Part shown: in pieces, positions 1 through 64,000 of the stretch | How the letters are laid out: each line of letters starts with the position of its first letter | How positions within the stretch are numbered: the first letter of the stretch is position 1 | Origin: Candidatus Gottesmanbacteria bacterium | GTDB lineage: Bacteria; Patescibacteriota; Microgenomatia; UBA10105; UBA927 | Direction: 5' to 3' | Length of the DNA: 64,000 bases | NCBI GenBank assembly: GCA_963809665.1 | Contig: CAWEKC010000003.1 | Location: forward strand, 105,473-169,472 | Position numbers and translations under genes: made by a program | The notes under the pieces: generated by a model | The model's input: only the letters and a program-made list of their open reading frames with translations | What the model was told of the DNA's origin: nothing | The model's database searches: none

Positions 1-23
1 TGATATTTCCTGATGTAAAAGTT

Positions 24-647
24 TTGATTTGGGATTTTGACGGGACATTCTACAAACCCAACCCGGAGTTGTTCCGCGATGTCCGGGAATCCGAATATCG
101 CGCGATCATGGATCTAACCGGGTGGACGCGCGGGAAGACAATAGAGGAGTTTCATAAACTTCATAAAGTGACAATTCAAAGCGCAACTGCGGTTGTTTCA
201 AAATTATGCAATATTTCTATTGCGGCCGCAGCGACTGAATCGGAAAAATATTTTGATAGGAGGAAATATCTTCACCGGGACCCGCGGCTTATAGAGATGT
301 TTGAAAAACTTAAGCACTTCCGGCATTTTATTTTTGCAAACGGGGTGATAGCTCATCATAAGGAAACGCTCGATGTTTTGGGGATACCTGCCGGTACGTT
401 TGAAGAGTTCGTGAGTTCGGAAACAGTCGGTGTCACCAAACCGGATCCCGCGGGATTTTTGTATATTATGAAAAAGACCGGATTGGTGCCCAAAGCACAT
501 CTCATGATCGGGGACAGGGAATTAGTCGATCTGGTACCGGCTAAAGCTCTGGGTATGCACACGTGTTTGGTGTGGAGCGATACACAAAGTACAGTTGCTG
601 ATGTCACACTCCCAAGTGTGTACGATGTAGTACAACTGCTGGTATGA
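24..647 (+). CDS. HAD-superfamily hydrolase
   Basis: N-terminal DxDGT motif (WDFDGTF), HAD motif III-like GDRELVDL near the C-terminus; TTG start; upstream stop at 18-20 bounds the ORF. Confidence 0.55.
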   Translation: MIWDFDGTFYKPNPELFRDVRESEYRAIMDLTGWTRGKTIEEFHKLHKVTIQSATAVVSKLCNISIAAAATESEKYFDRRKYLHRDPRLIEMFEKLKHFRHFIFANGVIAHHKETLDVLGIPAGTFEEFVSSETVGVTKPDPAGFLYIMKKTGLVPKAHLMIGDRELVDLVPAKALGMHTCLVWSDTQSTVADVTLPSVYDVVQLLV

Positions 648-1225
648 AACGCGGGAAACTTATTGTGTTTGAGGGTGTCAGCGGGACGGGAAAAGAGACG
701 CAGGCGAAATTATTGCAGAAATTTTTAACGAAAAAAGGAATTATTTCCCACATTGTTTTTCATCCGTCACCGGAATTGAAAGAAATTCTTTCCAAATGGA
801 GAAAAGACAGGGCAATTGACGAAGTAACGGAAACATATTTACTTCTGGCAGACCGTTCAAGTCGCGTGAGGCAGGATATACTACCGGCGCTAGAAAAAGG
901 GGAGTGGGTGATAAGTTTACGAAATTACGTGAGTGGTTTAGTATATCAGGGAAAAACAGAAGCAAGGCGACGCTGGATTGCGAAAGAGTTTTCGCGTTTT
1001 GAACCGAAACCAGATTTTTTATTTCATTTTGATATTACGCCGAAAGACGCAATGAAACGCATACTCAAGCGCGGTGAACCGCTCGGAAAATTTGAAACGC
1101 CGAATTTACTTAACGAAAAACGAAATAATTATCGAAAAGTATTAAAAAATATTCCACATATTACTATTGACGTCAGTTCGTCTATTAACGAGATTCATCG
1201 CAACATGCTAAAATATATTTTATGA
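644..1225 (+). CDS. Thymidylate kinase-like paralog (divergent; lacks canonical DR[YHF] motif)
   Basis: P-loop FEGVSGTGKETQ; overall Tmk architecture; the position of DR(Y/H/F) reads LRN, lid region YQG retained; overlaps next gene by 4 bp. Confidence 0.55.
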   Translation: MKRGKLIVFEGVSGTGKETQAKLLQKFLTKKGIISHIVFHPSPELKEILSKWRKDRAIDEVTETYLLLADRSSRVRQDILPALEKGEWVISLRNYVSGLVYQGKTEARRRWIAKEFSRFEPKPDFLFHFDITPKDAMKRILKRGEPLGKFETPNLLNEKRNNYRKVLKNIPHITIDVSSSINEIHRNMLKYIL

Positions 1226-1866
1226 AACGCGGATTTTTTATTGTTTTTGAGGGTGGTGAAGGAGCAGGGAAATCGGTCCAGGCTAAAATACTGGGTGACA
1301 GGCTACGGGATGCGGGAAAGATCGTTGTTCTTACGCGCGAGCCCGGCGGAACCCCTATTGGTGAAAAAATCCGTTCTATAACACATGATCCTGAAAACAG
1401 AGACTTAGATCCGGTCGCCGAGGCATATCTTATGGCGGCGTCACGGGCTCAGCATGTACGCGAGGTTATATTGCCGGCGCTCGCGCAGGGGAAAATTGTC
1501 ATTTCAGATCGGTTTGCGGATAGCAGTATTGCTTATCAGGGATATGGAAGGAATTTGGGGCCTAAAGAAATGATGGATCTCAACGAGTTGGCAGTCAACG
1601 GCGCAAAATCAGACCTTGTTATTCTTCTTGATGTACCTCCGGCAGTGGGACGTGTGAGATTTGAAAAAGAACGTAAACAAAAAGATCGTCTTGATATGCA
1701 GCAAAAAGATTTTTACGACCGGGTTCATGCAGGATATTTAACTCTTGCAAAAAATAATTCTTCGCAGTATGTTGTTGTCGACGCGACGCAATCCGTCGAA
1801 GACGTAGCATCTTATATTTGGAAAATTGTTGCAGATTTATTGAGAAAACGAAATGGCAAAGAGTAA
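1222..1866 (+). CDS. tmk: Thymidylate kinase
   Basis: P-loop FEGGEGAGKS, canonical DRF...AYQGYGR motifs, typical length 214 aa. Confidence 0.8.
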   Translation: MKRGFFIVFEGGEGAGKSVQAKILGDRLRDAGKIVVLTREPGGTPIGEKIRSITHDPENRDLDPVAEAYLMAASRAQHVREVILPALAQGKIVISDRFADSSIAYQGYGRNLGPKEMMDLNELAVNGAKSDLVILLDVPPAVGRVRFEKERKQKDRLDMQQKDFYDRVHAGYLTLAKNNSSQYVVVDATQSVEDVASYIWKIVADLLRKRNGKE

Positions 1867-2440
1867 AACTCGAAAAACAGGTAAACTGACGGTTATAGCC
1901 GGACCAATGTTCGCCGGTAAAACAACCAAACTTCTTACACTTTTCAGTGTTTTGTCAAATTTGGGTTACAGCACACTGTGTTTTAAAGCGGAAGCGGTAA
2001 GCAATGGGGGTATGGGACATACCACATCGCATGACGAGCGGCAACTGCCGGTTATTTATATCGACATGAACAAACCCGAAAAGGTTTTGGAATACGTGGA
2101 CGGGCAGGGGATCCGGAAAGTGATTATTGACGCCGTGCATTTTTTCCCGAAACAGGAATTCATAAGTGTCGTTAAAGAATTACTTGCATTAGGAATAGAT
2201 GTGTATGTCAACGGGCTTATTTATGATTATCGTAAACAGGAATACGGCGCCACAAAAACGCTCATGGGCATGGCGGACGAATGCATAGAGCAGTTCAGTA
2301 TATGCGTCAAATGCGGTGCAAAAGCCGCTCACACCGAACGTATTGCCGGAAGTACGAAATTGTCGGAAGGTACGACCGGTAAGATAGCAGCCAAATATAT
2401 AGCCGTCTGTTCCTCCTGCCACAAAATTTACCGGGGATGA
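1853..2440 (+). CDS. tdk: Thymidine kinase
   Basis: P-loop GPMFAGKTT; C-terminal zinc ribbon CVKCG...CSSCH typical of type II TK. Confidence 0.8.
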   Translation: MAKSKTRKTGKLTVIAGPMFAGKTTKLLTLFSVLSNLGYSTLCFKAEAVSNGGMGHTTSHDERQLPVIYIDMNKPEKVLEYVDGQGIRKVIIDAVHFFPKQEFISVVKELLALGIDVYVNGLIYDYRKQEYGATKTLMGMADECIEQFSICVKCGAKAAHTERIAGSTKLSEGTTGKIAAKYIAVCSSCHKIYRG

Positions 2441-3246
2441 ACATCAATACCCAACGCGATGTTATTTTGGTTATCGGTCCTTCGGCCAGCGGAAAAACAC
2501 ACGTGTTGAATCTTCTGCGTAAGGAAATCGCCGGAACATACGGATTACCGCACGAAATAGTTCCGCTTTCCGATTCCCATACCATTCTTGACAGAGTACG
2601 CGAGGATGACCGCCTGGGTGGTCGTCACCATTATCACTCATGGTCCCGCGGTATGGATTCGCACAATCATGCAGATCATCCGGAGATCATACCGTTTACT
2701 CTCGCAGGTGACCGTATAGGACATGCATTTATCCGTGATTTTTTTCAGGGTCTCGCGCAGTTACCCCACACAGGCGTCATCCGGTATGCCGAATGGTCAG
2801 GAGGGAAAAACACGAATCCCCGCGAGGATCGTGCTTCCCTGACAGACCTGTCGTTTCAAACGATTACCCGGCTTATCCGACAGGGCAGGATTTCGGCTGA
2901 AGGATTGGACAGGGTTGTCGCAGCGATTCACGTAGATACTGCCCGCGAATATCGTATGCACCTAAACGAGGATCGTTCGATGCCGACCGCCGATGAAATT
3001 AAATTTGGGTACGCATCATGGCCTTTGGATCAAGCCGGCATGAATATTTTTGGTGAAGATGATTTTTTGAATGACACACCATCATTATTGAATGAGCATA
3101 ATATCCCGTTCATCCGGACACTCCACAATAATCTTGACGGCAGTCTGGATCGTGAACTCCGGCGTGTGTTACCTGAGATAGTTTCTTTGTGGGGAGGCGG
3201 CGAAAATGGACGGCCCGGTTCCGTACAGGAGAGGGACCGGCGATGA
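2437..3246 (+). CDS. P-loop NTPase/kinase-like protein of unknown specificity
   Basis: Walker A VIGPSASGKTHV at N-terminus; His-rich segment GRHHYHSWSRGMDSHNHADH; no recognisable family beyond P-loop; overlaps downstream phosphatase gene by 4 bp (ATGA). Confidence 0.4.
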   Translation: MNINTQRDVILVIGPSASGKTHVLNLLRKEIAGTYGLPHEIVPLSDSHTILDRVREDDRLGGRHHYHSWSRGMDSHNHADHPEIIPFTLAGDRIGHAFIRDFFQGLAQLPHTGVIRYAEWSGGKNTNPREDRASLTDLSFQTITRLIRQGRISAEGLDRVVAAIHVDTAREYRMHLNEDRSMPTADEIKFGYASWPLDQAGMNIFGEDDFLNDTPSLLNEHNIPFIRTLHNNLDGSLDRELRRVLPEIVSLWGGGENGRPGSVQERDRR

Positions 3247-3800
3247 GAACGATCGTCTATCTTATCCGCCACGGGGCGTATGAGAATCCTCAGGAGATTA
3301 TGCCGTATCGAATGCCGGGATTCCATTTGTCAGAAACAGGCAAGTCTGATATAGGAAAACTGGCAGTTACACTGCGCCAACATACTATTGAGGCGGTGTA
3401 TGCCAGCCCGCTGACCCGGACACAGGAAACCGCGCAGATTTTAGCAAAACAATACAATCTTCCGGTCCTGACGGATAACCGGTTAATGGAGGTCAGGTCT
3501 CCGGTGCAGGGGAAGCCCGAAGGTTTTACTGAGTCGATGGGAGGGTGGAAGATATATGAGTCTGACTGGTATAAACAAGGGAAGGGTGAAACACCGGCAG
3601 AAATTTTTTCACGGATGGATTCATTTATGAAAGAAATAATACGGGAACATAGCGGAAAAGAAATTATTGTCGTATCGCATGGGGATCCGATCATGATATA
3701 TATTGCAGGGCACGAAGGTAAGCCGCTAACTGCGCAGAGTTTGTCCACTACCCCGTATATTCAGATGGGGCAGTGTGTTCCCATTTCATTTCCCGCTTGA
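3243..3800 (+). CDS. Histidine phosphatase (phosphoglycerate mutase family)
   Basis: RHG catalytic motif (LIRHGAYEN) at N-terminus, C-terminal SHGD motif; start moved to internal ATG at 3243 that overlaps upstream stop. Confidence 0.65.
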   Translation: MRTIVYLIRHGAYENPQEIMPYRMPGFHLSETGKSDIGKLAVTLRQHTIEAVYASPLTRTQETAQILAKQYNLPVLTDNRLMEVRSPVQGKPEGFTESMGGWKIYESDWYKQGKGETPAEIFSRMDSFMKEIIREHSGKEIIVVSHGDPIMIYIAGHEGKPLTAQSLSTTPYIQMGQCVPISFPA

Positions 3801-3878
3801 CAGAGTTATCCCGTATGGTACACTGGCAAAAAGCGCAGGAAAAAGAAAGCTTTTTTCAGCGCCTTTTTTGTTTTTTAG

Positions 3879-5000
3879 ATGAAAAAGCAAAAAACCGTCT
3901 CCGATGTAGTTCTTCAGAAAATTGTCCCTCACGAGGCCCTCACATTTGACGATATATTGCTCCTTCCGGGATATGCGGATTTCAAGCGTCAGGACGTGGA
4001 TTTGTCTACACAACTCTGTCCCGGTATCCGACTGAAACTTCCGGTTATTTCTTCTCCCATGGATACGGTAACCGAAGAGGCAATGGCCGTGGCACTGGCA
4101 CGCGCCGGAGCGTTGGGCGTGCTACACCGGAATTTATCGGTTGCAAGTCAGGCCCGGATGGTGGCGAAAATAAAACGGTTATGCTTACCGGTTGCGGCCG
4201 CCGTCGGGGTCGGGGAGGATTTTGACGTGCGGGTATCGGCGCTGGTGGCCGCGGGTGTTGATTTGGTTGTGGTGGATTCCGGACACGGGCATACAAAATT
4301 TATTATCGATGCGGTGAAAACAATTAAAAAAACGTATCACCGGCTACCGGTGATGGCGGGGAATATTGCGACATTTGACGGGGCAAAAGCTCTTATCTCG
4401 GCGGGGACTGATATACTGCGCGTCGGCATGGGTCCGGGCAGTATCTGCACAACCCGCATCGTCACAGGTATGGGGGTGCCGCAAATCAGCGCCATTTCTG
4501 CGGTGAAACGCGCCACGGAAGGCACTTCTGTTTCCGTCGTTGCCGACGGCGGCATCCGGCAGATGGGGGATATGGCAAAGGCATTCGCGTTCGGAGCGGA
4601 CGCCGTCATGCTGGGGTCGCTATTGGCACGGCTTACCGAGGCGCCGGGGCGTATTGTCCGGTTGAAGGGAAAACGGTACAAAGAATACCGCGGGATGGGA
4701 TCAATAGCTGCGATGAAAAAAGGCGGAGCTGAACGGTACGGCCAGTCGAGACTCGCTGATACAAAGCAACTCATAGCCGAGGGGGTTGAAGGACTGGTCC
4801 CGCTTAACGGGTCGGCCGCTACGTATCTGACCCAGATTGCGGGGAGTCTAAGGTCATCATTCTATTATATCGGGGCAAGGAATATCCTCGAATTTTTCCG
4901 GAAATCCCGCTGCATCAAGATTTCAAATGCCGGACTTTTGGAAAGTCATCCGCACAGTATCGACATTGTTGATACCGGGACGAATTATTCCCTGAAGTAA
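3879..5000 (+). CDS. guaB: IMP dehydrogenase, CBS-less form
   Basis: Catalytic loop GMGPGSICTTR, flap YRGMGSIAAMKKGGAERYGQ, C-terminal ESHPHSI; no CBS pair inserted (373 aa). Confidence 0.7.
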   Translation: MKKQKTVSDVVLQKIVPHEALTFDDILLLPGYADFKRQDVDLSTQLCPGIRLKLPVISSPMDTVTEEAMAVALARAGALGVLHRNLSVASQARMVAKIKRLCLPVAAAVGVGEDFDVRVSALVAAGVDLVVVDSGHGHTKFIIDAVKTIKKTYHRLPVMAGNIATFDGAKALISAGTDILRVGMGPGSICTTRIVTGMGVPQISAISAVKRATEGTSVSVVADGGIRQMGDMAKAFAFGADAVMLGSLLARLTEAPGRIVRLKGKRYKEYRGMGSIAAMKKGGAERYGQSRLADTKQLIAEGVEGLVPLNGSAATYLTQIAGSLRSSFYYIGARNILEFFRKSRCIKISNAGLLESHPHSIDIVDTGTNYSLK

Positions 5001-5020
5001 AAAAATGGTATGATAATGCC

Positions 5021-6344
5021 ATGATTCTTTCTGCGTCTGATCCTCAAATTGCCCAGTTGATAACCTCCGAGGCCAAACGCCAGGAAGAGGGTTTGGAGAT
5101 GATCCCGTCGGAGAATTATGTATCCGCCGGAATTCGCGAAACGTTGGGTTCGATCCTGACGAACAAATATTCGGAAGGGTATCCGCACAAACGGTATTAT
5201 GGCGGGAATGAGTTTATTGATGAAATAGAGCTTTTAGCCCAAAACCGGGCTAAAAAATTGTTCAATGTTCCGTATGTCAATGTCCAGCCGTATTCAGGAT
5301 CACCGGCGAACCTTGCAGTGTATCTGGCAACCTGTAAGCCCGGGGATACGATCATGGGTTTAAATCTTCTGGACGGCGGTCACCTGACGCACGGGTGGAA
5401 GGTGTCGGCAACGGCAATGTTTTACCGAAGTGTACCGTATCACGTGACCGCGGATGGACATGTGGATATTGATGAAGTGTGGCGGCTGGCCCGTGAGCAT
5501 AAACCTAAATTGATTTGGACCGGTGCCACGGCGTATGTATACCAGTATGAATTTGAAAAATTTGCGGAAATTGCCAATTCAGTAGGTGCGTATCTGGCAT
5601 CGGACGTGGCACATGTTATCGGACTTATCATTGCGGGCGTCCACAAGAGTCCGTTTCCCTGGGCGCACATTGTAACCACGACAACACATAAGACACTTCG
5701 GGGGCCGCGCGGGGGAATGATTATGGTAACAGGTGTAGGCCTCAAAAAAGATCCGGAGTTGGGGGATAAAATGGACCGTGCCGTATTTCCGGGTCTTCAG
5801 GGCGGGCCGCATGATCAACAGACCGGAGCGATAGCGGTTGCTTTGAAAGAAGCGGGGATGCCAGCATTTAAAAAATACGGCCAACAGGTTGTTAAAAATG
5901 CAAAAGTTTTGGCCGAAACGCTCAAGGCCAATGGAATGAAATTAGTCGGGGACGGGACGGAAAACCATTTAATTTTAATAGACCTCGTTCCTACGTTCGG
6001 TGCCGGCGGGGGAATATTTGCACAGGAAGCACTTTCGACTGCCGGTATTACCGTGAACAAAAATACGATTCCGAAAGACCCGGGCAGCCCGTTCTATCCG
6101 TCAGGCATTCGTATCGGGACCCCTGCCATAACAACACGGGGCATGGGGACCGGGTGAAATGAAGATCATTGGCAAGTGGATCGCCACAGCGATCAGCCAA
6201 GTCGCGGATTGCCGATTGCCGTCAACGAAAGAAGAACGGATTGAATATCTTAAGGATTTCCGTCAGTCGGTCGGGAAAAATAAAACACTGGCCGGAATTC
6301 GGAATGATATTAAAACCATGGTCGTCCGCTTCCCTTTACCGTAA
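5021..6344 (+). CDS. glyA: Serine hydroxymethyltransferase, interrupted by apparent +1 indel in a GGGG run near 6145-6148
   Basis: IPSENYVS...KYSEGYP N-terminal SHMT motifs, PLP-Lys region TTTTHKTLRGPRGG; C-terminal ~60 aa (EMKIIGKWIA...) continue in frame 0 after stop at 6157; removing one G restores RGMGPGEMKII. Confidence 0.75.
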
Positions 6345-6433
6345 GGCTGTGCTATAATTCGTTTATTACACACACTCATAGATGTCTTCTTCCCGCAAGG
6401 GCCGTGAGTGGAAGATGAAAAGAAGATACATCA

Positions 6434-6460
6434 CACCAAAGATGTATCTTTGGTGTTTTT
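6434..6460 (+). terminator. Rho-independent terminator-like hairpin (9-bp stem CACCAAAGA/TCTTTGGTG, 5-nt loop, TTTTT)
   Basis: Perfect inverted repeat followed by T5, ending 6 nt before rpsB ATG. Confidence 0.5.
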
Positions 6461-6466
6461 AATATT

Positions 6467-7342
6467 ATGGAAGAAATAACATTACAAGCGCTTCTTGAAG
6501 CCGGTTGTCATTTCGGACACAAAGCCGAACGGTGGCATCCGAAAGCCGCAGGATTCATTTACACGAAAAAAGACGGCATACATATCATAGATTTAGCTAA
6601 AACCAAAATCGGACTGGAAGCGGCTGCGGCATTTGTGAAAGACCTTGCCGGGAGCGGCAAAGAGGTCGTTTTTGTGGGTACCAAACGCCAGGCGTCGGGC
6701 GTCGTCAAACAGGAAGCGGCTGCTGCAGGTGCTCCGTACTTCGTCGAACGCTGGATCGGCGGATTTTTGACTAACTGGGACCAGATTAAAAAGAATATTG
6801 ATAAAATTCTCAAAATGGAAGCAGACAGGGCGTCCGGAGCCTGGAAAAAGTTCCCCAAGCACGAACAGGTGAAAATGGGACGGTATCTGGACCGCATCAA
6901 GATTTATTACGGCGGAGTACTTTCCATCAAAGCGATTCCGCAGGCACTGGTGGTCGTTGACGTCAAGAAAGAAGAACCCGCTGTCCGGGAGGGAAAACGC
7001 GTCGGGGTTCCGGTGGTGGGTATTGTGGATACGAACTCCGATCCCACACCGATTGACTATGTGATTCCGGCAAACGACGATGCTGTCGGTTCCATTCAAT
7101 ACATTATTCACGTTCTCGCGGGCGCTTATGGTGAAGGAAAAGCAGCGTGGGAAAAGGCGAATAAGGAAGAGACGGCAAGAATCGAAGCGGAAAAAGCAAA
7201 AACCGTAAAAGCCGTCCCCGGGGTTAAAGCACCGTTGTGCCGGAGGTTAAAAACAGAAATCGAACCGACGCAAAAGCTAAAGAGGCAAGAATTAAAAAAA
7301 CCTCGCAAAACTGACGAAAGCAGGCGTAAAATAATAGTATGA
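6467..7342 (+). CDS. rpsB: 30S ribosomal protein S2
   Basis: LLEAGCHFGH...RWHPK N-terminus, conserved uS2 core, Lys/Glu-rich C-terminal tail. Confidence 0.9.
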   Translation: MEEITLQALLEAGCHFGHKAERWHPKAAGFIYTKKDGIHIIDLAKTKIGLEAAAAFVKDLAGSGKEVVFVGTKRQASGVVKQEAAAAGAPYFVERWIGGFLTNWDQIKKNIDKILKMEADRASGAWKKFPKHEQVKMGRYLDRIKIYYGGVLSIKAIPQALVVVDVKKEEPAVREGKRVGVPVVGIVDTNSDPTPIDYVIPANDDAVGSIQYIIHVLAGAYGEGKAAWEKANKEETARIEAEKAKTVKAVPGVKAPLCRRLKTEIEPTQKLKRQELKKPRKTDESRRKIIV

Positions 7343-7794
7343 AAATTTCACTTGAACTTCTTAAGAAACTCCGTGCAGCTACTGGTGCCGGTGTGTCGGA
7401 TTGCAGGCAGGCGCTTGAGGATGCCGGAGGCGACTACGCAAAAGCAAAAAAACTCATTATGGAGCGGGGACTGGAAAAAGCCGCGAAAAAGGCAGGACGC
7501 CAAACCCAACAGGGATTAATTGAATCCTACGTACACGCCGGACGCGTCGGGGTACTTGTCGAACTTCGCTGTGAAACGGATTTTGTGGCGCGTACAGGTG
7601 ATTTTAAAAACTTAGCTCACGAACTTGCCCTTCAGATTGCATCCATGAATCCGAAAAACGTAAAGGAATTGCTCGTCAGCCCGTACATCCGTGATGAAGG
7701 GATTACGATTGAAGCGCTCGTCAAACAAACGGTCGCTAAAGTCGGCGAAAACATCACGGTTGCGCGCTTTACACGGATTGCGTTGGGTACATAA
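7339..7794 (+). CDS. tsf: Elongation factor Ts (short form)
   Basis: N-terminal UBA-like LLKKLRAATGAGVSDCRQALEDAGGDYAKA; 151 aa short EF-Ts; overlaps rpsB stop. Confidence 0.85.
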   Translation: MKISLELLKKLRAATGAGVSDCRQALEDAGGDYAKAKKLIMERGLEKAAKKAGRQTQQGLIESYVHAGRVGVLVELRCETDFVARTGDFKNLAHELALQIASMNPKNVKELLVSPYIRDEGITIEALVKQTVAKVGENITVARFTRIALGT

Positions 7795-7813
7795 TCGTGA
7801 TACTATTTTTTCG

Positions 7814-8362
7814 ATGATAGAATCCATTCTCAACACCGCACGGGAGAAGATGAAGAAAGCCCTCGATGTTACGCGCACGGATCTCACCTCCATTCGTTCA
7901 GGCCGTGCCACCCCAGCACTTGTTGAAAATATTTTCATTCTTGCCTATGGCGGAAGCCAGCGTCTTCGCGTGCAGGAAATGGCGACGATAGCCACGATGG
8001 ATTCTAAAACGCTGGTTCTTACCCCGTATGATCCGTCAACGATTGCGGAAATCGAGAAGGGGATTATGGCAGGCAGTTCGGGTCTTACACCCGTCGTTGA
8101 TCGGGAAATCATCCGTATTACGATTCCGATGCTGTCCGAAGAGAGACGTCTCGAATATATCAAACTCGCCAAAGCAAAATTGGAAGGCGGCCGCGTAATG
8201 GTGCGCCAAATCCGCGGAGAGGCCATGAAAGAGCTCAAAAAATTACTCTCTGAAGATGAACAAAAACACGGGGAACGCCTTGTGCAGGAGCTTACCGATG
8301 AAATGGTTGCGGAAATAGACAATCTCGGGACTAAAAAAGAAGCGGAACTCCTTCAGGTATAA
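7814..8362 (+). CDS. frr: Ribosome recycling factor
   Basis: MIESILNTAREKMKKALDVTRTDLTSIRSGRATPALVENI is a typical RRF N-terminus; 182 aa; start set at internal ATG 7814 rather than ORF-track 7691 that overlaps tsf. Confidence 0.85.
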   Translation: MIESILNTAREKMKKALDVTRTDLTSIRSGRATPALVENIFILAYGGSQRLRVQEMATIATMDSKTLVLTPYDPSTIAEIEKGIMAGSSGLTPVVDREIIRITIPMLSEERRLEYIKLAKAKLEGGRVMVRQIRGEAMKELKKLLSEDEQKHGERLVQELTDEMVAEIDNLGTKKEAELLQV

Positions 8363-8365
8363 CCT

Positions 8366-9466
8366 ATGCTACTCACTGCCGTCGTTTTTATCATCATTCT
8401 CAGCATTCTCGTTCTGATCCATGAGTTCGGCCATTTTGCCGTGGCCCGGCTCATCGGAGTGAAAGTGGAAGAATTCGGATTCGGATTGCCGCCGCGCATC
8501 ATCGGGAAAAAGATCCGCGGCATTATCTATTCCCTGAACTGGCTTCCGATCGGCGGGTTTGTCAAACTTGCCGGTGAGGATGATGCCGAATCAACACACC
8601 CTCATATCAAGAACCGAAAGGAATATTTTTTTGCGCGCAGTAAAAAAGAACGCGCAGTCATTCTCCTGGCAGGCGTCACGATGAATTTTCTCTTAGCTGT
8701 CGGGATTACGGCGTATATCTTAACGCAAGGTGTACTGGAACCGACCGGACATGTCCATATTGAGAGTGTCGTTTCCGGCAGTCCAGCCTCCGCGGCGGGA
8801 TTGAAATCGAACGATGTCATTAGCCGTATTACATATCCGAAAGGAGTTCAACCAGCGCCCACGGAATCTAAAAAAATTATCATTCCGACGGATCTTATTG
8901 ATACGGTCAAATCGCATGCAGGTCAACAGGTTGTACTTACCGTAATTCGGGGTTCACAGACCCTGGAACTGCCGGTTATTCCCCGAAAGGAATCTCCCAA
9001 AGGGGAAGGTCCTATGGGTGTCGTGATTTCGGATTTGGAAAACCACGTGTATCCGGTGACACAGGCGCCGTTTGCGGCGATCAAAATTAATCTTGAACGG
9101 GCATGGGCGATGCTTGCTGGAATCGGAACTCTGATCGGTAAGATAGCGACTCTCAAACCGGTGGGCAGCGATGTGGCCGGCCCCATCGGCATTGCCGAGG
9201 TTACGGGGACTGCTGTGAAGTTCGGCTGGAAGGCGGTTCTGGAGTTTATGAGTATCCTATCCCTGAATTTGGCTGTCCTTAATATTTTGCCGATACCGGC
9301 ACTGGACGGCGGAAGACTCGCATTTGTATTTTTGGAAAAAATATTAGGGAAAAAAGTGAAACCCGCGTTTGAGCAATCGACCCACCAGATAGGTATGATA
9401 ATTCTGTTTATTCTCATCATTCTCATCTCCATCAACGATGTCCTTCGCCTCGCCCGCGGCGGGTAA
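8366..9466 (+). CDS. rseP: Site-2 protease (RseP/zinc metalloprotease M50) with PDZ domain
   Basis: HEFGHF zinc motif in first TM helix, PDZ-like segment (SGSPASAAGLKSNDVI), C-terminal LDGG motif. Confidence 0.8.
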   Translation: MLLTAVVFIIILSILVLIHEFGHFAVARLIGVKVEEFGFGLPPRIIGKKIRGIIYSLNWLPIGGFVKLAGEDDAESTHPHIKNRKEYFFARSKKERAVILLAGVTMNFLLAVGITAYILTQGVLEPTGHVHIESVVSGSPASAAGLKSNDVISRITYPKGVQPAPTESKKIIIPTDLIDTVKSHAGQQVVLTVIRGSQTLELPVIPRKESPKGEGPMGVVISDLENHVYPVTQAPFAAIKINLERAWAMLAGIGTLIGKIATLKPVGSDVAGPIGIAEVTGTAVKFGWKAVLEFMSILSLNLAVLNILPIPALDGGRLAFVFLEKILGKKVKPAFEQSTHQIGMIILFILIILISINDVLRLARGG

Positions 9467-9482
9467 TGTATAATAGGGGCAT

Positions 9483-10721
9483 ATGCGGTACAGCCAACTA
9501 TTTCCTAAAACCCAAAAAACCGCTCCGACAGGAGCCGAAAGCGTCAACCATAAACTTCTGGTACGCGCCGGATTTATCGATCAGCTGATGGCGGGAAGTT
9601 GGACGCTCCTGCCCCTGGGTTGGCGCGTGGTGACAAAGATTAATCAGATTATCCGCGAAGAGATGAACGCCATCGGCGGTCAGGAAATGCTCATGCCCCT
9701 GTTGCACCCCAAAGAACTTTGGAATGAAACCGGCCGCTGGGAAAAAGCATCCGGGATTATGTATAAGCTGAAGGATATGCGCGAGCGCGAGTACGCATTA
9801 TCGTTTACTCATGAGGAGATTGTCATGGATTTACTGCGGAAAAACGTCAGGAGTTACCAGGATTTACCGGTATCTGTGTACCATTTTTCAACCAAGTTCC
9901 GTAACGAGCCCCGGGCGCGAAGCGGCATTCTGCGAGGCCGCGAGTTTATGATGAAAGACCTCTATAGCGCCCACGTGAGCGAGAAAGACATGATGGACTA
10001 TTATGAAAAAGTCAAACGCGCATATATCAAAATATTTAAACGGTTAGGGTTTTCCGTCCGTGTCACTGAGGCAAGCGGTGGGGTATTTACAGACAAGCAT
10101 ACGCACGAGTTTCAGGTGTTGACAGAAGGCGGGGAGGATACCATTTATTATTGCGGCAATTGTACATGGGGAGCCAATAAGGAACTGTTCGGTGAAGGGG
10201 GCCCCACGTCGTGTCCTGACTGCGGTAAGAACGATATCCGTCAGTCCCGTGCGATTGAGGTCGGGAATATTTTTCCCTTGGGTACGTGGTACGCCGAAAA
10301 AATGGGCGTTTACTTTGCTGACGAAAAAGGTCTAAGGAAGCCGGTGTGGTTTGCAAGTTATGGTATCGGTCCGACACGCGTTATGGGCGCCTTAGTTGAA
10401 GTCTCTCATGATGAGCGGGGCATCATCTGGTATCCGCAGGTTGCACCATTTGACGTGCATCTCATTTCGTTGCCCGGCGGTGAGAGTAAAGCGGAAGCGC
10501 TGCATAAGTACCTGATAAAGGAGGGAATTGAAGTCTTATGGGATGACCGCACGCAGTCTGCAGGGGTAAAGTTTGCAGATGCAGACCTCATCGGTATACA
10601 CGTCAGGTTGGTAGTATCCAAAAAAACTGGAGATCAGGTTGAGTTTAAACGCAGAAGCGTACAGTCATTTGAACTAATCGGCATCCCCGAAGCAATCAAA
10701 CGTATAAAATCCGCGTCATGA
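9483..10721 (+). CDS. proS: Proline--tRNA ligase (compact form with inserted Cys4 ribbon)
   Basis: YSQLF...GWRV...ETGRWEK class II ProRS motifs, C-terminal anticodon-binding domain; CxxC...CxxC insertion at aa 224-247. Confidence 0.8.
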   Translation: MRYSQLFPKTQKTAPTGAESVNHKLLVRAGFIDQLMAGSWTLLPLGWRVVTKINQIIREEMNAIGGQEMLMPLLHPKELWNETGRWEKASGIMYKLKDMREREYALSFTHEEIVMDLLRKNVRSYQDLPVSVYHFSTKFRNEPRARSGILRGREFMMKDLYSAHVSEKDMMDYYEKVKRAYIKIFKRLGFSVRVTEASGGVFTDKHTHEFQVLTEGGEDTIYYCGNCTWGANKELFGEGGPTSCPDCGKNDIRQSRAIEVGNIFPLGTWYAEKMGVYFADEKGLRKPVWFASYGIGPTRVMGALVEVSHDERGIIWYPQVAPFDVHLISLPGGESKAEALHKYLIKEGIEVLWDDRTQSAGVKFADADLIGIHVRLVVSKKTGDQVEFKRRSVQSFELIGIPEAIKRIKSAS

Positions 10722-11563
10722 AAACTATTGTTGCCCATATCGGGCCGGATTTGGATGCGATAACCAGCATCTGGCTCATCAAAATGTATTTCCCGGGGTG
10801 GGAGGAAGCAATGCTGGCGTTTGTACCCGCAGGCAACACACTGGGCGGGAATCCGCCGGATGATAATCCGGAGATTATCCATGTGGATACGGGGTTCGGG
10901 AAATTTGACCACCATCAAACGGATGCGGACACCTGTGCGTCACTTTTAGTGTATGAAGAAGTGAAACGGACACACGGTCTGACTGCGCAGGCAGGGGCTG
11001 ATAACGCCATGGAGCGGTTACTGGCGGTTGTCAATGATATCGATCATTTCCGCGAAGTATTTTTCCCTAATCCCACCGCAGATTTTTGGGATTTTAGCTT
11101 GGTTACCCAGATAGACGGGTGGAGACTAATATACAGCGACAATCCAATGAAAATCGTTGACCTGGGCATGCAGGCGCTCGACGGGATTTATAAGACATTT
11201 CAGAATAAGGTATGGGCGGAAAAAGAATTAAAGGAGAAGGGCGTTGAATTTGAAACGCAGTGGGGGAAGGGGATAGGTGTTGAAACAACCAACGACGAGA
11301 CCGTTCATCTGGCTCAGAAAATGGGATACGTGGTCGCGGTTCGGAAAGATCCGAAAAAAGGGTATCTTCGCATCAAATCCCTTCCGAAAGATGAGATAGA
11401 TCTTACGTCAGTGTATAATACGCTGAAAGCCGCAGAGCCTGATGCCACGTGGTTTCTCCATGCGAGTCGCCATATGGTGTTAAACGGGAGCAGCAAAAAT
11501 CCCGACATGCGGCCGACGAAAAAAACTCTGGCTCAAATCATCGAGGTGTTACGAAAGTCGTAA
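10718..11563 (+). CDS. DHH-family phosphoesterase
   Basis: Motif I HIGPDLDAITS, motif III DHHQ (FDHHQTD); 281 aa. Confidence 0.55.
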   Translation: MKTIVAHIGPDLDAITSIWLIKMYFPGWEEAMLAFVPAGNTLGGNPPDDNPEIIHVDTGFGKFDHHQTDADTCASLLVYEEVKRTHGLTAQAGADNAMERLLAVVNDIDHFREVFFPNPTADFWDFSLVTQIDGWRLIYSDNPMKIVDLGMQALDGIYKTFQNKVWAEKELKEKGVEFETQWGKGIGVETTNDETVHLAQKMGYVVAVRKDPKKGYLRIKSLPKDEIDLTSVYNTLKAAEPDATWFLHASRHMVLNGSSKNPDMRPTKKTLAQIIEVLRKS

Positions 11564-11566
11564 GGT

Positions 11567-11887
11567 ATGACGACATGTATTTTTTGTGATGTGATAGCGG
11601 GGAGATTACCCGGTACCAAACTGTATGAGGATGATGATGTTGTCGTAATTCGCGATATCCATCCGCAGGCACCGGTGCATTGGCTGGTTATTTCAAAGAT
11701 TCATGTACCGGAATTATTGGATGTACCGGATGGGCTTGCAGGGAAGATGATGGCAGTAGTGAATAAAATCATCCGCGACCAGGGTATACAGAAGTACAGA
11801 ATCGTCATTAACGGGAAAGGGGCGGTGCTTGTTGATCATTTGCATATACATGTTTTAGGGAAAATCGATAAGTTCAGAACGTTGTAA
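11567..11887 (+). CDS. HIT-family (histidine triad) hydrolase
   Basis: CIFCDVIAG N-terminus and HLHIHVLG histidine triad. Confidence 0.8.
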   Translation: MTTCIFCDVIAGRLPGTKLYEDDDVVVIRDIHPQAPVHWLVISKIHVPELLDVPDGLAGKMMAVVNKIIRDQGIQKYRIVINGKGAVLVDHLHIHVLGKIDKFRTL

Positions 11888-11895
11888 GGAGGTGT

Positions 11896-12093
11896 TTGTT
11901 TTTTATGGTATTTGTTAAAGCACAACCGGGAGAGACATCAGATTCTCTTATCAGGAAATTTACGCGGAAAGTTTTGTCCGAGGGTATATTGCAGGATTTG
12001 AAGAAACGTGAGTTTTATCAGAAGCCCGCGGAAGTCCGGAAAGAGAAGAAACGTGAACTTGCCCGGAGGCTTCGTCATCCGAATCGCGGGTGA
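11896..12093 (+). CDS. rpsU: 30S ribosomal protein S21
   Basis: VKAQPGETSDSLIRKFTRKV...KREFYQKPAEVRKEKKRE typical bS21; true start probably ATG at 11905. Confidence 0.8.
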   Translation: MFFMVFVKAQPGETSDSLIRKFTRKVLSEGILQDLKKREFYQKPAEVRKEKKRELARRLRHPNRG

Positions 12094-12548
12094 CCTGTGA
12101 AGGTCATATGCTTATAGACCGCTTACAAACGGATCTCATGACTTCCCTTAAAGGAGGGAAGTCGGCGCGTGTCGAAACAATCCGCTATTTAATTGCCGGG
12201 ATACATAATATCGTGACTTCAAAATATGGCGTTGATTGGGAAAAGAAAATGACGGACGCCGACGTCCTTGATACCGTAAAAAAACAGATTAAGACACACC
12301 GCGAATCCATAGATGCATTTGAAAAGGCGGGGAGGCATGAATTGGTGACAAGGGAAAAAGCACAGCTTACGATACTCGAAGAATTCGCTCCGAAAGAATT
12401 ATCGGATGAAGAACTCAAAAAGATATTGGAGCCGATTGCGAAATCCGGTGAAAAGAATTTCGGTTTATTGATGAAACAGGCAATGGCGGCAGTCAAAGGT
12501 CAGGCAGAAGGCGGAAAAGTATCGGCGATGTTAAAATCCCTTGTATGA
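12090..12548 (+). CDS. yqeY: GatB/YqeY-domain protein
   Basis: LIDRLQTDLMTSLKGG...RYLIAGIHN YqeY N-terminal helix pattern and size (152 aa); start may be internal ATG at 12108. Confidence 0.65.
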   Translation: MTCEGHMLIDRLQTDLMTSLKGGKSARVETIRYLIAGIHNIVTSKYGVDWEKKMTDADVLDTVKKQIKTHRESIDAFEKAGRHELVTREKAQLTILEEFAPKELSDEELKKILEPIAKSGEKNFGLLMKQAMAAVKGQAEGGKVSAMLKSLV

Positions 12549-12943
12549 TCACGGTATTGTTTCAAACAGAATCGCATTTTCCCGTTGACCGCAAAATAAT
12601 AAAAGAAGCAATAACAGCGGCACTGGAAGGGCAGGTCCATCGTGACACAGAGGTAAGCGTGAGTGTTGTCGGGGATCGGAGAATGCGGGAATTGAATAAG
12701 AAATACAGACGGTTGGATATGACGACCGATGTATTATCCTTCGGCCTCAACGACCCGATGGTCAGTATCCCCGCGGAGTTTGTCGAGGCACCGGATGATG
12801 TCTTGCGCTTGGGGGATATTGTGGTATCGTATCCACAGGCGGTTGCTGAAGCGCGTGAGGAAAATAAACTTGTCGACGATCAAATCGTGACACTCGTGCT
12901 TCATGGCCTAAACCATCTTCTGGGCAAACACCACCCGGAATAA
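12545..12943 (+). CDS. ybeY: rRNA maturation endoribonuclease YbeY
   Basis: C-terminal zinc motif HGLNHLLGKHH (H-x3-H-x5-H); 132 aa. Confidence 0.75.
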   Translation: MITVLFQTESHFPVDRKIIKEAITAALEGQVHRDTEVSVSVVGDRRMRELNKKYRRLDMTTDVLSFGLNDPMVSIPAEFVEAPDDVLRLGDIVVSYPQAVAEAREENKLVDDQIVTLVLHGLNHLLGKHHPE

Positions 12944-12962
12944 AAGTAAATAATACATAATT

Positions 12963-14303
12963 ATGTCGTTTTATAGAACCTATCGGCCGCAGGTTATTGA
13001 GGAAATTGATAATGTTGCTGTTCGCGAGCAACTATTATCGCTGCTGACGAAAGAGAAAAAGCAATTGCCGCATGCGTTTCTATTTACCGGTCCCAGGGGA
13101 GCGGGCAAAACAACAGCCGCCAGAATTGTTGCAAAACTGTTTAACTGCACGAAACCAAAAAAATATGGTCCGTGCGGTACATGTCCTCAATGCGTAAGTA
13201 TATCGGAGGGGAGAAATCTCGATGTGCTGGAAATTGATGCAGCCAGCAACCGCGGGATTGATGAGATCCGGCAGCTCCGCGATGCCATTAATTTATCACC
13301 GTCGGGTGCCGCATATAAAGTGTATATTATTGATGAAGTGCATATGCTCACGACAGAAGCATTCAATGCGCTCTTAAAAACATTAGAAGAACCTCCCGCT
13401 CATGCCGTGTTTGTTTTGGCAACGACCGACCCGCAAAAAGTACCCGCGACCATAAAATCCCGATGTGTAAGTATTTCGTTTCACAAGGCTTCCGCTGTTG
13501 AGCTTGCTGCAGCGCTTAAACGGATTGTTACGGCTGAAAAAATAAAAATTGACGAACCGGCATTAACGCTTCTTGCGGCAAGCGTTGACGGGTCTTTCAG
13601 GGATGCAGTGAAATTGCTTGAACAGGTGAGTTTCCACAAAGGGAAAATTTCCGGGGAAGTGGTCCGGTCACTCATTTCGTTAAGTGACGAGTCCGTCATC
13701 ACAACGTTTTTTGAGAGTCTGGCAAAGAAAGACGCACGGACCTCGCTTGCAATGATAGAAGACCTGACGATTCAGGGAAAGGATATAAAAATATTTCTTG
13801 TAGATTGTTTACGGCAGTTGCAAACAAATCTTTTAAAAGGCGTGCCGGACTCCGGAGAGCTCATACGGCGATTTACGGACGCCTACGCGCTGATGAAAGT
13901 CTCGCCCATTACGGAACTTCCCCTTGAGCTCGTTATTGTGGAATATTGTGGCAGCGGAAACGTGTCACCTCAACCACCTTCACCATCAGGAGCGGCACCT
14001 GTAGCGGTAGATTCACCGAGAGACGGTGTAACCCCGGAACTCGGTTTATTGACTCTCGAAAAACTCACGGAACACTGGAGAGATTTTATTGAAGAGCTCA
14101 AACCGTATAATCATTCGATGGCGGGAGTCCTTCGTAGCGCTAGACCAAAAGACGTCAGCCATGGTATAGTAACGATCGAAGCGTTTTATCCGTTCCATAA
14201 GGATAAATTGTCGGAGTCAAAAACGAAAGATGTTCTCATTCACGTTTTTAAAAAATTATTCGGCGAGAAAGTCAAAGTAGAAATCGTTCTCGGTAAAAAA
14301 TAA
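12963..14303 (+). CDS. dnaX: DNA polymerase III subunit gamma/tau
   Basis: Walker A GPRGAGKTT, zinc module CGTCPQC, clamp-loader box VYIIDEVHML, SRC motif. Confidence 0.85.
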   Translation: MSFYRTYRPQVIEEIDNVAVREQLLSLLTKEKKQLPHAFLFTGPRGAGKTTAARIVAKLFNCTKPKKYGPCGTCPQCVSISEGRNLDVLEIDAASNRGIDEIRQLRDAINLSPSGAAYKVYIIDEVHMLTTEAFNALLKTLEEPPAHAVFVLATTDPQKVPATIKSRCVSISFHKASAVELAAALKRIVTAEKIKIDEPALTLLAASVDGSFRDAVKLLEQVSFHKGKISGEVVRSLISLSDESVITTFFESLAKKDARTSLAMIEDLTIQGKDIKIFLVDCLRQLQTNLLKGVPDSGELIRRFTDAYALMKVSPITELPLELVIVEYCGSGNVSPQPPSPSGAAPVAVDSPRDGVTPELGLLTLEKLTEHWRDFIEELKPYNHSMAGVLRSARPKDVSHGIVTIEAFYPFHKDKLSESKTKDVLIHVFKKLFGEKVKVEIVLGKK

Positions 14304-14312
14304 GGAGGCAGT

Positions 14313-14579
14313 ATGATGAATCCATTTAAAGCACTCGGAGATTTGAATGCAATGCGGAAGCAGGCCTCGCAGATTCAGGCGGCTCTGGAGCAGGAGGAAT
14401 TTGAAATCAACGAAGGGAATGTGCGCATTCTCATATCCGGAAATCAGAATGTCAGGGTGGTAGAGATAGACGGCGTTGCCAACGAAACGATAAAGCGCGC
14501 CATTAATGACGCGATTAAAAAATCCCAACAGGCGGCGGCAATGAAACTAACAGAGCTGTCTAAACAGATGGGGCAATGA
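14313..14579 (+). CDS. ybaB: Nucleoid-associated protein YbaB/EbfC
   Basis: 88 aa; MMNPFKALGDLNAMRKQASQIQ...EINEGNVRILISGNQ pattern; conserved position after dnaX. Confidence 0.75.
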   Translation: MMNPFKALGDLNAMRKQASQIQAALEQEEFEINEGNVRILISGNQNVRVVEIDGVANETIKRAINDAIKKSQQAAAMKLTELSKQMGQ

Positions 14580-14914
14580 AGCCGGAACATCACCTCACAG
14601 TTACGGAAATAGGTCAGCATTTAAAACATAAATCGCGTCTTGCGCTTCTTGTTCTTCCGTTGTTTGCACCAGGACTTCCCGAACCGACATCCGATTTTTC
14701 CCGTGAGTTTGCTGACGCGTTTAATATAGTATTCCTTCAGGAGGGCAATCCGGTCTTCGATTTTATGAATAATTTAAACAAACCGGAAAAAGATAAGGTT
14801 ATTAACCTACTTATTCAAGGAGGTATGGCAGGATCAACCTATATATCAGGAGGAATATATTTGGTAATTCCAACTGATGTACAATTGAATTCACCGAATA
14901 ACGGGCGGATATAA
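14576..14914 (+). CDS. Hypothetical protein
   Basis: 112-aa ORF filling the gap after ybaB; no recognisable motifs. Confidence 0.3.
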   Translation: MKPEHHLTVTEIGQHLKHKSRLALLVLPLFAPGLPEPTSDFSREFADAFNIVFLQEGNPVFDFMNNLNKPEKDKVINLLIQGGMAGSTYISGGIYLVIPTDVQLNSPNNGRI

Positions 14915-14918
14915 TTTT

Positions 14919-16116
14919 ATGAATACGTCAGTGCGTTTATCATTGGTTCCTGCGTCACCAATCCGTAAGTTGGTTCCGTTGGCCGCGAAAGCCAAACGGG
15001 AAGGGGTGAAGGTATATCACCTGAATATCGGGGATCCTGACATATCGACACCCGACGTAATGATTGATGTATTACATACTTGGAAAATCAACCCCATCGG
15101 TTATGGGCAGTCCCAGGGAGAGCCGGTGTTTTTGGAAGCGCTACACGCGTACTATCAGCGGATCGGATTCCGTTATATCGAAACGGCACACATACAGGCG
15201 ACTTCAGGAGGATCGGAGGCAATTTCTATGGCGATGTTGGCCGCTTGCGATTCCGGCGACGAAATACTTACGTTTGAGCCTTTATACACGAATTACAATT
15301 CCTATGCCGCGATTACCGGTGTGAAATTAGTTGCCGTACCGACCAATATCGAAACCGGGTTTCATTTACCGCCGAAAATGGATATCGAAAAAAGAATTAC
15401 GAAAAGAACAAGGGCCATACTTTACTGTAACCCGAATAATCCAACCGGGACAGTCTACATTAAGAAAGAAATTGATATGCTTGTATCGATAGCAAAAAAA
15501 TACGGACTGTTCCTTATGGCCGATGAGGTGTACCGCGAATATACGTATGACGGGAGGATTCATACGTCGCTTCTATCGTATATGAAGTCCATTCCCGAAC
15601 ATGCAATAGTTTTGGACAGTATGTCCAAACGGTATAGTCTCTGCGGCATCCGGATCGGAGCGCTGGTGTCGATGAATACTGACATCATGGCAGGGGTACT
15701 GCGAGTGGCCCAAGGCCGGTTGTCGGCAGGTCTTGTGGATCAATATATTGCCGCGCAGCTCGTCGCAGTTCCGAAGAGCTTATCTTCTTAATACTCACCG
15801 GGAATATGAAAAACGCCGTGATGTCTTATATGAAGGACTCAGGAAAATTCCCGGGGTGACGATACCTAAACCCGAAGGGGCCTTTTATACAATTGTCGGT
15901 CTTCCGGTTTCCGACAGCGAACGATTTTGCCGATGGTTACTCACGGATTTTCGTGACCATAACGAAACGGTGATGCTCGCACCTGCCGCCGGATTCTATG
16001 CGACAAAAGGAAAAGGAAAAAATGAAGTACGTATCGCATATGTTCTGAATATAAAAGAATTAAAACGATGTATCGACCTTTTAAGAAGCGCGCTGAAGGT
16101 ATACAATAAAGCGTAA
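14919..16116 (+). CDS. Class I/II (aspartate-type) aminotransferase, split by apparent +1 indel in 15733-15791
   Basis: N-part has PLP-aminotransferase features (LNIGDPD, SMSKRYSLCGIRIG PLP-Lys region); C-part (YLLNTHREYEKRRDVL...RIAY) continues in +1 frame; combined length about 399 aa. Confidence 0.7.
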
Positions 16117-16117
16117 C

Positions 16118-17035
16118 ATGAAAGATTTTCTATTGTTTGCCGGTTCCAGTAACGTCCCGTTAGCCCGGGAGGTAGCAAAACTTCTGAAGATATCTTTGGG
16201 AAAGGTTGAGTTACAGCGATTTGCCGACGGAGAACTGCGTCCGTGGATTCAGCAGGACGTCCGTAATAAAACAGTATTTGTCCTCGAGTCGTTTTCCTAT
16301 CCTATGGATGAACACATCATGGAAATGGTTCTCATGGGAGATGCGATCCGGCGGGGCGCACCGGAAACGATGATTGCAGTCGTACCGTATTTAGGATATG
16401 CCAGGCAGGATAAGATTCACCGTCCGGGCGAACCGGTATCCGCACGCGTGATTGCAAAATTTCTTGAGGTCAGCAAATATAAAGAGGTCATTACTATGGA
16501 TCTGCATAACGATGCGATCGTCGGGTTTTTCCAGGTGCCGGTGACGCACCTGAGCGCATTGGATCTGTTGGCGGGTGAAGTCAAAAAACTTGTATCGTTG
16601 AAAAATTCGATTGTCGTATCACCTGATGTCGGCGGGACGAAGCGCGCACGGAATTTAGCATATGCGCTTGATCTTCCCATTATACTTATGGAAAAAAAGC
16701 GGTATCTTGACCGGTATGACGTAACCGAGTCATATGAAATAATCGGTACGGTGGAAGGAAAAACCGCGATTATAATCGACGACATCATATCAACCGGCGG
16801 GACGATTGCAGACAGTGCGAAATCCCTAAAAGAAGCCGGAGCCAAATCCGTGATTGTGCTTGCGACGCACGGAGTATTAGCCGGCCCGGCGAAAGAAAAA
16901 TTGGTCCGGGCACCGGTAGACTATTTTGTCATTACGGATTCTATTAGCATACCGAAGGAAAAACAATTTCCGAGACTTCGCATCGTTTCGATTGCCCCGA
17001 TCCTTGCAGATGCTATTTCCGGGATAGTGCGCTAA
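16118..17035 (+). CDS. prs: Ribose-phosphate pyrophosphokinase
   Basis: N-terminal FAGSSN...LAREVA, PRPP-binding loop IIDDIISTGGT, 305 aa. Confidence 0.85.
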   Translation: MKDFLLFAGSSNVPLAREVAKLLKISLGKVELQRFADGELRPWIQQDVRNKTVFVLESFSYPMDEHIMEMVLMGDAIRRGAPETMIAVVPYLGYARQDKIHRPGEPVSARVIAKFLEVSKYKEVITMDLHNDAIVGFFQVPVTHLSALDLLAGEVKKLVSLKNSIVVSPDVGGTKRARNLAYALDLPIILMEKKRYLDRYDVTESYEIIGTVEGKTAIIIDDIISTGGTIADSAKSLKEAGAKSVIVLATHGVLAGPAKEKLVRAPVDYFVITDSISIPKEKQFPRLRIVSIAPILADAISGIVR

Positions 17036-17051
17036 AATATAGTCGGCCTAT

Positions 17052-17654
17052 ATGACACGAATCCTTCCGAAAGCGGTATCCAAAGTGATAGAATCATTCG
17101 AGCGGTTGCCTGGGATCGGCCCCAAAACCGCGACGCGGCTCGCATTTTACTTACTGCATGTTCCCGAAGAAGAACTTGTACTGTTTGCCAAGCATCTGAG
17201 CGATCTGAAAGCAAATACCGTACTCTGCTCTGTATGCAAAAACATCGCAGAATCAGATCCGTGCAATATTTGCGGGAACTCTTCCCGCGATCAGACGACA
17301 ATCTGCGTGGTCGAACAGCCCACGGACGTACTCTCGATCGAGCGCACCGGAAAATTTAACGGAGTATATCATGTGTTACACGGTTCTATTGATCCGTTGA
17401 ATAATATTGGTCCGGACGAGCTGTATATTGCCGATTTACTGAAGCGGGTTAAAGGAGTGGATGAAATCATTTTAGCAATGAATCCGAACATGGAAGGGGA
17501 GGCAACCGCTATGTATCTGACGAAACAGATACAGGAAAAAAATAGTAAGGTAGTAATCACCAGGCTTGCTCACGGACTACCGGTCGGAGCCGACATAGAA
17601 TACGCCGATGAAGTCACGCTTTCCCGGGCACTTGAAGGACGGCGGCAACAATAA
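17052..17654 (+). CDS. recR: Recombination protein RecR
   Basis: HhH motif LPGIGPKTATRLAFYLL, Cys4 zinc finger CSVCKNIAESDPCNICG, Toprim domain. Confidence 0.85.
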   Translation: MTRILPKAVSKVIESFERLPGIGPKTATRLAFYLLHVPEEELVLFAKHLSDLKANTVLCSVCKNIAESDPCNICGNSSRDQTTICVVEQPTDVLSIERTGKFNGVYHVLHGSIDPLNNIGPDELYIADLLKRVKGVDEIILAMNPNMEGEATAMYLTKQIQEKNSKVVITRLAHGLPVGADIEYADEVTLSRALEGRRQQ

Positions 17655-17655
17655 T

Positions 17656-17961
17656 ATGGTTGCGAAGAAAGACGTTGAAAACATACTGAAAAAGATTCCC
17701 GATCCGGAAATAGGGGTGTCGCTGTGGGATTTGGGTCTGGTGTATGACATAACTATTGATAAAAAAATGGGCAACGTAGAGATTCTTATGACGCTTACAA
17801 CCGTCGGATGTCCGTTATATGACCAAATAGCCGGGCTGATTCGTCAAAAAGTGGGTACGTTGAAGGGTGTAAAAAAGGTGACCCTGACACTGACGTTTGA
17901 ACCCCCGTGGACGGTCGATCGGATGAGCGATAGTGCGAAAGCGCAGTTGGGTTTTATATAG
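17656..17961 (+). CDS. DUF59/MIP18-family Fe-S assembly-like protein
   Basis: DPEIGVSLWDLGLVYD and TLTTVGCP motifs typical of DUF59; start set at ATG 17656. Confidence 0.6.
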   Translation: MVAKKDVENILKKIPDPEIGVSLWDLGLVYDITIDKKMGNVEILMTLTTVGCPLYDQIAGLIRQKVGTLKGVKKVTLTLTFEPPWTVDRMSDSAKAQLGFI

Positions 17962-17963
17962 AT

Positions 17964-18398
17964 ATGGCAGGAGTTGGAAAACAAATTATCGGGTCGTTTG
18001 AAGATATCGGTAAAGATATTGCTGCTGAAACGGTTCAGGTACCGAAGGATGTTTTGGGACAAGCGCTTGAGAGTCTGGGAACAAGTTCCCAAAAATCTCA
18101 AAAATCCCCAGCGGCCCCGGCCCCCCAAAAACCATCGGAGGGTGAGAAGAAAATCATTCCTCCGCGCGAGTGGCTGGCAGAACTGGCAGGAAAAAATAAA
18201 AGACAGCCGGAACCGACGGTGACCCAACGGTTTGAAAAAGAGCAGCAGGAAAAAAATGAAAAAGAATCAAAGAAAGCGGCAGTTGCACAGCAAATGGCCC
18301 CGATTGTTACCGGCACAAGCAAGCCAAGGAGAGGAAATTTATATGGTATCAGACAAAAATCAAGTTCCGAAATAAGCAAAAACGTCCGACAGGACTGA
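17964..18398 (+). CDS. Hypothetical low-complexity Lys/Glu/Pro-rich protein
   Basis: 144-aa ORF, compositionally biased (QKSQKSPAAPAPQKPSEGEKK). Confidence 0.3.
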   Translation: MAGVGKQIIGSFEDIGKDIAAETVQVPKDVLGQALESLGTSSQKSQKSPAAPAPQKPSEGEKKIIPPREWLAELAGKNKRQPEPTVTQRFEKEQQEKNEKESKKAAVAQQMAPIVTGTSKPRRGNLYGIRQKSSSEISKNVRQD

Positions 18399-18413
18399 TG
18401 ATATAATTATTTT

Positions 18414-19820
18414 ATGTTACAGCTTTATAACACGCTTACAAAAAAAGTTGAACCGTTTTCACCCCGCGACCCGAAGCTTGTGACCGTATACTGCTGCGGA
18501 CCGACGGTATACGACTATGCGACCATCGGAAATTTCCGAACCTATATGATGACAGATATCCTTGTCCGAACACTGCGCCATGTTGGGTATATCGTTAAAT
18601 TTGTCATGAATATTACAGACGTCGGACATCTTGTTTCTGATGAGGATACCGGTGAGGACAAGATGGAAAAGGGGGCGAAGCGTGAAGGAAAAACGGCATG
18701 GGATATTGCAAAATTTTATACGGAAGCGTTTTTAACCGATAGCAGGAAATTAAATCTTATAGATCCCGACGTACGTCCGAAACCGACTGAACATATTCCC
18801 GATCAAATCGCTCTGGTACAGGTGTTGCTTGATAAGGGATATGCATATCAAATAGATGACGGCATCTATTATGACACCGGTAAATTTCCGACCTACGGAC
18901 AGCTTACCGGTCAACGACTAGATGAACTAAAAGCGGGTGCGAGGGTGGAACCGAATCCACAGAAAAAGAATCCCACGGATTTTGCACTTTGGAAGTTCAG
19001 CCCGAAAGGAAAAAAACGCGATATGGAGTGGGAAAGCCCGTGGGGTATGGGATTTCCGGGATGGCACATCGAATGTTCCGCGATGAGCCGGAAGCATTTG
19101 GGAGAACAGATAGATATACATACGGGAGGAGTAGATTTAATTCCGGTTCATCATACGAACGAAATTGCCCAGAGTGAGGCGGCGTGGGGCAAGTCGCCGT
19201 TTGTACGATTTTGGGTGCACGGACAATTTCTCCTGGTGGACGGTCAAAAAATGACTAAGAGTAAAAATAATTTTTACCGCCTTTCGGATGTTGAAGAAAA
19301 AGGATTTAATCCTCTCGCACTCCGGTATTTGTACCTGACTGCCCATTACCAGACGTTTTTAAATTTTACATGGGAGGGGTTGACGGCCGCAAAAAATTCA
19401 CTTACGGAACTGCGGAATCATATGAAAATATTACGTGCTGACGGAAGAAATACGCTCTCCAGAGAAAAAGTGGATAAAATTGATGAGTTCCGTGATACAT
19501 TTGATGCGGCAATCTCGGATAATCTCAATACCCCTCAGGCTCTTGCAGTCGTGTGGGAAGTCGTCAAAAGTAATATTCCCGCTCCGGATAAATACGATCT
19601 CCTTATTGATTTTGATGAAGTGCTTGGGCTGAATCTGAAAGAAGTTACGGGTGTCTCAAACGTAGAAATTCCTTCAGACATTCAGGATCTTGCCAAAAAG
19701 CGGGACCAACTTCGCGCTCAGAAGAAATTCGCTGACGCAGATATTATTCGTCAGGAAATTGAGTCAAAAGGGTATGTTCTTGAAGATACTCCGGCGGGAG
19801 CATTACTTTCCCGGAGTTAA
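18414..19820 (+). CDS. cysS: Cysteine--tRNA ligase
   Basis: CGPTVYDYATIGNFRTY (HIGH-region), KMTKSKNN (KMSKS), zinc-binding Cys. Confidence 0.9.
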   Translation: MLQLYNTLTKKVEPFSPRDPKLVTVYCCGPTVYDYATIGNFRTYMMTDILVRTLRHVGYIVKFVMNITDVGHLVSDEDTGEDKMEKGAKREGKTAWDIAKFYTEAFLTDSRKLNLIDPDVRPKPTEHIPDQIALVQVLLDKGYAYQIDDGIYYDTGKFPTYGQLTGQRLDELKAGARVEPNPQKKNPTDFALWKFSPKGKKRDMEWESPWGMGFPGWHIECSAMSRKHLGEQIDIHTGGVDLIPVHHTNEIAQSEAAWGKSPFVRFWVHGQFLLVDGQKMTKSKNNFYRLSDVEEKGFNPLALRYLYLTAHYQTFLNFTWEGLTAAKNSLTELRNHMKILRADGRNTLSREKVDKIDEFRDTFDAAISDNLNTPQALAVVWEVVKSNIPAPDKYDLLIDFDEVLGLNLKEVTGVSNVEIPSDIQDLAKKRDQLRAQKKFADADIIRQEIESKGYVLEDTPAGALLSRS

Positions 19821-20216
19821 TGTGAGCGCGGACACTTGATGACTCGCGACATTGAATGTGGCGGCATCAACACCGATTGTGACGGTCATCCCAGGCGAGA
19901 CTGACGCAAAGTTAAATGCGGGTGGTGCAGTAACCGTCCATTCGCCATAATTTTGCGCTTCACCTGAACGACTGTTTTCGGCAAGCTGCATGCCCGCCAC
20001 TTGAAGAGTACCTGTTGCTTCATCAATAGAAGCGACAACACCGACGAGCTTGAGTGCATTTTGGGTGCCTGCCCGTGCGCGGATATCGCTGGAGGATCCC
20101 GTCGGAACGGCCTTCCCGATAATTGCAACAAGCGCTACACCGAGGAGGATAAGTATAATACTGCCGAAAATAAGTACGTATGTTTTATTTTTCATCTCTA
20201 CCTCGCATTTTTCCAT
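19803..20216 (-). CDS. Hypothetical membrane-anchored/secreted protein
   Basis: N-terminal hydrophobic helix YVLIFGSIILILLGVALVAII then Ala/Gly/Ser/Thr-rich domain. Confidence 0.35.
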   Translation of the reverse strand: MEKCEVEMKNKTYVLIFGSIILILLGVALVAIIGKAVPTGSSSDIRARAGTQNALKLVGVVASIDEATGTLQVAGMQLAENSRSGEAQNYGEWTVTAPPAFNFASVSPGMTVTIGVDAATFNVASHQVSALTLTPGK

Positions 20217-20258
20217 GATACGACGGTGTCTGTCAAGTATCGTGGTACAATTGAGTGC

Positions 20259-21221
20259 ATGAAATCGTTTTGGCAGGATCTCCCGAAGCCTATTCTGGCG
20301 CTTGCACCGATGGAAGACGTCACGGATACGGTATTCCGACGAATCGTCGCTTCATGCGCCCGTCCGTCTGTATTTTTTACGGAGTTTACCAGCGTAGACG
20401 GATTGTTTTCCCGCGGTCACGAAGAGGTAATTCACAGGTTTGATTTCGGTGAAACAGAGCATCCGATTGTTGCCCAGATTTGGGGAAATACGCCGGCTTT
20501 GTTTTACAAAGCGGCAAAATTAATAGAAGAAATGAAATTTGACGGTATAGATATCAACGCAGGGTGCCCGGAGAAAAACATTATCTCCCATGGCGGGGGA
20601 GCCTGTCTCATTCAGGATCCGCCGCGTATGAAAGAAATTATTCATGCGACCAAAGATGGGGCCGGTAACCTGCCGGTCAGCGTCAAGACGCGTCTCGGAT
20701 ACAAAAAGATTTCAGAGGGCTGGATACGGTTTTTACTCGAACAGGATTTGGATGCACTTACGATTCACGGGCGCACGGCGGCGGAACTATCCAAGGTTCC
20801 CGCAAACTGGGATGAAATTGCCAAGGCAGTGCACCTTCGTAAAGAACTTAGTAAGGATACCGTAATTATCGGAAACGGTGATGTTGCGGATTACGCTGAT
20901 GCAGTTTCAAAATGTAGTAATTCAGGCGCAGACGGGGCAATGATCGGCAGGGGTATATTTTATAATCTTTGGGCTTTCGATAAGACCGGTATTACCCATA
21001 TGGATGATAGACGTACATTAGAACGTATCATGCGGGAACATATAAGGTTGTTTGATCAGACATGGGGCAAGAGGAAGAACTTTGCCGTCATGAAAAAGTT
21101 TTTCAAAATCTACATACAGGGATTCCCTCACGCAAGTGAAATCCGTGAGCGGCTTATGGAAACCAATAACCTGAAGGATGCAGAAGCAATCCTTGAAAAC
21201 TTATATGAAATGATGCACTAA
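20259..21221 (+). CDS. dus: tRNA-dihydrouridine synthase
   Basis: LALAPMEDVTD N-terminus, FMN-binding TIM-barrel motifs (DINAGCP, GRTAAE...NGDV); start set at ATG 20259. Confidence 0.8.
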   Translation: MKSFWQDLPKPILALAPMEDVTDTVFRRIVASCARPSVFFTEFTSVDGLFSRGHEEVIHRFDFGETEHPIVAQIWGNTPALFYKAAKLIEEMKFDGIDINAGCPEKNIISHGGGACLIQDPPRMKEIIHATKDGAGNLPVSVKTRLGYKKISEGWIRFLLEQDLDALTIHGRTAAELSKVPANWDEIAKAVHLRKELSKDTVIIGNGDVADYADAVSKCSNSGADGAMIGRGIFYNLWAFDKTGITHMDDRRTLERIMREHIRLFDQTWGKRKNFAVMKKFFKIYIQGFPHASEIRERLMETNNLKDAEAILENLYEMMH

Positions 21222-23726
21222 TTTTTTGCGGACTTCCGACGTCACGAGAAGTACGGATGAAAGAAGAATAACGGTTACAAGCTGAGTTGCGGAAATATGG
21301 GCAACATGAAAGATGGAAGATAGTATGGGAACATATAAAAGGAACAGCTGGAGGACGAGCGGGGTGAAAAAGGTAAAGAGGAACATAGAGTCTCTCAAGA
21401 GGTTCCGTTGAAGAATTGAATGTTCGCGTACCCGCACATCCCAAAAGATGAAGTGTTGGACGAGAATTATTGTGGTGAATGCAAACGCACGCGCCACTTC
21501 CAGTTGCTGAGTTTTGTTCCCAATCCAAAAGGCAACAAGGGTAGTTCCTGCGGTTAAAAAAGATACCTCAATAAACCATACCAGATCCAGACGGTCAAAT
21601 ATATTGCGGGATGTTCTGGGTTTCAGTTTCATAATTCGGTCATGTTTTGGTGTGAGCGCAAGCGCTATGGCAGGCATTCCGTCAGTGACGAGGTTTATAT
21701 AAAGTAGTTGGAGAGGGGTAAGAATGAGCGGCCAACCCAACAACATGCCCACCACGACTGCCAGGATTTCTCCGATGTTGCACCCTACGAGGTACTTAAT
21801 TGCGGCCTTGATATTATCAAAAATAGTCCTGCCCTCTTCAACCGCCGTCACCAGGGTTGCGTAATTGTCATCGGTTAAAATCATATCCGATGCCTCTTTG
21901 GCAACATCTGTTCCGGTGATACCCATAGCCACTCCCACGTCCGACTGCTTTAAGGCGAGAGCATCGTTTACACCGTCGCCGGTCACTGCAACGATGTGCC
22001 CCATCCGCTGTAGGAGTTGTACGATACGTAGTTTTTGATCAGGTGTAGTTCGTGCAAATATCCGGATCATCGGCAGTCGCCCGAGGGCTTGTTCGTCGGA
22101 TAACTGGGAAAACTGGGTTCCGGTAATCACTTCGTCGTCTTTGCCGAGAAGCCCGATTTTTTTGCCGATGGCGCGTGCGGTAAGTTCGTTATCGCCGGTG
22201 ATCATTATGGTTCTGATGCCCGCGGATTGGGCGATAGCTATGGCATCGTGTACTTCTTCGCGTGCCGGGTCGGCGATACCGACAAAGCCGAGGAATGTCA
22301 GATCCTTTTCCGCGTCTTCGCGGTTCCGGGGTATATCCGACACCTTCTTTTGAGCCAAAGCGATAACCCTCAGTCCGCGACGGGCAAACTCCTGAAATGA
22401 TAGTTGAATAATCTTTTTCTTGGCGGGCGCAAGTCGCGAACATTTCGCAAGTACAGACTCCGGCGCACCCTTCGTATATACCGTACGGTTTCCGTTATTG
22501 TCCCAAACGACACTCATCATCTTGAGTGTCGGATCAAAAGCAAACTCTTCGAGAAGTGTACCGTCCTGTTTTACTTGTTCCGCGGTAATACCATGGTCTT
22601 GTGCCAACAGGAGAAGCGCTCCCTCCGTCGTGTCCCCTAAAACGTCAACGGAAGTATGATCTTCTTTGTAAATCAGGCTCGCATTGTTGCACAGTACTCC
22701 TGTTGTAATAAGCTCCTGAAACACCGGGCGGGCTGGTGTGAGCATTGTATCTTTCGTCCCGAACGTTTTGCCTTCCGTCCACAAGCTGACGACATGCATC
22801 TGGTTTTTAGTAAGTGTACCCGTTTTGTCTGTGGCAATTATCGTGATACTGCCCAACGCTTCTATCGAAGACAGTTTACGAAGTATAGCTTTTTTTCTGG
22901 CCATCCTTTGCATACCGACAGCCAGAGTAATGGTGATGACTGCCGGCAGTCCCTCGGGTACGGCGGCAACGGCAAGACTGATGCTGGTGAGAATCATCTC
23001 TATAAGGGGTTGGTGTGAGAAATATCCGATGAAAAACACAATAGCACTTGCCGTTAAAGCCAGCCCGCCTAACTGTTTGCCTAATAGAGCCAATTTTTTC
23101 TGCAGAGGAGTCTCTTCTTCCGCGATAGTAGCCAGCGAAGCGGCAATAGCGCCGAATTTTGTCTGCATACCCGTAGTTTCGACAAGTGCTTTGGCTCTGC
23201 CTTTGACAAGTATCGTTCCCAGAAAAATATGCTTCTTATCCTCGTCGCGGGTATTTTTTTCGACCGGCATGGATTCACCGGTAAGTGACGCTTCATTTGC
23301 CTCAAGATGAAGACTTTCAAAAAGCATGCAATCCGCCGGGATTTTATCACCCTCCTCAAGGATTATTACGTCTCCGGGAACCAACAGCCGGCTGTCCATT
23401 TTATGTTCCGCACCGTTTCGTATAACCCGTACGGGGGAAACTGTCATTTTTTTGAGAGCCTCGATTGCTTTTTCCGCTTTGTATTCCTGGATGAATCCTA
23501 AAATTCCGTTCAGAATGACAATAAGTAAAATGAATATCCCGTCAAGGAGATCGCCGAAAAATAATGAAGCGACTGCCGCAGCCATCAATAGAATAATCAG
23601 AAGACTGGTAAATTGGGTAAGAAAAATCTGCAACGGCGTTGTCCGCGGCCGGTCGACAATTTCATTGGATCCGTACTTAATAAATCGTTTTTTAGCTTCG
23701 TGATCCGACAATCCGACCGGTTTCAT
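21201..23726 (-). CDS. P2-type cation-transporting ATPase (Ca2+/Mg2+-type)
   Basis: DKTGTLT phosphorylation motif, TGES, PEGLP, MITGDN, TGDGVNDA hinge; 10 predicted TM helices; start trimmed to MKPVGLSDHEAKKR. Confidence 0.85.
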   Translation of the reverse strand: MKPVGLSDHEAKKRFIKYGSNEIVDRPRTTPLQIFLTQFTSLLIILLMAAAVASLFFGDLLDGIFILLIVILNGILGFIQEYKAEKAIEALKKMTVSPVRVIRNGAEHKMDSRLLVPGDVIILEEGDKIPADCMLFESLHLEANEASLTGESMPVEKNTRDEDKKHIFLGTILVKGRAKALVETTGMQTKFGAIAASLATIAEEETPLQKKLALLGKQLGGLALTASAIVFFIGYFSHQPLIEMILTSISLAVAAVPEGLPAVITITLAVGMQRMARKKAILRKLSSIEALGSITIIATDKTGTLTKNQMHVVSLWTEGKTFGTKDTMLTPARPVFQELITTGVLCNNASLIYKEDHTSVDVLGDTTEGALLLLAQDHGITAEQVKQDGTLLEEFAFDPTLKMMSVVWDNNGNRTVYTKGAPESVLAKCSRLAPAKKKIIQLSFQEFARRGLRVIALAQKKVSDIPRNREDAEKDLTFLGFVGIADPAREEVHDAIAIAQSAGIRTIMITGDNELTARAIGKKIGLLGKDDEVITGTQFSQLSDEQALGRLPMIRIFARTTPDQKLRIVQLLQRMGHIVAVTGDGVNDALALKQSDVGVAMGITGTDVAKEASDMILTDDNYATLVTAVEEGRTIFDNIKAAIKYLVGCNIGEILAVVVGMLLGWPLILTPLQLLYINLVTDGMPAIALALTPKHDRIMKLKPRTSRNIFDRLDLVWFIEVSFLTAGTTLVAFWIGNKTQQLEVARAFAFTTIILVQHFIFWDVRVREHSILQRNLLRDSMFLFTFFTPLVLQLFLLYVPILSSIFHVAHISATQLVTVILLSSVLLVTSEVRKKLVHHFI

Positions 23727-23760
23727 AGGTACAAGTATACTAAGTTTTACGTCACGTGTC

Positions 23761-24327
23761 GTGATACAATTCACGATAATGATACGGACACCTGATAAAG
23801 ACACGTTGCGGAAGCTATATGAATCGCTTCGCCATATGATACCGGCGGCGGAGCGGGTGAAAGCTGATCAGAAAATTACCGATTGCGTGATGGGCAGACC
23901 GGAATGGAAAAATGCGGAAACAATATGTCTCTACATGTCTACGCCGGACGAGGTGGATACCAAGTTGTTATTGGCCACGGCTCTGAATGCCGGAAAAACC
24001 GTTGTATTCCCGCGGGTTGAAGACGATAGATTAATACTTCATAAAGTTCAGTCGGTAGGGGATTTTACGCGCGGGTCGTATCAAATTCTTGAGCCGAAAA
24101 AATCGAATCCGATCGTTGATCCAAAATCAGTTGACGTATATATCGTACCCGGAATTGTCTTCGATAAGGACGGATTCCGGCTTGGATATGGGAAGGGGTA
24201 TTACGACAGATTGCTTGCTGGAATTTCGGCTCCGAAAATCGGTTTAGCCTATGCAGTACAAACGGTTGCAGAAGTTGCTCATACATCGTATGATGTCCCG
24301 GTGACGACCGTCGTGACGGAAAAATGA
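23761..24327 (+). CDS. 5-formyltetrahydrofolate cyclo-ligase
   Basis: VYIVPGIVFDKDGFRLGYGKGYYDRLL signature of MTHFS family; 188 aa. Confidence 0.8.
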   Translation: MIQFTIMIRTPDKDTLRKLYESLRHMIPAAERVKADQKITDCVMGRPEWKNAETICLYMSTPDEVDTKLLLATALNAGKTVVFPRVEDDRLILHKVQSVGDFTRGSYQILEPKKSNPIVDPKSVDVYIVPGIVFDKDGFRLGYGKGYYDRLLAGISAPKIGLAYAVQTVAEVAHTSYDVPVTTVVTEK

Positions 24328-25274
24328 AAACCCACACACATCCCGAATATCAGTATCTCGATCTCATGGCCGACATTATGAAACATGGGCATTGGAAGGT
24401 GAGCCACTCAACAGGGGTAAAGCTTAAAAGCGTTTTCGGGCGCATCTGCAGATACGATTTATCCAAAGGTCTGCCGGTTCTTACAACGAAAAAAGTTTTT
24501 ACGAGGGGTATCATCCATGAACTTCTGTGGTTTTTATCGGGCGAGAGCAACATTAAATATTTACTGGATAACAACGTACATATCTGGGATGAATGGGCAT
24601 ACAAAAAATTTGAATGGGCGGTCCGCGATCACAAGGCACAACCCATGACGTTTGAGGCATTCATGGAAAAAGCAAAAACGGATCCGAAATTTTTGAAAAA
24701 ATGGGGAGAATTGGGGCCGGTGTACGGGGTGCAGTGGAGGAAGTGGCCGGTTAACCATACACGTACGGTAGACCAGCTCGGGTGGGCGATTGAAAAAATC
24801 AAAAAGTTTCCGATGAAGAAACACTATATAATCAGCGCCTGGAATGCCGGTTGCATCTACGAAATGTCAGGCTCTCATGCAGCCTCGATGGTGATCGCAC
24901 CGTGCCACACGATGTTCCACATTAATATTACCGGTGATAAATTATCGTTACTGTTGTATCAGCGCAGCGCCGATTTATTTTTAGGCGTGCCGTTTAATAT
25001 CGCTTCCTATGCGCTATTAACCATGATGCTTGCACAGGTAACGGGATATAAACCCGGTGAGTTCGTGCACGTATTCGGCGATGTGCATATTTATGAAAAC
25101 CACCTGAAACAGTGCCGGGAACAGTTGCAGCGGAAACCAAGAAAATTTCCGACAATTAAAATAAATCCGAAAGTTAAATCAATCGACGGATTTAAATTTG
25201 AGGATTTTGAATTGGTTGGCTATAATCCGCATCCTCCTATCAAGGGAGACATTACTGTAGTGGGTGGATTTTGA
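24324..25274 (+). CDS. thyA: Thymidylate synthase (316-aa form with L. casei-type insert)
   Basis: IHELLWFLSG, IWDEWA, catalytic IAPCHTMF, YQRSADLFLGVPFNIASYALL; about 35-aa insertion after IWDEWA. Confidence 0.9.
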   Translation: MKTHTHPEYQYLDLMADIMKHGHWKVSHSTGVKLKSVFGRICRYDLSKGLPVLTTKKVFTRGIIHELLWFLSGESNIKYLLDNNVHIWDEWAYKKFEWAVRDHKAQPMTFEAFMEKAKTDPKFLKKWGELGPVYGVQWRKWPVNHTRTVDQLGWAIEKIKKFPMKKHYIISAWNAGCIYEMSGSHAASMVIAPCHTMFHINITGDKLSLLLYQRSADLFLGVPFNIASYALLTMMLAQVTGYKPGEFVHVFGDVHIYENHLKQCREQLQRKPRKFPTIKINPKVKSIDGFKFEDFELVGYNPHPPIKGDITVVGGF

Positions 25275-25298
25275 AAAACAGAACGAAATTAGAATGTT

Positions 25299-25324
25299 AG
25301 TGTATTAACATGTTAATACACTAT
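25299..25324. promoter_or_regulatory. 26-bp perfect palindrome TAGTGTATTAACATGTTAATACACTA, putative operator 8 bp upstream of folA start
   Basis: Perfect dyad symmetry read directly; shares TATTAAC-AT-GTTAATA core with palindromes at 38361-38394. Confidence 0.6.
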
Positions 25325-25331
25325 CGGGGAT

Positions 25332-25811
25332 ATGTTATCCATAATTGCAGTTATCGGAAAGAATAGAGAAATCGGAAAAGATAACGGTCTTATCTGGCAT
25401 TTGTCGGGCGACCTTAAACGGTTTCGCACCATTACAAACGGACATCCGGTAGTCATGGGGCGTAAAACATTCCAATCTATCGGACGGCCGCTGCCGAACC
25501 GTTCAAATTTTGTCATAACCCGCGACCCGTTATTCAAGTCAGAAGGAATCATGGCAGTCTCATCACTTGAGGAAGCCATTGAAAAAGCGAAATCCGCACC
25601 GGGGTCGGAAGAAATATTCATTATCGGCGGGGGATCGGTATACGCGCAGGCAATTGATACAGCAGACCGGTTATATTTAACAATAGTCGACGCGGCGGCA
25701 CCCGATGCCGATGCTTTTTTCCCCGATTACCCGCAGTTCACAAACGTTATAGAGGAATCCGGGCACGAAGAACAGGGGATTAGCTACACCTACCGTACAC
25801 TTGAAAAGTAA
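25332..25811 (+). CDS. folA: Dihydrofolate reductase
   Basis: IIAVIGKNREIGKDNGLIWHLSGDLKRFRTIT...VMGRKTFQSIG classic DHFR N-terminus, GGG motif. Confidence 0.9.
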   Translation: MLSIIAVIGKNREIGKDNGLIWHLSGDLKRFRTITNGHPVVMGRKTFQSIGRPLPNRSNFVITRDPLFKSEGIMAVSSLEEAIEKAKSAPGSEEIFIIGGGSVYAQAIDTADRLYLTIVDAAAPDADAFFPDYPQFTNVIEESGHEEQGISYTYRTLEK

Positions 25812-25836
25812 ATGCAGAGTGCTATAGTTTAAGTAT

Positions 25837-26946
25837 ATGAAACTGAAAACGGTCTTTTTTCTTCTCGTATTCACACTTTTCGGTTTTGCTACGGCTGCTC
25901 CCGTCCATGCATTTGAGATTATGGAGGGGGACCAGAGGAATGGTATTACTGTTGCCAAAGATACGGTCGTGAAAGGGTCGCTGCTTGCTGCCGGTAATTC
26001 GGTGGTTATCGACGGAACGATACAAGGCGATCTATATTGCGCCGGGCAAACGATAATCGTGCGCGGCACGGTAACGGGTGATGTTCTGTGTGTCGGACAA
26101 ACGCTTGATATCAGCGGGTCTGTCGGCGGAAATATCCGTTCCATGGGTCAGCTCCTTACGATTGCGGGGCCCGTACAACGTAACGTCGTAATAGCAGGTC
26201 AAACGGTAAGCGTCGCACCGGAAGCGGCAATCACCGGGGAACTTCTTGCCGCAGGACAGACGGTTAATCTTAATAGTTCTATCGGCGGCGATGTGAATGC
26301 TGCAGCTGAATCTATCCTGTTGGGTGAAAAAGCCAAAATAGCCGGAAACTTTACGTATACAAGCCCGAATGCAGCTGAAGAAGCGACCGGTGCTGCGGTT
26401 ACCGGAAAAGTATCTCACATCATTTCAAAAAAACTGGAACCGAAGCCGTTAACCCCCAGAAGTTTGCTGCCTAAAGCTCAGCCGTGGCCGGTGAATGCGA
26501 TAGGATCGATAGTTTTTTACCTCATTATCGGGGCGATAGTTGTACTTTTAGCAAAAGAGAAAGTATTGAGAACCGTTTCCCAGATGCTTGCGCGTCCCTG
26601 GTTTGACGGATTTGTGGGCTTTTTGACAATAATTGCCGCTCCCATAATCATCGTGATGGTTGCCATTACAATTATCGGGATACCGGTGGCCCTTATTCTC
26701 GGCGTTATATTTGCGGTGATGATTGTGCTATCGCGGATCTATGTTTCCGTAATTATCGGGGAGAAACTATTGTCCGCGACCGGCAGAACGAAATCCGGAT
26801 TGCTGTTGCAGATGATCATAGGTGTCATCATTATCGAATTATTGGTTAAAATTCCGGTTTTAGGATTTTTCGTATCCGCCGCCGCCGTACTTTGGGGATT
26901 AGGCGGTATCGTCATGAATTTCGGGAAACGGAAAGCGGCAAAATAA
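25837..26946 (+). CDS. Bactofilin-like beta-helical repeat protein with signal peptide and C-terminal multi-TM region
   Basis: N-terminal signal-like helix; repeated G-x-(V/I/L)-x-G-(D/N)-(V/I) units (residues about 50-200); four hydrophobic helices in C-terminal 150 aa. Confidence 0.45.
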   Translation: MKLKTVFFLLVFTLFGFATAAPVHAFEIMEGDQRNGITVAKDTVVKGSLLAAGNSVVIDGTIQGDLYCAGQTIIVRGTVTGDVLCVGQTLDISGSVGGNIRSMGQLLTIAGPVQRNVVIAGQTVSVAPEAAITGELLAAGQTVNLNSSIGGDVNAAAESILLGEKAKIAGNFTYTSPNAAEEATGAAVTGKVSHIISKKLEPKPLTPRSLLPKAQPWPVNAIGSIVFYLIIGAIVVLLAKEKVLRTVSQMLARPWFDGFVGFLTIIAAPIIIVMVAITIIGIPVALILGVIFAVMIVLSRIYVSVIIGEKLLSATGRTKSGLLLQMIIGVIIIELLVKIPVLGFFVSAAAVLWGLGGIVMNFGKRKAAK

Positions 26947-26949
26947 CGG

Positions 26950-27222
26950 TTACGTAATGTCCCGTTTCATTTCTAAAAATTCCCGCTTGGTGATTTCACC
27001 TTTTGCGTAGCGCTTTTTAAGTATTTGAAGAGCCGTTTCTTCACCTTGTAAATCCTTCCCGTTGTCGCTCATGTCGTCACTTTCCGACCGGTGAGCGGCA
27101 ATTGCCCAAATGAGAAGTATAACTCCGATAATGATAAGGATCGGAAACAACCCGAACTCGAAAAAACCTCCGTTTCCGATTGGATACATATGGCCGTAAT
27201 ATCCCCACATCATGATCTTCAC
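26950..27222 (-). CDS. SHOCT-domain small membrane protein
   Basis: N-terminal TM helix, C-terminal RYAKGEITKREFLEMKRDI matches SHOCT. Confidence 0.55.
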   Translation of the reverse strand: MKIMMWGYYGHMYPIGNGGFFEFGLFPILIIIGVILLIWAIAAHRSESDDMSDNGKDLQGEETALQILKKRYAKGEITKREFLEMKRDIT

Positions 27223-27315
27223 CTACTTTCTATACAAAATATACCCTAACATTCTGAGAAAACGCTGAAAACTTTTTTCATATGTACATTTGTGGGATAA
27301 TATGTCAACAATTTT

Positions 27316-27969
27316 ATGAATTCGAAAGAAACGGTACGGGATGCATATTCGTTTTTGACCCTGCAGGCTTCATCTCGATTGCACAGGAAGACACCCGAAT
27401 CGTACGCGGAACATAAGCAGGCATTACCCGCCATAATCCTAATTCCTGGGTTTTTCGAACACTGGGGAATGTTGCGGAAAATTTCGGATACGCTTTCAGA
27501 CAGAGGATATGATATTTTTACCGTCCCGAAATTAGGGGAAAACCTATCCGATATAAAAACTACGGCTGATAAAATAGAGGAAACAACTCAGCGGAATCAT
27601 CTTCTTTGGAAGGTGTATCTCGGTCACAGCTATGGGGGTATTATGGCCTATTATATGGCGCGTTTCCACGAATCATCAAGGGCGATTGCCATTGCGGCAC
27701 CTTTTTTGGGATCGGATTTAGCGGAACATGCCCGTTTAATCCGGATTGCCCGCACAATGGCTCCACATAGCCCGGTCTTACAGGAACTGATAGACTATAT
27801 TGGGGATACAAATTCACGCGTCGTTTCGATCTATCCCAAGTCGGATAATATTATCCCGAACGGTAGTTATCTTGATGGTGCTGAAAATATAGAGATCAAT
27901 ACGGTTGGGCATCATAATATATTACGACACGTGGATGTCCGTCGGGACGGATTATTCGGTCAAACTTGA
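27316..27969 (+). CDS. Alpha/beta-fold hydrolase (esterase/lipase-like)
   Basis: Nucleophile elbow GHSYGG (G-x-S-x-G), 217 aa. Confidence 0.55.
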   Translation: MNSKETVRDAYSFLTLQASSRLHRKTPESYAEHKQALPAIILIPGFFEHWGMLRKISDTLSDRGYDIFTVPKLGENLSDIKTTADKIEETTQRNHLLWKVYLGHSYGGIMAYYMARFHESSRAIAIAAPFLGSDLAEHARLIRIARTMAPHSPVLQELIDYIGDTNSRVVSIYPKSDNIIPNGSYLDGAENIEINTVGHHNILRHVDVRRDGLFGQT

Positions 27970-28006
27970 ATTTTGGGAAGCAGAAAGGCTACAAAGGCAG
28001 TAATAT

Positions 28007-29063
28007 ATGAATTTGAAAATCGGGATCGTCGGACTGGCAAACGTGGGGCAAGTCAACGCTGTTCAATGCGCTGCTGAAAAAACAGCTTGCGTTTGCTGCA
28101 AATTATCCGTTTGCGACGATTGAACCGAATATCGGCGTCGTACCGGTTCCGGACGACCGGCTCGCGCGTCTTGCGGATATTGTTGAAAAAGAAGAGGGAA
28201 CGAGACCTCCCCTGCGGCCTGCGACCGTTGAGTTTGTGGATATCGCGGGACTGGTGAAGGGGGCATCGGAAGGACAGGGACTCGGCAATAAATTCCTTTC
28301 GCATATCCGTGAGGTACATATTATTTGCCACCTCGTCCGTCTTTTCCCGAACCCCGACATCGTTCATGTGATGGGAGATATTGATCCGGCCCGTGACCGG
28401 GAAATCGTGGAAACCGAACTGATGCTGGCCGACATGCAAACGCTTACCAAACAGACGGAACCGAATCAAACGGCTTCAAAAGAGGAGAGGGCGCGGTGGA
28501 ATGTTATTGCAAAACTAAAAGACGGTCTTAATGTAGGTAAGCTTGCCAGACTGGTCGTTACCGATGCTGAGGAACGTTTATTGGTTCGTGACCTTCAACT
28601 CTTAACGATGAAACCGATGCTGTATGTCGCAAACGTATCGGAAAATCAATTAAAAGAGAAAAACGATATGCTCGCCATATGCGCTGAAACGGAATCACAA
28701 CTGGCAGGGTTGACCGGAACAGAACAGAAAGAATATCTGCAGTCTTTGGGGCTTGAAGCGTCCGGTCTTGACCGGCTTATTCAGAAAGCCTACGAAATGC
28801 TCGGGCTCATTTCCTTCCTTACCTGCGGGGGTATCGAGGCGCGTGCCTGGACGATAGAAAACGGGACAAAAGCGCCGCAGGCGGCGGGAGTTATCCACAC
28901 GGATTTTGAGAAAAAGTTTATTAAAGCAGATTGCATATCGTTTAAGGAGTTTGTAGCGGTGGGGGGCTGGAAAAAAGCCAGAGAGCTTGGCAAAGTGCGG
29001 GTTGAGGGCAAAGAATATGTCATGCAGGATGGAGATGTGGTTGAGTTTAAGGTCGGAACATGA
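28007..29063 (+). CDS. ychF: Ribosome-binding ATPase YchF, interrupted by extra G in GGGG run at 28045-28048
   Basis: ATG at 28007 gives MNLKIGIVGLANVG; removing one G restores GKSTLFNALL...ANYPFATIEPN...VEFVDIAGLVKGASEGQGLGNKFL; TGS domain at C-terminus. Confidence 0.8.
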
Positions 29064-29356
29064 TAATATTAGCCTCTATGCAGAGAGTATATGAGCTTAT
29101 GTTGGTGCTCCGGCCGGATTTTGGCGTGGAGGAAAAAACGGCCCGCGATTTAGTTGAAAAGCTTATCGGAGATAAGAAGATTAAAGAACTGACGGTTATG
29201 GGGAAAAAACGGCTTGCGTATCCCATCAAAAAGCAGTCTGAAGGGGTGTATGTTGTAGCGATTATTACCGGGAGTCCTATGAATATAGGGGCTTTTGAAA
29301 AACAGATAAAATTAGGCACGGACGTATTACGGTTCCTGCTCACGGTAAAGGAGTAA
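29060..29356 (+). CDS. rpsF: 30S ribosomal protein S6
   Basis: YELMLVLRPD...EEKTARDLVEKL pattern of bS6; likely true start ATG 29078. Confidence 0.75.
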   Translation: MIILASMQRVYELMLVLRPDFGVEEKTARDLVEKLIGDKKIKELTVMGKKRLAYPIKKQSEGVYVVAIITGSPMNIGAFEKQIKLGTDVLRFLLTVKE

Positions 29357-29360
29357 GACT

Positions 29361-29888
29361 ATGTCGTCACGAAGTTTAAACAAAGTTCAGCTGATCGGTA
29401 ATCTCACCCGCGACCCCGAGTTACGGTATACGCCAACAGGGGCCGCGGTTTGTACAATAGGATTGGCAACCAACAGGTCGTGGACAACGGAAGCAGGCGA
29501 AAAGAAGGAAGAGACGGAGTTTCATAGAGTGGTTGCATGGAATAAGCTTGCGGAACTTTGCAGCCAGCTTTTGGTCAAAGGAAGAAAGATTTACGTTGAA
29601 GGGAGACTCCGGACGAACACCTGGCAAACGACTGACGGTCAGCCCAGGAGTACAACGGAAATCGTTATTGAGGATATGATTATTTTGGATTCGCGTCGGC
29701 CCGGTGTGACGCCCGGAACGAGTGAAGAGGGAGCAGGAAGCGGAGAAACACCTGCTGCCAATACGTCACAACCGGGGCCAAGTGCAACGACGTATGCGCA
29801 ACCCGCGGTGAAAAAAAACGTCAAAAAGACCGAAGAAAAAACAGAAAGCGCGTCAGAAGAAGTAAATCCTGATGACATTCCGTTTTAA
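29361..29888 (+). CDS. ssb: Single-stranded DNA-binding protein
   Basis: OB-fold N-terminus (LNKVQLIGNLTRDPELRYTPTGAAV...FHRVVAWNKLAE), Gly/Pro/Thr linker, acidic tail ending DDIPF. Confidence 0.9.
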   Translation: MSSRSLNKVQLIGNLTRDPELRYTPTGAAVCTIGLATNRSWTTEAGEKKEETEFHRVVAWNKLAELCSQLLVKGRKIYVEGRLRTNTWQTTDGQPRSTTEIVIEDMIILDSRRPGVTPGTSEEGAGSGETPAANTSQPGPSATTYAQPAVKKNVKKTEEKTESASEEVNPDDIPF

Positions 29889-29897
29889 TGACACACC

Positions 29898-30140
29898 ATG
29901 ATGAAACGAAGATTTGATAAGAGACGTGAACGACCGGTGGCCAAAAACTGTCCGTTCTGCGCCAATAAAACGGAACCGGATTATAAAGATACCGGTGTTT
30001 TAAATAAATATATTACCGAACGCGGAAAATTATTGAGCCGCGCCCGGACGGGTTTATGTGCGCGCCATCAGCGGGGGATTACCGCTGCCGTCAAACGTGC
30101 GAGGCTCGTTGCCCTTCTTCCGTTTATCGTCCGTGCATAA
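29898..30140 (+). CDS. rpsR: 30S ribosomal protein S18
   Basis: CPFC...[42 protein letters not shown] typical bS18. Confidence 0.85.
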
Positions 30141-30221
30141 ATTCAGCAATATCTCAGGATTTTTTTCTATACTTTCTCCATTTACTGGTATTCGATTTCC
30201 TGATAGTATGGAAGACGTCCT

Positions 30222-31499
30222 ATGAAATCGTTTCGTTTCACGAATATCCGGCTTTTCGTCATCATTGCAGCCCTCTGTATCCTCACTGGGGGTATTGGAT
30301 ATAACCTGGGTGAGCGGAAAACTTCCATTAGTTTGAGCCCGGATAAACGGATCATAGTTAATCAAAGTCCACCGGCCGGCATAACGGTGGATTTTTTCCT
30401 GTTTTGGGACGTATGGCAACGGTTAAACAGATCATACATTGACCGCGCAAGTATCGATCCGCAGAAAATGGTGCAGGGCGCAATTGCCGGAATGGTGAAC
30501 TCATTGGGTGACCCGTATACGACGTATCTGACCGCGCAGGATAATACGGATTTCAAACAGAATTTGGGGGGTGCCTTTGAAGGAATCGGGGCACAGTTGG
30601 GGATGAAAGACAACCGTGTAATGGTTATAGCTCCACTGAAGGGTACACCGGCGGAAGCGGCGGGAATTGTAGCTGGTGATTTTATAATGAAAGTGGACGC
30701 GGCGGATACGACCGGCTGGACTGTAAACGAAACGGTTAATAAAATCAGGGGTCCGAAAGGGACGGCTGTTAAACTTTCTATTCTTCATCCGAACGGTACA
30801 GCACCTGTTGATATTTCTATTGTGCGCAACACTATTAACGTCCCCTCCGTGGTTTCGTGGATAAAACCCGTTAACCAAATTACGGAAATTGCAGGTGTGG
30901 ACGCTACCAAAACATTACCGCAAAACGGGAATATCGCGTACATCCAGTTGTCACAATTCGGGGATAATACAAACGCAGAATGGGATAAGACTGTTACAGA
31001 TGTGATTACCTCAGGAAGTTCGGTCAAAGGATTAGTTTTGGATTTACGAAATAACCCGGGGGGATATCTGGAAGGCGCGGTTTATATTGCAAGCGAATTT
31101 ATTAAAAGCGGTACGGTCGTGTCTCAGGTAAATAGCGACGGGACGAAGCAGGATTATCCCGTGGACCGGCAGGGAAGACTTCTGACGATCCCGATGGTTG
31201 TACTTATAAATAAAGGAACCGCTTCAGCCGCGGAAATTGTTTCCGGAGCACTGCGGGATTACAAACGGGCAACGCTGGTCGGGGAAACGTCGTTCGGGAA
31301 AGGGTCGGTTCAGACACCGGAAGATTTACAAGATGGTTCAAGCGTCCACATTACAACAGGCAAATGGTTGTTGCCCAACGGGGATTCGATAAGTAAAAAA
31401 GGCATTATCCCGGATATTGTTATCACGTCGGATACAACAACCACTACCGCGACTGCCGACGCTCAGCTGGAAAAAGCTGCGGAATTATTATTAAAATAA
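30222..31499 (+). CDS. ctpA: Carboxyl-terminal processing protease (S41 family) with PDZ domain
   Basis: N-terminal TM anchor, PDZ segment, LDLRNNPGGYLEGAV and catalytic Ser/Lys region (GTASAAEIVSGAL). Confidence 0.8.
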   Translation: MKSFRFTNIRLFVIIAALCILTGGIGYNLGERKTSISLSPDKRIIVNQSPPAGITVDFFLFWDVWQRLNRSYIDRASIDPQKMVQGAIAGMVNSLGDPYTTYLTAQDNTDFKQNLGGAFEGIGAQLGMKDNRVMVIAPLKGTPAEAAGIVAGDFIMKVDAADTTGWTVNETVNKIRGPKGTAVKLSILHPNGTAPVDISIVRNTINVPSVVSWIKPVNQITEIAGVDATKTLPQNGNIAYIQLSQFGDNTNAEWDKTVTDVITSGSSVKGLVLDLRNNPGGYLEGAVYIASEFIKSGTVVSQVNSDGTKQDYPVDRQGRLLTIPMVVLINKGTASAAEIVSGALRDYKRATLVGETSFGKGSVQTPEDLQDGSSVHITTGKWLLPNGDSISKKGIIPDIVITSDTTTTTATADAQLEKAAELLLK

Positions 31500-31517
31500 T
31501 CATTTCAACTTCCGGAG

Positions 31518-32375
31518 GTGATGTATATGAAGAAACTTCCCATCATCTTACTTACAGTATTCTTTGGGCTTGTTATAGTTAACGCATTCATATCGTTTGA
31601 TGGAAAAATACCTCAAACAGAGAAGACAACAACTCCCCAGGGTTCAGTACGGGTCGTATCGGAGGAATCAGTCATTATTGATGCCGTGAAGAAAGCCTCT
31701 CCTGCTGTTGTAACAGTATCCGTTACCCAAACACAACCGTCGGGGGTCGAGTATCAAATAGACCCGTTTAATCCGTTTGCGCCGATTATTCCTTTACCAC
31801 GCGGTAGCAACCAAAACACCCAACAGAATATCGGAAGCGGTTTTATCGTTGACAAAAACGGCCTTATTATCACAAATAAACACGTGGTTTCCGATACGAC
31901 TGCGACCTACAGTATCATCACGAACGATAATAAAACGTATGCGGTTACTCAGATTTACCGGGATCCGAGTAATGACCTGGCAGTGTTAAAAATTAATCCA
32001 CCGGCCGGCGGTCTCCCGACCGTTCAGTTAGGGGATTCCAATTCCATTCAGGTAGGACAACTTGCCATTGCAATCGGTACAGCGCTCGGACAATTCCGTT
32101 CGACCGTGACAACCGGTGTGGTATCAGGGGTGGGCCGCGGTATTACTGCCGGCGACCCGTTTGCGGGAGCCGCCGAACAGTTGGATAACGTCATTCAAAC
32201 ATCAGCGGCTATCAATCCCGGTAATTCCGGCGGGCCGCTATTGAACAGCGCAGCCCAAGTTGTCGGCATTAATGTCGCCGTATCAGCACAGGGTCAAAAT
32301 ATCGGGTTTGCGCTTCCCATCAATGTCGTGAAAAGGGCACTGATTAATTTCGAAAAGACAGGTCAATTGCAGTAA
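31518..32375 (+). CDS. Trypsin-like serine protease (HtrA/DegP-like, no PDZ)
   Basis: Catalytic triad context GSGFIV...NKHVV, NDLAVLKI, NPGNSGGPLLN; N-terminal TM anchor. Confidence 0.75.
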   Translation: MMYMKKLPIILLTVFFGLVIVNAFISFDGKIPQTEKTTTPQGSVRVVSEESVIIDAVKKASPAVVTVSVTQTQPSGVEYQIDPFNPFAPIIPLPRGSNQNTQQNIGSGFIVDKNGLIITNKHVVSDTTATYSIITNDNKTYAVTQIYRDPSNDLAVLKINPPAGGLPTVQLGDSNSIQVGQLAIAIGTALGQFRSTVTTGVVSGVGRGITAGDPFAGAAEQLDNVIQTSAAINPGNSGGPLLNSAAQVVGINVAVSAQGQNIGFALPINVVKRALINFEKTGQLQ

Positions 32376-32377
32376 TA

Positions 32378-33085
32378 TTATAACCCTATAGATGCGGTGA
32401 CGGGATAATGATCGGAGAACCGTGTCCGCTCGAGTGAAAGAGAAGAAAGCGTGCATCGTTTTACAAACACATAATCCAGTTGATATCTCCATAGTGCCAT
32501 CCTATATGTTGACAACCGCGTCGCGGTGGTTTGAAACCCGATTTTTTTCATACGTCGGATTAGTGTATCTTTTGCACGAATTCTCGGGATATTAAAATCA
32601 CCGGTTATAATAAGCCCGTGGTTGTGCGTAGCCAAATGATCGGTAATGAGACGGAGCTGTTTATAGCGTGACCGGTTAGCGGCAAGAAACACTAAATGGG
32701 TGTTTGCGACGGTAATAGTTTTACGGCCGACGCGGAATGTCGTCAGAAGACAACTTTTTTCCATCGGATTTTTCAACAATGATTTTTCCATTGGGTGGAC
32801 TCCCATAAGAAGCGTTTTTGAATGCATCAAACGTAGTTTTTTTTTCCGGAATAATGTTACAATTCCGAATATTTTTTTTCTGAAGATAAATGAATCTGTG
32901 AACCGATGTCCCCAGTCACGGGAGAGTGACCGGTAAAATGTCGTAAGATATACAACGGGAAATTCCTGGAGACAAATAATATCTGCGTCGGTCTGGTTTT
33001 CGATCCAGGAAATAATATCAATGAGTCGTTTTCCGAAATGAATGTTGTATGTAACAACGCGTAACATTTTAGACGTGTGAGGCAA
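32378..33085 (-). CDS. Endonuclease/exonuclease/phosphatase (EEP) family protein
   Basis: VVTYNIHFG N-terminus, DIICLQEF, C-terminal SDHYPV motif. Confidence 0.7.
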   Translation of the reverse strand: MPHTSKMLRVVTYNIHFGKRLIDIISWIENQTDADIICLQEFPVVYLTTFYRSLSRDWGHRFTDSFIFRKKIFGIVTLFRKKKLRLMHSKTLLMGVHPMEKSLLKNPMEKSCLLTTFRVGRKTITVANTHLVFLAANRSRYKQLRLITDHLATHNHGLIITGDFNIPRIRAKDTLIRRMKKIGFQTTATRLSTYRMALWRYQLDYVFVKRCTLSSLSLERTRFSDHYPVTASIGL

Positions 33086-33776
33086 GGAGAGCTTCAGTAA
33101 TTTTTCCCATTTTCCCTTCGATAATGTCGTCCAGATTATGCCAGGATTTTCCGATACGGTGGTCGGTCACACGGTTTTGCGGAAAGTTGTACGTCCGGAT
33201 TTTTTCCGCACGCATACCGCGGCCGATGATGCTTCGTGCAGCTCCTAACGCCGCGGCGGCTTTCGTTTCTTCAAGTTCCCATAATTTTGCCCTCAGCATT
33301 GAGAGGGCTACCTGGCGGTTTTGATATTGATCCCGTTCAGTCTGGCAGGTGACGACAATACCGGTTAGTTTATGCCGTATGCGCACTGCCGAACTTACTT
33401 TATTTACATTCTGCCCGCCTTTGCCGCCGCTCCGGTAAAATTCCAACTCAATATCTTCCGGGCGGATGATAACGTCAGTTTCAGGAATTTCTGGAAGTAC
33501 TGCGACGGTTGCCGTGGATGTATGAATCCGTCCGGCGCGTTCGGTCGAGGGCACACGCTGTACGCGGTGGGTTCCCGCTTCATACTGTAATTTCGTGAAT
33601 ACCTGCAGCCCGCGTAGCCGGATAGCCATATCCGAGATAGCCTGTGTTTTCCAGCCCGATATACCAGCGTACCGAAGATACATTCGCATAAGATCGGCTG
33701 CCCATATACGGGCTTCTTCGCCGCCCGGCCCGGGCCTGAATTCCATAATTGCGACATCCGGGTTCACAGAATTCAT
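33069..33776 (-). CDS. prfA: Peptide chain release factor 1 lacking N-terminal domain 1
   Basis: RVQRVPSTE (PxT tripeptide context of RF1), GGQ motif (SGGKGGQNVNK), RTYNFPQNRVTDHR; only 235 aa; upstream gene rpmE abuts at 33786 leaving no room for domain 1. Confidence 0.75.
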   Translation of the reverse strand: MNSVNPDVAIMEFRPGPGGEEARIWAADLMRMYLRYAGISGWKTQAISDMAIRLRGLQVFTKLQYEAGTHRVQRVPSTERAGRIHTSTATVAVLPEIPETDVIIRPEDIELEFYRSGGKGGQNVNKVSSAVRIRHKLTGIVVTCQTERDQYQNRQVALSMLRAKLWELEETKAAAALGAARSIIGRGMRAEKIRTYNFPQNRVTDHRIGKSWHNLDDIIEGKMGKITEALLASHV

Positions 33777-33785
33777 ACGGAAGAT

Positions 33786-34094
33786 CTACTTTAAGCCCAT
33801 TAACATGTCTTTGAGGGATTTCGGATTGCGGAGTGACTCGGCACGTTCCAGTTTCTTTTTCTTCCGTGCGGCCAGTACCGTTGATTGGGCAGCAGCTGTT
33901 TTTACTTTTTTCTGGAATCGTTCGACGCGGCCCATCGTATCAACAAATTTCATTTCCCCGGTAAAAAATGGATGGCATTTGCCGCAGATTTCCACGCGAA
34001 GCTCCGGCTTGGTGGCGCCTACCGTAAACCGGTTACCGCAGGCGCACGTAACGACCGCGTCCGGATACCATGTTGGGTGAATCGATTTTTTCAT
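33786..34094 (-). CDS. rpmE: 50S ribosomal protein L31 with C-terminal basic extension
   Basis: [23 protein letters not shown]...[10 protein letters not shown] zinc-ribbon bL31. Confidence 0.85.
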
Positions 34095-34119
34095 ACGAGA
34101 GAAGTATTATATCATTTCA

Positions 34120-35153
34120 TCAGTTCTTTTGAAAGATTGAAGCGAGGACTTCCTTTTTTTTGAGCTTGGTATGGGGCGGAATAGCAGATTGAGGAATAAT
34201 GGGAACCGCGGCTTTTTCGACGGATTTTCCAAGCAACATCAACTTTCTGATCGGGTGATAATGGATGCGGCCTTCAGCTAAGAATATGCCGCCGAAGATG
34301 AGGATTGCCCCGCCCAAAAAGGGAGAGTGATTGGTTCGTGTAAAATCAGTGCGCCCGCCACCGTACCTACGAGAGGATCAACATATGCAAACATTGCGGT
34401 ATCGGTGGCAGAGATTTTGGACAGACCCCAGGCAAATAAGCCATACGCGATGGTACTGCTGAAAATCGCCCCATACGCGATACCTACATAGCCGCGCCAA
34501 TCTAAGAGGGCATACAGATGAGGTATACGTACATATTCATAGAAAGCTAATGGGAGAAAGCTTGCCGCTCCGACCAAAAACGCCCAAAACGTGAATGCCC
34601 ACGGATTATATTTATTGACAATCCTTTTGCCGACAATGGTTTGGCCGACAGCGGCGAGTGTTGCGATCAGGAGATAGAGATTTCCAAGGACCGATCCGTC
34701 TACACCGCGAAGCAATAATGGTTCGATGATGATGAGAAGAATGCCCAATGTCCCCAATACCATTCCAAAGAATTTTTTCAGTTTAAATCCTTCGTGAAGA
34801 AAGAGTATCGCAAAAAAAAGTATGAGAATCGGTTGCGCGCTTGCGATAACAGGGGAATTAATAGACAAAGTGAGTTTCAGTCCCCAGAAGAAAAAAATAA
34901 TATTAAGCGTAATGCCTAAAAAACCATAGAGAAACAGAAGTATCGCATCTTTCCTGCTGGTGAGTGGAAGTGCAACCTTTTTGCGGATTATGATAAGTAT
35001 CATAATGGCACCCAGGAAAAAGCGCCAGAAGGCGAGTGTAAACGGAGGGATATTCTCTAAGCTTAACTTAAATATTGCCGCGGCCGCGCCCCAGATGATG
35101 TTGGCAATGATAAGTGCCAAAAAAGCTTTTTGGACAGTCGTGAGCGATTTCAT
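34120..35153 (-). CDS. EamA/DMT-family transporter, interrupted by homopolymer indel near 34308-34320
   Basis: Ten hydrophobic helices with two EamA repeats; last helix (GGAILIFGGIFLAEG) encoded in -1 frame after CCTTTTTGGGCGGGG run. Confidence 0.65.
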
Positions 35154-35156
35154 GAA

Positions 35157-36371
35157 TTAATTTGCCCGGAGTTTTTCAATCAGTTTCTCAACAGAAAATT
35201 CTTCCTGTTTTTTCGTTCCCATATTTTTCAGTTTCACAACGTTCCGTTTTACTTCATCAGGTCCCGCAATTACGACATACGGAATTCCCTTTTTATCGGC
35301 ATATTTCAGTTGTTTGTCAAGTTTTGCCGACGTATCGACGTAGACTTCCGCATTAAGTCCGGCCCGGCGTAAGGAACTCGTGAGTTCAAGCGATGATCCT
35401 AACTGCTCCGGCGAAAAAATTGTGACCAATAGTTGTGTAGCAGTTGGTTGAACCGGCAACAAGTTAAATTCACCCAACGCCTCTACTATGCGGTCAAAAC
35501 CGAACGCAATGCCTACCGCAGGGACATCCTGGCCGGAAAATTGACCGATCAGTCCGTCGAACCGCCCTCCGCCGGCGAGCGATCCGCTTGTATACGCACC
35601 GGCTTTCAATTCAAATATCGTGCTTGTGTAGTATTCCAGTCCCCGGGCTAAAAACCGGTTGAACCGGAAATCCACATCCTCTTTGTATCCCAGACGCTTG
35701 AGCGCTTCGAAAATTTTCCAGATCCGTTCGGTCGGCTTGGAATTTTTCAGTGAAGCAATAAGATCTTTTGCATTTTTCCTCCCGTCGGCTTCCAATTCCC
35801 GAATGACTTCCTCGACCCCGATTTTATAGAGTTTATCGATGATGGTAATTTCCTTTTTGGTAAGCTTAAGGTCGTCGAATATCGTCCGGTCGTTGACATC
35901 CATGATAATGCCTGAGAACCCGAGTTGTTTAAACGTATTAAGGGAGCAATCAATAATTTCCGCGTCGGCAAGGGGAGAATCCGACCCGATTGTATCAATG
36001 TCGCACTGCATAAATTCGCGGAACCTGCCTTTCTGCGTATTTTCCGCGCGCCACACAGGCTGGATTTGATAGCGCTTGAACGGTTTGGGAAGTTCCGGAT
36101 ATTGGGCAACAACGCGCGAGAGGGGAACGGTCTGGTCATAGCGAAGGCCCACGTTCCGTTTTCCGTTATCGCGAAATAGATATAATAATTTATCCGCCTC
36201 GCCGCCGTATTTTCCCATGAGCGTTTCAGCGTATTCCAACGCAGGTGTTTCTAACGGGTCAAATCCGTACCGTTCAAATACTGCCCTGATTTTCCCCACG
36301 ACAATTTGTCGCGCGAGGGCGGCTGAAGGCAAAAAATCCCGAAATCCTTTCAATGTTTGTGCTTTGATCAT
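35157..36371 (-). CDS. hisS: Histidine--tRNA ligase
   Basis: KGFRDFLP, class II motifs (FRYDQTVP-like RYDQTVPLSR, GGRFDGL), C-terminal anticodon-binding domain. Confidence 0.9.
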   Translation of the reverse strand: MIKAQTLKGFRDFLPSAALARQIVVGKIRAVFERYGFDPLETPALEYAETLMGKYGGEADKLLYLFRDNGKRNVGLRYDQTVPLSRVVAQYPELPKPFKRYQIQPVWRAENTQKGRFREFMQCDIDTIGSDSPLADAEIIDCSLNTFKQLGFSGIIMDVNDRTIFDDLKLTKKEITIIDKLYKIGVEEVIRELEADGRKNAKDLIASLKNSKPTERIWKIFEALKRLGYKEDVDFRFNRFLARGLEYYTSTIFELKAGAYTSGSLAGGGRFDGLIGQFSGQDVPAVGIAFGFDRIVEALGEFNLLPVQPTATQLLVTIFSPEQLGSSLELTSSLRRAGLNAEVYVDTSAKLDKQLKYADKKGIPYVVIAGPDEVKRNVVKLKNMGTKKQEEFSVEKLIEKLRAN

Positions 36372-36372
36372 A

Positions 36373-36576
36373 TTAATTTCCTTTTAATACTACCAATGCT
36401 TTTTCTTTATCTTTTTTTTGTACGGATAACCGTATTCCTTCCGTCATGGACGGGTACATACCGCCGGCATCGTCCCCCTCGATAAAAGCCGCAATCCCGC
36501 TTCCCTCAAGAACACTTTTGGCAACTTCCGCTTCCAGTCTTCTCGTATATGTCGCGATGACAACCACCTCCGGCAT
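36373..36576 (-). CDS. DUF2007-like small protein
   Basis: 67 aa, pattern VVVIATYTRRLEAEVAKSVLEGSGIAAFIEGDD typical of DUF2007. Confidence 0.45.
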   Translation of the reverse strand: MPEVVVIATYTRRLEAEVAKSVLEGSGIAAFIEGDDAGGMYPSMTEGIRLSVQKKDKEKALVVLKGN

Positions 36577-36637
36577 GTATTAAGCGTACCAAATCCCAGG
36601 CGCGAATACCAGCGTGATATTGTACCGAGATTCTATA

Positions 36638-37645
36638 CTATTCGGGTGTCCAATAGGCTGCCATATTAAGTAATCTCTGCTCTTTATTTTTGATGGTTTT
36701 TCTTACTGTTAACCCTGGTTCATCTAATCCGGGTGAACTGACACGGATTGGTAGGTCAACCAAATCTTCAGGACGAATAAGAATAAAGTTTTGTTCTTCC
36801 ATATTTTCATATATTTTGTCGGCCATATTCCAACAGGCACAGCTAAAACTCCACCAATCAACGCTGCTTATGCTTGCCCACTTCGCCATTTGTTCTTTGC
36901 TTGCGTCAGGTGCAATATACGGGAACGCTCTGGAAAGCTTGCCGGATGTAAGCGGTTCGTTAATCACTCTTCCAGATAAGGGTACAAAGGGGATAAAATC
37001 CCTTGCCTCAATCCAATCAACTGGCGTGCCGATATTTGTTTTTGTAATTGTAAGAATTCCATTAGACCGCAACGTACGAATCGATTCGTCAGTAGCGATA
37101 CCGAGCACAGCGGTATTGACTTTGATGTTCTCTTTAGCTAACTTTTGTGCTAGATCAACCAAAGAGCCTCCGGAATATGCGCCAACATCTATAACGCAAA
37201 TATCGCGTTTATCACCCAGTAGATAGTTAAGCTGTTGAATCTGCGTAATAATATCTGGATACCCAGGACGCGCAATTTCTGCAATGGAAAAATCCGCATT
37301 AAGTCCACGGGTGATATTCAGACATGCATCGGCTTCGTCTGCACCGTAAATCGGATCTAGTGACACAATGGGATAGCCAAGTTGTTTAACTCGAGCTACG
37401 TCCGTTTGGATATTTTTCTGAATTATTTCAGCATTCAGTACAGTAAGCGGAACCGGTCGAATAGTCTTTTCTAATTCTTCCGTTAAATCCGTTTGTACTT
37501 TGCGATATACATCAGCGGACGGCGGTTTCCAGCCCTTATACCTACACAGTGCGTTCATAAGTACCGGAACATCCCATGACAACACATATGACGGTGTCGG
37601 TTCGAGTTCTTTTGGACGAAATTCAATTTTTTCACTATTTACCAT
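36638..37645 (-). CDS. Hypothetical protein with PRTase-like PRPP-binding loop (ICVIDVGAYSGGS)
   Basis: 335 aa; hhhhD-x-G-x-x-S-G-G-S resembles type I phosphoribosyltransferase loop; 6-bp gap to upstream LOG-like gene suggests operon. Confidence 0.35.
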   Translation of the reverse strand: MVNSEKIEFRPKELEPTPSYVLSWDVPVLMNALCRYKGWKPPSADVYRKVQTDLTEELEKTIRPVPLTVLNAEIIQKNIQTDVARVKQLGYPIVSLDPIYGADEADACLNITRGLNADFSIAEIARPGYPDIITQIQQLNYLLGDKRDICVIDVGAYSGGSLVDLAQKLAKENIKVNTAVLGIATDESIRTLRSNGILTITKTNIGTPVDWIEARDFIPFVPLSGRVINEPLTSGKLSRAFPYIAPDASKEQMAKWASISSVDWWSFSCACWNMADKIYENMEEQNFILIRPEDLVDLPIRVSSPGLDEPGLTVRKTIKNKEQRLLNMAAYWTPE

Positions 37646-37651
37646 ATATTT

Positions 37652-38191
37652 TCACCTTCTTTCTAAAGGCTGTATTAAAGTTAAGGCCATATGTACTGCT
37701 TCTTTGGGAGTACGCGCCGCTTTTACCTTGATTCTTTTTCTACCATCTAAATATTGTCCCGCGAGTTTTTCACTCCATCCACCAGTGCCGATAAGTACGA
37801 CCACGGGAATGTTTGCCTGATAGGCAATTGCAATTTCCGTGAGCGTTCCCGATCCGCCGCTTATGCAAATAATTGCGTCGCAGCTTAACACTAGAGCGAG
37901 CTCGCGCCCCCCGCCACGTTCGAGGCCAGACGCAATCACGACATCGACGTTTTTTTCGACAATTTTTAACCCTTTCCCGTACGTGACGCCCACAGTAAGA
38001 CCGCCTGCATTTTTTGCACCTCGACCTGCTGCTGTAGAAAGCGAGTCAAAGTCTTTTTCAGCACCGAAAAGAAGCGTTGCGTTGTTTTTTGCAACCCAAT
38101 AGCCGACTTCTTCCGCAAGCCGTTCAATAGTTTTCGTGTATTTCAGATCCGAGCAGGATCCCATAACACCGATTTGAAATTTTCTTTTCAT
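37652..38191 (-). CDS. LOG/TIGR00725-family (SLOG) Rossmann-fold protein
   Basis: IGVMGSCSD...AAGRGAKNAGGLTVGVT and ISGGSGTLTE (PGGxGTxxE-like) motifs; 179 aa. Confidence 0.6.
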   Translation of the reverse strand: MKRKFQIGVMGSCSDLKYTKTIERLAEEVGYWVAKNNATLLFGAEKDFDSLSTAAGRGAKNAGGLTVGVTYGKGLKIVEKNVDVVIASGLERGGGRELALVLSCDAIICISGGSGTLTEIAIAYQANIPVVVLIGTGGWSEKLAGQYLDGRKRIKVKAARTPKEAVHMALTLIQPLERR

Positions 38192-38197
38192 ATATAC

Positions 38198-38226
38198 ATT
38201 CGCAGAACAATAAAACCTGCGAATGG
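38198..38226. promoter_or_regulatory. Perfect 9-bp stem hairpin (CATTCGCAG-N11-CTGCGAATG) 7 nt upstream of LOG-like start codon
   Basis: Inverted repeat read directly; lies in the 5' leader of the minus-strand operon. Confidence 0.35.
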
Positions 38227-38360
38227 GAGAGGGGAGAGGATTTAGTTAAAATTAGAAATTAAAAATTGATGAAGGTCTCGCCTCGACCACGCGTAGGTTT
38301 AAATCAGGCGATGATGAAGCCCGCAAGAAGAAGAAAACGATGATAAACAAAAGTATTTCA

Positions 38361-38394
38361 TATTAACGCGTTAATATATTAACATGTTAATATA
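38361..38394. promoter_or_regulatory. Two overlapping perfect palindromes TATTAACGCGTTAATA and TATATTAACATGTTAATATA (half-site TATTAAC)
   Basis: Dyad symmetry verified base by base; in promoter region of LOG-like operon and 14 bp beyond the stop codon of the TrpR-like gene. Confidence 0.6.
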
Positions 38395-38407
38395 ACTATG
38401 TCAAGGA

Positions 38408-38785
38408 TTACATTTGGAAGGGGTTTTTCATACCGCGGAGCTTGCCGCTTTTGAACCGGGGATGTGTGTGATAATCCTGGGTTGCCCGATCGTCAAATAT
38501 GCGGGAGGCGATCGTTGCATATCCGCCCCGACCTTTTTTCAGCCAGCGGGCGACACGGGTGACGGTCGCTGTAGACACATTAAGTTTCTTGGCGATATCT
38601 GCGTATGATTCGTGGCGAATGAGCAATTTAACCATCTGCCATCGGTTCGCAAATTCGGTAAGTTCAGGTAACGTAAGAAGATCGCGGAAAAAATTGACTG
38701 CTTCTTCTTTCGATTTTATTTCCCGTACTGCGTCGAACAATTCATTCATTTCCGGGGTAGGATACATGAGTGTCTGTCTTTTCAT
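38408..38785 (-). CDS. TrpR-like/YerC-YecD family DNA-binding protein
   Basis: LLTLPELTEFANRWQMVKLL...IAKKLNVSTATVTRVARWLKKG matches Trp-repressor-like HTH family. Confidence 0.6.
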   Translation of the reverse strand: MKRQTLMYPTPEMNELFDAVREIKSKEEAVNFFRDLLTLPELTEFANRWQMVKLLIRHESYADIAKKLNVSTATVTRVARWLKKGRGGYATIASRIFDDRATQDYHTHPRFKSGKLRGMKNPFQM

Positions 38786-38815
38786 ATTAATACGTTAATA
38801 TATTAATGAAGAAAT
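38786..38815. promoter_or_regulatory. Imperfect copy of TATTAAC-N-TTAATA inverted repeat in promoter of TrpR-like gene
   Basis: ATATTAATACGTTAATATATTAAT immediately upstream of the regulator start codon. Confidence 0.4.
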
Positions 38816-38820
38816 TGCAA

Positions 38821-39555
38821 TTACGGTGTGGGGGTGGGTTTGGGTGTTACTTTCAGAGTAGCAGACGGGGATGCTATTTTTGTGGGAGTCGGTGTCGGAG
38901 TAGCCCCGGTACGGTTGCCGATGTCGAGTATCCGTATGGCACTCAGGCGATTTTCCACGTTGGCTTCCGGCGTTTCCAATACATGAACGGTATCTCCCAC
39001 GATTAACTGGGAAAATCCGGCTTTTAGAACTCCCTTGTCTTTTGTCCAGTGAAAATTTTTCGTTGTTGTTTCAAAATCGACAATATATGATTGTCCTTCC
39101 TGCGTTGCCACGGTTATCGTGTAGTTTATTTTGCTGACGGCTGTGATCGTGCCGGATATACGCTCCGGAATGCTTCCCTGGATAAAAATGACCTGCGCTT
39201 TTAGGATATCGAGGTTCGTGTCGTAATCGCCGAACACGACCACATCGTCGCCTTTTGTCACTTGATCGGTCGTGAGTTCAGTTCGTTTGCCTTTCAGTAT
39301 TTGAAAGACGGAAATGCTGTCCGTCAGTTCAATTTTTATATCGCTTGTTTTTGTACTCACGGTTATTGTTGAAACGGATGTCGTTTTTACCGTACCGTAT
39401 ATCGCGCGCTTCTGTGACTGTTTCAGTTGCGTAGCCGCCGATGCCAACCGGTCCTTGAGCGTATCTAATTTTTGCTGTGCGTCGGGTGTTGCCGTTTGGG
39501 CATACACGGATGATGCCACAAAAAACGCACTGATGATAAGTATGATTTTTTTCAT
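38821..39555 (-). CDS. Secreted protein with TP-repeat linker
   Basis: Signal peptide MKKIILIISAFFVASSVYA; C-terminal TPTPTPTKIASPSATLKVTPKPTPTP. Confidence 0.45.
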   Translation of the reverse strand: MKKIILIISAFFVASSVYAQTATPDAQQKLDTLKDRLASAATQLKQSQKRAIYGTVKTTSVSTITVSTKTSDIKIELTDSISVFQILKGKRTELTTDQVTKGDDVVVFGDYDTNLDILKAQVIFIQGSIPERISGTITAVSKINYTITVATQEGQSYIVDFETTTKNFHWTKDKGVLKAGFSQLIVGDTVHVLETPEANVENRLSAIRILDIGNRTGATPTPTPTKIASPSATLKVTPKPTPTP

Positions 39556-39998
39556 AAACTTTCCGGCGTATAGTACACAGTGATCGTCTTATTTGCCTGT
39601 TTTGTTTCCAGGTATGACGTGACAATAATATCGTTTTTCCCCTCTGCGAGTGTAATCTTTCCCGCATATTTACCGTCGGCCTGAGCCGTAGAGACCGTAT
39701 CGTCAACCGATCCTGCGATTACTACAGTAGATTCCGGGAAGGTGACACCGGATACCAGGAGATCGGTAGTATTTTCAATAGCATCTGCAAGCGGACTTTC
39801 AATAGTGACGCCGAATTCCGACGGGGTGGGGGTAGGAGTTGCCGACGGGTTTTTTTCCTGCGGTTGGAGAAATGAGACGGTCGGCAGAGTAATTTTCGGT
39901 AATGATTTTGTAATATTGGGACCAAGCAAAAGAAGACCAGTGATGAGAAGTCCGATGCCGAACCCGATTAATGTCGCCAGTATCGCGTCTTTATTCAT
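39552..39998 (-). CDS. Secreted/membrane-anchored protein with TP-repeat linker
   Basis: N-terminal TM helix, PSATPTPTPS linker; 4-bp overlap with downstream gene. Confidence 0.4.
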   Translation of the reverse strand: MNKDAILATLIGFGIGLLITGLLLLGPNITKSLPKITLPTVSFLQPQEKNPSATPTPTPSEFGVTIESPLADAIENTTDLLVSGVTFPESTVVIAGSVDDTVSTAQADGKYAGKITLAEGKNDIIVTSYLETKQANKTITVYYTPESL

Positions 39999-40050
39999 GA
40001 GGTGTTGCTAAGGATAGCCAAATCTGCTATAAATTGCAAGTATCGATACT

Positions 40051-40698
40051 ATGGAAATCACATACCTAGGTCATGCAGCGTTCCGTTTGAAAGGAAAATC
40101 TGCCACTGTTGTGACTGATCCGTACGCGCCGGAACTGGTAGGTCTGAAATTTCCTAAACATATAACCGCTGATATCGTGACCGTTTCACATGATCACCCT
40201 GATCATAATGCAATCCGCCAAGTTGAAGGATCAGCCTATGTGGTGAACGGTCCCGGAGAATATGAAATCAAGGGCGTCGGTGTCATCGGCCTCTCAACGT
40301 TTCACGATGAAGAAAAAGGCGCAAAGCGCGGGAAAAATACGATATACCGTATTGAAATGGACGGATTAACATTGGTTCACCTGGGGGATTTGGGTCATAC
40401 ATTATCAGCAGACGAAGTAGATATTCTGGACGGTGTGGACGTTCTTATGATTCCGGTCGGTGGATTGTATACAATAGATCCGGCTGCGGCCGTATCGGTT
40501 ATAAACGAAATTGAACCCTCGATTGTGCTGCCCATGCATTATGGAAGACCGGAACTCTCCGCAAAAACGTTCGGAAACCTTGCTACACGGGATGCATTTT
40601 TGAAAGAAATCGGCGGGGACACTGTCATTCCGCAACCCAAACTTACCGTAACCCGCGACAAACTGCCGGAACAAATGCAAGTGATAATACTTGAGTAA
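40051..40698 (+). CDS. Metallo-beta-lactamase-fold hydrolase (UPF0173 family)
   Basis: MEITYLGHAAFRLKG...VSHDHPDHN motif. Confidence 0.7.
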   Translation: MEITYLGHAAFRLKGKSATVVTDPYAPELVGLKFPKHITADIVTVSHDHPDHNAIRQVEGSAYVVNGPGEYEIKGVGVIGLSTFHDEEKGAKRGKNTIYRIEMDGLTLVHLGDLGHTLSADEVDILDGVDVLMIPVGGLYTIDPAAAVSVINEIEPSIVLPMHYGRPELSAKTFGNLATRDAFLKEIGGDTVIPQPKLTVTRDKLPEQMQVIILE

Positions 40699-40762
40699 TA
40701 AAAATTTTCTTTTCCCCAATTTTCAACCGAAAATTAGAAATTGAAAATTAAAAAATTAACAT

Positions 40763-42106
40763 ATGGCAGATGTCAAAATTCCACCGCATGATGATGTCGC
40801 AGAGCAATCGGTTTTAGGGGCAATTCTTATCGACAAAGATGCGATGATCGACGTCGCGGAGTTTTTGCGGCCCGAACATTTTTATATGGATGCAAATGCG
40901 GCAATTTTTGCCGCGATGATCACGCTCTATGATGCGCATGAACCGCTGGATGTTGTTTCCGTTTCGGCCCAATTAAAAAAAGACGGAACGCTTAAACGGG
41001 TTGGCGGCGCTCCGTATGTATCCGGACTTCTTAATGTCGTTCCCACGTCGGCGCACGCGCAAAAATATGCGCGTATCATCCAGGAACACTATACAAAACG
41101 CCGGTTGATCGAACTCGGTGCCAAGGTGACGGAACTTGCTTTTAAGGAACAGGGAGATGCCAAGGAAATACTGGACAATGCCGAACAGGAAATTTTTGCT
41201 ATTTCCCAGCAAACGACCAAACGGGATTTTATTCCCATCAAGGACGCACTTGCATCTTCCTTTGACCGGTTGGATGAACTGCATAAGCGTGCCGGGGGAT
41301 TGCGGGGCGTTCCGACTGGTTTTAATGATCTGGACTTCCGTCTTGCAGGTATGCAGGATGCAAACCTTCTGATTCTTGCCGCCCGGCCGGGTACCGGAAA
41401 AACTGCAATGATCCTGAACATTGCTCAGTATGCTGCGGTAAAGGAAAAAATTCCGGTCGGCGTGTTTTCGCTGGAAATGAGCAAAGAGGAAGTTGTGGAC
41501 CGGTTGTTGGTCGCGCAGGCAGACATCGATTCGTGGAAATTAAAAACCGGGAAATTGTCGGACGATGATTTTACCAAACTCTCCGAGGCAATGGGAGAGT
41601 TGGCGGAAGCGCCGATTTATATCGACGACACACCGGGCCTGAATATCCTTGAAATGCGTACCAAAGCGCGGCGCCTTCAGGTGGAACACGGAGTGAAACT
41701 TATAATTGTTGACTACCTCCAGCTTGCCGATTCCGGACGGAAATTTGATAATCGCGTACAGGAAGTATCCGTCATTTCCCAAAGCCTGAAAAATCTCGCG
41801 CGTGAACTGAGGCTGCCGGTGTTAGCATGTTCGCAGCTTAACCGGGCAGTTGAGTCCCGCGGCACACGGGTACCGGAACTCTCCGATCTTCGTGAATCCG
41901 GCTCCATTGAACAGGATGCTGATGTCGTTATGTTTTTGTACCGTGAGGAAGGTGACCAGACACAGTGGGGCGCGCAGATCCCGACGAAACTGCGTATTGC
42001 CAAACACCGGAACGGCCCGCTTGGAGAAGTAGATCTTATCTTCCGCGGTGACCGCATCCGTTTTTACGGCATCGAGCGGAAGCGCGAAGAAACCCCGTCT
42101 AAATGA
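40763..42106 (+). CDS. dnaB: Replicative DNA helicase DnaB
   Basis: PHDDVAEQSVLGAIL N-terminus, Walker A ARPGTGKT, Walker B IIVDYLQL, arginine finger region. Confidence 0.9.
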   Translation: MADVKIPPHDDVAEQSVLGAILIDKDAMIDVAEFLRPEHFYMDANAAIFAAMITLYDAHEPLDVVSVSAQLKKDGTLKRVGGAPYVSGLLNVVPTSAHAQKYARIIQEHYTKRRLIELGAKVTELAFKEQGDAKEILDNAEQEIFAISQQTTKRDFIPIKDALASSFDRLDELHKRAGGLRGVPTGFNDLDFRLAGMQDANLLILAARPGTGKTAMILNIAQYAAVKEKIPVGVFSLEMSKEEVVDRLLVAQADIDSWKLKTGKLSDDDFTKLSEAMGELAEAPIYIDDTPGLNILEMRTKARRLQVEHGVKLIIVDYLQLADSGRKFDNRVQEVSVISQSLKNLARELRLPVLACSQLNRAVESRGTRVPELSDLRESGSIEQDADVVMFLYREEGDQTQWGAQIPTKLRIAKHRNGPLGEVDLIFRGDRIRFYGIERKREETPSK

Positions 42107-42145
42107 TATAATACCAGGAGAGTACTGCCTGCCTGCGCAGACATG

Positions 42146-42231
42146 GCCTGGGTGGCGGAATTGGTAGACGCGCAGCTCTCAAAAAGCTGTGAAGCTAACA
42201 CTTCATGAGAGTTCGAGTCTCTCCCTAGGCA
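42146..42231 (+). tRNA. tRNA-Leu (anticodon CAA)
   Basis: 7-bp acceptor GCCTGGG/CCTAGGC, D-arm GCG-GAATTGGTAGA-CGC, anticodon stem CAGCT/AGCTG with loop CTCAAAA, long variable arm, T-arm GAGAG-TTCGAGT-CTCTC. Confidence 0.85.
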
Positions 42232-42233
42232 CT

Positions 42234-42659
42234 ATGAAAAACTTTGAAACAGTTTCGTTGCGTTCGCCATCGGCTGATGTGTTAGACTGGATAACTTCAT
42301 CGTCTGTTTTTTCGCTTGAAAAAGTCACGGTTTTCGCGAAGAATAATGGCTTATCGGATCAAATATACAGGTATGACCGTCTGAAAAGTTTCATCCAGAG
42401 TGATCTATTTAGAAAAAGTTTTGAGGATCAATGGAAATACGAAACGGACAGTAAGTGGGTGGGGAGGCCCGTTAAGAAAGCCGTACGCGAAACGATATTG
42501 CATACGATTAGCAACTTAGCGGAGGATGCCCAGTTGGAAAGCATGGGAATACGAAACGGCCAGTTTCCGGGTTTGGATAAAGTACAGGTACATGAGATGG
42601 ATAAACAATTACGATTTTTAGCCGAGTATTATCGGGAGTATTGGAAAGGAGCAATATGA
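42234..42659 (+). CDS. Hypothetical protein
   Basis: ORF trimmed to ATG 42234 to avoid overlap with tRNA; no recognisable motifs. Confidence 0.35.
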   Translation: MKNFETVSLRSPSADVLDWITSSSVFSLEKVTVFAKNNGLSDQIYRYDRLKSFIQSDLFRKSFEDQWKYETDSKWVGRPVKKAVRETILHTISNLAEDAQLESMGIRNGQFPGLDKVQVHEMDKQLRFLAEYYREYWKGAI

Positions 42660-43618
42660 TGACACTTGGGGCAATTTATACGTTAGCAATAGAGATGGGT
42701 ATTAAAGCAGACCCGCGCGGAGCGGAAGGTGTAAAGAAATTTTTGGCGCGCAGAAAAAAAGAATACGAAGAGATGTCCGCATCAAAGCAGAAGGAATTTG
42801 ACATCGAGGATCTCGTAAATCCCTATACGGATTCGCGAATATTTTTGGGAAACAAAAATTTGAAAGTCGATCAGATACTCGCGGGTATTGATATAGATGC
42901 CTCCGAGGTGCTCCTCGCGGACCGTTTGAACCAGAAAGGCAGGGGGATTGATCTACTCCTTGCACATCACCCGGAGGGTGGTTCTTTAGCATCCCTGTAC
43001 GGAGTCATGGAGGTTCAGGCGGACATCTGGGCTAAATACGGGGTACCGATCAATATTGCCGAAGGCGTAATGCACGACCGGATCGGCGAAATTCACAGGA
43101 GGATAAGTCCTGCCAACCACAATCAGGCCGTAGATGCAGCACGCCTTTTAGGTTTTGCATTCATGGGTACGCACACGATTACGGATAATCTCGTCCATAC
43201 GTATATGGAAAATTTATTTAAAAAGAAAAATCCGGAGACTGTCGGTGAAGTTCTTGATGTGCTAAAAGGAGAGCCGGAATATCAGGAGGCAATGAAAGGC
43301 AAAGCGGGGCCTATGATTTTTGCAGGTGATCCAAAAAACCGGGCCGGGAAGGTTGCACCGATAGAATTTACCGGCGGGACGGAACCTTCACATATTATTT
43401 ACGAGAAACTTGCGATGGCGGGCGTTGGTACGGTCGTCGGCATGCATGCCGGAGAAGAGCACCGGAAAGAAGCCATCAAGTATCATATTAATCTAGTTAT
43501 TGCCGGGCATATGAGTTCGGATAGTCTGGGAATGAACTTACTTCTGGATGAAATTGAAAAAAATGGCGTCAATATAATCCCTTGCTCCGGTCTAATCCGC
43601 ATACGACGAAGAGCCTGA
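42641..43618 (+). CDS. Nif3-like dinuclear metal centre protein (tentative)
   Basis: LLLAHHPEG and C-terminal AGHMSSDSLG resemble Nif3/YqfO motifs; 325 aa. Confidence 0.4.
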   Translation: MERSNMMTLGAIYTLAIEMGIKADPRGAEGVKKFLARRKKEYEEMSASKQKEFDIEDLVNPYTDSRIFLGNKNLKVDQILAGIDIDASEVLLADRLNQKGRGIDLLLAHHPEGGSLASLYGVMEVQADIWAKYGVPINIAEGVMHDRIGEIHRRISPANHNQAVDAARLLGFAFMGTHTITDNLVHTYMENLFKKKNPETVGEVLDVLKGEPEYQEAMKGKAGPMIFAGDPKNRAGKVAPIEFTGGTEPSHIIYEKLAMAGVGTVVGMHAGEEHRKEAIKYHINLVIAGHMSSDSLGMNLLLDEIEKNGVNIIPCSGLIRIRRRA

Positions 43619-43704
43619 TGCACGGATATGTCCACTCGTGTTTTGCGGGTTAACGGGATTAGTCAGTCTGGTAATTACCAAGACTCCCCTCATATAATAG
43701 ACAT

Positions 43705-44640
43705 ATGGAGTTATCAATTACTCTTTTTGTCATCGGAGCGATCCTACTTCTTTTATCCACACAGGTATTCATCAAACAGGCTGAACGTGTATCAGTTTCA
43801 CTCAAGCTTTCACCGCTCATTATCGGATTGACAATTGTATCCATCGGGACATCACTTCCTGAGCTTACGGTTTCCACTATTGCTGCTGCTCGTGGCGACA
43901 TGGGGTTGGCGATGGGGAATCTTATCGGTTCGAATATCGTTAACGTATTTTTAGTCTTGGGAGTTGGCATGCTGATGGGAAAACTTCGGGTTGGCACCAC
44001 CAAAACCCAAAGGAATATCTTCATACTGTCCGGAATCACGGGATTATTTTTACTTTTATATTTTTTGGGATTATCAAATTTTATTGCCGGGGGTATTTTG
44101 CTAGCAATTGCACTGATAGTAACATTTGATGAATATATCTGGGGGGTCAACGGAAGAACACATGAAGACACCAAAATGTACGTCAAACGAAAATACTGCA
44201 GGTTTTCCGTTAAAGACGTCGGTACATTAATTGCCTCTCTTATAGGAGTTGTAGTGGGAGGGTTATTAACGGTTTCATCCGTGGAACAATTATCCGTGCT
44301 TTTGGGTTTTTCTACAACTATACTGGGTTTATCGATTTCAGCGATCGTAACTTCCTTACCTGAGTTATTGACTACGATATTTAGTCAGGAGGATGGAGAG
44401 GTGAAAATTACAATCGGAAATCTTATTGGAAGCAATATCTACAATCTTGCGCTTATAGGTGGAATCGTATTACTTTTTTCGCCTTGGAAAGCTTTATCGA
44501 CATACGAAATCATGATGCTGATATTCGCAACACTTACGTTTACCGTAGTTGTAGTCGGGAATAAAGGAAAAGTAATTCCGAAATATAACGGATTTTTACT
44601 GCTTTGCTTATTTGTCGCTTATATTTATTTTCTTAAATAG
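43705..44640 (+). CDS. Ca2+/Na+ antiporter (CaCA family)
   Basis: Two alpha-repeats GTSLPEL (VSIGTSLPELTVS and VTSLPELLTT), 10 TM helices. Confidence 0.8.
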   Translation: MELSITLFVIGAILLLLSTQVFIKQAERVSVSLKLSPLIIGLTIVSIGTSLPELTVSTIAAARGDMGLAMGNLIGSNIVNVFLVLGVGMLMGKLRVGTTKTQRNIFILSGITGLFLLLYFLGLSNFIAGGILLAIALIVTFDEYIWGVNGRTHEDTKMYVKRKYCRFSVKDVGTLIASLIGVVVGGLLTVSSVEQLSVLLGFSTTILGLSISAIVTSLPELLTTIFSQEDGEVKITIGNLIGSNIYNLALIGGIVLLFSPWKALSTYEIMMLIFATLTFTVVVVGNKGKVIPKYNGFLLLCLFVAYIYFLK

Positions 44641-44648
44641 CGCCGTAA

Positions 44649-45122
44649 TTATTTAAGAAGCAGAAGAAAAAACGCGACGGTTACGACCTGGGTAATCAGT
44701 CCAAATGGGAAATCGGCTTTCGCATGAATTACATTCTCCCGGCGGTAGATACGGTAGCTGAAGCGCTCCCAGAACCCGGCCCCTTTAGAAACCCCATGTG
44801 AGTTGGGACGTGCAAAAAAGATATACCACGGTGCCTCAAGCCAATCAGGAAGTTCGCTGGCTACGATAGTTGAAAGGAGCAGTGGCGTTTCAACCTTTCC
44901 CCGGAACAGAAAATATGCTAGCGTAATACCAAGTACGGTTTCCGAAACCGCAAGAAGTCCGGTCACTGTTTTTGACCGGTCGCGCCAGTCTGCCCCGAGA
45001 TCCCAATGCGGGATAGCGTCCATGATAAAATGAGACGTTATTGCAAGCGGTATGGCAAGATATGGGTTGGGAACAGCGCGTGCAATGGCACCGGCGACAA
45101 GAGCGTGAGCGGTAGCAGTCAT
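44649..45122 (-). CDS. Membrane-bound metal-dependent hydrolase (YdjM/DUF457-like)
   Basis: His-rich TM N-terminus HALVAGAI...TSHFIMDAIPHWD pattern. Confidence 0.45.
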   Translation of the reverse strand: MTATAHALVAGAIARAVPNPYLAIPLAITSHFIMDAIPHWDLGADWRDRSKTVTGLLAVSETVLGITLAYFLFRGKVETPLLLSTIVASELPDWLEAPWYIFFARPNSHGVSKGAGFWERFSYRIYRRENVIHAKADFPFGLITQVVTVAFFLLLLK

Positions 45123-45142
45123 TCAGTAATTGTAGCAAACAT

Positions 45143-46402
45143 ATGACGACTGATGCAAATACGGATACAAAGCCCTCTTCCTATTCGGAAGTGCTTACTA
45201 TACGCCCGTTCCGTTCCCTCTGGTTCGCCCAAATTTTTTCGCAGCTTGCAATCAACACGCTTCTTTTTGTGCTGGGACTCCGGATTTATCAAAACACGGG
45301 AAGTAACACCGCAGTCTCCGGTTTATTTTTGGCTTACGGTATTCCGAGTGTGTTTTTCGGCATGGTTGCCGGAACGGCAGTCGACCATTTAGACAAACGC
45401 AGAGTACTCATGTACTGCGATATTTTGCGGGGTGTACTTGTATTTTTTCTGTTATTTGTTTCCAGTAACATCATTCTGGTGTATCTGGTCATGTTTATCA
45501 ATGCGGTTATCACTCAGTTTTATGTCCCCAGTGAAGCGCCTCTTATCCCAAAACTTATTCCGAGTGCCCTGCTCGTTCCGGCAAACAGCTTATTTTCATT
45601 TACGTTTTACAGCAGTCTTGCCGTTGGAACGGTATTATCCGGGCCATTACTTCGCGGATTGGGTCCGCAATGGGTATTTCTTTTCATCAGCGCGTTGTTT
45701 TTCGGTGCCGTATGGTTTGAATCCCGCCTTCCGTCCCAGGCGGCAGATGTCCTCGGATTTAAGAATATATTCCGATATGAGGTAAGACATATGGTAACAC
45801 GGATATTTGAAGAACTATTTGACGGAATCCGTTATGTCCGGCAAATACCGGCACTTCTGGACAGTTTACTCCTCTTAACCGGTACGCAGATTATTTTTGC
45901 GATGCTGGGGACGCTCGGTCCCGGTTTTGCGGACACGGTGATGCATATAGATGTACGTGACGCATCGCTCTACATCGTCGGACCGGCGGTCCTCGGAATT
46001 ATTGCAGGAGCGCTCTGGGTGGGATCATACGGGTATACGCTGAAACGCGGACGCCTCATTAAATTTGGGGTGACAGGCGCCGGCGTCGTTCTACTTCTTA
46101 TTTCCCTCATTGTCCGGGTACACGTGTCCATCCTTATCGCGATGTCGTTATTTTTCTTGCTCGGAGCAACCAATAGTCTCTTGGATGCGCCGGCGAACAG
46201 TATTTTACAGGACGAAGCGAAAGGATCGATGCGCGGTCGAGTCTACGGCATGCTCACCGCATCAGTCGGCGGAGTGGGGATATTACCAGTCATTATCGGC
46301 GGGGTGCTGGCGGATGCCGTCGGGGTCGGGCGCGTCATATTATTGTTAGGTCTCGTGATCCTTTCATACGGTATCTGGCGGATGAAGTATAATAAGGACT
46401 GA
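45143..46402 (+). CDS. MFS transporter
   Basis: 12 predicted TM helices, MFS-like loop DKRRVLMYCDILRG between TM2-3. Confidence 0.65.
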   Translation: MTTDANTDTKPSSYSEVLTIRPFRSLWFAQIFSQLAINTLLFVLGLRIYQNTGSNTAVSGLFLAYGIPSVFFGMVAGTAVDHLDKRRVLMYCDILRGVLVFFLLFVSSNIILVYLVMFINAVITQFYVPSEAPLIPKLIPSALLVPANSLFSFTFYSSLAVGTVLSGPLLRGLGPQWVFLFISALFFGAVWFESRLPSQAADVLGFKNIFRYEVRHMVTRIFEELFDGIRYVRQIPALLDSLLLLTGTQIIFAMLGTLGPGFADTVMHIDVRDASLYIVGPAVLGIIAGALWVGSYGYTLKRGRLIKFGVTGAGVVLLLISLIVRVHVSILIAMSLFFLLGATNSLLDAPANSILQDEAKGSMRGRVYGMLTASVGGVGILPVIIGGVLADAVGVGRVILLLGLVILSYGIWRMKYNKD

Positions 46403-46406
46403 CTCT

Positions 46407-47219
46407 ATGTATCCATTACTCGTAAGTTTCGGCGCTTTTCATCTGTATAGTTTCAGCGTTTTCCTGGTATTGGCGTGGCTAATGTTTTCTTTCTTGTTCT
46501 GGCGCGCGCTGCGCAGTCAGGGTGTTGATGAAGAGCACATTTTTAACCTGACGTTTTATAGCACGCTTTCCGCATTTATCGTTGCCCGGCTAGTATTTGT
46601 TCTTCTTAATATGGAGTTATTCCGCGATTCGCCGTTAAAGATTGTTGCTTTATGGATTCAACCGGGTATGTCACTCTATGGAGCGCTGATCGGAGGACTT
46701 TTGGTTCTCGTCTCTCTCTGCCGGAGATATAAAGTGCGCGTGGGTCACGTTCTTGATGCCATAGGTCCCGCATACGGCGTTGCATTTATTATCGGTACGC
46801 TGGGGGCATTTTTGGACGGGACGTATGTCGGGACTGAAACAAATCTTCCGTGGGCGGTGCGTTTTGTGGGGCATCTTGGGAGGCGTCACCCGGTAGAATT
46901 ATATGAAATTGCGGCGATGATAGGAATTTTACTATTAATTGCGGTGTTATCTCACCGCGGATCGCAAAAAAAATGGCCGTACGGATTACTCGGATTATGG
47001 TTTTTCGCCAGTACCAGCACGATTATGTTTCTCCTTGAATTTTTTAAGGATACTCGTGTATACTTGAATTCCTTACGCGCTAACCAGTGGATTCTTGTTG
47101 CAATATTTGCTGAAACGATTGGCGCGTTTTACGTTCGGGGAGGGGGGCGGGAAGCAATCCGTCCGCTCGTGAACCGATTAAAAACATATGCAAAGTTTTC
47201 CAAGCGAACTGCTGAATGA
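46407..47219 (+). CDS. lgt: Prolipoprotein diacylglyceryl transferase
   Basis: Lgt signature GRRHPVELYE (H-P-x-x-LYE) and YGALIGG. Confidence 0.75.
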   Translation: MYPLLVSFGAFHLYSFSVFLVLAWLMFSFLFWRALRSQGVDEEHIFNLTFYSTLSAFIVARLVFVLLNMELFRDSPLKIVALWIQPGMSLYGALIGGLLVLVSLCRRYKVRVGHVLDAIGPAYGVAFIIGTLGAFLDGTYVGTETNLPWAVRFVGHLGRRHPVELYEIAAMIGILLLIAVLSHRGSQKKWPYGLLGLWFFASTSTIMFLLEFFKDTRVYLNSLRANQWILVAIFAETIGAFYVRGGGREAIRPLVNRLKTYAKFSKRTAE

Positions 47220-47580
47220 GTTACGTCTGCATCTGGAATCGGAAAAAAGGAAACTGGTCAGGCAGATGAGTGAGCTCTCCGCACAGGATCCGTTCTCCGA
47301 TCCGGATCGTGTCAACGATAATGCTGCATCCGATTCCGAAGCCAGTGAGGAGTCCAGTCATGACCGGTTTGCGGCATTGCTCGATGCTCTGAAAGCCAAA
47401 GTGTCCGACATCGATTCCGCGCTGACCAGAATTGACAGCGGGACATATGGGTTCTGTTCCAATTGCGGTGAGATGATTGATACGGATCGCCTTGCGATTT
47501 TACCCACAGCAACCCTGTGCCTTTCCTGCGAACGGAAAAAATCCGCCCAAGGCGGATCCGCCTCTGGCGGAAAAAAATGA
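47188..47580 (+). CDS. DksA/TraR-family C4 zinc-finger protein
   Basis: C-terminal CSNCGEMID...CLSCE four-Cys finger after coiled-coil region. Confidence 0.7.
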   Translation: MQSFPSELLNELRLHLESEKRKLVRQMSELSAQDPFSDPDRVNDNAASDSEASEESSHDRFAALLDALKAKVSDIDSALTRIDSGTYGFCSNCGEMIDTDRLAILPTATLCLSCERKKSAQGGSASGGKK

Positions 47581-48275
47581 ACATCCCCGTATTGTTTGAA
47601 GATACTTCGATGCTTGCGGTCAATAAACCTCCCGGAATTGTTGTCAATCGCGCTGAGTCGGTTAAAGGGGAGACGGTTCAGGATTGGGTGGAAAAAACAT
47701 ATCGGATATTTATTGAAAACAGAGCGGGCATTGCGCACAGGATTGATAAAGAAACCTCGGGAATCCTTTTGATTGCCAAAACTCCCGAAGCATTTACAGA
47801 GCTTCAGCGGCAATTTAAAGAACGGATGATCCATAAAACGTATATGGCAATTGTTCACGGCGCACTGGTGCCGGATACGGGGGAAATCCGTGCGCCCGTC
47901 GGGCGCCTCCCATGGAATCGGGAACGGTTCGGTATCGTTCCGGGTGGAAAAGAATCCGTAACGAGGTATAAGGTTGTTAAACTTTTTGAACGGTCCAAGG
48001 GGAAGCAATCAGAAAAATATTCCCTCGTTGAATTATATCCGGAGACCGGCCGTACCCATCAAATCCGTGTGCATCTGAAATATATTAACCACCCTATTGT
48101 CGGCGATTACCTTTACGCGGGCCGTAAGACCGCCAGAGACGACCGTGTGTGGGCCCCGCGCGTTATGTTGCACGCCTGGAAGGTCACCTGCGTACACCCC
48201 GCAAGCGGTGAGACGCTTGCAATCGAGGCGCCGATACCGGATGATATGAATGGTATCATTCATGGACGCGAATAG
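47577..48275 (+). CDS. rluA: RluA-family pseudouridine synthase
   Basis: LAVNKPPGIVV and catalytic HRIDKETSGILLIAKT motif; start set at ATG 47577. Confidence 0.8.
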   Translation: MNIPVLFEDTSMLAVNKPPGIVVNRAESVKGETVQDWVEKTYRIFIENRAGIAHRIDKETSGILLIAKTPEAFTELQRQFKERMIHKTYMAIVHGALVPDTGEIRAPVGRLPWNRERFGIVPGGKESVTRYKVVKLFERSKGKQSEKYSLVELYPETGRTHQIRVHLKYINHPIVGDYLYAGRKTARDDRVWAPRVMLHAWKVTCVHPASGETLAIEAPIPDDMNGIIHGRE

Positions 48276-49992
48276 CCTTTCACTCATCTCTACATTACTT
48301 CTCGTATTCAGCGCTGCGATTATCGGGGGCGCGATTGCGAAAATCTTCAAACAACCGACCCTGCTGGGATACATAGCCGCGGGCGTATTGTTCGGGAATA
48401 TATTTCCGCGGGCTACAGACGCTACGTTTTTAAAAGGGATAGGGGATATCGGGGTAACGTTACTGCTCTTTACAATCGGCGTTGAGTTTTCCTTTCGCCG
48501 GTTAAAGACGCTCCTCGGTACGCTGCCTTGGGCAGCTATAGCCCAGTTGGTCCTGTGCATTTTCCTGTTCCTGCTGCTTACGATGTTTCTCGGATTTCCG
48601 TTTTTGGCAGCTTTAGTCATTTCCATTGCGGGTTCGCTTTCCTCAACAGCGGTCATTGTGAAGGTACTCTCCGAGCGCGGGGAACTGGATTCCGTACCCG
48701 GTGAAGTGATGACCGGATGGTCAGTGGTGCAGGATTTGGCTGTCATTCCGATAATGATTCTGCTTCCGGTTGTCATCGCCAGCGCCACAACCGGAAATAT
48801 CACGGTACCGTCCGTCGTTACATCACTGGCTTTCGGCATCCTTAAGGCAGCCGTTGCGCTGGGTCTTATTATTTTTCTGGGGAAAACGGTGGTGCCCAAG
48901 GCGTTGGGGAAAGTGGCAGATCTCGGTAACCGTGAAATATTTATGCTTGTCACAGTAGGGCTTGTGATGTTATCCGCCGCCACGACCTATGTCCTGGGGC
49001 TCTCGGCTGCTCTTGGAGCTTTTGTGGCGGGACTTTTAATATCCGAAACGAGCCAGAATCATGCGATTTTCGCTGAAGTCCGGCCGCTACGGGATCTCTT
49101 CGTCGTCATATTTTTTGTCTCCATCGGGATGGGAGTACCGGGCTCTTATTTACTCCGGTCGGCCGGAATTCTGGCGATCCTGGCAATAGTCATACTTGCC
49201 GTTAAATGGTTTGTGGTTATGGGGTTGATGCGGTTTATGGGGTATCACCGAAAAACTTCGTTTCTTGTTGCCGTGGGACTTACGCAAATGAGCGAATTCG
49301 GGTTTATCATCGCCAGCCAGGGGTGGAGTTCTGGGCGCCCTGACCCGTGATCAATACACGCTGTTGGTTTCTCTGACATTTCTCACGATTTTGGTATCCA
49401 CGCCGTTTTTTTCACAGGGACACAGGTTGTATTATGGTCTGCATGGGTGGTTGGACAAATATATGCCGAAAGTATTCCATATATCCGCGGGCAGGCGGAG
49501 AAACAGGAAGAATTACCATACCGGGATCATATTGTGCTCTGCGGGTACGGGAGGGTAGGGAAGTATATCGGCAGGGCACTGGAAATGGCCGAAATTCCTT
49601 TCGTTGTTGTTGATTACAATAACGCGACAATTGCGGCATTGAAGATTAAAGGAATTCCCGTCGTTTATGGTGACCCTGCGGATAAAGGCGTTTTAGATTG
49701 GGCTCAGGTGGATTATGCAAAAGCCATTATTATTGCCATTCCGGACCGGCATACGCAGGAACTGGTGATTGCTCATGCCCAGACGCTTAACCGCCGTATT
49801 AAAATAATCTGCCGGACGCATCATGAGGAGGATCAAAAATACCTTAAGTCCCTGGGGGTGGATGCCGTGATACAACCGGAGTTTGAAGCGGCGCTATCCA
49901 TCGTAGAACGGTTGTTGCCGTCCTTCGGTGTCGCGGATGCAGATGTCGCCGGCAAAATTTCACGTCTCAAGATCGAACACGGTGTAGGGTAA
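48250..49992 (+). CDS. CPA2 (KefB-like) cation:proton antiporter with C-terminal RCK/TrkA-N domain, split by two homopolymer indels (about 49320 and 49489)
   Basis: Membrane domain in frame 1 to 49350, linker (GVLGALTRDQYTLLVSLTFLTILVSTPFF) in frame 2, RCK domain (HIVLCGYGRVGKYIGRAL) back in frame 1 from 49447; shifts at GGGG and GGG runs. Confidence 0.7.
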
Positions 49993-50013
49993 AAGTTAAA
50001 AGTGGCAATTCAG

Positions 50014-50391
50014 TTATGCTTCTTTATTTTGTATACATCCAGTAGCAGCTTCCTGCGGGAAGGAAAGTCCTGCATTTCTCAGAGATTGTGCCAAACAGGT
50101 TCCATGTGCTCGGTTTCCATCATTGAAGCATCTACACATAAGAGTTGTATCCACTTTTACATTTCCATCCTGCTGGTCTAGGTAATTTACGATGACGGCT
50201 TCACCGACTTTTATAGCTACCATCGCTCCTGTCTGTTCTGCCTGTGCAGCAGGAACAGTTTTGGAAAAAGTAATTTTGACAGCGCAATGTTCCGTTTTTG
50301 GCATACGATGACTTTGGAGTGTACATCCCTCTTTTAGCTTTGTCAATAAAAAGCCTGTTACAATAAGCTGTATGCAGGGTTTTAGCTTCAA
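50014..50391 (-). CDS. Hypothetical Cys-rich small protein (C-x-C-x9-HGTC cluster)
   Basis: 125-aa ORF in lower-GC segment; MCRCFNDGNRAHGTC metal-site-like cluster; no family recognised. Confidence 0.3.
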   Translation of the reverse strand: MKLKPCIQLIVTGFLLTKLKEGCTLQSHRMPKTEHCAVKITFSKTVPAAQAEQTGAMVAIKVGEAVIVNYLDQQDGNVKVDTTLMCRCFNDGNRAHGTCLAQSLRNAGLSFPQEAATGCIQNKEA

Positions 50392-50430
50392 ACAGCTTCA
50401 GTTCAAAATCGAACTCGACGCAGGGTGAAG

Positions 50431-50973
50431 TTATTTTTTAACGGTGATATTATATGCTGAAGTCCGTAAATTTTTCATATCTTTACTAATCCATTCTGAA
50501 TAAGATGTGCCTAAATTATTCATTTCCTCCGATGACATTTTTTGGAAATTCACCGGTTTAAAACCATGCTCGACAGCACAATCAATAATTAAAACGTGTG
50601 GCACCGAAATTAATGTCGGTTTGCCGTGCACAAATATTCCCTGGTTCCCACAAAACGGAACGTCCACAATTATAGAAACGTCAGCGTTTTTTTTGGTCAC
50701 ACGATAAATTTCATTCCAAATGTTAGATGTAAACCCCGTGAGATCATAGAGAAGCTCATCATGTGGAAGTACCATATCAACATGTTTAAATATACCGGTA
50801 ACGAACGGCAATGCCATTTCTGCATTCGCCTGGATTAATTTGACCTTATCAGTTATTTGCGAAAGCTGTAATGACAAGCGATCATAATCTAAACCAATCG
50901 TTGTTCCGTGATTATTGCGGAGGTAGGTACCGCCATAGCCTATGCCAATGTCTAACGTGAGTTCTTTTTTCAT
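50431..50973 (-). CDS. Small class I SAM-dependent methyltransferase
   Basis: Motif I LDIGIGYGGT, acidic beta2 end (GLDYD), motif III-like KLIQANAEMALPF; 180 aa. Confidence 0.5.
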   Translation of the reverse strand: MKKELTLDIGIGYGGTYLRNNHGTTIGLDYDRLSLQLSQITDKVKLIQANAEMALPFVTGIFKHVDMVLPHDELLYDLTGFTSNIWNEIYRVTKKNADVSIIVDVPFCGNQGIFVHGKPTLISVPHVLIIDCAVEHGFKPVNFQKMSSEEMNNLGTSYSEWISKDMKNLRTSAYNITVKK

Positions 50974-50990
50974 GAGATGTTTTTACCCGT

Positions 50991-51293
50991 TCACGATTTG
51001 GTTAACCTGTTGGTGACGATTTCCAAAATACCATTGATCATTGCTTCTTTCGCATCATCCGGTATCTGATCGATTAATATGGTATTAACCCTGTTCTCAA
51101 GTTTATCGTTGTTAGACCTTTCGGTAAAAAGTTGTACCCATATCGACGGGGTATCTTTGCTGACATCGATTTGTATTTTGTTTTCAGAATGAAACCGTGA
51201 GTTGGCAAGTTCAACAAGGTTTGATTCATCCGGCAGAGGAAAATCAGCACCGCGAAGTTCCAAATTGTACTTATTTTTAATACGTACCACCAC
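50991..51293 (-). CDS. Hypothetical protein
   Basis: 100-aa ORF in lower-GC segment, no motifs. Confidence 0.3.
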   Translation of the reverse strand: MVVRIKNKYNLELRGADFPLPDESNLVELANSRFHSENKIQIDVSKDTPSIWVQLFTERSNNDKLENRVNTILIDQIPDDAKEAMINGILEIVTNRLTKS

Positions 51294-51738
51294 TCCTTGG
51301 TCAAAGATAATGGGTTATCATAAATGGAGGCAATAGATAAAAATTCTCTTCCGTAAGGGTCGATTGTATCTTCGGCTAATGCTTTTAAATCATGTACAAC
51401 TGATTTTGTCGGAAGAATGACACTGCGGGAATCTCTTCCCGCATGCTCGAATACGGGATCGGATTGAAGTGATACGAAAATACCCTCTGCAGATCTCTTT
51501 CAGGTTCATTTTGTGCCTGTCACTTCACCATTCGAAGTGTCTCGAGTGCATAATATAGTACGATCGCCAATGTATCACCGTTGTGCGCTGCTCTGATCAG
51601 TTTGGCACAGAGCGGTCCGATCCTCAGTCGTAATGACGTCTAACATGTCTATTTCTTCCGGGGTTAAAGGTTCAAAGTTTTTGGGCATTTTGGGCGATTC
51701 AACAGGGTTATTCATAGGTTGGTACTATATCATTTTTT
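51294..51738 (-). pseudogene. Gene-free stretch with short decayed ORF fragments (for example 49-aa ORF 51566-51715)
   Basis: No ORF of 60 aa or more on either strand over 445 bp in an otherwise tightly packed genome; short fragments in several frames. Confidence 0.3.
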
Positions 51739-51777
51739 GTGTGTTTTATCAATCCGGGACGTGCTAAAATAGGGGAC

Positions 51778-52914
51778 ATGGCCGTATTTAGCTTCAGGCA
51801 GCTTCATAAAGACAAGAAAACACAGGCACGGACAGGGGAAATACACACGCCCCACGGTATAATTCAAACTCCTGCGTTTGTACCGGTGGGTACACAGGCA
51901 ACGGTAAAAAGCCTCACACCCGAAGAATTGGATACAATTGGTGTTCAATTATTTTTCGTGAATACCTATCATATGTACCTGCGGCCGGGGATTGAAGTTG
52001 TCAAAAAAGCGGGAGGGTTGCATAAATTTATGAATTGGAAAAGTCCGCTTATGACGGATTCCGGGGGATTCCAGATATTTTCATTGGCGCGAAAAGCCTC
52101 TCTGGTAAAGATCACCGATAACGGGGTTGAATTTCAGTCCCATTGGGATGGCACGAAACACCTGTTTACACCGGAGACAAGTATGCAGTGGCAAACCGCC
52201 TTAGGCAGCGATATTCACATTGCGTTTGATGACTGCACCCCATACCCGGTCACGCACGAGAAGGCAAAAAAATCCATGGAGCGGACTCATGAATGGGCAA
52301 AAAGAAGTCTTGCGGAACATAAAAAAATAAATAATAAAAATATTGCTGCAAAAAAATCAAATCAGGCTTTATATGGCTCAATTCAGGGGAGTGTATTTGA
52401 GGATTTGCGGCAGGAGTCGACGAAATTTATCACTTCTATGGATTTTGACGGGATTGCAATCGGCGGCGTATCGGTAGGGGAAAGTAAAAAGGAAATGGAA
52501 CGGGTAGTACGGTGGGTTGTTCCGCTTTTGCCTGGAGAGAAACCCCGCCATCTTCTGGGGGTGGGGGAGGTAGATGATATTTTTACTCTTGTGGCGTACG
52601 GCATGGATACGTTTGACTGCGTCCAACCCACGAGACTTGCACGCGTCGGGAAGCTATATGTAAAACATAGCCACATTGATATCATGAAAGCTGTATTTGC
52701 CCGGGATTTCGGACCGATTGAACGGGGCTGCACGTGTTATACGTGTACAAATTTTACCCGTGCATACATTCATCACCTGTTTCACGTCCGGGAACTATTG
52801 GCGTATAGACTGGCAACAATCCATAATCTTTATTTCATCCACACGCTTGTCGGGGATATCCGGAAAAGTATTGCGGACAATTCGTTCCTTGAACTCTCTC
52901 ACGCGTGGCTTTAG
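51778..52914 (+). CDS. tgt: Queuine/preQ1 tRNA-ribosyltransferase
   Basis: GIIQTPAFVPVGTQA, zinc site CTCYTCTNFTRAYIHHL (CxCxxC...H), DSGGFQ; start set at ATG 51778. Confidence 0.85.
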   Translation: MAVFSFRQLHKDKKTQARTGEIHTPHGIIQTPAFVPVGTQATVKSLTPEELDTIGVQLFFVNTYHMYLRPGIEVVKKAGGLHKFMNWKSPLMTDSGGFQIFSLARKASLVKITDNGVEFQSHWDGTKHLFTPETSMQWQTALGSDIHIAFDDCTPYPVTHEKAKKSMERTHEWAKRSLAEHKKINNKNIAAKKSNQALYGSIQGSVFEDLRQESTKFITSMDFDGIAIGGVSVGESKKEMERVVRWVVPLLPGEKPRHLLGVGEVDDIFTLVAYGMDTFDCVQPTRLARVGKLYVKHSHIDIMKAVFARDFGPIERGCTCYTCTNFTRAYIHHLFHVRELLAYRLATIHNLYFIHTLVGDIRKSIADNSFLELSHAWL

Positions 52915-52936
52915 AATACGGGAAGGAGGAAATACT

Positions 52937-53086
52937 ATGCCGTCATTCGGTGATTATACTAACGATAAAAAGAAGAAACTGAAAAAATCTGTGCTGGAAA
53001 AAAAGGCGCAAAAACAAATGAACAACTCCGGCGCATGGCAGATGCCGCAGGTTGAAATTATCAAAAAGGGCAAGAAAGACTGGTAA
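52937..53086 (+). CDS. Small Lys-rich protein (49 aa) with strong Shine-Dalgarno
   Basis: GGAAGGAGGA 7 nt upstream of ATG 52937; highly basic; function unknown. Confidence 0.35.
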   Translation: MPSFGDYTNDKKKKLKKSVLEKKAQKQMNNSGAWQMPQVEIIKKGKKDW

Positions 53087-54028
53087 ATGACAGGCAGACG
53101 CCGACATTCACATTCTTTTATCTGGATTTTCGTCATTCTCGTCATTGTATCGATCGGGTTATGGACGCTTTTTTCCGGTAGATCTAATCCCTACGGGAGG
53201 GAAACGTATGTCCTCGTATCCGATCCGACGGTCGTTGCATCTTGGAGTCCTGTCGATAACGTTTTGACTCTTATTTCATTTCCATCAGATATGTTAGCTG
53301 AAGGGACGCACGGGTACGGCATTTATTCGCTTGCCGCGTTTTGGCGTCTGGGAGAAATAGACAAAAAGGACGGTACGGTCCTCGCAGAAAGTATGAGTGA
53401 AGCTCTGGGGATTCCCGTTGACGGATATATCGGGCCGCAATCCGGTGTAATTACCGGTACGGATGCGCTGGAGACAGCGAAATCCGCATTTTCGCTGAAA
53501 AATATTTTTGGTTTTCTGGGGGGGCGGTTTAGGACAAATATCCCGCTCGGGAAATTTATTTCGTTTGCGTGGCGCCTAAATTTTTCCAGACCTGATAGAG
53601 TCAACACCTATGATTTCACACACAATATAGCAGCTGTTGCAGTTGATTCGGTGTTGCCGGACGGGACAACCGTACAGATTCTGGACCCTCAGAGGCTGGA
53701 CTCCCAATTGAATACCGTTTTTGAGGACGAGACGGCACGGCGTGAATCCGTAACGGTTGCGGTTTACAACACGACGGACATGCCATCGCTGGGCAATAGA
53801 GTGGGCAGGCTTTTGACCAATCTCGGCGTTTCGGTTGTGACAGTCGGCAACGATACCCCTGAGGTGGATGCATGCACTATAGTTGGGGACACAGAAGCCC
53901 TTAAAAGCAAAAGTGCGCAGATTATTGAAGCTGTGCTGGGATGCAAAAGCATAGCGGGGGAGGGAATACGAGCGGACCTGGTCATTCGAATCGGTGAGTC
54001 CTATGCAAAAAGATTCCTGCCAAATTAA
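53087..54028 (+). CDS. LytR-CpsA-Psr (LCP) family protein
   Basis: N-terminal TM anchor, LCP core (LISFPSDM...GYGIYSLAAF), C-terminal LytR_C-like segment. Confidence 0.55.
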   Translation: MTGRRRHSHSFIWIFVILVIVSIGLWTLFSGRSNPYGRETYVLVSDPTVVASWSPVDNVLTLISFPSDMLAEGTHGYGIYSLAAFWRLGEIDKKDGTVLAESMSEALGIPVDGYIGPQSGVITGTDALETAKSAFSLKNIFGFLGGRFRTNIPLGKFISFAWRLNFSRPDRVNTYDFTHNIAAVAVDSVLPDGTTVQILDPQRLDSQLNTVFEDETARRESVTVAVYNTTDMPSLGNRVGRLLTNLGVSVVTVGNDTPEVDACTIVGDTEALKSKSAQIIEAVLGCKSIAGEGIRADLVIRIGESYAKRFLPN

Positions 54029-54029
54029 C

Positions 54030-54833
54030 CTATGATGACTCACCCTCTTCAGCAGCAGTATCGCTGTCCGCATCTTCGCCTGTCGGGGTCATATCCGGAG
54101 TTTCGCGCGTTCCTGATTTTGCAAACGATACGTAACTGGTCGTACTCGTAAAAGAAGGCTGTTTGGCAAATTTTTTTCCCCGGGTAAGCTCCCTCAACAT
54201 CACTTTAACTGATTTCTTCTCGACGCCTTTCACGATAGTCTGGTAAGTGTTGCCTCCGGCCATCATTTTATTGAGTTTAAATGACATGTCATCAGGAAGC
54301 GCAGCGATATATGTATTACTGCTCGTTCTCACTTCGATGGCATGAGGTTTTGGTTTTAAGAAAACCTCCTGTCCCGCCGAAAGAGTCGAGAGCACGTGGG
54401 AGGGTGCAACGTGGACGCATTCGACGATTTTCGTTTTGCCGGGTTCTTCGAGGAATATCATTGGAGACATGTACGTGCAGGCTTCATTCGCCATATCCTT
54501 TTTTTTAAGAGTTGACATTTTTTTGAGATTTTTAGATGCAATCTGGTTGTATTTATCCAGTAACAGTACTTTTTGGTAGGTTCGTTTTGCGGTAAGAATT
54601 TGTCCGGTTTTGAGGTAGGCGAATGCCAACCGACATAACGCCTCGAGGTCGCTTTTATCAGATTTGACGATCGCAAGATTAATTCGGATAGCCTCTTTCC
54701 AATCCTGAGCAAGTGCGGCGGCAATCGCTGTATCCGCCGTAGGATGATCGGATATCATAACGGGCAGTGTACCCATTTCTTGAGAAAAGTCAATATAGGA
54801 AGTAGAATAGGTCAGTATGAGCGGACATTCCAA
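54030..54833 (-). CDS. Hypothetical TPR-containing protein with Ser/Thr/acidic tail
   Basis: TPR-like helices (LAFAYLKTGQILTAKRTYQKVLLLD); no enzyme motifs. Confidence 0.3.
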   Translation of the reverse strand: MECPLILTYSTSYIDFSQEMGTLPVMISDHPTADTAIAAALAQDWKEAIRINLAIVKSDKSDLEALCRLAFAYLKTGQILTAKRTYQKVLLLDKYNQIASKNLKKMSTLKKKDMANEACTYMSPMIFLEEPGKTKIVECVHVAPSHVLSTLSAGQEVFLKPKPHAIEVRTSSNTYIAALPDDMSFKLNKMMAGGNTYQTIVKGVEKKSVKVMLRELTRGKKFAKQPSFTSTTSYVSFAKSGTRETPDMTPTGEDADSDTAAEEGESS

Positions 54834-55536
54834 GTGGTCAAAAGTGAAACATCAGAAAGCGACGACCGATGTGGTGAAGAGTTTTGCATTTACGAAAGCA
54901 ACGCGCGCTATCGCTGTGGCCGTCCGCGAGGGCGGGGGAATTACTGATCCAGAGAGCAATTTCCATCTTCGCCTGGCTATTGAGAAAGCACACGACGTGA
55001 ACATGCCCAAAGAAAACATAGTACGGGCCATTGCAAAAGCGTCGGGGGAGGGAGCCGCGGCTTATGAACAGATTATGTACGAAGGCTACGGCCCAGGGGG
55101 TGTTGCGTTTCTCATTGAGACGGCAACGGACAATAAACAACGTACCGTTTCTCAGGTAAAGAACGCGCTGGAGCGGTTTGGCGGAACCCTTGCCTCCCCG
55201 GGCGCAGTCAGTTTTCAATTCATCAGGCGGGGTCTTTTAACCGTTCCGAAACAGGGGATTGACTACGATAAACTACTTTCCGCCGCTATCGATGCAGGGG
55301 CCGAAGATGTTACGGAAACCACGAATCTCTACGAAGTTTATACAAAAGATTCGGACCTTTCTCGTGTTAAAAAATCTCTGGAAACGGTAAAAATTCCGAT
55401 TGAAACAACGGCGCGTATTATGCATGCCACGAGCCCGATAGAAACGGAAGAAGAAATTCATGCAAAAACAGATGATTTGGTGGCAGCCCTTGAGGAATTA
55501 GACGATGTGCAGACGGTTTTCACTAATCTTACGTAA
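54817..55536 (+). CDS. yebC: YebC/PmpR-family transcriptional regulatory protein
   Basis: MSGHSKWSKVKHQKATTD N-terminus diagnostic of YebC family. Confidence 0.85.
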   Translation: MSGHSKWSKVKHQKATTDVVKSFAFTKATRAIAVAVREGGGITDPESNFHLRLAIEKAHDVNMPKENIVRAIAKASGEGAAAYEQIMYEGYGPGGVAFLIETATDNKQRTVSQVKNALERFGGTLASPGAVSFQFIRRGLLTVPKQGIDYDKLLSAAIDAGAEDVTETTNLYEVYTKDSDLSRVKKSLETVKIPIETTARIMHATSPIETEEEIHAKTDDLVAALEELDDVQTVFTNLT

Positions 55537-55560
55537 TCAATATTATGAATACAAAAATTA

Positions 55561-56385
55561 TTGATGCCGGTACGCAGATGGTTTATTAGATCTCAGCGTC
55601 ATTTTTCGCTCACAAAACGCCAACAGTTCGTCGGAGTGACGATAATACTTACTGTCGGGTTACTATTAACACAGTTGGTTACCGGAGAAACAAGGTACCC
55701 CCTGGTATTTGTCGTATCACTCGTGGCGTGCGGGTTGTCCGCATTGGTATTCCGGCGGGAAATCCGGGGCGTGGAATGGCTTACAATCCTCACGCTGCCC
55801 ACCTTGTTTACCACAGCGGTAGCGCTTTTCTATTTCCTGCTGCCGGTGCGTTGGCTTACCCGGCTGCCGGTGGCCCTCCTATACGGCGTAGGAATGTACG
55901 CGCTTCTTTTAACCGAGAATATCTATACGATTGCCGCTGACCGTACGATTGCACTACTTCGGGCCGCGCATTCCGTCGGGTTCCTTCTGACGCTCCTCAC
56001 ATACTTCTTGTTGGTACAGACGGTATTGGCATTCCGGTTTATTGCACCAGTACAGATGGTCCTCATCGGGATTATAAGTTTTTTCCTTGTGTTGCAGTCG
56101 GTATGGTCTATGGAACTATCGGAAAAGCTGGGTAGGCGAGTGTGGCATATTAGTATCGCCACAGCTGTTTTTCTGACACAACTCGTATGGGTATTTTCAT
56201 TCCTTCCGACAAAAACGACGCTTCTTGCGCTTCTTTTTACCACCGCGTTCTATAGCACGGTGGGTGCCTCCCAGCAATATCTGGTAGAAAAGCTATATAA
56301 AAAAACCGTCATTGAATTTTTTGCCGTCGCAGCAATTGTATTTATTATTACACTCGCGGCAACTTCCTGGCGCGGATCCGCATAG
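55561..56385 (+). CDS. Hypothetical polytopic membrane protein
   Basis: About 8 predicted TM helices; no motifs. Confidence 0.4.
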   Translation: MMPVRRWFIRSQRHFSLTKRQQFVGVTIILTVGLLLTQLVTGETRYPLVFVVSLVACGLSALVFRREIRGVEWLTILTLPTLFTTAVALFYFLLPVRWLTRLPVALLYGVGMYALLLTENIYTIAADRTIALLRAAHSVGFLLTLLTYFLLVQTVLAFRFIAPVQMVLIGIISFFLVLQSVWSMELSEKLGRRVWHISIATAVFLTQLVWVFSFLPTKTTLLALLFTTAFYSTVGASQQYLVEKLYKKTVIEFFAVAAIVFIITLAATSWRGSA

Positions 56386-57398
56386 ACACGAAGTGGGGGA
56401 GGAGGGTAGTCTTGTACCTGCGGGGGTGATATAGTTTGATATACACTATCCTATAATATCCTATAGCAATGTGGATAATTCTTTTCACGGAATACTATAG
56501 TCTCATTTCACGCTCCTCAGCTACTCCGCAATAGAGCATGAGGTACCCCTCCCTTGAGTACACAATGTGTGCGTATTTTTAGAAGTTTGGATTGTCAGTA
56601 CGCTCTATTTATGCGTACTAACGGTGTAGATTATCGTTCATTTTCAGCCTCAAAAATTGACGTTTGGAGCATTATACGGCGCTAAAAAAACCCGAAAGCC
56701 ATTTTTTATTACTGCTCGTGACTAGGGAGTGCTTACGTGAGGCTAATATTACTAGTTTGTCGCATAATAACGGGCTAAACTCTCTTTATCCCTGCCCGAT
56801 ACGTATGTCCGAACAGGATAGTGATAGGCTCGAAACTAATGATTTGGAGCATATTAATGCGCTATCTGTGATTGCACCAGAGACTGCAGGGAGTAAGAGC
56901 TTTACATGGTATTGCATACTGCATTTATGGCTGCATAGTAGCGTAAACATGTAAGTATAACTGTTTCACCGTTTCCCCGGGAGAGGGGTTTTTGAGGCTA
57001 CTTACGCCCCCTGTCAAGGTATGCCATATGGACCAATTGTCCGGGTCCGTTTTGCCTGGATTTCTACCGTGGGGAATCTTGACCTATGTAGTCGCACAAT
57101 AATACTTTTGCGACGTTAACCACGGGTATTCCGGAAGGGCGTATCTTTTAGCTATTTTGTTTTCTTCCACATATTAGTTATAATTTCTATTTCCAATTCT
57201 TTGTATTGTTCCCGTATTCTCTCTTTACTATTATATTCATAATTTTCTGTTATCCGGGTTTTTCCGTTTTTCGCGTGGTTATAGCCCAAACTATCGTATA
57301 GGTGTTATGTATAGATGAACAACTGGGCATGCCCTGACTAAACAAGCCGTCCTGAGGCAATACAGAGGCTTCCAGCCGAGGCTAACTCGTAGCTAACC

Positions 57399-58370
57399 TT
57401 ATTCGGTCAAAACGCCGGCTTTTTCGAGGATTCCCCTTGCCAAAATATAATTTTTGACATGGTCTTTTTTCGGTTCAACCAATATGAACATATCGTTGCG
57501 GTTTTGAAAAAGTTTCAGCAGTTTGATCATTTCTGTTTTATCAGGAATTGCGGCGTCGGTATTCAAAACCGGATTTTCCAGCGAATCATGGATATCAACG
57601 CCGTTATACGGCGGCACGGTAAACCCAAGATGAATAAGTCGTGTGGCAGGCGCTAAGACTTTGGTTGTTTTATACAAAAACCTCCAGACGGCGCCACGAT
57701 CATCCGAAATCATATTACAGGCGGTATGGCAAAAGTCATTGGCTATGGCAAATCCGCGATGCCCAAGCTCCAATTGGACGGTTATCGGCAGCTGGTGCAG
57801 GTTGATGACACCGGTCCGGGTCCTGTTGACGCTCCAGCTTGCTGTGTCGCGCTGCGGGATTGTTTCGACGGTCAATAGCACTCCGCGGTCGCCGGCGTAT
57901 TCGTTTAGGCGTGTAATATTTTCCGTAAACGTCCGGGTGCACATATCAAGATCAGCAGGTTCTGATGCGACAGATACATTCAACGTGGCAAAATTGACGT
58001 TCACGAGCGCCCGCATGTCGGTATGGACATTCACATAGGTAAAATGATTATGTGCGGCAACGTCAATTGTGGCTTTCATAAGCTCCAAAGACGGTTTAAT
58101 GATATCCGCATCAGGATATGCGATATTTGTAAGTATTCCGTTAGGCAGCGCGCCCCAATAATGTAAACCTACATCCATAGGCCGGCGCTTCATGAAGTCA
58201 AACAGATTGGTATAGTCATCTTTTTTGGTTACATTAAACCAGACTTCAGCCATGGCGGGACGGGTGGCTGTGATATCCGCACTACTGTTACGGTCCAAAC
58301 TCACTTTGATACCGAGTTTCATAGGATCTAAGTATAACAGACTATTGACAAATAGTTCGATGTCGTACAA
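57399..58370 (-). CDS. TIM-barrel protein, xylose isomerase-like/AP-endonuclease family 2-like (tentative)
   Basis: Weak motif similarity to Nfo-type barrels (LLTVETIP, NDFCHTA, IHLGF); 323 aa. Confidence 0.3.
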   Translation of the reverse strand: MYDIELFVNSLLYLDPMKLGIKVSLDRNSSADITATRPAMAEVWFNVTKKDDYTNLFDFMKRRPMDVGLHYWGALPNGILTNIAYPDADIIKPSLELMKATIDVAAHNHFTYVNVHTDMRALVNVNFATLNVSVASEPADLDMCTRTFTENITRLNEYAGDRGVLLTVETIPQRDTASWSVNRTRTGVINLHQLPITVQLELGHRGFAIANDFCHTACNMISDDRGAVWRFLYKTTKVLAPATRLIHLGFTVPPYNGVDIHDSLENPVLNTDAAIPDKTEMIKLLKLFQNRNDMFILVEPKKDHVKNYILARGILEKAGVLTE

Positions 58371-58384
58371 TCTAGATTGTAGAC

Positions 58385-59317
58385 ATGGATTTGGACAAAT
58401 TAATAAAAGATTTTCTGGAATATCTTGAAATTGAGCGGAATGTTTCGCAGTTGACTATCCGCAACTACGCCCATTATTTGCACCGGTTTCTGGGCTTCCT
58501 GAAGACCCAAATCCCCTCCCCCGCGCCTACAACCCGCGATATTACGTCAGATTCAATCCGTGAATACCGGTTATATTTATCGCGGTTCGTTGATGAGCAC
58601 GGGATCAGTTTAAAACGCGTAACGCAGAATTACCATTTGATTGCGTTACGGTCATTCCTAAAATATTGTCTGAAGCGGGATATTTCAGTTGTCGCCCCGG
58701 AAAAAATTGATCTGCCGAAAGCGGAAAGCCGTTCCATAAAATTCCTGGAACGGGAACAGGTTGAACGGTTGTTAAATATGCCGGAAATATCCAAAGCCGA
58801 CGGTCTTCGGGATAAAGCGATTTTGGAAACGCTGTTTTCTACGGGACTTCGGGTATCGGAACTCACGAAACTCAACCGCGACCAGATCAATTTTGACCGG
58901 AAAGAATTCGGTGTCATCGGAAAAGGCCGCCGCGCCCGCGTGGTTTTTTTATCAGACAGTTCGGTCGAGTGGTTGCAGCGGTATCTCAAAGACCGGACCG
59001 ACGAGAGTATTGCGCTTTTTATCCGGTACGCCGGTAAAAAACCCGACATTGATGATAAAAACGGTGAATCATTCCGCCTGACACCGCGAAGCGTCCAGCG
59101 CTTAGTGGAAAAATATGTAAAGAAAGCGCGCCTGCCCGTAAAAATTACGCCGCACGGCTTGCGGCATAGTTTTGCCACAGACCTCTTAACCGGAGGCGCG
59201 GATCTGCGGGCTATACAGGAAATGCTCGGACATAAAAACGTGTCAACGACCCAAATTTATACCCATATTACCAATCCGCAGCTCAAGGAAATCCACGCAA
59301 GATACCACAGAAAATGA
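58385..59317 (+). CDS. xerC: Tyrosine recombinase XerC/XerD
   Basis: SAM-like N-domain; catalytic R...HGLRHSFAT...LGHKNVSTTQIYTH with active-site Tyr. Confidence 0.85.
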   Translation: MDLDKLIKDFLEYLEIERNVSQLTIRNYAHYLHRFLGFLKTQIPSPAPTTRDITSDSIREYRLYLSRFVDEHGISLKRVTQNYHLIALRSFLKYCLKRDISVVAPEKIDLPKAESRSIKFLEREQVERLLNMPEISKADGLRDKAILETLFSTGLRVSELTKLNRDQINFDRKEFGVIGKGRRARVVFLSDSSVEWLQRYLKDRTDESIALFIRYAGKKPDIDDKNGESFRLTPRSVQRLVEKYVKKARLPVKITPHGLRHSFATDLLTGGADLRAIQEMLGHKNVSTTQIYTHITNPQLKEIHARYHRK

Positions 59318-60330
59318 AACAACCCGCCCACATTGCAGTAGTGTATAGTTTGCCCACCAAACGGGCCCTGGGGAGCCCCTACGCGGATACAGAACAGGAT
59401 ACCGTGGATTCCGCAGAAGAGGTGTGTGCTGCCCTGAAAGAAAAAGGTGCTCATGCATTCCTTGTGCCGGTAGCGGAAGATTCCATCGGGGCTATTTCCG
59501 GTGTTCGGGCTGATTGCATGGTAAACCTCATCGACTGGACGGGGTTGGATTTGCCGTTATCAGATGTTGCTTTTACGGCAATTGAGCATACCGGTATCCC
59601 GTTTACAGGAGCGACCCGCGAAAATTATCTGACGACATCCGACAAGATTTTGATGAAAAAGGCCCTTGACGCACATAAACTTCCTACCCCGCGGTGGCAG
59701 CTTTTTGAGATCGGGACGGAACCGGTACGCGGCGACTTTACCTATCCCGTGATAGTAAAGCTGGCATTTGAACATTGCAGTATCGGACTTACCCATGATG
59801 CAGTTGTTACGACTCCTGCGGAATTGGCGATACGGGCTGCCGAGCGCATCAGGACGTTCGGGGAGCCGGTTATTGCCGAGGAGTTTATCATCGGGCGGGA
59901 GTTTCAGGTGACTGTCATAGAGACGGCCGGCCGGGTCCTTATTCTGCCGCCAGCGGAAATTCTATTTAACACGCAGGGACCGGAATCACTGCTGACCTTC
60001 GATAGCAGGTGGAACGAAACGACTGCAGATTATGCTTCGTCCCGCGTGGGGCTCCCCATATTACCCGCAGATTTTGCCGGTAAGATTGCTGCGGTAGCCA
60101 AAAAAACATTTAAGGAATTAGGATTCCGTGATTATGCGCGCTTAGATATCAGGACTATCGGTAATTCAATATTTATTTTAGAGTCCAACAGTAACCCCGG
60201 CCTTTCGGATTCGGATGAGTATGGGATGACGGTATCCTACAAAGCAGCCGGAATGACATTTGCCGATTTTATATGGATGATAGTGAGTTCCTCACTGAGG
60301 CGGTTCAGTCAATCGTTTGCCCGGGCGTGA
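59314..60330 (+). CDS. ddl: D-alanine--D-alanine ligase family ATP-grasp enzyme
   Basis: Collinear with DdlB (IPFTGATRENYLTTSDKILMK, YPVIVKLAFEHCSIG, LESNSNPGLS); canonical HGxxGEDG replaced by IDWTGLDLP. Confidence 0.6.
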   Translation: MKQPAHIAVVYSLPTKRALGSPYADTEQDTVDSAEEVCAALKEKGAHAFLVPVAEDSIGAISGVRADCMVNLIDWTGLDLPLSDVAFTAIEHTGIPFTGATRENYLTTSDKILMKKALDAHKLPTPRWQLFEIGTEPVRGDFTYPVIVKLAFEHCSIGLTHDAVVTTPAELAIRAAERIRTFGEPVIAEEFIIGREFQVTVIETAGRVLILPPAEILFNTQGPESLLTFDSRWNETTADYASSRVGLPILPADFAGKIAAVAKKTFKELGFRDYARLDIRTIGNSIFILESNSNPGLSDSDEYGMTVSYKAAGMTFADFIWMIVSSSLRRFSQSFARA

Positions 60331-60913
60331 AAACATGACTCGTATCGATGGTAAATTTCGGAAGATGTGAGGTTTCCCTAGCCATGACAAATAACATTTG
60401 CTGCTGCCATTTCCGGATAAGCCGGAAATGTTTTTTTCTCTTGCCGATGTTCCTCCGTTTTAGATCATAATCCATCCACCGTGAACGGAAATCCGCCCAA
60501 TCGTAGGATTTTTTTTGGGCGCTTGAGCTGTCAAACAGTACAATTCTGCTTTTGCTGGCACTGAAGGAAGATACTGCCGCCCAGTGTCCGGAGTCTACAT
60601 GCGGACGGTCTTTTTCATCTAAATCATATAAGTACGAAACAAGGATCGCGCGATGCTGGTTCGGATTATATTTCAATGCACTTTGCAGGTGATGAAGCGT
60701 TGCGTATTCAACGACGAGGACGGTATATCCGAGTTTGTTGGCGGCACGGATCATGTTTTTGGTGCTTGTACCGTTTCTGTTCGTACCGCAGAGTTCCATA
60801 AGATGCGTCAGTGATGTACGTTTGCCGAATACCGACAATGCATGTTTGAGCGCTGCGGGTCCGCAGGTAGTATCGTCCGGTTGCTGGATTGGGGTAACGT
60901 GGCTTCTGCCCAT
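60305..60913 (-). CDS. Stand-alone C39-like papain-fold cysteine peptidase
   Basis: Q-x5-TCGPAAL catalytic Cys context and downstream GHWAAV His motif; 202 aa; 3' end overlaps ddl 3' end by 26 bp (convergent). Confidence 0.5.
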   Translation of the reverse strand: MGRSHVTPIQQPDDTTCGPAALKHALSVFGKRTSLTHLMELCGTNRNGTSTKNMIRAANKLGYTVLVVEYATLHHLQSALKYNPNQHRAILVSYLYDLDEKDRPHVDSGHWAAVSSFSASKSRIVLFDSSSAQKKSYDWADFRSRWMDYDLKRRNIGKRKKHFRLIRKWQQQMLFVMARETSHLPKFTIDTSHVFTPGQTID

Positions 60914-60994
60914 TAGTACGGGTAATTCTACACTTGTCGGGGAGGTCTGACAAGACCTATAAGAAGGCCATATTCAGCCTCAAATGAGGCTAAA

Positions 60995-61726
60995 TTATTG
61001 GATTTGATAGCTTAACGTGACCGTGACTATGATCTCGTTTGTGCCTGTTTCAATCTGGGTCGGTGCACCTGCCCCGAGTCCTTTATCGGCAGTTGCCAGC
61101 ATCGGGACCGGCCGCGGATTATTGCCGAAATCTTCGGAGTAATTTATGATTTTTCCGAGAGAAAATCCGGCAATTTTCGCGGCATTGACGGCTTTGGTTT
61201 TAGCATCATTAACCGCCAGGATACGTGCCTCATTCTGCGCTTTGGTTTTATCATCCACGTCAAATGTTATACCGCCGATCTGGTTGGCACCGGCCGCGGT
61301 TGCCGCGTCGATAACCGCATTCGCATTGTCTATCGCACGGACTTTGATCGAAAGGTTTGTACTCGCCTGATACCCGGTGATCCGCGGCGTCCCCGCGCCA
61401 TAATCGTACATCGGATTAATATTGTAGCCCGTCGTCTGAATATCCTTATCCGCAACTCCGGCTTTTTTGACGGCCGCCGTCACTGCATTGATGGATTTGT
61501 TAAGCTGGTCCTGTACAAGTTTCACCGTTGCCGCCTGCGCCTGGACGCCTGCCGATACTACTGCAATATCGGGTACTTCGTAAACTTTTCCTTCACCGGT
61601 GACGGTGAACGTATCGGTTTTGGTGGTGGTGATCTGGTTTACGCTAAACGGGATAGGCCCAGCCAGTTTGGTATATGCGAACAATGCGATGAAGAATAGA
61701 ACTACAGCGCCTCCGATTTTGTCCAT
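60995..61726 (-). CDS. SIMPL/BP26-domain protein (DUF541)
   Basis: N-terminal TM/signal helix, characteristic Ala/Thr/Lys-rich two-lobed pattern, 243 aa. Confidence 0.6.
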   Translation of the reverse strand: MDKIGGAVVLFFIALFAYTKLAGPIPFSVNQITTTKTDTFTVTGEGKVYEVPDIAVVSAGVQAQAATVKLVQDQLNKSINAVTAAVKKAGVADKDIQTTGYNINPMYDYGAGTPRITGYQASTNLSIKVRAIDNANAVIDAATAAGANQIGGITFDVDDKTKAQNEARILAVNDAKTKAVNAAKIAGFSLGKIINYSEDFGNNPRPVPMLATADKGLGAGAPTQIETGTNEIIVTVTLSYQIQ

Positions 61727-61741
61727 AGTGATCCCCTTTCG

Positions 61742-62548
61742 TTATTTTATTGTACATGTCTTTACAAGATTTTGCATAAGACACGCAATGTTTAACGGTC
61801 CCACACCTCCGGGTGTCGGCGTATAAAATGATGCGATATTTTTAACATCCTCTTCCTCGTAATCCCCATGGAGTTTCCCGTCCTCCCCGCGCGTGATCCC
61901 CACAGAGATAAGAATTACACCCGGTTTAATGGCATCGGCTGTGACGATTTTCCTTTTACCGACGCAACTGATGATAATATCCGCACGCTGCGTTATTTCT
62001 TGAGGATTGGGCGTACTGCTTGTAATTATAGACGTCGCACATTGTTGCTTTTCAAAAGCCTCGGCGATAGGTTTTCCGGCAGTTTCCCCTCTTCCGATGA
62101 TAACAACTTTTTTATGTTTCGCGTTGATTCCTATATGTTTTAAAATTGAAAATATCGCCATGGCAATCGGCACCTCGAAGGGCGAATTATTCACAAATCC
62201 GTCAATATCTTTTTTCCGGCTGACCGTTTGACCCACTGATGCATCGATGTGCGGCGGCAGCGGGCGCTGGACAATAAGAGCGTGGGTTGCGGGGTCGCGG
62301 TTATACATGTCAACCCGAGCGGCGAGCTCCCTGGGAAGTGTCGCTTTGGGAAGTTGCTCAAATATGAACCTACCCCCGATTTTTTCCGTGGCTATCTGTT
62401 TTTGGCGGATATACGAAAGAGACTCCGGATTATCACCGACCAATAGAACCGCCAGCGTGGGCGTTATATCTTTCTGTTTGAGGCGTGAGACTTGTTTTGT
62501 GAGGTCCGTAAGTATGGCATCCGCGATAGCCTTCCCGTCGATTTTCAT
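61742..62548 (-). CDS. folD: Bifunctional methylenetetrahydrofolate dehydrogenase/cyclohydrolase
   Basis: IDGKAIA N-terminus, YIRQKQIA, GRGETAGKPIA nucleotide-binding and PGGVGP motifs. Confidence 0.85.
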   Translation of the reverse strand: MKIDGKAIADAILTDLTKQVSRLKQKDITPTLAVLLVGDNPESLSYIRQKQIATEKIGGRFIFEQLPKATLPRELAARVDMYNRDPATHALIVQRPLPPHIDASVGQTVSRKKDIDGFVNNSPFEVPIAMAIFSILKHIGINAKHKKVVIIGRGETAGKPIAEAFEKQQCATSIITSSTPNPQEITQRADIIISCVGKRKIVTADAIKPGVILISVGITRGEDGKLHGDYEEEDVKNIASFYTPTPGGVGPLNIACLMQNLVKTCTIK

Positions 62549-62590
62549 ACACGCATTTTATCACACTGTATAGGCGGAGCGAGGTATTGT

Positions 62591-62842
62591 TTATTTAGAT
62601 TCTATATTTCTTTTCTCAATGAGTTCGTCAGGATTTGCTCCCTGTGCTTCGATGAGTCCGCGTATAACGTTGATCGCTTTCAGCACGGGTCCACCATGTG
62701 TTGTATTATATGTTTTTGTTTGTTCTATAAGATGGGTTGTAAGTTCCTCCGGATCGGCATCTTGAAGCCCTTTTAAATATAAATCTATGAGGGTGTATGC
62801 CGCTTTATCATTTTTAAACTGCTCCGGTTTGGGAGAAGCCAT
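62591..62842 (-). CDS. Hypothetical small protein
   Basis: 83-aa ORF between folD and gyrA, no motifs. Confidence 0.3.
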   Translation of the reverse strand: MASPKPEQFKNDKAAYTLIDLYLKGLQDADPEELTTHLIEQTKTYNTTHGGPVLKAINVIRGLIEAQGANPDELIEKRNIESK

Positions 62843-62843
62843 A

Positions 62844-64000
62844 TTATTTTGTGAGGCAGGTTGCCGCGGCGATGGTGTCGGATTTATCGGCGAAGCGCAT
62901 GAGAATGACGCCGCTTGTTGCGCGTCCGAGACGGGGAACTGAATTAATAGGAAGTTTCACAACCTGCCCCTTCATCGACGTTAAAATGACGCTGTCGGTC
63001 TCTGCCGGTACTATTTGGGATACGACGACTTTACCGGTCCGGTCTTTGACCTCTGCGACTTTTACGCCCTGCCCGCCGCGTTTCTGTTTGGGAAAATCGC
63101 GGATCGCAGTTTTTTTGCCGATACCCTTTTCCATGATAGTGAGAAAGTCATTCTTTTTTGTTTCGGCGTTGATGACATCGACGCTCACCACAAAATCCGT
63201 GCCCTTCAAAAGTATGCCGCGGACGCCCATGGTATCGCGGGCTGTCGGCCGGACTTCCGTTTCAATAAACCGGATAGACTTGCCTTCGTGAGAGACCAGG
63301 AGTATGTCATCCGCCCCCCCTGTAAGTCTGGCCCACGTCAGTTCGTCGTCTTTTTCCAATTTAATTGCCACGAGGCCGCTTCGCCGGATATTTTCGTACT
63401 CGGTTAAACGGGATTTTTTAATGGTACCGTGTTTTGTTGCCATGAGAATAAACTTCACACCTGATTCTTTCTGTTCATCGCGCTTAAGACTGTAGGTTAA
63501 TACCGACGTCACCTTTTCTCCCGATTCGATATTGATAAGGTTGACGACCGCCTGTCCTTTGGCTTGCCGGCTGGTTTCAGGGATATCCCATACGCGCACC
63601 TGGTATACCCGGCCGCGGTCGGTAAAGAAAAGCATGTTGTCGTGGGTCTGCGCGGTTAAAATTTTATCGATCGTATCTTCCTCTTTTGTGGTCATGCCGA
63701 TGACGCCTTTGCCGCCGCGCTCCTGCATCTTGAACGTGCCGCGCGGGAGCCGCTTAATATATCCCGATTCGCTCATGGTGATCAGGACGTTCTCGTTGGC
63801 AATGAGCTGTTCCTCGCTGAATTCGCCTACTTTACTTTTGAACACTCTTGTTTTCCGCTGGTCGCCGTATTTTTCTTTTAATTTGGTCAGTTCATCTTTG
63901 ACGACTTTGAGGATTTTCGTCGGGTGCGCCAGCAGATCTTCAAGATACGAAATGGTCTCACGAACCATTTCGAGTTCGTCCTCAATTTTCTGTCTCTCAA
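62844..64000 (-). CDS. gyrA: DNA gyrase subunit A, C-terminal beta-pinwheel part (5' portion lies beyond window end)
   Basis: Repeated GyrA-CTD blades (GKGV...GIRFIE...GVILMRF); reading frame stays open to the last base of the window. Confidence 0.8.
   Translation of the reverse strand, partial: ERQKIEDELEMVRETISYLEDLLAHPTKILKVVKDELTKLKEKYGDQRKTRVFKSKVGEFSEEQLIANENVLITMSESGYIKRLPRGTFKMQERGGKGVIGMTTKEEDTIDKILTAQTHDNMLFFTDRGRVYQVRVWDIPETSRQAKGQAVVNLINIESGEKVTSVLTYSLKRDEQKESGVKFILMATKHGTIKKSRLTEYENIRRSGLVAIKLEKDDELTWARLTGGADDILLVSHEGKSIRFIETEVRPTARDTMGVRGILLKGTDFVVSVDVINAETKKNDFLTIMEKGIGKKTAIRDFPKQKRGGQGVKVAEVKDRTGKVVVSQIVPAETDSVILTSMKGQVVKLPINSVPRLGRATSGVILMRFADKSDTIAAATCLTK

Follow-up and report, generated by a model that had tools for sequence, protein, structure and literature searches.

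A run of forward-strand genes from a HAD-family hydrolase to a serine hydroxymethyltransferase (SHMT) lies in the window (the whole 64,000-nucleotide stretch that was analysed), and a 269-residue P-loop protein within it, here called X, is our main subject. An earlier note had described a Walker A protein of that length with a His-rich segment in a nucleotide-kinase neighbourhood. We recover both, the protein as forward-strand open reading frame 2437–3246 with G14-PSASGK-T21 and its His stretch, and the neighbourhood as Tmk', Tmk and a TK1 homologue (Tdk*) upstream with IMPDH downstream. The features are as follows.

24..647, + strand, HAD-IA hydrolase, the first operon gene visible (Pfam HAD_2, E 1.4e-11)
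644..1225, + strand, Tmk', a divergent thymidylate-kinase paralogue (PF02223, E 4.6e-29; TIGR00041, 114 bits against a cutoff of 83)
1222..1866, + strand, Tmk, the canonical thymidylate kinase (PF02223, E 2.1e-51; TIGR00041, 191 bits)
1853..2440, + strand, Tdk*, a TK1-family protein (PF00265, E 2.3e-25)
2437..3246, + strand, X, a 269-residue P-loop protein of predicted NMP/nucleoside-kinase fold
2476..2499, + strand, Walker A of X, G14-P-S-A-S-G-K20-T21, read from sequence
2626..2679, + strand, X-family-specific His loop, H64-H65-Y-H67-S-W … H76-N-H78 … H81
2953..2976, + strand, lid segment of X, R173-MHLN177-ED-R180, after strand 4
3243..3800, + strand, histidine phosphatase, His_Phos_1 branch 1, 185 residues (PF00300, E 1.2e-31)
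3797..3824, + strand, sigma-70-like match, TTGACA-16-TACACT, TG-extended, between the phosphatase stop and IMPDH
3879..5000, + strand, IMPDH/GMP-reductase-type protein without a CBS subdomain (PF00478, E 6e-130, contiguous over residues 20–359)
5021..6157, + strand, SHMT (PF00464, E 6.7e-149)

The HAD protein, which also lies upstream in 13 related loci, scores best with NCBIfam models of pyrimidine 5'-nucleotidase and YjjG type (TIGR01993, E 2.4e-14; TIGR02254, E 7e-13), all under their cutoffs. The translations show that Tmk' reads L-R-N where Tmk has D-R-F. At the other end of the run, the IMPDH-type protein matches TIGR01302 in two stretches (405 bits against a cutoff of 481); its gene occupies this slot only in the window and is missing there from all related loci. 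SHMT, the one-carbon donor for thymidylate synthesis, commonly follows the cluster on its 3' side (L003, L011, L013–L017, L019 and L024). The sigma-70-like match is the best in the region, although it rests on consensus and such sites are no more numerous than chance; it may mark the 3' boundary of a HAD-to-phosphatase transcription unit.

Sequence and predicted fold of X

X is a real gene. It has homologues of equal length (25 close and 107 distant), and its dN/dS against the closest loci is ~0.10–0.13, similar to the values for HAD and Tmk from those genome pairs. We considered a fast-evolving conflict gene and largely rejected it, as X equals HAD and Tmk in both dN and dN/dS over the closest loci. 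The AF2 model is confident (pLDDT 90.2, pTM 0.88) and, together with structure searches, gives a parallel five-stranded core that resembles solved kinases, with a lid after strand 4 (modelled at residues 160–168). By predicted structure, X thus belongs to the P-loop NMP/nucleoside-kinase fold class. Its Walker A, residues 14–21 (GPSASGKT), conforms to GxxxxGK[ST] followed by helix 1, and A-E-W-S-G-G follows strand 3. Across 66 diverse members only H65 and H67 are fully invariant; G19, K20, D46, D57, H76, H78, E119, G123, S139, R173, D209 and N231 are kept in at least 90%, and all members of the close family share R173, N177 and R180.

Profile searches place X in no known family; the earlier note could likewise assign none from the sequence. 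Pfam returns only generic AAA/P-loop models, all under their gathering scores (E ≤ 1); PF02223, PF01712 and PF00265 give no match, AAA_33 (PF13671) reaches E 0.1 over 19 residues of the P-loop only, and Zeta_toxin (PF06414) is not matched. The kinase-fold likeness was borne out by structure, whereas membership of the 6PF2K, Zeta_toxin, AAA_33 or dNK families was not. Longer or fused members of the X family carry no informative extra Pfam domain. Profile–profile alignment (hhalign) with three solved archaeal adenylate kinases covers 39 N-terminal columns only (88% probability), and with the Tmk', Tmk, Tdk* and dNK alignments of the operon 27–36 columns only (dNK 27). Because these matches are confined to the P-loop region, no residue-level mechanism can be transferred, and we rejected X as a recent copy of an operon neighbour. 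A PDB sequence match to FtbK (9j1k, E 0.08) was likewise rejected as chance, since FtbK is a component of a phage-tail-like bacteriocin.

PADLOC assigned X to 0 families and no defence or phage family matched; no copy was found in IMG/VR, which therefore offers no evidence for a viral X. No relative emerged from motif scans of GTDB species representatives, and a search of a 5.8-billion-sequence database added P0099 among the matches listed. The literature on CPR/Patescibacteria nucleotide kinases yielded nothing on the X family, which is small and unnamed and so far is seen only in Microgenomates-type (Gottesmanbacteria-like) CPR bacteria.

The structure matches also bear on a PNKP-like end-healing role, in which X would be a polynucleotide 5'-kinase and the phosphatase or HAD protein would serve as a 3'-phosphatase module. 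We regard this as extremely improbable: dozens of other kinases match X at least as well, neither a ligase nor a nuclease is found in the neighbourhood, and the context is uniformly one of mononucleotide metabolism.

The His-rich stretch (R63-HHYHSWSRGMDSHNHADH-81) is modelled with pLDDT 87–92 despite having no regular secondary structure. It often carries a Cys after the Trp, giving the pattern HxHxW(C)…HxH, and one distant relative (P0119) lacks it. Asp and His abound on the acceptor side around it, where, outside the lid, the 66 members have no conserved Arg or Lys like the phosphate-holding residues of NMP kinases. The loop is probably a metal (Zn) knuckle standing in the place of the NMP-binding subdomain, the metal role being one that we infer.

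The invariance of H65 and H67 could also be read as that of a phospho-histidine, ping-pong enzyme of NDK type, in which the two residues relay the gamma-phosphate to an NDP such as dTDP and complete a series Tdk, Tmk, X. Three kinase genes in a row fit such a series, as does the lack of ndk from the window and related loci, which cover little of a genome: when Ndk, Adk, Gmk, Cmk, PyrH and Udk of E. coli and B. subtilis served as tblastn queries, none was found there, a result that covers 64 kb of a ~1-Mb genome and says nothing genome-wide. We nevertheless think this enzyme type very unlikely for X, given the loop-less P0119 and the resemblance of the two-by-two HxH, often with its Cys, to a metal knuckle. 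Close relatives without X also keep an otherwise identical operon, so X is no indispensable step there. Nor do we know of a P-loop enzyme of NMP-kinase fold that uses a phospho-histidine intermediate.

Neighbours of X: a TK1 homologue and a histidine phosphatase

A TK1 homologue lies directly upstream of X in 19/19 lineages, including those of X relatives at only 20–28% identity. In the window the two genes share an ATGA overlap (2437–2440), which the earlier note missed. The slot is shared by distinct X subtypes: in L018 the TK is 84% identical and X 22%. Other neighbours of X loci include dCTP deaminase, ThyX, dNK and SHMT.

Tdk* is itself atypical. It keeps the P-loop, the Walker-B Asp and the Zn-ribbon lasso, and alignment to solved TK1s shows IDAVHFF for IDEVQFF, so that the catalytic Glu is missing. 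It has FKAEAVSNGG and no KPxxDxRY motif and, scoring 109 bits where 183 are required, reaches none of the NCBIfam TK cutoffs. All 17 X-linked copies in a 17-locus alignment lack both Glu and the DxR motif, and 119 of the 120 closest homologues lack Glu. This common loss, with an adjacency that is absolute and translationally coupled (19/19), would suit a role for X as partner or regulator of Tdk*, acting on it as an ATPase or protein kinase by binding, activation or modification. Glu-less Tdk* is, however, widespread without X and hence does not depend on it, and X has the fold and lid of a small-molecule kinase; we consider a regulatory role distinctly unlikely.

On the other side of X, the earlier note's ATGA coupling and its RHG-type histidine phosphatase both hold: the TGA of X (3244–3246) overlaps an ATG (3243–3245), and the product scores 110 bits with PF00300 (cutoff 21.7). 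The phosphatase carries R9-H10-G11, R59, an acidic residue in RL(M/L)(E/D) and H146-G-D; six orthologues share R9, H10, R59, the E/D of RL(M/L)(E/D)V and H146, and from these residues we predict it to be catalytically complete. It reaches no NCBIfam equivalog cutoff.

The earlier note saw in this pair the architecture of 6-phosphofructo-2-kinase/fructose-2,6-bisphosphatase, or else a couple acting on a nucleotide or sugar phosphate. The first did not survive: X has no match to PF01591 (6PF2K) at E ≤ 1 and its structure is not specifically closest to 6PF2K. A dedicated couple that tunes an intermediate as 6PF2K/FBPase-2 does would explain the ATGA overlap, the adjacency in six lineages, which include P0022 and P0025, the most divergent members of the close family, and the P0022 contig, where the TK–X–phosphatase trio stands alone in an otherwise unrelated neighbourhood. 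Four-base overlaps are frequent in operons, however, and alone are no proof of a functional pair. The phosphatase directly follows X in only 6 of ~14 lineages, X occurs without it in at least eight, and in L024–L026 it sits directly after the TK1 homologue with no X present. Against the closest relative, L016, it is 43% identical where X is 77%. Co-occurrence across genomes was thus upheld for TK1 and X and not for X and the phosphatase. The phosphatase is an independent, facultative operon member and no dedicated partner or antagonist of X, and we find such a couple improbable. The reading of the locus in the earlier note is, as a whole, partly supported.

A proposed accessory kinase in nucleotide salvage

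We propose that X is an ATP-dependent kinase with an accessory part in pyrimidine or deoxynucleotide salvage, a P-loop phosphotransferase whose His loop shapes the acceptor pocket; taken jointly, we give these statements an even chance. The proposal draws on the constant TK1 neighbour, the patchy phosphatase, its occurrence without X and the unequal divergence of the two. ATP-Mg would sit on the P-loop (K20/T21) with Glu119 as the Walker-B residue, Arg173 of the lid (with Arg180 in the close family) would close over the phosphates, and Asp46, at the end of strand 2, would act as general base or Mg ligand. The gamma-phosphate would then pass to a small acceptor lying under the His loop, HxHxW(C)…HxH; this loop would shape the pocket and probably holds a metal, Zn for example. 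The acceptor is most likely a pyrimidine (deoxy)nucleoside or nucleotide, as the coupling to a TK1 homologue and an operon of dCTP deaminase, ThyX, dNK, HAD, the Tmk pair, uridine phosphorylase and SHMT suggest; with no such conserved Arg or Lys on the acceptor side outside the lid, a nucleotide is not favoured over a hydroxyl acceptor. A bolder version, which we rate as unlikely, makes X a new mechanistic class of nucleotide kinase, with a His4 metal or phospho-histidine centre in place of the arginine-lined NMP site and filling a step otherwise missing from such reduced genomes, for instance UMP/dUMP or dTDP phosphorylation; pyrH is absent from its usual tsf–frr gap in the window and in all related loci. 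In this version X might also act jointly with a TK1 whose catalytic base is gone.

That Asp/His-rich, Arg-free acceptor side is also what hydroxyl and sugar kinases have. X could accordingly be a sugar-phosphate kinase of nucleoside catabolism, acting on (deoxy)ribose or its 1-phosphate, for example to the 1,5-bisphosphate. This substrate would be released by uridine or thymidine phosphorylase, the phosphatase/mutase-family protein would act on pentose phosphates, and the product would feed a RuBisCO route; Gottesmanbacteria carry an AMP/RuBisCO nucleotide-consuming pathway (PMC6389311). A uridine phosphorylase follows TK–X–phosphatase in L017, and gluconate kinase (4eun) is among the structural matches of X. 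This phosphorylase is adjacent in one locus only, however, none of the loci has a RuBisCO-pathway gene close to X, and a match to PhnN is limited to the P-loop (E 0.13), so that we rate a sugar substrate as quite unlikely and keep to pyrimidine salvage.

CPR bacteria are without de novo nucleotide synthesis and rely on salvage, by enzymes that are mostly inferred from homology. The Microgenomates salvage operon has at least two parts that homology cannot explain, the X family and the phylum-wide Glu-less TK1. A substrate for X would fill a gap in CPR metabolic reconstructions, and X may reveal a new acceptor-site design on the NMP-kinase scaffold; should it be an ordinary accessory nucleoside kinase, the gain would be modest and limited to naming a family and correcting an annotation.

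Comparison with known systems

X is 11% identical to archaeal-type adenylate kinase (AdkA; PDB 6ln3, 1nks, 1kht) and ~70 residues longer than it and other NMP kinases. Where NMP kinases have NMP-binding helices, X has the HxH…HxH loop and none of their acceptor-phosphate Arg residues; the D-T-H Walker-B motif and the NMP-site and lid Arg of archaeal adenylate kinase are not found in it. To dNK/dCK, chloramphenicol phosphotransferase, gluconate, shikimate and APS kinases and AAA_33 it has no family-level sequence match, and we know of no His loop in any of these families. The likeness to 6-phosphofructo-2-kinase/fructose-2,6-bisphosphatase lies in a P-loop module beside a His_Phos_1 module; unlike there, X and the phosphatase are neither fused nor obligatorily paired. 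A precedent for a two-by-two metal knuckle that stabilises a mobile, substrate-covering element is found in the zinc-lid adenylate kinases and the TK1 lasso, and the Foldseek matches of X include the Zn/Co/Fe adenylate kinases 3l0s and 3l0p. Those sites are built of Cys (or Cys/His/Asp) in lid or lasso, whereas the putative site of X would lie in the acceptor region and be made of four His, many members having Cys as well.

X in its gene series

The 269-amino-acid Walker-A protein X is encoded within a tight same-strand gene series:

24-647, +, HAD hydrolase
644-1225, +, Tmk-like protein (Tmk', a divergent thymidylate-kinase paralogue)
1222-1866, +, Tmk
1853-2440, +, TK-family protein (TK1 homologue; TK below)
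2437-3246, +, X, 269 aa
3243-3800, +, His_Phos_1 phosphatase (PF00300, 110 bits)
3879-5000, +, IMPDH-type protein
5021-6157, +, SHMT
after SHMT, in that order: rpsB, tsf, frr, M50 protease

X carries a Walker A motif (GPSASGKT, residues 14-21) and a His-rich stretch (RHHYHSWSRGMDSHNHADH, residues 63-81). Its junction with the phosphatase gene is a four-base ATGA overlap (X TGA 3244-3246, phosphatase ATG 3243-3245), and the TK/X junction overlaps likewise (TK stop 2438-2440, X ATG 2437-2439). The phosphatase has the complete branch-1 residue set: RHG, second Arg, acidic donor and second His. The earlier note had described a Walker-A protein with a His-rich segment, overlapping an RHG histidine phosphatase inside a nucleotide-kinase cluster with IMPDH downstream; coordinates, motifs, overlap and phosphatase residues all match, and that description is therefore correct.

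Tmk' reads L-R-N where Tmk reads D-R-F, yet scores above the TIGR00041 cutoff; it is conserved across all related loci, has weak PADLOC matches (PDC-M51B, 1.5e-7; VakA, 2e-5) and may act on a substrate other than dTMP. The IMPDH-type protein (373 aa), a candidate IMPDH or GMP reductase, is without a CBS subdomain; Pfam gives one contiguous catalytic domain, and TIGR01302 two stretches, below cutoff. Further along (7339-8362, +), EF-Ts is unusually short (151 aa), frr begins about 20 bases past tsf, and pyrH (UMP kinase) is absent from its usual rpsB-tsf-pyrH-frr slot in the window and in the related loci reaching frr (L001, L003, L009, L014 and L015).

An orphan family with a His loop

That no family could be assigned to the P-loop protein is borne out by our searches: X passes threshold in neither Pfam nor NCBIfam (P-loop matches only, all sub-threshold), PADLOC gives no match, PHROGs one weak chance match only, and the PDB, searched by sequence and by profile, nothing past the P-loop. 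A weak match to FtbK, a bacteriocin tail protein, was dismissed as chance. Twenty-five relatives came from a word-indexed search across 5.8 billion clusters, 245-272 aa long except for two shorter, apparently truncated ones; we found no Pfam domain in them, and one carries the label "Microgenomates group bacterium". Searched exhaustively with an HMM, 1.84 billion representatives yielded no more than 107 proteins at E<=1e-3; the set ends sharply and nothing bridges it to other kinase families. Motif scans found no copies in GTDB species representatives or IMG/VR. A few of the 107 hold the domain twice in tandem and reach about 500 aa (P0026, P0027 and P0028, 506-520 aa); the second copy in P0027 has a degenerate P-loop (GQDNGGQS).

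X is functional, since its dN/dS (about 0.13 against L016, the closest relative of the window, and about 0.10 against L005) equals that of HAD and Tmk; TK is lower (about 0.04-0.06), and over larger distances the divergence of X is somewhat quicker. In locus L018, TK is 84% identical to the window's and X only 22%, directly preceded by a degenerate X-like paralogue (1466-2230) in which the His loop is missing; as there, distinct X subtypes can fill the slot. This pair and the tandem copies hint at possible action of X as a dimer. These analyses establish that X is a real protein under selection, that it has a P-loop and an NMP/nucleoside-kinase fold and no Pfam family, and that it occurs only in a CPR lineage.

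Across 66 family members, some only about 20% identical, two residues never vary (H65 and H67, 66/66), and G19, K20, D46, D57, H76, H78, F87, E119, G123, S139, R173, D209 and N231 recur in at least 90%. On the structural model, K20/T21 map to the P-loop, D46 to the end of strand 2, E119 to the end of strand 3 (the Walker-B position) and N231 to the end of strand 5; the predicted lid after strand 4 holds R173, joined in the close family by N177 and R180. A 30-residue loop (60-91), modelled with almost no secondary structure (pLDDT 87-92), carries the motif HxHxW(C)x5-8(G)HxH and takes the place of the NMP-binding subdomain. The two-by-two ligand pattern suggests a metal knuckle. That these histidines mark a phospho-histidine, NDK-like kinase is very unlikely; the distant relative P0119 has no His loop and keeps K, D46, E119, R173 and D209.

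The TK homologue and the phosphatase

Among 26 recovered loci, a TK-family gene lies immediately upstream of X in all 19 lineages with a visible upstream side, usually overlapping by four bases, and this adjacency extends to relatives at only 20-28% identity (P0062, P0099, P0116 and P0118). The conserved order is dcd, (ThyX), dNK (a deoxynucleoside kinase), HAD, Tmk', Tmk, TK, X, variable genes, SHMT, rpsB-tsf-frr; X is invariably coupled to the TK homologue inside a pyrimidine/deoxynucleotide salvage operon. In distant relatives (L019, 867-2078; L022, 3883-5160) Tmk sometimes carries a fused HD phosphohydrolase domain, and the L022 operon has a ThyX of about 530 aa, roughly twice the usual size.

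Aligned to solved TK1s (2orw, 2b8t and 1xx6), the window TK reads IDAVHFF for IDEVQFF, whose Glu is the TK1 catalytic base, and FKAEAVSNGGMGHTTSHDER at the position of FKPxIDxRY; it retains the P-loop, the Walker-B Asp, Arg/Tyr of the lasso and the CxxC…CxxCH zinc ribbon. Both changes recur in 17/17 X-linked copies and in 119 of the 120 nearest homologues in the database (at the Glu site: DA 83, DN 33, DS 2, DT 1). Many of the latter are labelled Candidatus Gottesmanbacteria, and the window's organism probably belongs there too. The window TK falls under every NCBIfam TK cutoff. As judged from sequence, the gene annotated as thymidine kinase (1853-2440; also in L001-L026) is not a canonical TK1. 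Constant adjacency raises a role for X as partner or regulator of this homologue, which we consider improbable; the Glu-less variant does not depend on X, because it also occurs without it.

The phosphatase directly follows X in six lineages (the window, P0002, P0006, P0015, P0022 and P0025); on the P0022 contig, TK-X-phosphatase stands alone in an otherwise unrelated neighbourhood. Elsewhere the next gene encodes a GGDEF protein (P0013, P0014 and L007), SHMT (L011, L013 and L019), an unknown protein (L014) or Tmk' (L021). The GGDEF-domain protein in the phosphatase's place (L001, 6834-7655; L009, 7380-8204; L007, 3373-4335) is odd company for a nucleotide-salvage operon. Uridine phosphorylase (TIGR01718, 279.9 bits) is the next gene after TK-X-phosphatase in L017; that X phosphorylates pentoses or pentose phosphates in nucleoside catabolism is as improbable as a role as TK partner.

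An X-less operon, dNK-HAD-Tmk'-Tmk-TK-phosphatase-SHMT, occurs on at least 17 contigs with the TK of GW2011_GWB1_43_11 (Gottesmanbacteria; 75% identical to the window TK). There the phosphatase begins five bases past TK, and the X-family HMM finds no X. This phosphatase is orthologous to the window's, with the same family-specific motifs (38% identity by alignment; 42% over the tblastn-aligned part). Between the window and L016, identity is 79% for HAD, 76% for Tmk', 79% for Tmk, 89% for TK and 77% for X, then 43% for the phosphatase and 62% for SHMT. The window SHMT is closest to the L011 and L013 copies (76%), and rpsB, compared with the nearest relative whose locus extends that far (L003), is again 81% identical. 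Only the window, among loci compared, has IMPDH in the post-phosphatase slot; given this and the low phosphatase and SHMT identities, the operon is mosaic and 3243-6157 (+) has a history different from that of X, which suggests a segment swapped in by recombination. The ATGA junction unites two genes without shared evolution. Each gene occurs without the other, and X has no obligatory link to the phosphatase; the proposed PFK2/FBPase2-like pair does not hold, and a true kinase/phosphatase couple, the overlap notwithstanding, is unlikely.

Proposed function and known systems

We infer, at roughly even confidence, that X is an ATP kinase. A pyrimidine (deoxy)nucleoside or nucleotide would sit as the small acceptor beneath the metal-stabilised His loop and receive the gamma-phosphate; D46 would serve as base or Mg ligand, and R173 would act from the lid. 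A polynucleotide acceptor, making X a polynucleotide kinase, is highly improbable. An orphan kinase and a phylum-wide TK1 without its catalytic base together mark a gap in the nucleotide salvage of CPR bacteria that is concrete and can be tested. X differs from classical NMP kinases in that its acceptor side is without conserved Arg/Lys. It is no new kind of system, its fold and general chemistry being well known; its family is unnamed and has an unusual invariant motif in the acceptor site.

Follow-up and report, generated by a model that had tools for sequence, protein, structure and literature searches.

Repressors of the HisR (YerC) family are known from Firmicutes, Actinobacteria, Synergistetes and Proteobacteria (Ashniev et al. 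2022, PMC9413887). Their operators, palindromes of 20 bp, are found ahead of his operons, of histidine transporter genes and of hisR itself, autoregulation being frequent; DNA binding by the R. gnavus protein requires histidine, the validated ligand of the family, and HisR does not conserve the residues with which TrpR contacts its ligand (PMC9413887). The name HisR has been given to the S. aureus yerC ortholog, and the protein of structure 3G1C is likewise handled as a HisR (PMC9413887). Histidine genes may also be preceded by RNA elements of the hisL type (proteobacterial hisL, RF00514, and candidate Firmicutes his attenuators), in which a short ORF with consecutive His codons accompanies alternative 1:2, 2:3 and 3:4 helices. 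The hisL leader of E. coli has seven His codons and, on the side of the protein repressors, TrpR dimers bind in tandem at 8-bp offsets. The window analyzed here (the whole 64-kb stretch of DNA) comes from the Patescibacteria (CPR), a phylum outside the coverage of PMC9413887, and carries elements reminiscent of both systems (Table 1). Probably, a HisR-type repressor and a His-codon leader RNA jointly control hisS, a transporter and two putative nucleotide-type enzymes; a further site, before folA, is specific to this lineage.

Table 1. Features of the window; operator scores are from a 20-bp weight matrix built solely from the sites of relatives.
Feature	Coordinates	Strand	Description and basis
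thyA	24324..25274	+	Thymidylate synthase, upstream partner of folA; PF00303 4.5e-103
26-bp palindrome	25298-25323		TAGTGTATTAACATGTTAATACACTA, perfect; in 57-bp thyA-folA spacer, 8 bp before folA ATG
folA site	25301-25320		HisR-type 20-mer TGTATTAACATGTTAATACA within the 26-bp palindrome; perfect core, 28.3 bits
folA	25332..25811	+	Dihydrofolate reductase, possible lineage-specific HisR target; PF00186 7.6e-51
eamA	34278..35153	-	EamA-family transporter, last gene of the predicted operon; PF00892 3.6e-44
hisS	35157..36371	-	Histidyl-tRNA synthetase; PF13393 1e-38 and anticodon-binding domain
67-aa ORF	36373..36576	-	Between X335 and hisS; from ORF list, uncertain gene
X335	36638..37645	-	Divergent type I phosphoribosyltransferase-fold protein, 335 aa
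SLOG4	37652..38191	-	SLOG cluster4/TIGR00725-like (LOG superfamily), 179 aa, first gene of operon; PF18306 5e-30
Leader RNA	38184..38328	-	Structured, attenuator-like switch; helices, covariation, covariance model
E4 hairpin	38198-38224	-	Ends 6 nt before SLOG4 ATG
E3	38216-38237	-	C/U-rich
E2	38276-38297	-	
E1	38302-38314	-	Part of His codons and ORF tail
Leader ORF	38299..38361	-	MKYFCLSSFSSSCGLHHRLI*; two His codons (CAT CAT, 38311-38316), three sense codons before stop
O1	38359..38378		Core TATTAACGCGTTAATA 38361-38376, perfect; 31.5 bits
O2	38375..38394		Core TATTAACATGTTAATA 38377-38392, perfect; 31.3 bits
Operon promoter	38376..38404	-	TTGACA, 17 nt, TG-TAATAT
hisR	38408..38785	-	TrpR-family (YerC/YecD-type) repressor, 125 aa, predicted histidine response; Pfam, TIGRFAM, synteny
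O_R	38783..38802		Putative autoregulatory operator; core TATTAATACGTTAATA 38785-38800, one mismatch; 29.5 bits
hisR promoter, predicted	38792..38820	-	TTGCAA 38815-38820, 17 nt, TAACGT 38792-38797, 6 nt, ATG

The product of hisR matches the Pfam Trp_repressor family PF01371 (3.3e-21) and TIGR02531 (64.4 bits, cutoff 42.2), which bears out the TrpR/YerC assignment of an earlier note on this DNA; its score against TIGR01321 is 31.5 bits, under the cutoff of 67. The nearest solved structures are 3FRW, 3G1C and 3KOR (E 1e-16 to 5e-13), and among the solved structures E. coli TrpR gives no match at E<=1, so that TrpR, which shares the fold family, the co-repressor logic, autoregulation, operators (those of trp, aroH and trpR) over the -10 and +1 and the 8-bp tandem offset with the CPR system, is not the nearest relative by sequence. 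The CPR protein belongs to the same Pfam and TIGRFAM family as HisR and has STATVTRV in its HTH against STATISRV in 3G1C, but differs from the known versions (~100 aa) in a 25-aa C-terminal extension. Given the family match, the published HisR work (PMC9413887) and the synteny that relatives show with his genes, we interpret it as most likely HisR, the CPR counterpart of the known histidine repressor, and by analogy with the family its co-repressor ligand would be histidine.

A pattern search of the window for TATTAAC-N2-GTTAATA with at most two mismatches returned four matches against 0.29 +/- 0.56 expected, a count reached in 0/100 shuffles. The relatives-trained matrix recovers precisely these four sites. 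The next-ranked matches (15.7 and 15.1 bits) both overlap the four operators—O1 abuts O2 with half-sites repeating every 8 bp, with 15.7 bits for a window shifted by 8 bp—and no unrelated position in the 64 kb exceeds 12.7 bits, a score reached within an ORF at 50773; as the earlier note had said, there is no further full copy. The same note had correctly seen the overlapping palindromes across 38361-38394, although they end 13 bp, rather than 14, past the hisR stop codon, and the imperfect copy in the promoter of the regulator, to which it had given too long a span (38786-38815). The motif is AT-rich and TTAA-built, as would befit a generic intergenic repeat or chance occurrence in AT-rich spacers. 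However, this reading is refuted by the counts against shuffles and by the controls, 629 kb of unrelated folA loci with a single chance match at up to two mismatches, and is further opposed by the conservation of the sites across relatives; we regard it as practically out of the question. The palindromes are thus likely operators of the 125-aa protein, with a consensus of yATATTAAC-N2-GTTAATATr. They share with the operators of Firmicutes and other HisRs the 20-bp length and a TTA-N6-TAA core, which is all that the CPR motif ATTAAC-N2-GTTAAT has in common with the Firmicutes HisR consensus; in the form CATATTAAC-N2-GTTAATATG it is nearer to the proteobacterial HisR/TrpR-type consensus than to cacTTTA-N6-TAAAgtg. 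Also, unlike the known HisR sites, those of the CPR occur as abutting tandems.

The tandem pair lies, as had been proposed, in the promoter region of the LOG/PRTase-like genes. A strong promoter predicted by a consensus scan (10/12 matches and an extended -10) begins 4 bp past the hisR stop codon and lies over O2, which overlaps its spacer and -10 element, while O1 covers the predicted transcription start. The third site, O_R, adjoins the hisR ATG; in 13/32 relatives, too, a site lies ahead of hisR, at 15-23 nt from its start, in line with the autoregulation postulated earlier. The predicted hisR promoter would imply a leaderless mRNA, with the -10 in the center of O_R; this candidate promoter was not reported by the consensus scan, and its geometry is shared by three related loci (L070, L075 and L087).

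At least one operator is found within 300 nt after hisR in 22/30 distinct loci of relatives, and at least two in 21. Operator positions relative to hisR and the -35 box are kept down to ~50% protein identity, and TTGACA is at an equal distance from the operators in most relatives. Relatives conserve the block up148-up244-hisR-[sites]-cassette-hisS-eamA-L31-prfA, in which the cassette is variously hisGDCB..IE, hutH, an M24 peptidase, tRNA-His(GTG) or SLOG4+X335. Since the operators of relatives precede hisG operons, hutH, tRNA-His, hisS or the SLOG/PRTase-like pair, the regulon is best read as one concerning histidine, not folate or purines. With histidine as co-repressor, it is surprising that in relatives these operators and the leader also precede hutH, a catabolic gene. 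The CPR regulon differs from those of known HisRs in having hisS, EamA, hutH, tRNA-His and the SLOG4/PRTase-like pair, with folA seen here only, and in that each target also carries a His-codon leader.

The earlier note had recognized the LOG/PRTase-like pair as an operon, but had ended it too soon: we infer that transcription from the O1/O2 promoter continues from SLOG4 and X335 through the 67-aa ORF, for which there is a weak DUF2007-related match alone, to hisS and eamA. The latter two are separated by 3 bp, and the gene next to eamA, L31, has its own promoter-like site. SLOG4 retains GGSGTLTE, fitting the GGxGTxxE motif, and shares the SLOG cluster4 domain with the LOG/SLOG superfamily (cytokinin riboside 5'-monophosphate phosphoribohydrolase, PpnN; TIGR00725), but as a putative enzyme falls under the LOG and TIGR00725 cutoffs (86 bits against 107 for the latter). 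Among solved structures, it comes closest to 1RCU and to 2IZ5, a Moco carrier protein; the SLOG4 of L062, which shares an operon with HisG and HisE, has 73% identity to it. We found no published description of such a histidine-linked SLOG context, be it HisR control or an operon with HisG/HisE. X335 has no Pfam or NCBIfam family; it is 9-15% identical to type I phosphoribosyltransferases (APRT, OPRT, XPRT, UPRT), from which it differs in its ~335-aa length and extra N- and C-terminal parts.

The operators are separated from the operon by a 170-nt leader, whose 20-codon ORF (…LHHRLI*) and switchable RNA the earlier note had overlooked. At least two consecutive His codons are present in 26/28 related leader elements, and 25 of these 26 combine an ATG-initiated ORF with an in-frame stop 2-4 codons past the His run, compared to a stop within 5 codons in 4/26 and 1/26 for the other two frames. 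The predicted start of transcription is ~8 nt away from that of the ORF, which has no visible SD; a Shine-Dalgarno is absent before SLOG4 as well. The 16-bp E2:E3 helix is 96.6% paired across the elements against 49-62% in slid controls, with compensatory changes at 10 pairs (0/500 shuffles), and the 9-bp E4 hairpin is 88.6% paired against 39-58%, with 5 compensatory pairs. Because these two helices share columns, they are mutually exclusive; E1:E2 forms in 11/13 sequences folded, including that of the window. A covariance model, R1, has one strong match in the window (133 bits), finds untrained matches downstream of hisR only, and has none in the 629 kb of controls.

The helices and His codons suggest an attenuator, with either termination or translation as the output step. 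One could instead envisage a tRNA- or ligand-sensing, T-box-like riboswitch with an incidental small ORF: CAU CAU might serve as a specifier, the GUGGU of E2 faintly resembles the T-box core, and nucleotide-level conservation is apparent at upstream wobble positions (GGNAUUUCUUCG). This is unlikely, given that neither a T-box nor any other Rfam family matches even at E<=1, that the frame is kept in the 25 elements, with length differences past the His codons being multiples of 3, and that the elements carry 2-3 His codons as leader peptides do. Moreover, L088 keeps the HH codons yet carries in place of the RNA a classical His-codon attenuator, complete with terminator hairpin and U7. The attenuator reading places the CPR leader beside hisL, with which it shares the consecutive His codons of a short ORF and the 1:2/2:3/3:4 topology upstream of histidine genes, but RF00514 does not match it. 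It further differs from hisL in the number of His codons, a 3:4 hairpin (E4) usually without a U-tract, its pairing with a protein repressor on one promoter, and its location before hisS, transporters and enzymes beyond the his biosynthesis genes.

The fourth site was described in the earlier note as a 26-bp palindrome 8 bp before folA, which is right except for coordinates off by 1 bp, and as occluding the promoter and RBS of that gene. A repressor sitting on DNA has no means of occluding an RBS. The interval from the thyA stop codon to folA holds no convincing promoter-like site, and thyA is not followed by a terminator. In four relatives, with FolA identities of 91, 81, 79 and 66%, thyA and folA overlap (TAATG) without spacer or site, and in one of them the contig that bears the site-less folA also bears a hisR locus with operators; thyA-57 bp-folA spacing recurs in an independent assembly of run ERR12037368. 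Hence, folA is not a conserved member of the regulon but at most a recent, lineage-specific recruit. This also makes distinctly unlikely the proposal of a TrpR/YerC-like repressor with a folate- or purine-related effector and a core regulon of folA, the LOG/PRTase-like pair and the regulator. It is consistent with four real sites of one common motif, the longest perfect palindrome being that of folA, with the pterin (Moco) carrier protein among the nearest solved relatives of SLOG4 and with the purine/pyrimidine PRTase fold of X335, but runs counter to the four folA loci, the histidine-related targets in relatives, the His-codon leader behind the operators and the validated ligand of the family (PMC9413887).

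A regulon confined to the hisR locus is a lesser but real possibility. In that case, the folA palindrome would have been inserted recently and would either be neutral or work through the RNA, where an 11-bp AU-rich hairpin immediately 5' of the folA start could influence the stability or processing of the mRNA. The lack of conservation and of a promoter would fit this, as would its folding as RNA (-9.4 kcal/mol). It is also the only one of the four sites with a palindrome extending to 26 bp, which outside the 16-17 bp core resembles no other sequence fetched, and with G at position 2 (TGTA), as in about a fifth of the relatives' sites. Nevertheless, it scores far above the best unrelated position in the window, 14 specified bases should, by a rough estimate, match by chance well under 0.01 times per Mb, its TGTA..TACA flanks fit the 20-bp HisR/TrpR-type consensus (PMC9413887), and a repressor bound between co-transcribed genes can be a roadblock. 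If occupied, the folA site could plausibly act solely as a roadblock to read-through from thyA, and any effect of HisR on folA would be of this kind.

The preferred reading, dual control by HisR and the leader RNA, for which the regulon scan covered 64 kb of the genome, may be pictured as follows. Histidine-loaded HisR dimers would bind the 20-bp palindromes, O2 and O1 covering the -10 and start region of the SLOG4 operon promoter and causing repression, and O_R on the -10 of the hisR promoter resulting in autoregulation. In the leader, the ORF tail (E1) would pair with E2 or, alternatively, E2 with E3, some of whose bases also belong to the E4 hairpin. A shortage of charged tRNA-His would stall the ribosome on the His codons, where it would mask E1 and favor E2:E3, opening E4 and raising downstream expression. 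Thus, repressor and attenuator would both raise expression of the operon under histidine scarcity. The novel parts of this system are the previously undescribed leader RNA and the histidine-linked SLOG/PRTase module.

The product of hisR (38408-38785, minus strand), a 125-aa regulator of the TrpR/YerC family encoded in the window, matches both the Pfam Trp_repressor model (PF01371, 75.6 bits against a cutoff of 27, 3e-21) and the YerC/YecD model (TIGR02531, 64.4 bits, above the cutoff of 42.2), so that the family assignment proposed in the earlier note stands. Against the model of TrpR proper (TIGR01321) it scores 31.5 bits, under the cutoff of 67, and the solved structures nearest to it are 3FRW (1e-16), 3G1C (3e-16) and 3KOR (5e-13); TrpR chains are missing from the solved-structure matches at E<=1. 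By family scores and solved-structure matches it is nearer to the HisR proteins than to TrpR. An identity as TrpR proper was rejected on the subthreshold TIGR01321 score and on the lack of trp or aro genes beside the sites, in the window and in relatives alike. HisR, the histidine repressor of the YerC type within the TrpR family, is known from a comparative-genomics prediction that covers 395 Firmicutes and a further 97 genomes, with validation in R. gnavus, where histidine is needed for DNA binding (PMC9413887). Its sites are 20-bp palindromes with a consensus that varies by lineage and phylum, and they are located ahead of hisR itself, of his operons and of histidine transporter genes; the published consensus is cacTTTA-N6-TAAAgtg, and the half-site of the proteobacterial HisR/TrpR-like version is TGTAnTAr (PMC9413887). 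That study makes no mention of Patescibacteria, hisS or folA, and we found no later literature covering them; hence, the regulator described here belongs to a known family but represents a new lineage, whose motif is distinct and whose regulon differs from those described. The names carried by homologs put the source organism in Patescibacteria, and Gottesmanbacteria are among the named relatives. Taken together with what follows, the locus is probably a histidine regulon of the HisR type, found here in a CPR bacterium and joined to a new His-leader attenuator.

All palindromes described in the earlier note were found in the window, with slightly corrected coordinates (see the table). The 16-bp motif TATTAACNNGTTAATA occurs four times in the 64-kb window at up to two mismatches, against 0.29 copies expected, and none of 100 shuffles gives four. 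A 20-bp weight matrix trained on 44 distinct sites of related loci, with the window sites excluded, scores the four at 31.5, 31.3, 29.5 and 28.3 bits; its runners-up (15.7 and 15.1 bits) are windows overlapping these same sites, and the best unrelated position, CATATCAACATGTTTAAATA, is probably a chance occurrence. The folA homologs recovered from other contigs are at most 62% identical and mostly from other phyla, and their loci, used as negative controls, yield one chance match to the motif in 629 kb. The motif is a genuine feature and not a generic repeat, which was the case that the earlier note had set against its own proposal. It has a TTA-N6-TAA core in common with the published HisR operators; the folA site, TGTATTAACATGTTAATACA, agrees with TGTAnTAr and its reverse complement, and the other three are edged by CATA or TATA. 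The window motif is probably a lineage-specific variant of the HisR operator, of the sort that PMC9413887 describes for other phyla.

The sites next to hisR comprise O1 and O2 on the operon side and O_R in the regulator's own candidate promoter. A consensus scan recovers an operon promoter, TTGACA-17-TG-TAATAT, whose spacer and -10 lie under O2 and whose start region lies under O1, the standard repressor layout. The candidate promoter of hisR, TTGCAA-17-TAACGT followed after 6 nt by the ATG, has the same geometry in three relatives (L070, L075, L087) and is absent from the consensus-scan output; we infer for it a -10 central in O_R and a leaderless mRNA. The autoregulation suggested earlier is supported by the contact of O_R with the hisR start codon and by the presence of a site directly upstream of hisR in 13 of 32 relatives. 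A pair of genes encoding a 244-aa protein of no family and a 148-aa protein with a weak Glucodextran_B match lies upstream of hisR in the window and in nearly all relatives with enough upstream sequence; since the upstream genes often overlap the hisR start, hisR may also be transcribed by read-through from them. Downstream of the operon promoter, SLOG4 (179 aa, LOG superfamily) and X335 (a 335-aa PRTase-fold protein, 36638-37645) are followed by a 67-aa ORF, hisS and the EamA transporter gene, with tight packing throughout. No intrinsic terminators were found around the leader, and their operon-wide counts do not exceed those of shuffles. Apart from a generic aminotransferase, no his or hut genes were found elsewhere in the 64-kb window.

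Coordinates of the features discussed (window coordinates unless a relative's locus is named)
Feature	Location	Strand	Remarks
folA palindrome	25298-25323		26 bp, perfect; 8 bp 5' of the folA ATG at 25332
O1 and O2 cores	38361-38376, 38377-38392		two perfect 16-bp cores, abutting; end 13 bp past the hisR stop codon
O_R core	38785-38800		one mismatch; abuts the hisR ATG
Operon promoter	38404 to 38376	minus	
Leader ORF	38361 to 38299	minus	20 codons, two His codons, MKYFCLSSFSSSCGLHHRLI*; between O1 and the SLOG4 start
Leader ORF plus switch RNA	38184-38361	minus	
244-aa and 148-aa genes	38821-39998	minus	
Best unrelated matrix position	50773-50792		12.7 bits; within ORF 50431-50973 (minus)
Generic aminotransferase	15051-15761		
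tRNA-Leu(CAA)	42146-42232		adjoins dnaB
tRNA-His(GTG)	L004 10757-10829		
tRNA-His(GTG)	L073 5047-5119		
tRNA-His(GTG)	L097 1845-1916		
PF00221 ammonia-lyase	L001 10581-12110		
PF00221 ammonia-lyase	L004 8400-9926		
Radical SAM and PF10017 genes	L004 1564-3466		
SLOG4-HisE-HisG operon	L062 8440-10166		
Operator-like sequence and leader	L066 ~3039-3176		before HAD phosphatase, nucleoside hydrolase, X336, M24 peptidase
Operator-like sequence and leader	L111 631-1016		same gene order as L066
Insertion after hisR	L079 230-750		~520 bp
His-codon attenuator	L088 5357-5560		HH codons, CCGCCG/CCGGCGGG/CCCGCC/CCGGCGGG, then U7
Second operator pair	L088 7211-7245		directly upstream of hisS
bAvd and reverse transcriptase genes	L105 14684-16111		~4 kb downstream of folA

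Loci were fetched from relatives with regulators 38-85% identical to the window HisR, and their genes were labelled from BLAST matches to a small set of references. They share a conserved block, with DnaB and a metallo-beta-lactamase-fold gene on one strand and, on the other, two unknown genes, hisR, a variable cassette, hisS, eamA, rpmE and prfA. Downstream of hisR come tandem 16-bp sites, at a constant spacing from a conserved TTGACA box: the 300 nt that follow hisR contain one or more sites in 22 of the 30 distinct loci whose downstream sequence is long enough, and two or more in 21, which supports the prediction that the palindromes are operators of the regulator. These sites stand ahead of hisG operons (L004, L073, L096), ahead of hisS (L072, L088) and ahead of relatives' operons that end in hisS-eamA. 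Thus, 20-bp palindromic operators lie 5' of histidine genes in the relatives, and the window sites precede an operon with hisS and eamA; the identity that the earlier note had given to the regulon, built on folA and a LOG/PRTase-like operon, was not borne out.

The cassette itself is a full operon of his biosynthesis genes (L004, L073, L096 and the more distant L100, L101 and L104), a lone aromatic/histidine ammonia-lyase (hutH), an M24 peptidase, or SLOG4 with a homolog of X335 (the window, L098, L102/L103, L113). The lone ammonia-lyase (PF00221) adjoins hisR in L001, L004, L068, L071, L077, L078 and L088, mostly immediately 3' of the operators and the His leader. This places hutH, nominally catabolic, under a biosynthesis-type regulation that should raise its expression in histidine starvation; the lone HutH may have another role or catalyze the reverse reaction. 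No hutU or hutI was detected near it with the gene-labelling reference set, which contained neither. A tRNA-His(GTG) gene is found inside the cassette in three loci, after the leader and before hisG in L004 and L073 and between hisR and hisS in L097. An insertion in L079 separates hisR from the TTGACA box, the operators and the leader; among the remaining close relatives (HisR at least 75% identical), the operators start within ~25 bp of the hisR stop. A radical SAM gene and a methyltransferase gene of PF10017, the EgtD-like histidine-specific family, are also present in L004, at a distance of a few kb on the upstream side of the hisR block. The tRNA-Leu(CAA) gene beside dnaB belongs to a neighbourhood kept in relatives.

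In addition to the operators, the operon control region contains a leader ORF and a switch RNA that the earlier note overlooked. The equivalent ORFs of relatives end in HH or HHH, then two to four codons and a stop, irrespective of the downstream gene. At least two consecutive His codons occur in 26 of 28 distinct elements; in 25 of these 26, the His run belongs to an ATG-initiated ORF with an in-frame stop two to four codons later, as against 4/26 and 1/26 with a stop within five codons in the other two frames. The RNA 3' of the ORF is conserved, and of its pairing segments (E1-E4), E2 (CCUACGCGUGGUCGAGGCGAGA) and the C/U-rich E3 are predicted by RNAalifold to form a 16-bp long-range helix. 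Across 20 aligned sequences the helix is 96.6% paired (slid controls, 49-62%), with compensatory changes at 10 pairs and a score not reached in any of 500 shuffles. The E4 hairpin, just 5' of the first gene, is 88.6% paired (controls, 39-58%) with five compensatory pairs, and since it has nine columns in common with E2:E3 the two helices are mutually exclusive. Pairing of E2 with E1, the tail of the ORF, was checked sequence by sequence because the register differs between two leader subtypes (UCGCCU:AGGCGA versus AGCCGC:GCGGCU), for which reason a single column-consistent E1:E2 helix was rejected; the pairing is found in 11 of 13 folded sequences, including the window, at -7 to -14 kcal/mol, and two fold otherwise. 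A His-codon ORF, predicted to be translated, thus overlaps the first in a series of helices that exclude one another, and the leader has, as read from sequence, the 1:2 / 2:3 / 3:4 topology of a leader-peptide attenuator.

A covariance model of this RNA (R1) gives one strong match in the window (133 bits), finds copies outside its training set only downstream of hisR, and has no match in the 629 kb of control loci. A known riboswitch or T-box (RF00230) or the described his leader (RF00514) was rejected, as Rfam gives no match at the gathering score in the window or in eight relatives and, within 38150-38420, nothing even at E<=1; we found no literature on a histidine leader peptide in Patescibacteria. 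E4 of the window has no U-tract, and the terminator scan there was empty. In several relatives, a GGAGG that could pair with the C/U-rich E3 lies 3-6 nt past E4; the window has no GGAGG. In L088, whose HisR is 49% identical, the same place is occupied by a textbook His-codon attenuator with terminator and U7 instead of the E1-E4 RNA, and this locus has a second operator pair. The co-location of a His-codon leader and tRNA-His with the operators lends indirect support to the predicted histidine-dependent DNA binding by the window HisR.

The LOG-like and PRTase-like labels of the earlier note proved sound for both genes of the pair. SLOG4 is a SLOG cluster4/TIGR00725-like protein (PF18306, 104 bits; PF03641 at 18 bits, cutoff 27) with the motif GGSGTLTE, which fits GGxGTxxE, the LOG catalytic motif being PGGxGTxxE; no literature on TIGR00725 was found. 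X335 is predicted to adopt the PRTase core fold with a PRPP-binding loop, in keeping with the type I phosphoribosyltransferases. Its family comprises 995 cluster representatives in a profile search at E<=1e-3 and has no Pfam or NCBIfam model, with distant members matching PF00156 weakly and some fused to HAD or GNAT domains. Behind the operator and leader, the gene order is SLOG4-X335 in the window and L113 and X-SLOG4 in L098; in L111 and L066, a HAD phosphatase and a nucleoside hydrolase precede X336, an X335 homolog, and an M24 peptidase, and these two enzymes appear to substitute for SLOG4. The exchange of a LOG-like ribotide hydrolase for a phosphatase together with a nucleoside hydrolase points to a pathway in which the N-glycosidic bond of some ribotide would be cleaved. 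In the labelled relatives, the SLOG4/X335 module never shares a cassette with his biosynthesis genes. L062 (also L063-L065) has an operon SLOG4-HisE(PRA-PH)-HisG divergent from X319-hisS; its SLOG4 is 73% identical to that of the window, and its distant X335 homolog X319, which adjoins hisS, only 28% identical to X335.

As a sequence, the folA site is HisR-type far beyond chance. The 57-bp thyA-folA spacer in which it lies is reproduced in an independent assembly. In four relatives, whose FolA is 91, 81, 79 and 66% identical, the stop of thyA and the start of folA overlap (TAATG); a spacer is missing, as is any site in the fetched sequence, and one of these relatives shares a contig with an operator-bearing hisR locus (L105 and L075). 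The comparative test suggested in the earlier note therefore divides: hisR-adjacent sites are kept in most relatives, but the folA site is missing from these four, and folA, although proposed as a regulon member, is not part of the core. The site appears to be an operator of recent origin in the lineage of the window, the insertion being missing even at 91% FolA identity. A mobile element or duplication as the source of the spacer was rejected, since blastn-short finds elsewhere only the 16-17 bp operator core. A sigma-70 promoter of folA's own was likewise rejected: the sole match, TTGAGG-17-TATAAT, lies inside thyA and is no better than shuffles, and by manual check TAGAAT, TAACAT and TAATAC as -10 boxes have no -35 at 16-18 nt. 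From the thyA stop codon to folA there is no promoter-like site, and no terminator was found after thyA. If occupied, the site would present a roadblock to transcription passing from thyA into folA. Downstream of folA, L105 carries bAvd and reverse transcriptase (RVT_1) genes, which look like a diversity-generating retroelement.

A wider and distinctly tentative reading joins the cassettes, the SLOG4/X335 genes and the leader. On this reading, HisR and the leader region would be a slot in which CPR bacteria exchange histidine-supply cassettes, namely his biosynthesis, lone hutH, the M24 peptidase, and the SLOG4 and PRTase-fold pair; the last would be an unrecognised histidine-linked pathway processing a ribotide, and the His-leader RNA a new attenuator class confined to CPR. 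We speculate that SLOG4/X335 handles the purine side of histidine synthesis, through AICAR/ZMP disposal and adenine salvage or adenine-nucleotide replenishment; the recruitment of folA would then make sense because ZMP recycling needs 10-formyl-THF.

The CPR/Patescibacteria are uncultured and have reduced genomes, and to our knowledge almost nothing is known of their gene regulation. The locus offers a directly testable transcription-factor regulon, consisting of one protein, its predicted ligand and operators on three fragments, as well as an RNA switch backed by covariation. One promoter would be under two controls, in which the protein would respond to free histidine and the leader to charged tRNA-His. 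This link to histidine also provides a physiological context for two families without assigned function, SLOG cluster4 and the Pfam-less PRTase-fold family of X335, and with it a usable lead to what they do.

Follow-up and report, generated by a model that had tools for sequence, protein, structure and literature searches.

A release factor 1 naturally lacking domain 1 in Candidatus Gottesmanbacteria

The window analysed here, a stretch of 64,000 nucleotides from a Candidatus Gottesmanbacteria bacterium, an ultra-small member of the CPR, carries three consecutive genes on its minus strand. The first one in the direction of transcription is rpmE (33786..34094), which encodes a ribosomal protein L31 of 102 aa, recognized by the Pfam L31 family, and ends in a TAG stop codon. 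It is followed by prfA (33069..33776), which runs from an ATG start to a TAA stop and encodes a release factor 1 (RF1) of 235 aa consisting of domains 2, 3 and 4 only. The third gene (32378..33067) belongs to the endonuclease/exonuclease/phosphatase (EEP) family (Pfam PF03372), with its ATG located 1 nt past the prfA stop; it occupies the place of a PrmC-like methyltransferase gene in a relative with a full-length RF1 (locus L129). At the rpmE-prfA junction (33777..33788, minus strand), the rpmE TAG (33786-33788) is followed by a 9-nt spacer, ATCTTCCGT, and then by the prfA ATG, and no GGAGG-like Shine-Dalgarno sequence is seen within these 9 nt. The same 64-kb window also encodes a 151-aa EF-Ts.

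The RF1 identity of the prfA product had been proposed in a preliminary description of this DNA from the motifs RVQRVPSTE and GGQ, both of which are read in the sequence, and it holds when profile models are compared. The top NCBIfam model is the RF1 equivalog NF001859 (profile positions 106-341 of 347, 313 bits with a cutoff of 400), and the RF1 equivalog TIGR00019 is matched over positions 113-349 of 361 with 308 bits (cutoff 423), whereas the RF2 model TIGR00020 reaches 203 bits (cutoff 370). The PxT tripeptide P76-S77-T78 (33543..33551, minus strand; codons CCC TCG ACC), inside RVQRVPSTE, is of the RF1 type, that is, PST and not SPF, and so is the whole recognition loop V72-QRVPSTERAGRIHTS-87, encoded on the same strand, with its pattern QRVPSTE...IHTS. 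Residues Q73, T78 and T86 fall in invariant columns of a 98-sequence RF1 alignment, and we take them to be Q181, T186 and T194 of Thermus thermophilus RF1. The catalytic GGQ (G120-G121-Q122; 33411..33419, minus strand; codons GGC GGG CAG) is likewise invariant in RF1 alignments. In the PDB comparison, solved RF1s share 43-50% identity with the protein, and its AF2 model (pLDDT 91.4) superimposes in Foldseek on domains 2-4 of ribosome-bound RF1 with a TM of 0.85-0.89 and an rmsd of 2.1-2.9 A.

What is missing is the N-terminal part. Pfam RF-1 (PF00472) is complete in the prfA product (profile 2-116 of 116, E 1e-36), whereas PCRF (PF03462) covers it only at profile positions 101-194 of 194, leaving the first ~100 positions, which correspond to the helical domain 1, unmatched. 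By their Pfam boundaries, residues 8-91 make up the domain-2 part, and the GGQ domain extends over residues 99-207. Alignments to PDB sequences pair residue 9 with residue 111 of Escherichia coli RF1, and residue 6 with residue 85 of Thermotoga maritima RF1, so that residue 1 would correspond to about residue 103 of the E. coli protein. A beta-hairpin of domain 2 is, in addition, 10-11 residues shorter than in canonical RF1, a feature that had been overlooked. The prfA product is thus confirmed as an RF1-type factor naturally devoid of domain 1.

Nor does the DNA upstream of prfA offer any place for this domain. The rpmE TAG shares the frame of prfA three codons before its ATG, which limits an upstream extension to at most 3 codons, all of them non-start, and therefore blocks the longer in-frame start that would have undermined the preliminary description. 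This description was right in placing rpmE upstream on the same strand and in finding neither room nor frame for domain 1 there, but it gave the distance as 10 bp, while the actual spacer measures 9 nt. The region where domain 1 would need to be coded is taken up by an intact and conserved rpmE, whose TAG stop is retained in 20 of the 26 related species, and an in-frame stop is found 0-17 codons 5' of prfA in 24 intact orthologs. L31 itself bears a C-terminal extension of ~35 aa, conserved among relatives and lying outside the Pfam and NCBIfam L31 models, which cover residues 1-63/69 only. The position of the TAG in the prfA frame raised the candidate of a conserved L31-RF1 read-through fusion, which was rejected: among relatives the spacer length varies in frame, and the spacer of L012 contains a stop.

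The short form is not peculiar to this genome. An RF1 of ~232 aa is present in all 27 Candidatus Gottesmanbacteria-type loci examined, which comprise 26 GTDB species genomes (named Ca. Gottesmanbacteria, Woesebacteria or Patescibacteria) plus L042, the same chromosome as L001 obtained separately. The truncation is thereby found in the orthologs of related genomes, and a full-length RF1 at the same locus, the observation that would have spoken against it, is absent from these close relatives. The best 120 database homologs of the prfA product are all 225-253 aa long, with 79-100% identity. The gene evolves under purifying selection, with pN of 0.07-0.20 against pS of 0.69-0.82; synonymous sites are saturated, and dN/dS, where calculable, is 0.04-0.10. 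Purifying selection on the truncated RF1 is strong, and this form is fixed throughout the lineage.

The syntenic rpmE-prfA locus displays a graded series, with RF1s of 367, 303, 256 and 232 aa among relatives and of 235 aa in the window. The longest one is found in P0137 (L31-RF1-PrmC-like, with HtrA, L9 and CtpB close by), followed by P0122 (303 aa; HisS-EamA-L31-RF1) and by P0123, from Ca. Amesbacteria (256 aa; YchF-S6-SSB-CtpB-HtrA-L31-RF1-EamA-HisS). The short RF1 genes of other CPR members, P0126 and P0163, also lie directly after rpmE. Among the best 120 profile matches, ~110 come from Wolfe-, Colwell-, Zambryski- and Parcubacteria and have a length of 238-255 aa, and a neighbour-joining tree places short RF1s in at least 3 clades that also hold full-length members. 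The domain-1-less RF1s of 238-255 aa of the Parcubacteria-type CPR are independent forms, so that CPR/Patescibacteria as a whole show repeated reduction or loss of domain 1. Four longer proteins, P0121, P0124, P0270 and P0274 (407-481 aa), were considered as tandem release factor fusions and discarded, as their duplicated RF1 segments look like assembly artefacts. The "unusual minimal factor" of the preliminary description stands as regards the domain-1-less form, but not as an isolated oddity, being the trait of a whole lineage and repeated across CPR. No relevant publication on truncated release factors in CPR/Patescibacteria came up in our literature searches.

Canonical RF1 (TIGR00019/NF001859; E. 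coli, T. thermophilus, T. maritima) shares with the window protein domains 2-4, the PxT and GGQ motifs and the switch-loop region, and the gene order rpmE-prfA is common to both. The canonical factor has, however, a helical domain 1 of ~100 residues and the 10-11 domain-2 hairpin residues that the window protein lacks; the latter, moreover, scores below the equivalog cutoffs and is not followed by prmC. The closest counterpart in architecture is an engineered E. coli RF1 deprived of domain 1 (Mora, Zavialov, Ehrenberg and Buckingham 2003), which is essentially the same. This construct is described as releasing peptides in vitro and working in vivo, with domain 1 having no effect on codon specificity (as summarised in PMC1586002; also cited in PMC6076264). 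It is a laboratory construct reported to sustain slow growth only, in contrast to the truncation in the window, which is natural, fixed and lineage-wide.

Natural class-I homologues without domain 1 and of similar size are also found in PrfH/RF-H (TIGR03072). PrfH, a paralog resembling RF2, differs in its recognition loop, which is altered, and always has an RtcB-family gene upstream, whereas the window protein carries the loop of RF1, is preceded by rpmE instead of RtcB, and reaches 70 bits with the PrfH model, whose cutoff is 167. With ArfB/ICT1 (NF006718) only the GGQ domain is shared: ArfB lacks codon-recognition domains and relies on a basic C-terminal tail lodged in the mRNA channel when this is empty, while the window protein has the domain 2/4 superdomain and is matched by the ArfB model at residues 101-137 only (52 bits, cutoff 100). 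Finally, RF1-like genes without domain 1 occur on large phage contigs (IMG/VR loci L089, L091, L092, L094, L095, L101 and L104). Like the window gene, they encode proteins of ~225-265 aa with the same starting point (..ILE(I/L)..GEGG..), are of the RF1 type (VQRVPPTE) and score higher against RF1 than RF2; but they are far more divergent (~205 bits to the RF1 model), with QTS replacing HTS and, in several of them, altered GGQ surroundings. Some of these phage contigs have in-frame TGA, which suggests recoding.

In the window, TGA is a stop codon, as previously claimed: it terminates 26 of the 77 crude gene calls, some of them with Pfam matches reaching the profile end. Since TGA is used as a stop and the prfA product keeps RF1-type recognition residues, a separate RF2 is to be expected. 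A tblastn of the 64-kb window found no second release factor gene or paralog, RF2 included, and a scan of IMG/VR with a mixed RF1/RF2 profile returned phage release factors and no CPR RF2. The CPR-like signature GGQNVNKV is also present in RF2-like genes on phage contigs.

Four other explanations of the short RF1 can be weighed against the one that we favour, namely that this is an orthologous, functional prfA of a Microgenomates/Patescibacteria member that lost domain 1 through reductive evolution, which we regard as probable. The origin of the window in a metagenome-assembled genome, together with a few damaged related loci (an internal deletion or fusion in L026, a frameshift in L037), might point to a fault of sequencing or assembly, a wrongly called start or a gene in decay. 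The comparative data already refute this reading, whose probability is practically nil: many studies have yielded the same architecture in assemblies independent of one another, closed ~1 Mb chromosomes among them, an identical prfA protein is encoded on a second, independent contig from a read archive, dN/dS is below 0.1, and the upstream space is filled by an intact rpmE. It is improbable, though less drastically so, that the protein is a specialised paralog, with a rescue or auxiliary role similar to those of PrfH or ArfB, and that a canonical full-length RF1 encoded elsewhere carries out termination. Release factor paralogs without domain 1 do exist, PrfH being an example (PMC1586002), the scores remain under the RF1 equivalog cutoffs, and the window represents 64 kb of a genome of ~1 Mb (related chromosomes measure 1.0-1.2 Mb). 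Yet the gene sits in the ancestral rpmE-prfA position, where the syntenic L129 and the cyanobacterium L032 have a full-length RF1; every RF1 codon-recognition residue is invariant, contrary to PrfH; the PrfH and ArfB models are matched far below their cutoffs; and the locus has no RtcB neighbour. As the full-length syntenic RF1 of P0137 is also under the RF1 cutoff (392 versus 400 bits), the low score is a matter of divergence rather than of paralogy.

Domain 1 could also be made as a polypeptide of its own, acting in trans, or be replaced in this function by the L31 tail or the EEP protein, as the conserved L31 extension of this clade and the tight packing of the three genes might invite one to think; this is very improbable. 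A domain-1 profile built from 74 full-length RF1s, which detected every full-length RF1 (E 1e-20 to 1e-28) and even the reduced domain of L040 (E 9e-5), gave a best E of 2 when the window and the Gottesmanbacteria loci were translated in all six frames. The L31 extension does not track the loss of domain 1, because L040 and L047 keep part of the domain and also have a long L31, while other domain-1-less lineages have a short L31 of 72 and 88 aa (L041 and L043); the tail was rejected as a substitute on these grounds. L31, furthermore, sits at the bridge between the head and the central protuberance of the ribosome, far from the stalk base. Hardly any more credible, and in our estimate slightly less so, is a sole class-I factor that reads all three stop codons and makes RF2 unnecessary: TGA is frequent as a stop and the window has no RF2, but the recognition loop is strictly of the RF1 type (QRVPSTE...IHTS, invariant across RF1s), and prfB could hardly be expected to turn up in so small a part of the genome as 64 kb.

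Under the favoured explanation, the prfA product is most likely the ordinary UAA/UAG release factor of the organism. It would enter the A site at UAA or UAG and hydrolyse peptidyl-tRNA as other RF1s do, and UGA would be read by an RF2 encoded outside the window. In model bacteria, domain 1 docks RF1 at the ribosomal stalk and communicates with RF3. The short RF1 would make no such contact with the bL12 C-terminal domain and the uL11 stalk base, which helps RF1 delivery in E. coli, would have no domain-1-dependent communication with RF3, and might leave the ribosome spontaneously or through the action of RRF/EF-G. A missing RF3 is not by itself enough to account for the missing domain 1, because RF3-less Bacillus and Mycoplasma retain this domain. 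A bL12 C-terminal domain forms a link between uL11 and domain I of RF1, whose action bL12 assists (PMC6076264). RF3 is missing from 72 of 191 genomes, with weaker release factor binding proposed as a compensation (PMC1780047); having fewer ribosome contacts, the short RF1 would bind more weakly, which is the compensation predicted for RF3-less bacteria. Independence from RF3 is nevertheless not a necessary result of the truncation, since RF3 is able to recycle an RF1 lacking domain I, according to work cited in PMC6076264.

The expression of prfA is probably coupled to that of rpmE, whose RF1-specific UAG sits 9 nt before the prfA AUG. In relatives, a terminator-like hairpin starts 0-16 nt past the rpmE UAG and its U-run, where present, abuts the prfA AUG; these spacers were unalignable for an RNAalifold consensus and were folded singly, with shuffles as controls, and a simple terminator scan misses their long hairpins owing to its stem and loop limits. 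We put forward, as a speculation that we consider unlikely, that CPR termination was rebuilt on minimal class-I factors, domain 1 being repeatedly lost as a consequence of having neither RF3 nor bL12/uL11 stalk delivery, with an RF2 that is perhaps likewise truncated and an RF1 supply sensed through the RF1-only UAG of rpmE. Such sensing would rely, in the window, on the direct coupling of this UAG to the prfA AUG 9 nt downstream and, in relatives, on a ribosome that, halted at the UAG until RF1 arrives, would unwind the spacer hairpin at its base.

To our knowledge, all bacteria studied to date have an RF1 with domain 1, including RF3-less and minimal-genome species, and we know of its dispensability only from the engineered E. 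coli RF1 and from specialised paralogs. Some short RF1s are labelled as "hypothetical" or "PCRF domain-containing protein" in their sources and, because their scores fall under the TIGR00019/NF001859 cutoffs, marker-gene pipelines for completeness or phylogeny may score RF1 as missing in such genomes. A natural RF1 of domains 2-4 would show that these domains suffice for core termination in vivo, if only in such slow-growing symbionts, and within the CPR this loss took place several times. The short RF1 represents a ready-made minimal factor for probing the roles of domain 1, bL12 and RF3, and a further case of the pared-down translation apparatus of CPR.

The prfA gene lies at positions 33069-33776 of the minus strand as an open reading frame of 235 codons, running from ATG to TAA. 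Its product carries, as read in the sequence of this strand, the RF1 PST tripeptide (33543-33551), located within the recognition loop QRVPSTERAGRIHTS, and the GGQ motif (33411-33419), as stated in the preliminary description of the gene. According to Pfam, the RF-1 (GGQ) domain is complete and the PCRF domain is represented by its second half only (profile positions 101-194 of 194). The best NCBIfam matches are the RF1 equivalogs, whose profiles are aligned only from position 106/113 on, with scores of 313 and 308 bits, under their cutoffs of 400 and 423; the other models score 203 (RF2), 70 (PrfH), and 52 bits (ArfB). The alignment to solved structures begins at residue 85 of T. maritima RF1 and residue 111 of E. 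coli RF1. The protein departs from the curated RF1-family criteria in two respects, the presence of domain 1 (the N-terminal helical domain of about 100 residues) and the equivalog score, and the first reading of it as an RF1 without this domain stands.

The upstream gene, rpmE (33786-34094, minus strand), encodes a 102-aa protein with a good match to ribosomal protein L31. Its TAG stop codon lies nine nucleotides before the prfA ATG and in the prfA frame, so that no N-terminal extension is possible: a longer in-frame start does not exist and, as had been claimed, there is no upstream room for domain 1. A domain-1 profile built from 74 full-length RF1s recovered all full-length controls (E 1e-20 to 1e-28), as well as the domain in L040, a locus whose RF1 retains it in reduced form (E 9e-5). 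In six-frame translations of the window and of the Gottesmanbacteria loci, the same profile found nothing (best E 2), and domain 1 is therefore not a separate piece encoded nearby.

The C-terminal third of rpmE (33786-33890) encodes a lysine-rich extension, whose end, ...PKSLK(E/D)MLMGLK, is nearly invariant in the clade; related tails, PKT(L/I)REM..., are present at the loci of Amesbacteria and P0122, the latter an RF1 of intermediate length. L31 measures 99-103 aa in the window clade and 72-88 aa in L041 and L043, two other lineages with RF1 lacking domain 1, and in L129, a syntenic relative with full-length RF1; the extension does not co-vary with RF1 truncation. Downstream, a gene of the endonuclease/exonuclease/phosphatase (EEP) family (32378-33067, minus strand) begins 1 nt past the prfA stop, in the position held by a PrmC-like methyltransferase in L129. 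In two relatives, a 425-465-nt insertion (L022:3536-4000 and L025:3576-4000) separates rpmE from prfA and contains a small ORF, apparently for a protein of the four-helix-bundle or "23S rRNA intervening-sequence" type, which is not domain 1 according to the negative domain-1 profile. In one further relative, the prfA 5' end is partly duplicated (MNPDIAIMEFRPGPGGEE...) upstream of the intact gene (L004:3911-4133).

The short form is widely conserved. The best 120 database homologs, with 79-100% identity, are all of 225-253 aa, with no full-length RF1 among them, and a scan in which each GTDB species is represented by one genome returned the same truncation at 27 loci, some of them on closed chromosomes of about 1 Mb and, where informatively named, mostly from Ca. 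Gottesmanbacteria. The conserved start of the intact short-form loci, MN(x)D(x)AI(x)EFR, is preceded at a distance of 0-17 codons by a stop that closes the frame. In the same scan, Chloroflexota, cyanobacterial, and actinobacterial matches, about 50% identical, have the full length of 359-367 aa. An independent read-archive contig encodes the identical protein with the same neighbours. Between the window prfA and 15 orthologs, non-synonymous differences amount to 7-20%, with synonymous sites saturated (pS 0.69-0.82) and a dN/dS of 0.04-0.10 where calculable. The AlphaFold2 model, made from a 98-sequence alignment, is confident (pLDDT 91.4, pTM 0.74) and superposes with TM 0.85-0.89 and rmsd 2.1-2.9 Å on ribosome-bound RF1 of T. 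thermophilus and E. coli, with a much poorer fit to free RF1 and RF2 as crystallised in compact form (TM about 0.57). On the basis of the homologs, the species scan, the second contig, the dN/dS values, the domain-1 profile, and this model, the domain-1-less RF1 is real biology; the comparisons between genomes and the evidence of selection rule out both an artefact and a pseudogene.

The rpmE-prfA locus is syntenic across relatives, along which the RF1 N-terminus shortens stepwise. P0137, the protein of L129, is full length (367 aa) and encoded in the order L31-RF1-PrmC-like methyltransferase, adjoining HtrA, L9, and CtpB; P0122 (303 aa; HisS-EamA-L31-RF1) begins at about RF1 profile position 45-55; P0123 from Ca. 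Amesbacteria (256 aa; YchF-S6-SSB-CtpB-HtrA-L31-RF1-EamA-HisS) keeps a 20-residue stub; and the window clade (232-235 aa; rpmE-prfA-EEP) has no domain 1. Short RF1s are found beyond this clade as well. For P0126 (232 aa) and P0163 (242 aa), the RF1 start coincides with, or lies within, the end of rpmE. Clustering at 50% places the Gottesmanbacteria form in a single cluster, and further short representatives exist. About 110 of the best 120 matches to a short-form profile are of 238-255 aa, coming, where named, from Ca. Wolfebacteria, Colwellbacteria, Zambryskibacteria, Parcubacteria, Paceibacterota, and Amesbacteria, under the names "peptide chain release factor 1" or "PCRF domain-containing protein". 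The short and intermediate comparison proteins all score as RF1, not RF2. In a quick, rough neighbour-joining distance tree of the domain 2-4 core, domain-1-less forms fall into at least three clades, each also with full-length or intermediate members, which points to repeated and independent loss of domain 1. A domain-2 beta-hairpin is also 10-11 residues shorter in the window RF1 (33623-33640, around residues 46-51; ...ETDLGGIRE... in T. maritima RF1), a deletion common to P0122, P0123, P0126, and L040 and not found in the domain-1-less P0163 or P0129.

Several other explanations can be weighed against this evidence. A specialised paralog, acting beside a full-length RF1 hidden outside the 64 kb of this genome that were analysed, is unlikely given the synteny, the invariant RF1 residues, the lack of an RtcB partner, and PrfH and ArfB scores that stay under the cutoffs. 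The idea that domain 1 acts in trans, or that the extended L31 tail replaces it, is not supported, since L040 and L047, which keep part of domain 1, have the tail, and L041 and L043, other lineages that have lost the domain, do not. As for an omnipotent single release factor, the 77 crude gene calls of the window end in TAA (42), TGA (26), and TAG (9), at a coding density of 93% under the standard bacterial code, so TGA is a stop codon, as first described. Since the recognition loop is strictly of the RF1 type and many genes end in TGA, the genome should also encode a separate RF2; with this canonical RF1 loop, an omnipotent factor is unlikely.

In function, the nearest precedent is an engineered E. 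coli RF1 from which domain 1 was deleted. PrfH and ArfB come nearest among natural proteins; the former is a differently specialised RF2-like paralog and the latter consists of the GGQ domain only. No publication on truncated release factors in CPR/Patescibacteria came up in full-text searches; sequences of truncated RF1s are already public and partly annotated. Large phage contigs from IMG/VR (L048-L127, e.g., L089, L091, L095, L100, L108, and L115), many of 200-570 kb, also carry release-factor genes, including full-length RF2-like genes, PrfH-like genes, and a divergent domain-1-less RF1-like family (about 225-265 aa, with VQRVPPTE and with QTS replacing HTS). Several of these phage genes are interrupted by in-frame TGA, which suggests recoded phages.

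TAG is the only stop codon read by RF1 alone. The rpmE stop, surveyed in the window and in loci L001-L026, L037, L040, L045, and L047, is TAG in the window (33786-33788) and in 20 of 26 related species (TAA in 6, TGA in none), as well as in the Amesbacteria, P0122, and L040 loci. TAG ends 13% of the background gene calls in the related-species loci, an excess whose nominal significance is overstated by the relatedness of the 26 species; synonymous sites between them are, however, saturated. Relatives with a 70-95-nt rpmE-prfA spacer have a long hairpin starting 0-16 nt past the TAG. The strongest, starting 0-10 nt past it, are those of L013 (3918-3994; -37.9 kcal/mol, z -7.6), L015 (3920-4003; z -6.0), L020 (361-446; z -5.6), L017 (3919-4003; z -4.3), and L026 (3914-4003; z -4.2), all z-scores being against shuffles and the hairpin sequences not alignable; it is weaker in five further loci. 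In the four strongest loci and L005, and not in L026, a U-run directly abutting the prfA AUG follows the hairpin. The structure resembles a terminator or attenuator. At its 9-nt in-frame rpmE-prfA junction, the window lacks such a hairpin. As a hypothesis only, ribosome dwell at UAG could control the terminator upstream of prfA in the hairpin-bearing relatives, and the rpmE TAG may be a sensor of RF1 levels coupled to prfA expression.

Elsewhere in the window, EF-Ts (7339-7794, plus strand) is a second shortened translation factor, with only 151 aa and a Pfam EF_TS match at profile positions 1-76 of 204; the neighbouring RRF ORF is over-extended upstream in the crude calls, and the unrelated CPR locus L043 has a 131-aa EF-Ts call. 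The YchF-like ORF (28236-29063), of 275 aa as called, has the C-terminal domain only by Pfam, and its ortholog in L042, a relative's locus, has 354 aa with the GTPase domain, which suggests that the start codon was miscalled or that the window carries a frameshift. A thymidine kinase follows two neighbouring thymidylate-kinase paralogs of 193 and 214 aa (644-2440). With thymidylate synthase, DHFR, SHMT, FolD, and 5-formyl-THF cyclo-ligase, encoded at other places in the window, they form a nucleotide-salvage and folate set fuller than is generally known from CPR genomes.

With every element defining RF1 codon reading and catalysis present, in a gene at the ancestral prfA position and under strong purifying selection, we infer that the window protein is an RF1 ortholog that works like RF1. 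According to the summary in PMC1586002 of Mora et al. (2003), E. coli RF1 without domain 1 keeps codon specificity and peptide release and works in vivo, and domain 1 is implicated in communication with RF3. In cryo-EM, RF1 domain I is linked to uL11 through a C-terminal domain of bL12, a protein that promotes the action of RF1, and no direct RF1-RF3 contact was seen (PMC6076264); earlier work cited there reports that RF3 can recycle domain-I-less RF1. RF3 is missing from 72 of 191 genomes, for which weaker class-I factor binding has been proposed as compensation (PMC1780047). Judging from its sequence, the predicted structure, and the published work on E. coli, the window RF1 would terminate at UAA and UAG as usual, binding to and leaving the ribosome without stalk-assisted delivery or domain-1-mediated steps. 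In an organism that grows slowly and has a reduced genome, the loss of domain 1 would be tolerable and may even aid self-recycling.
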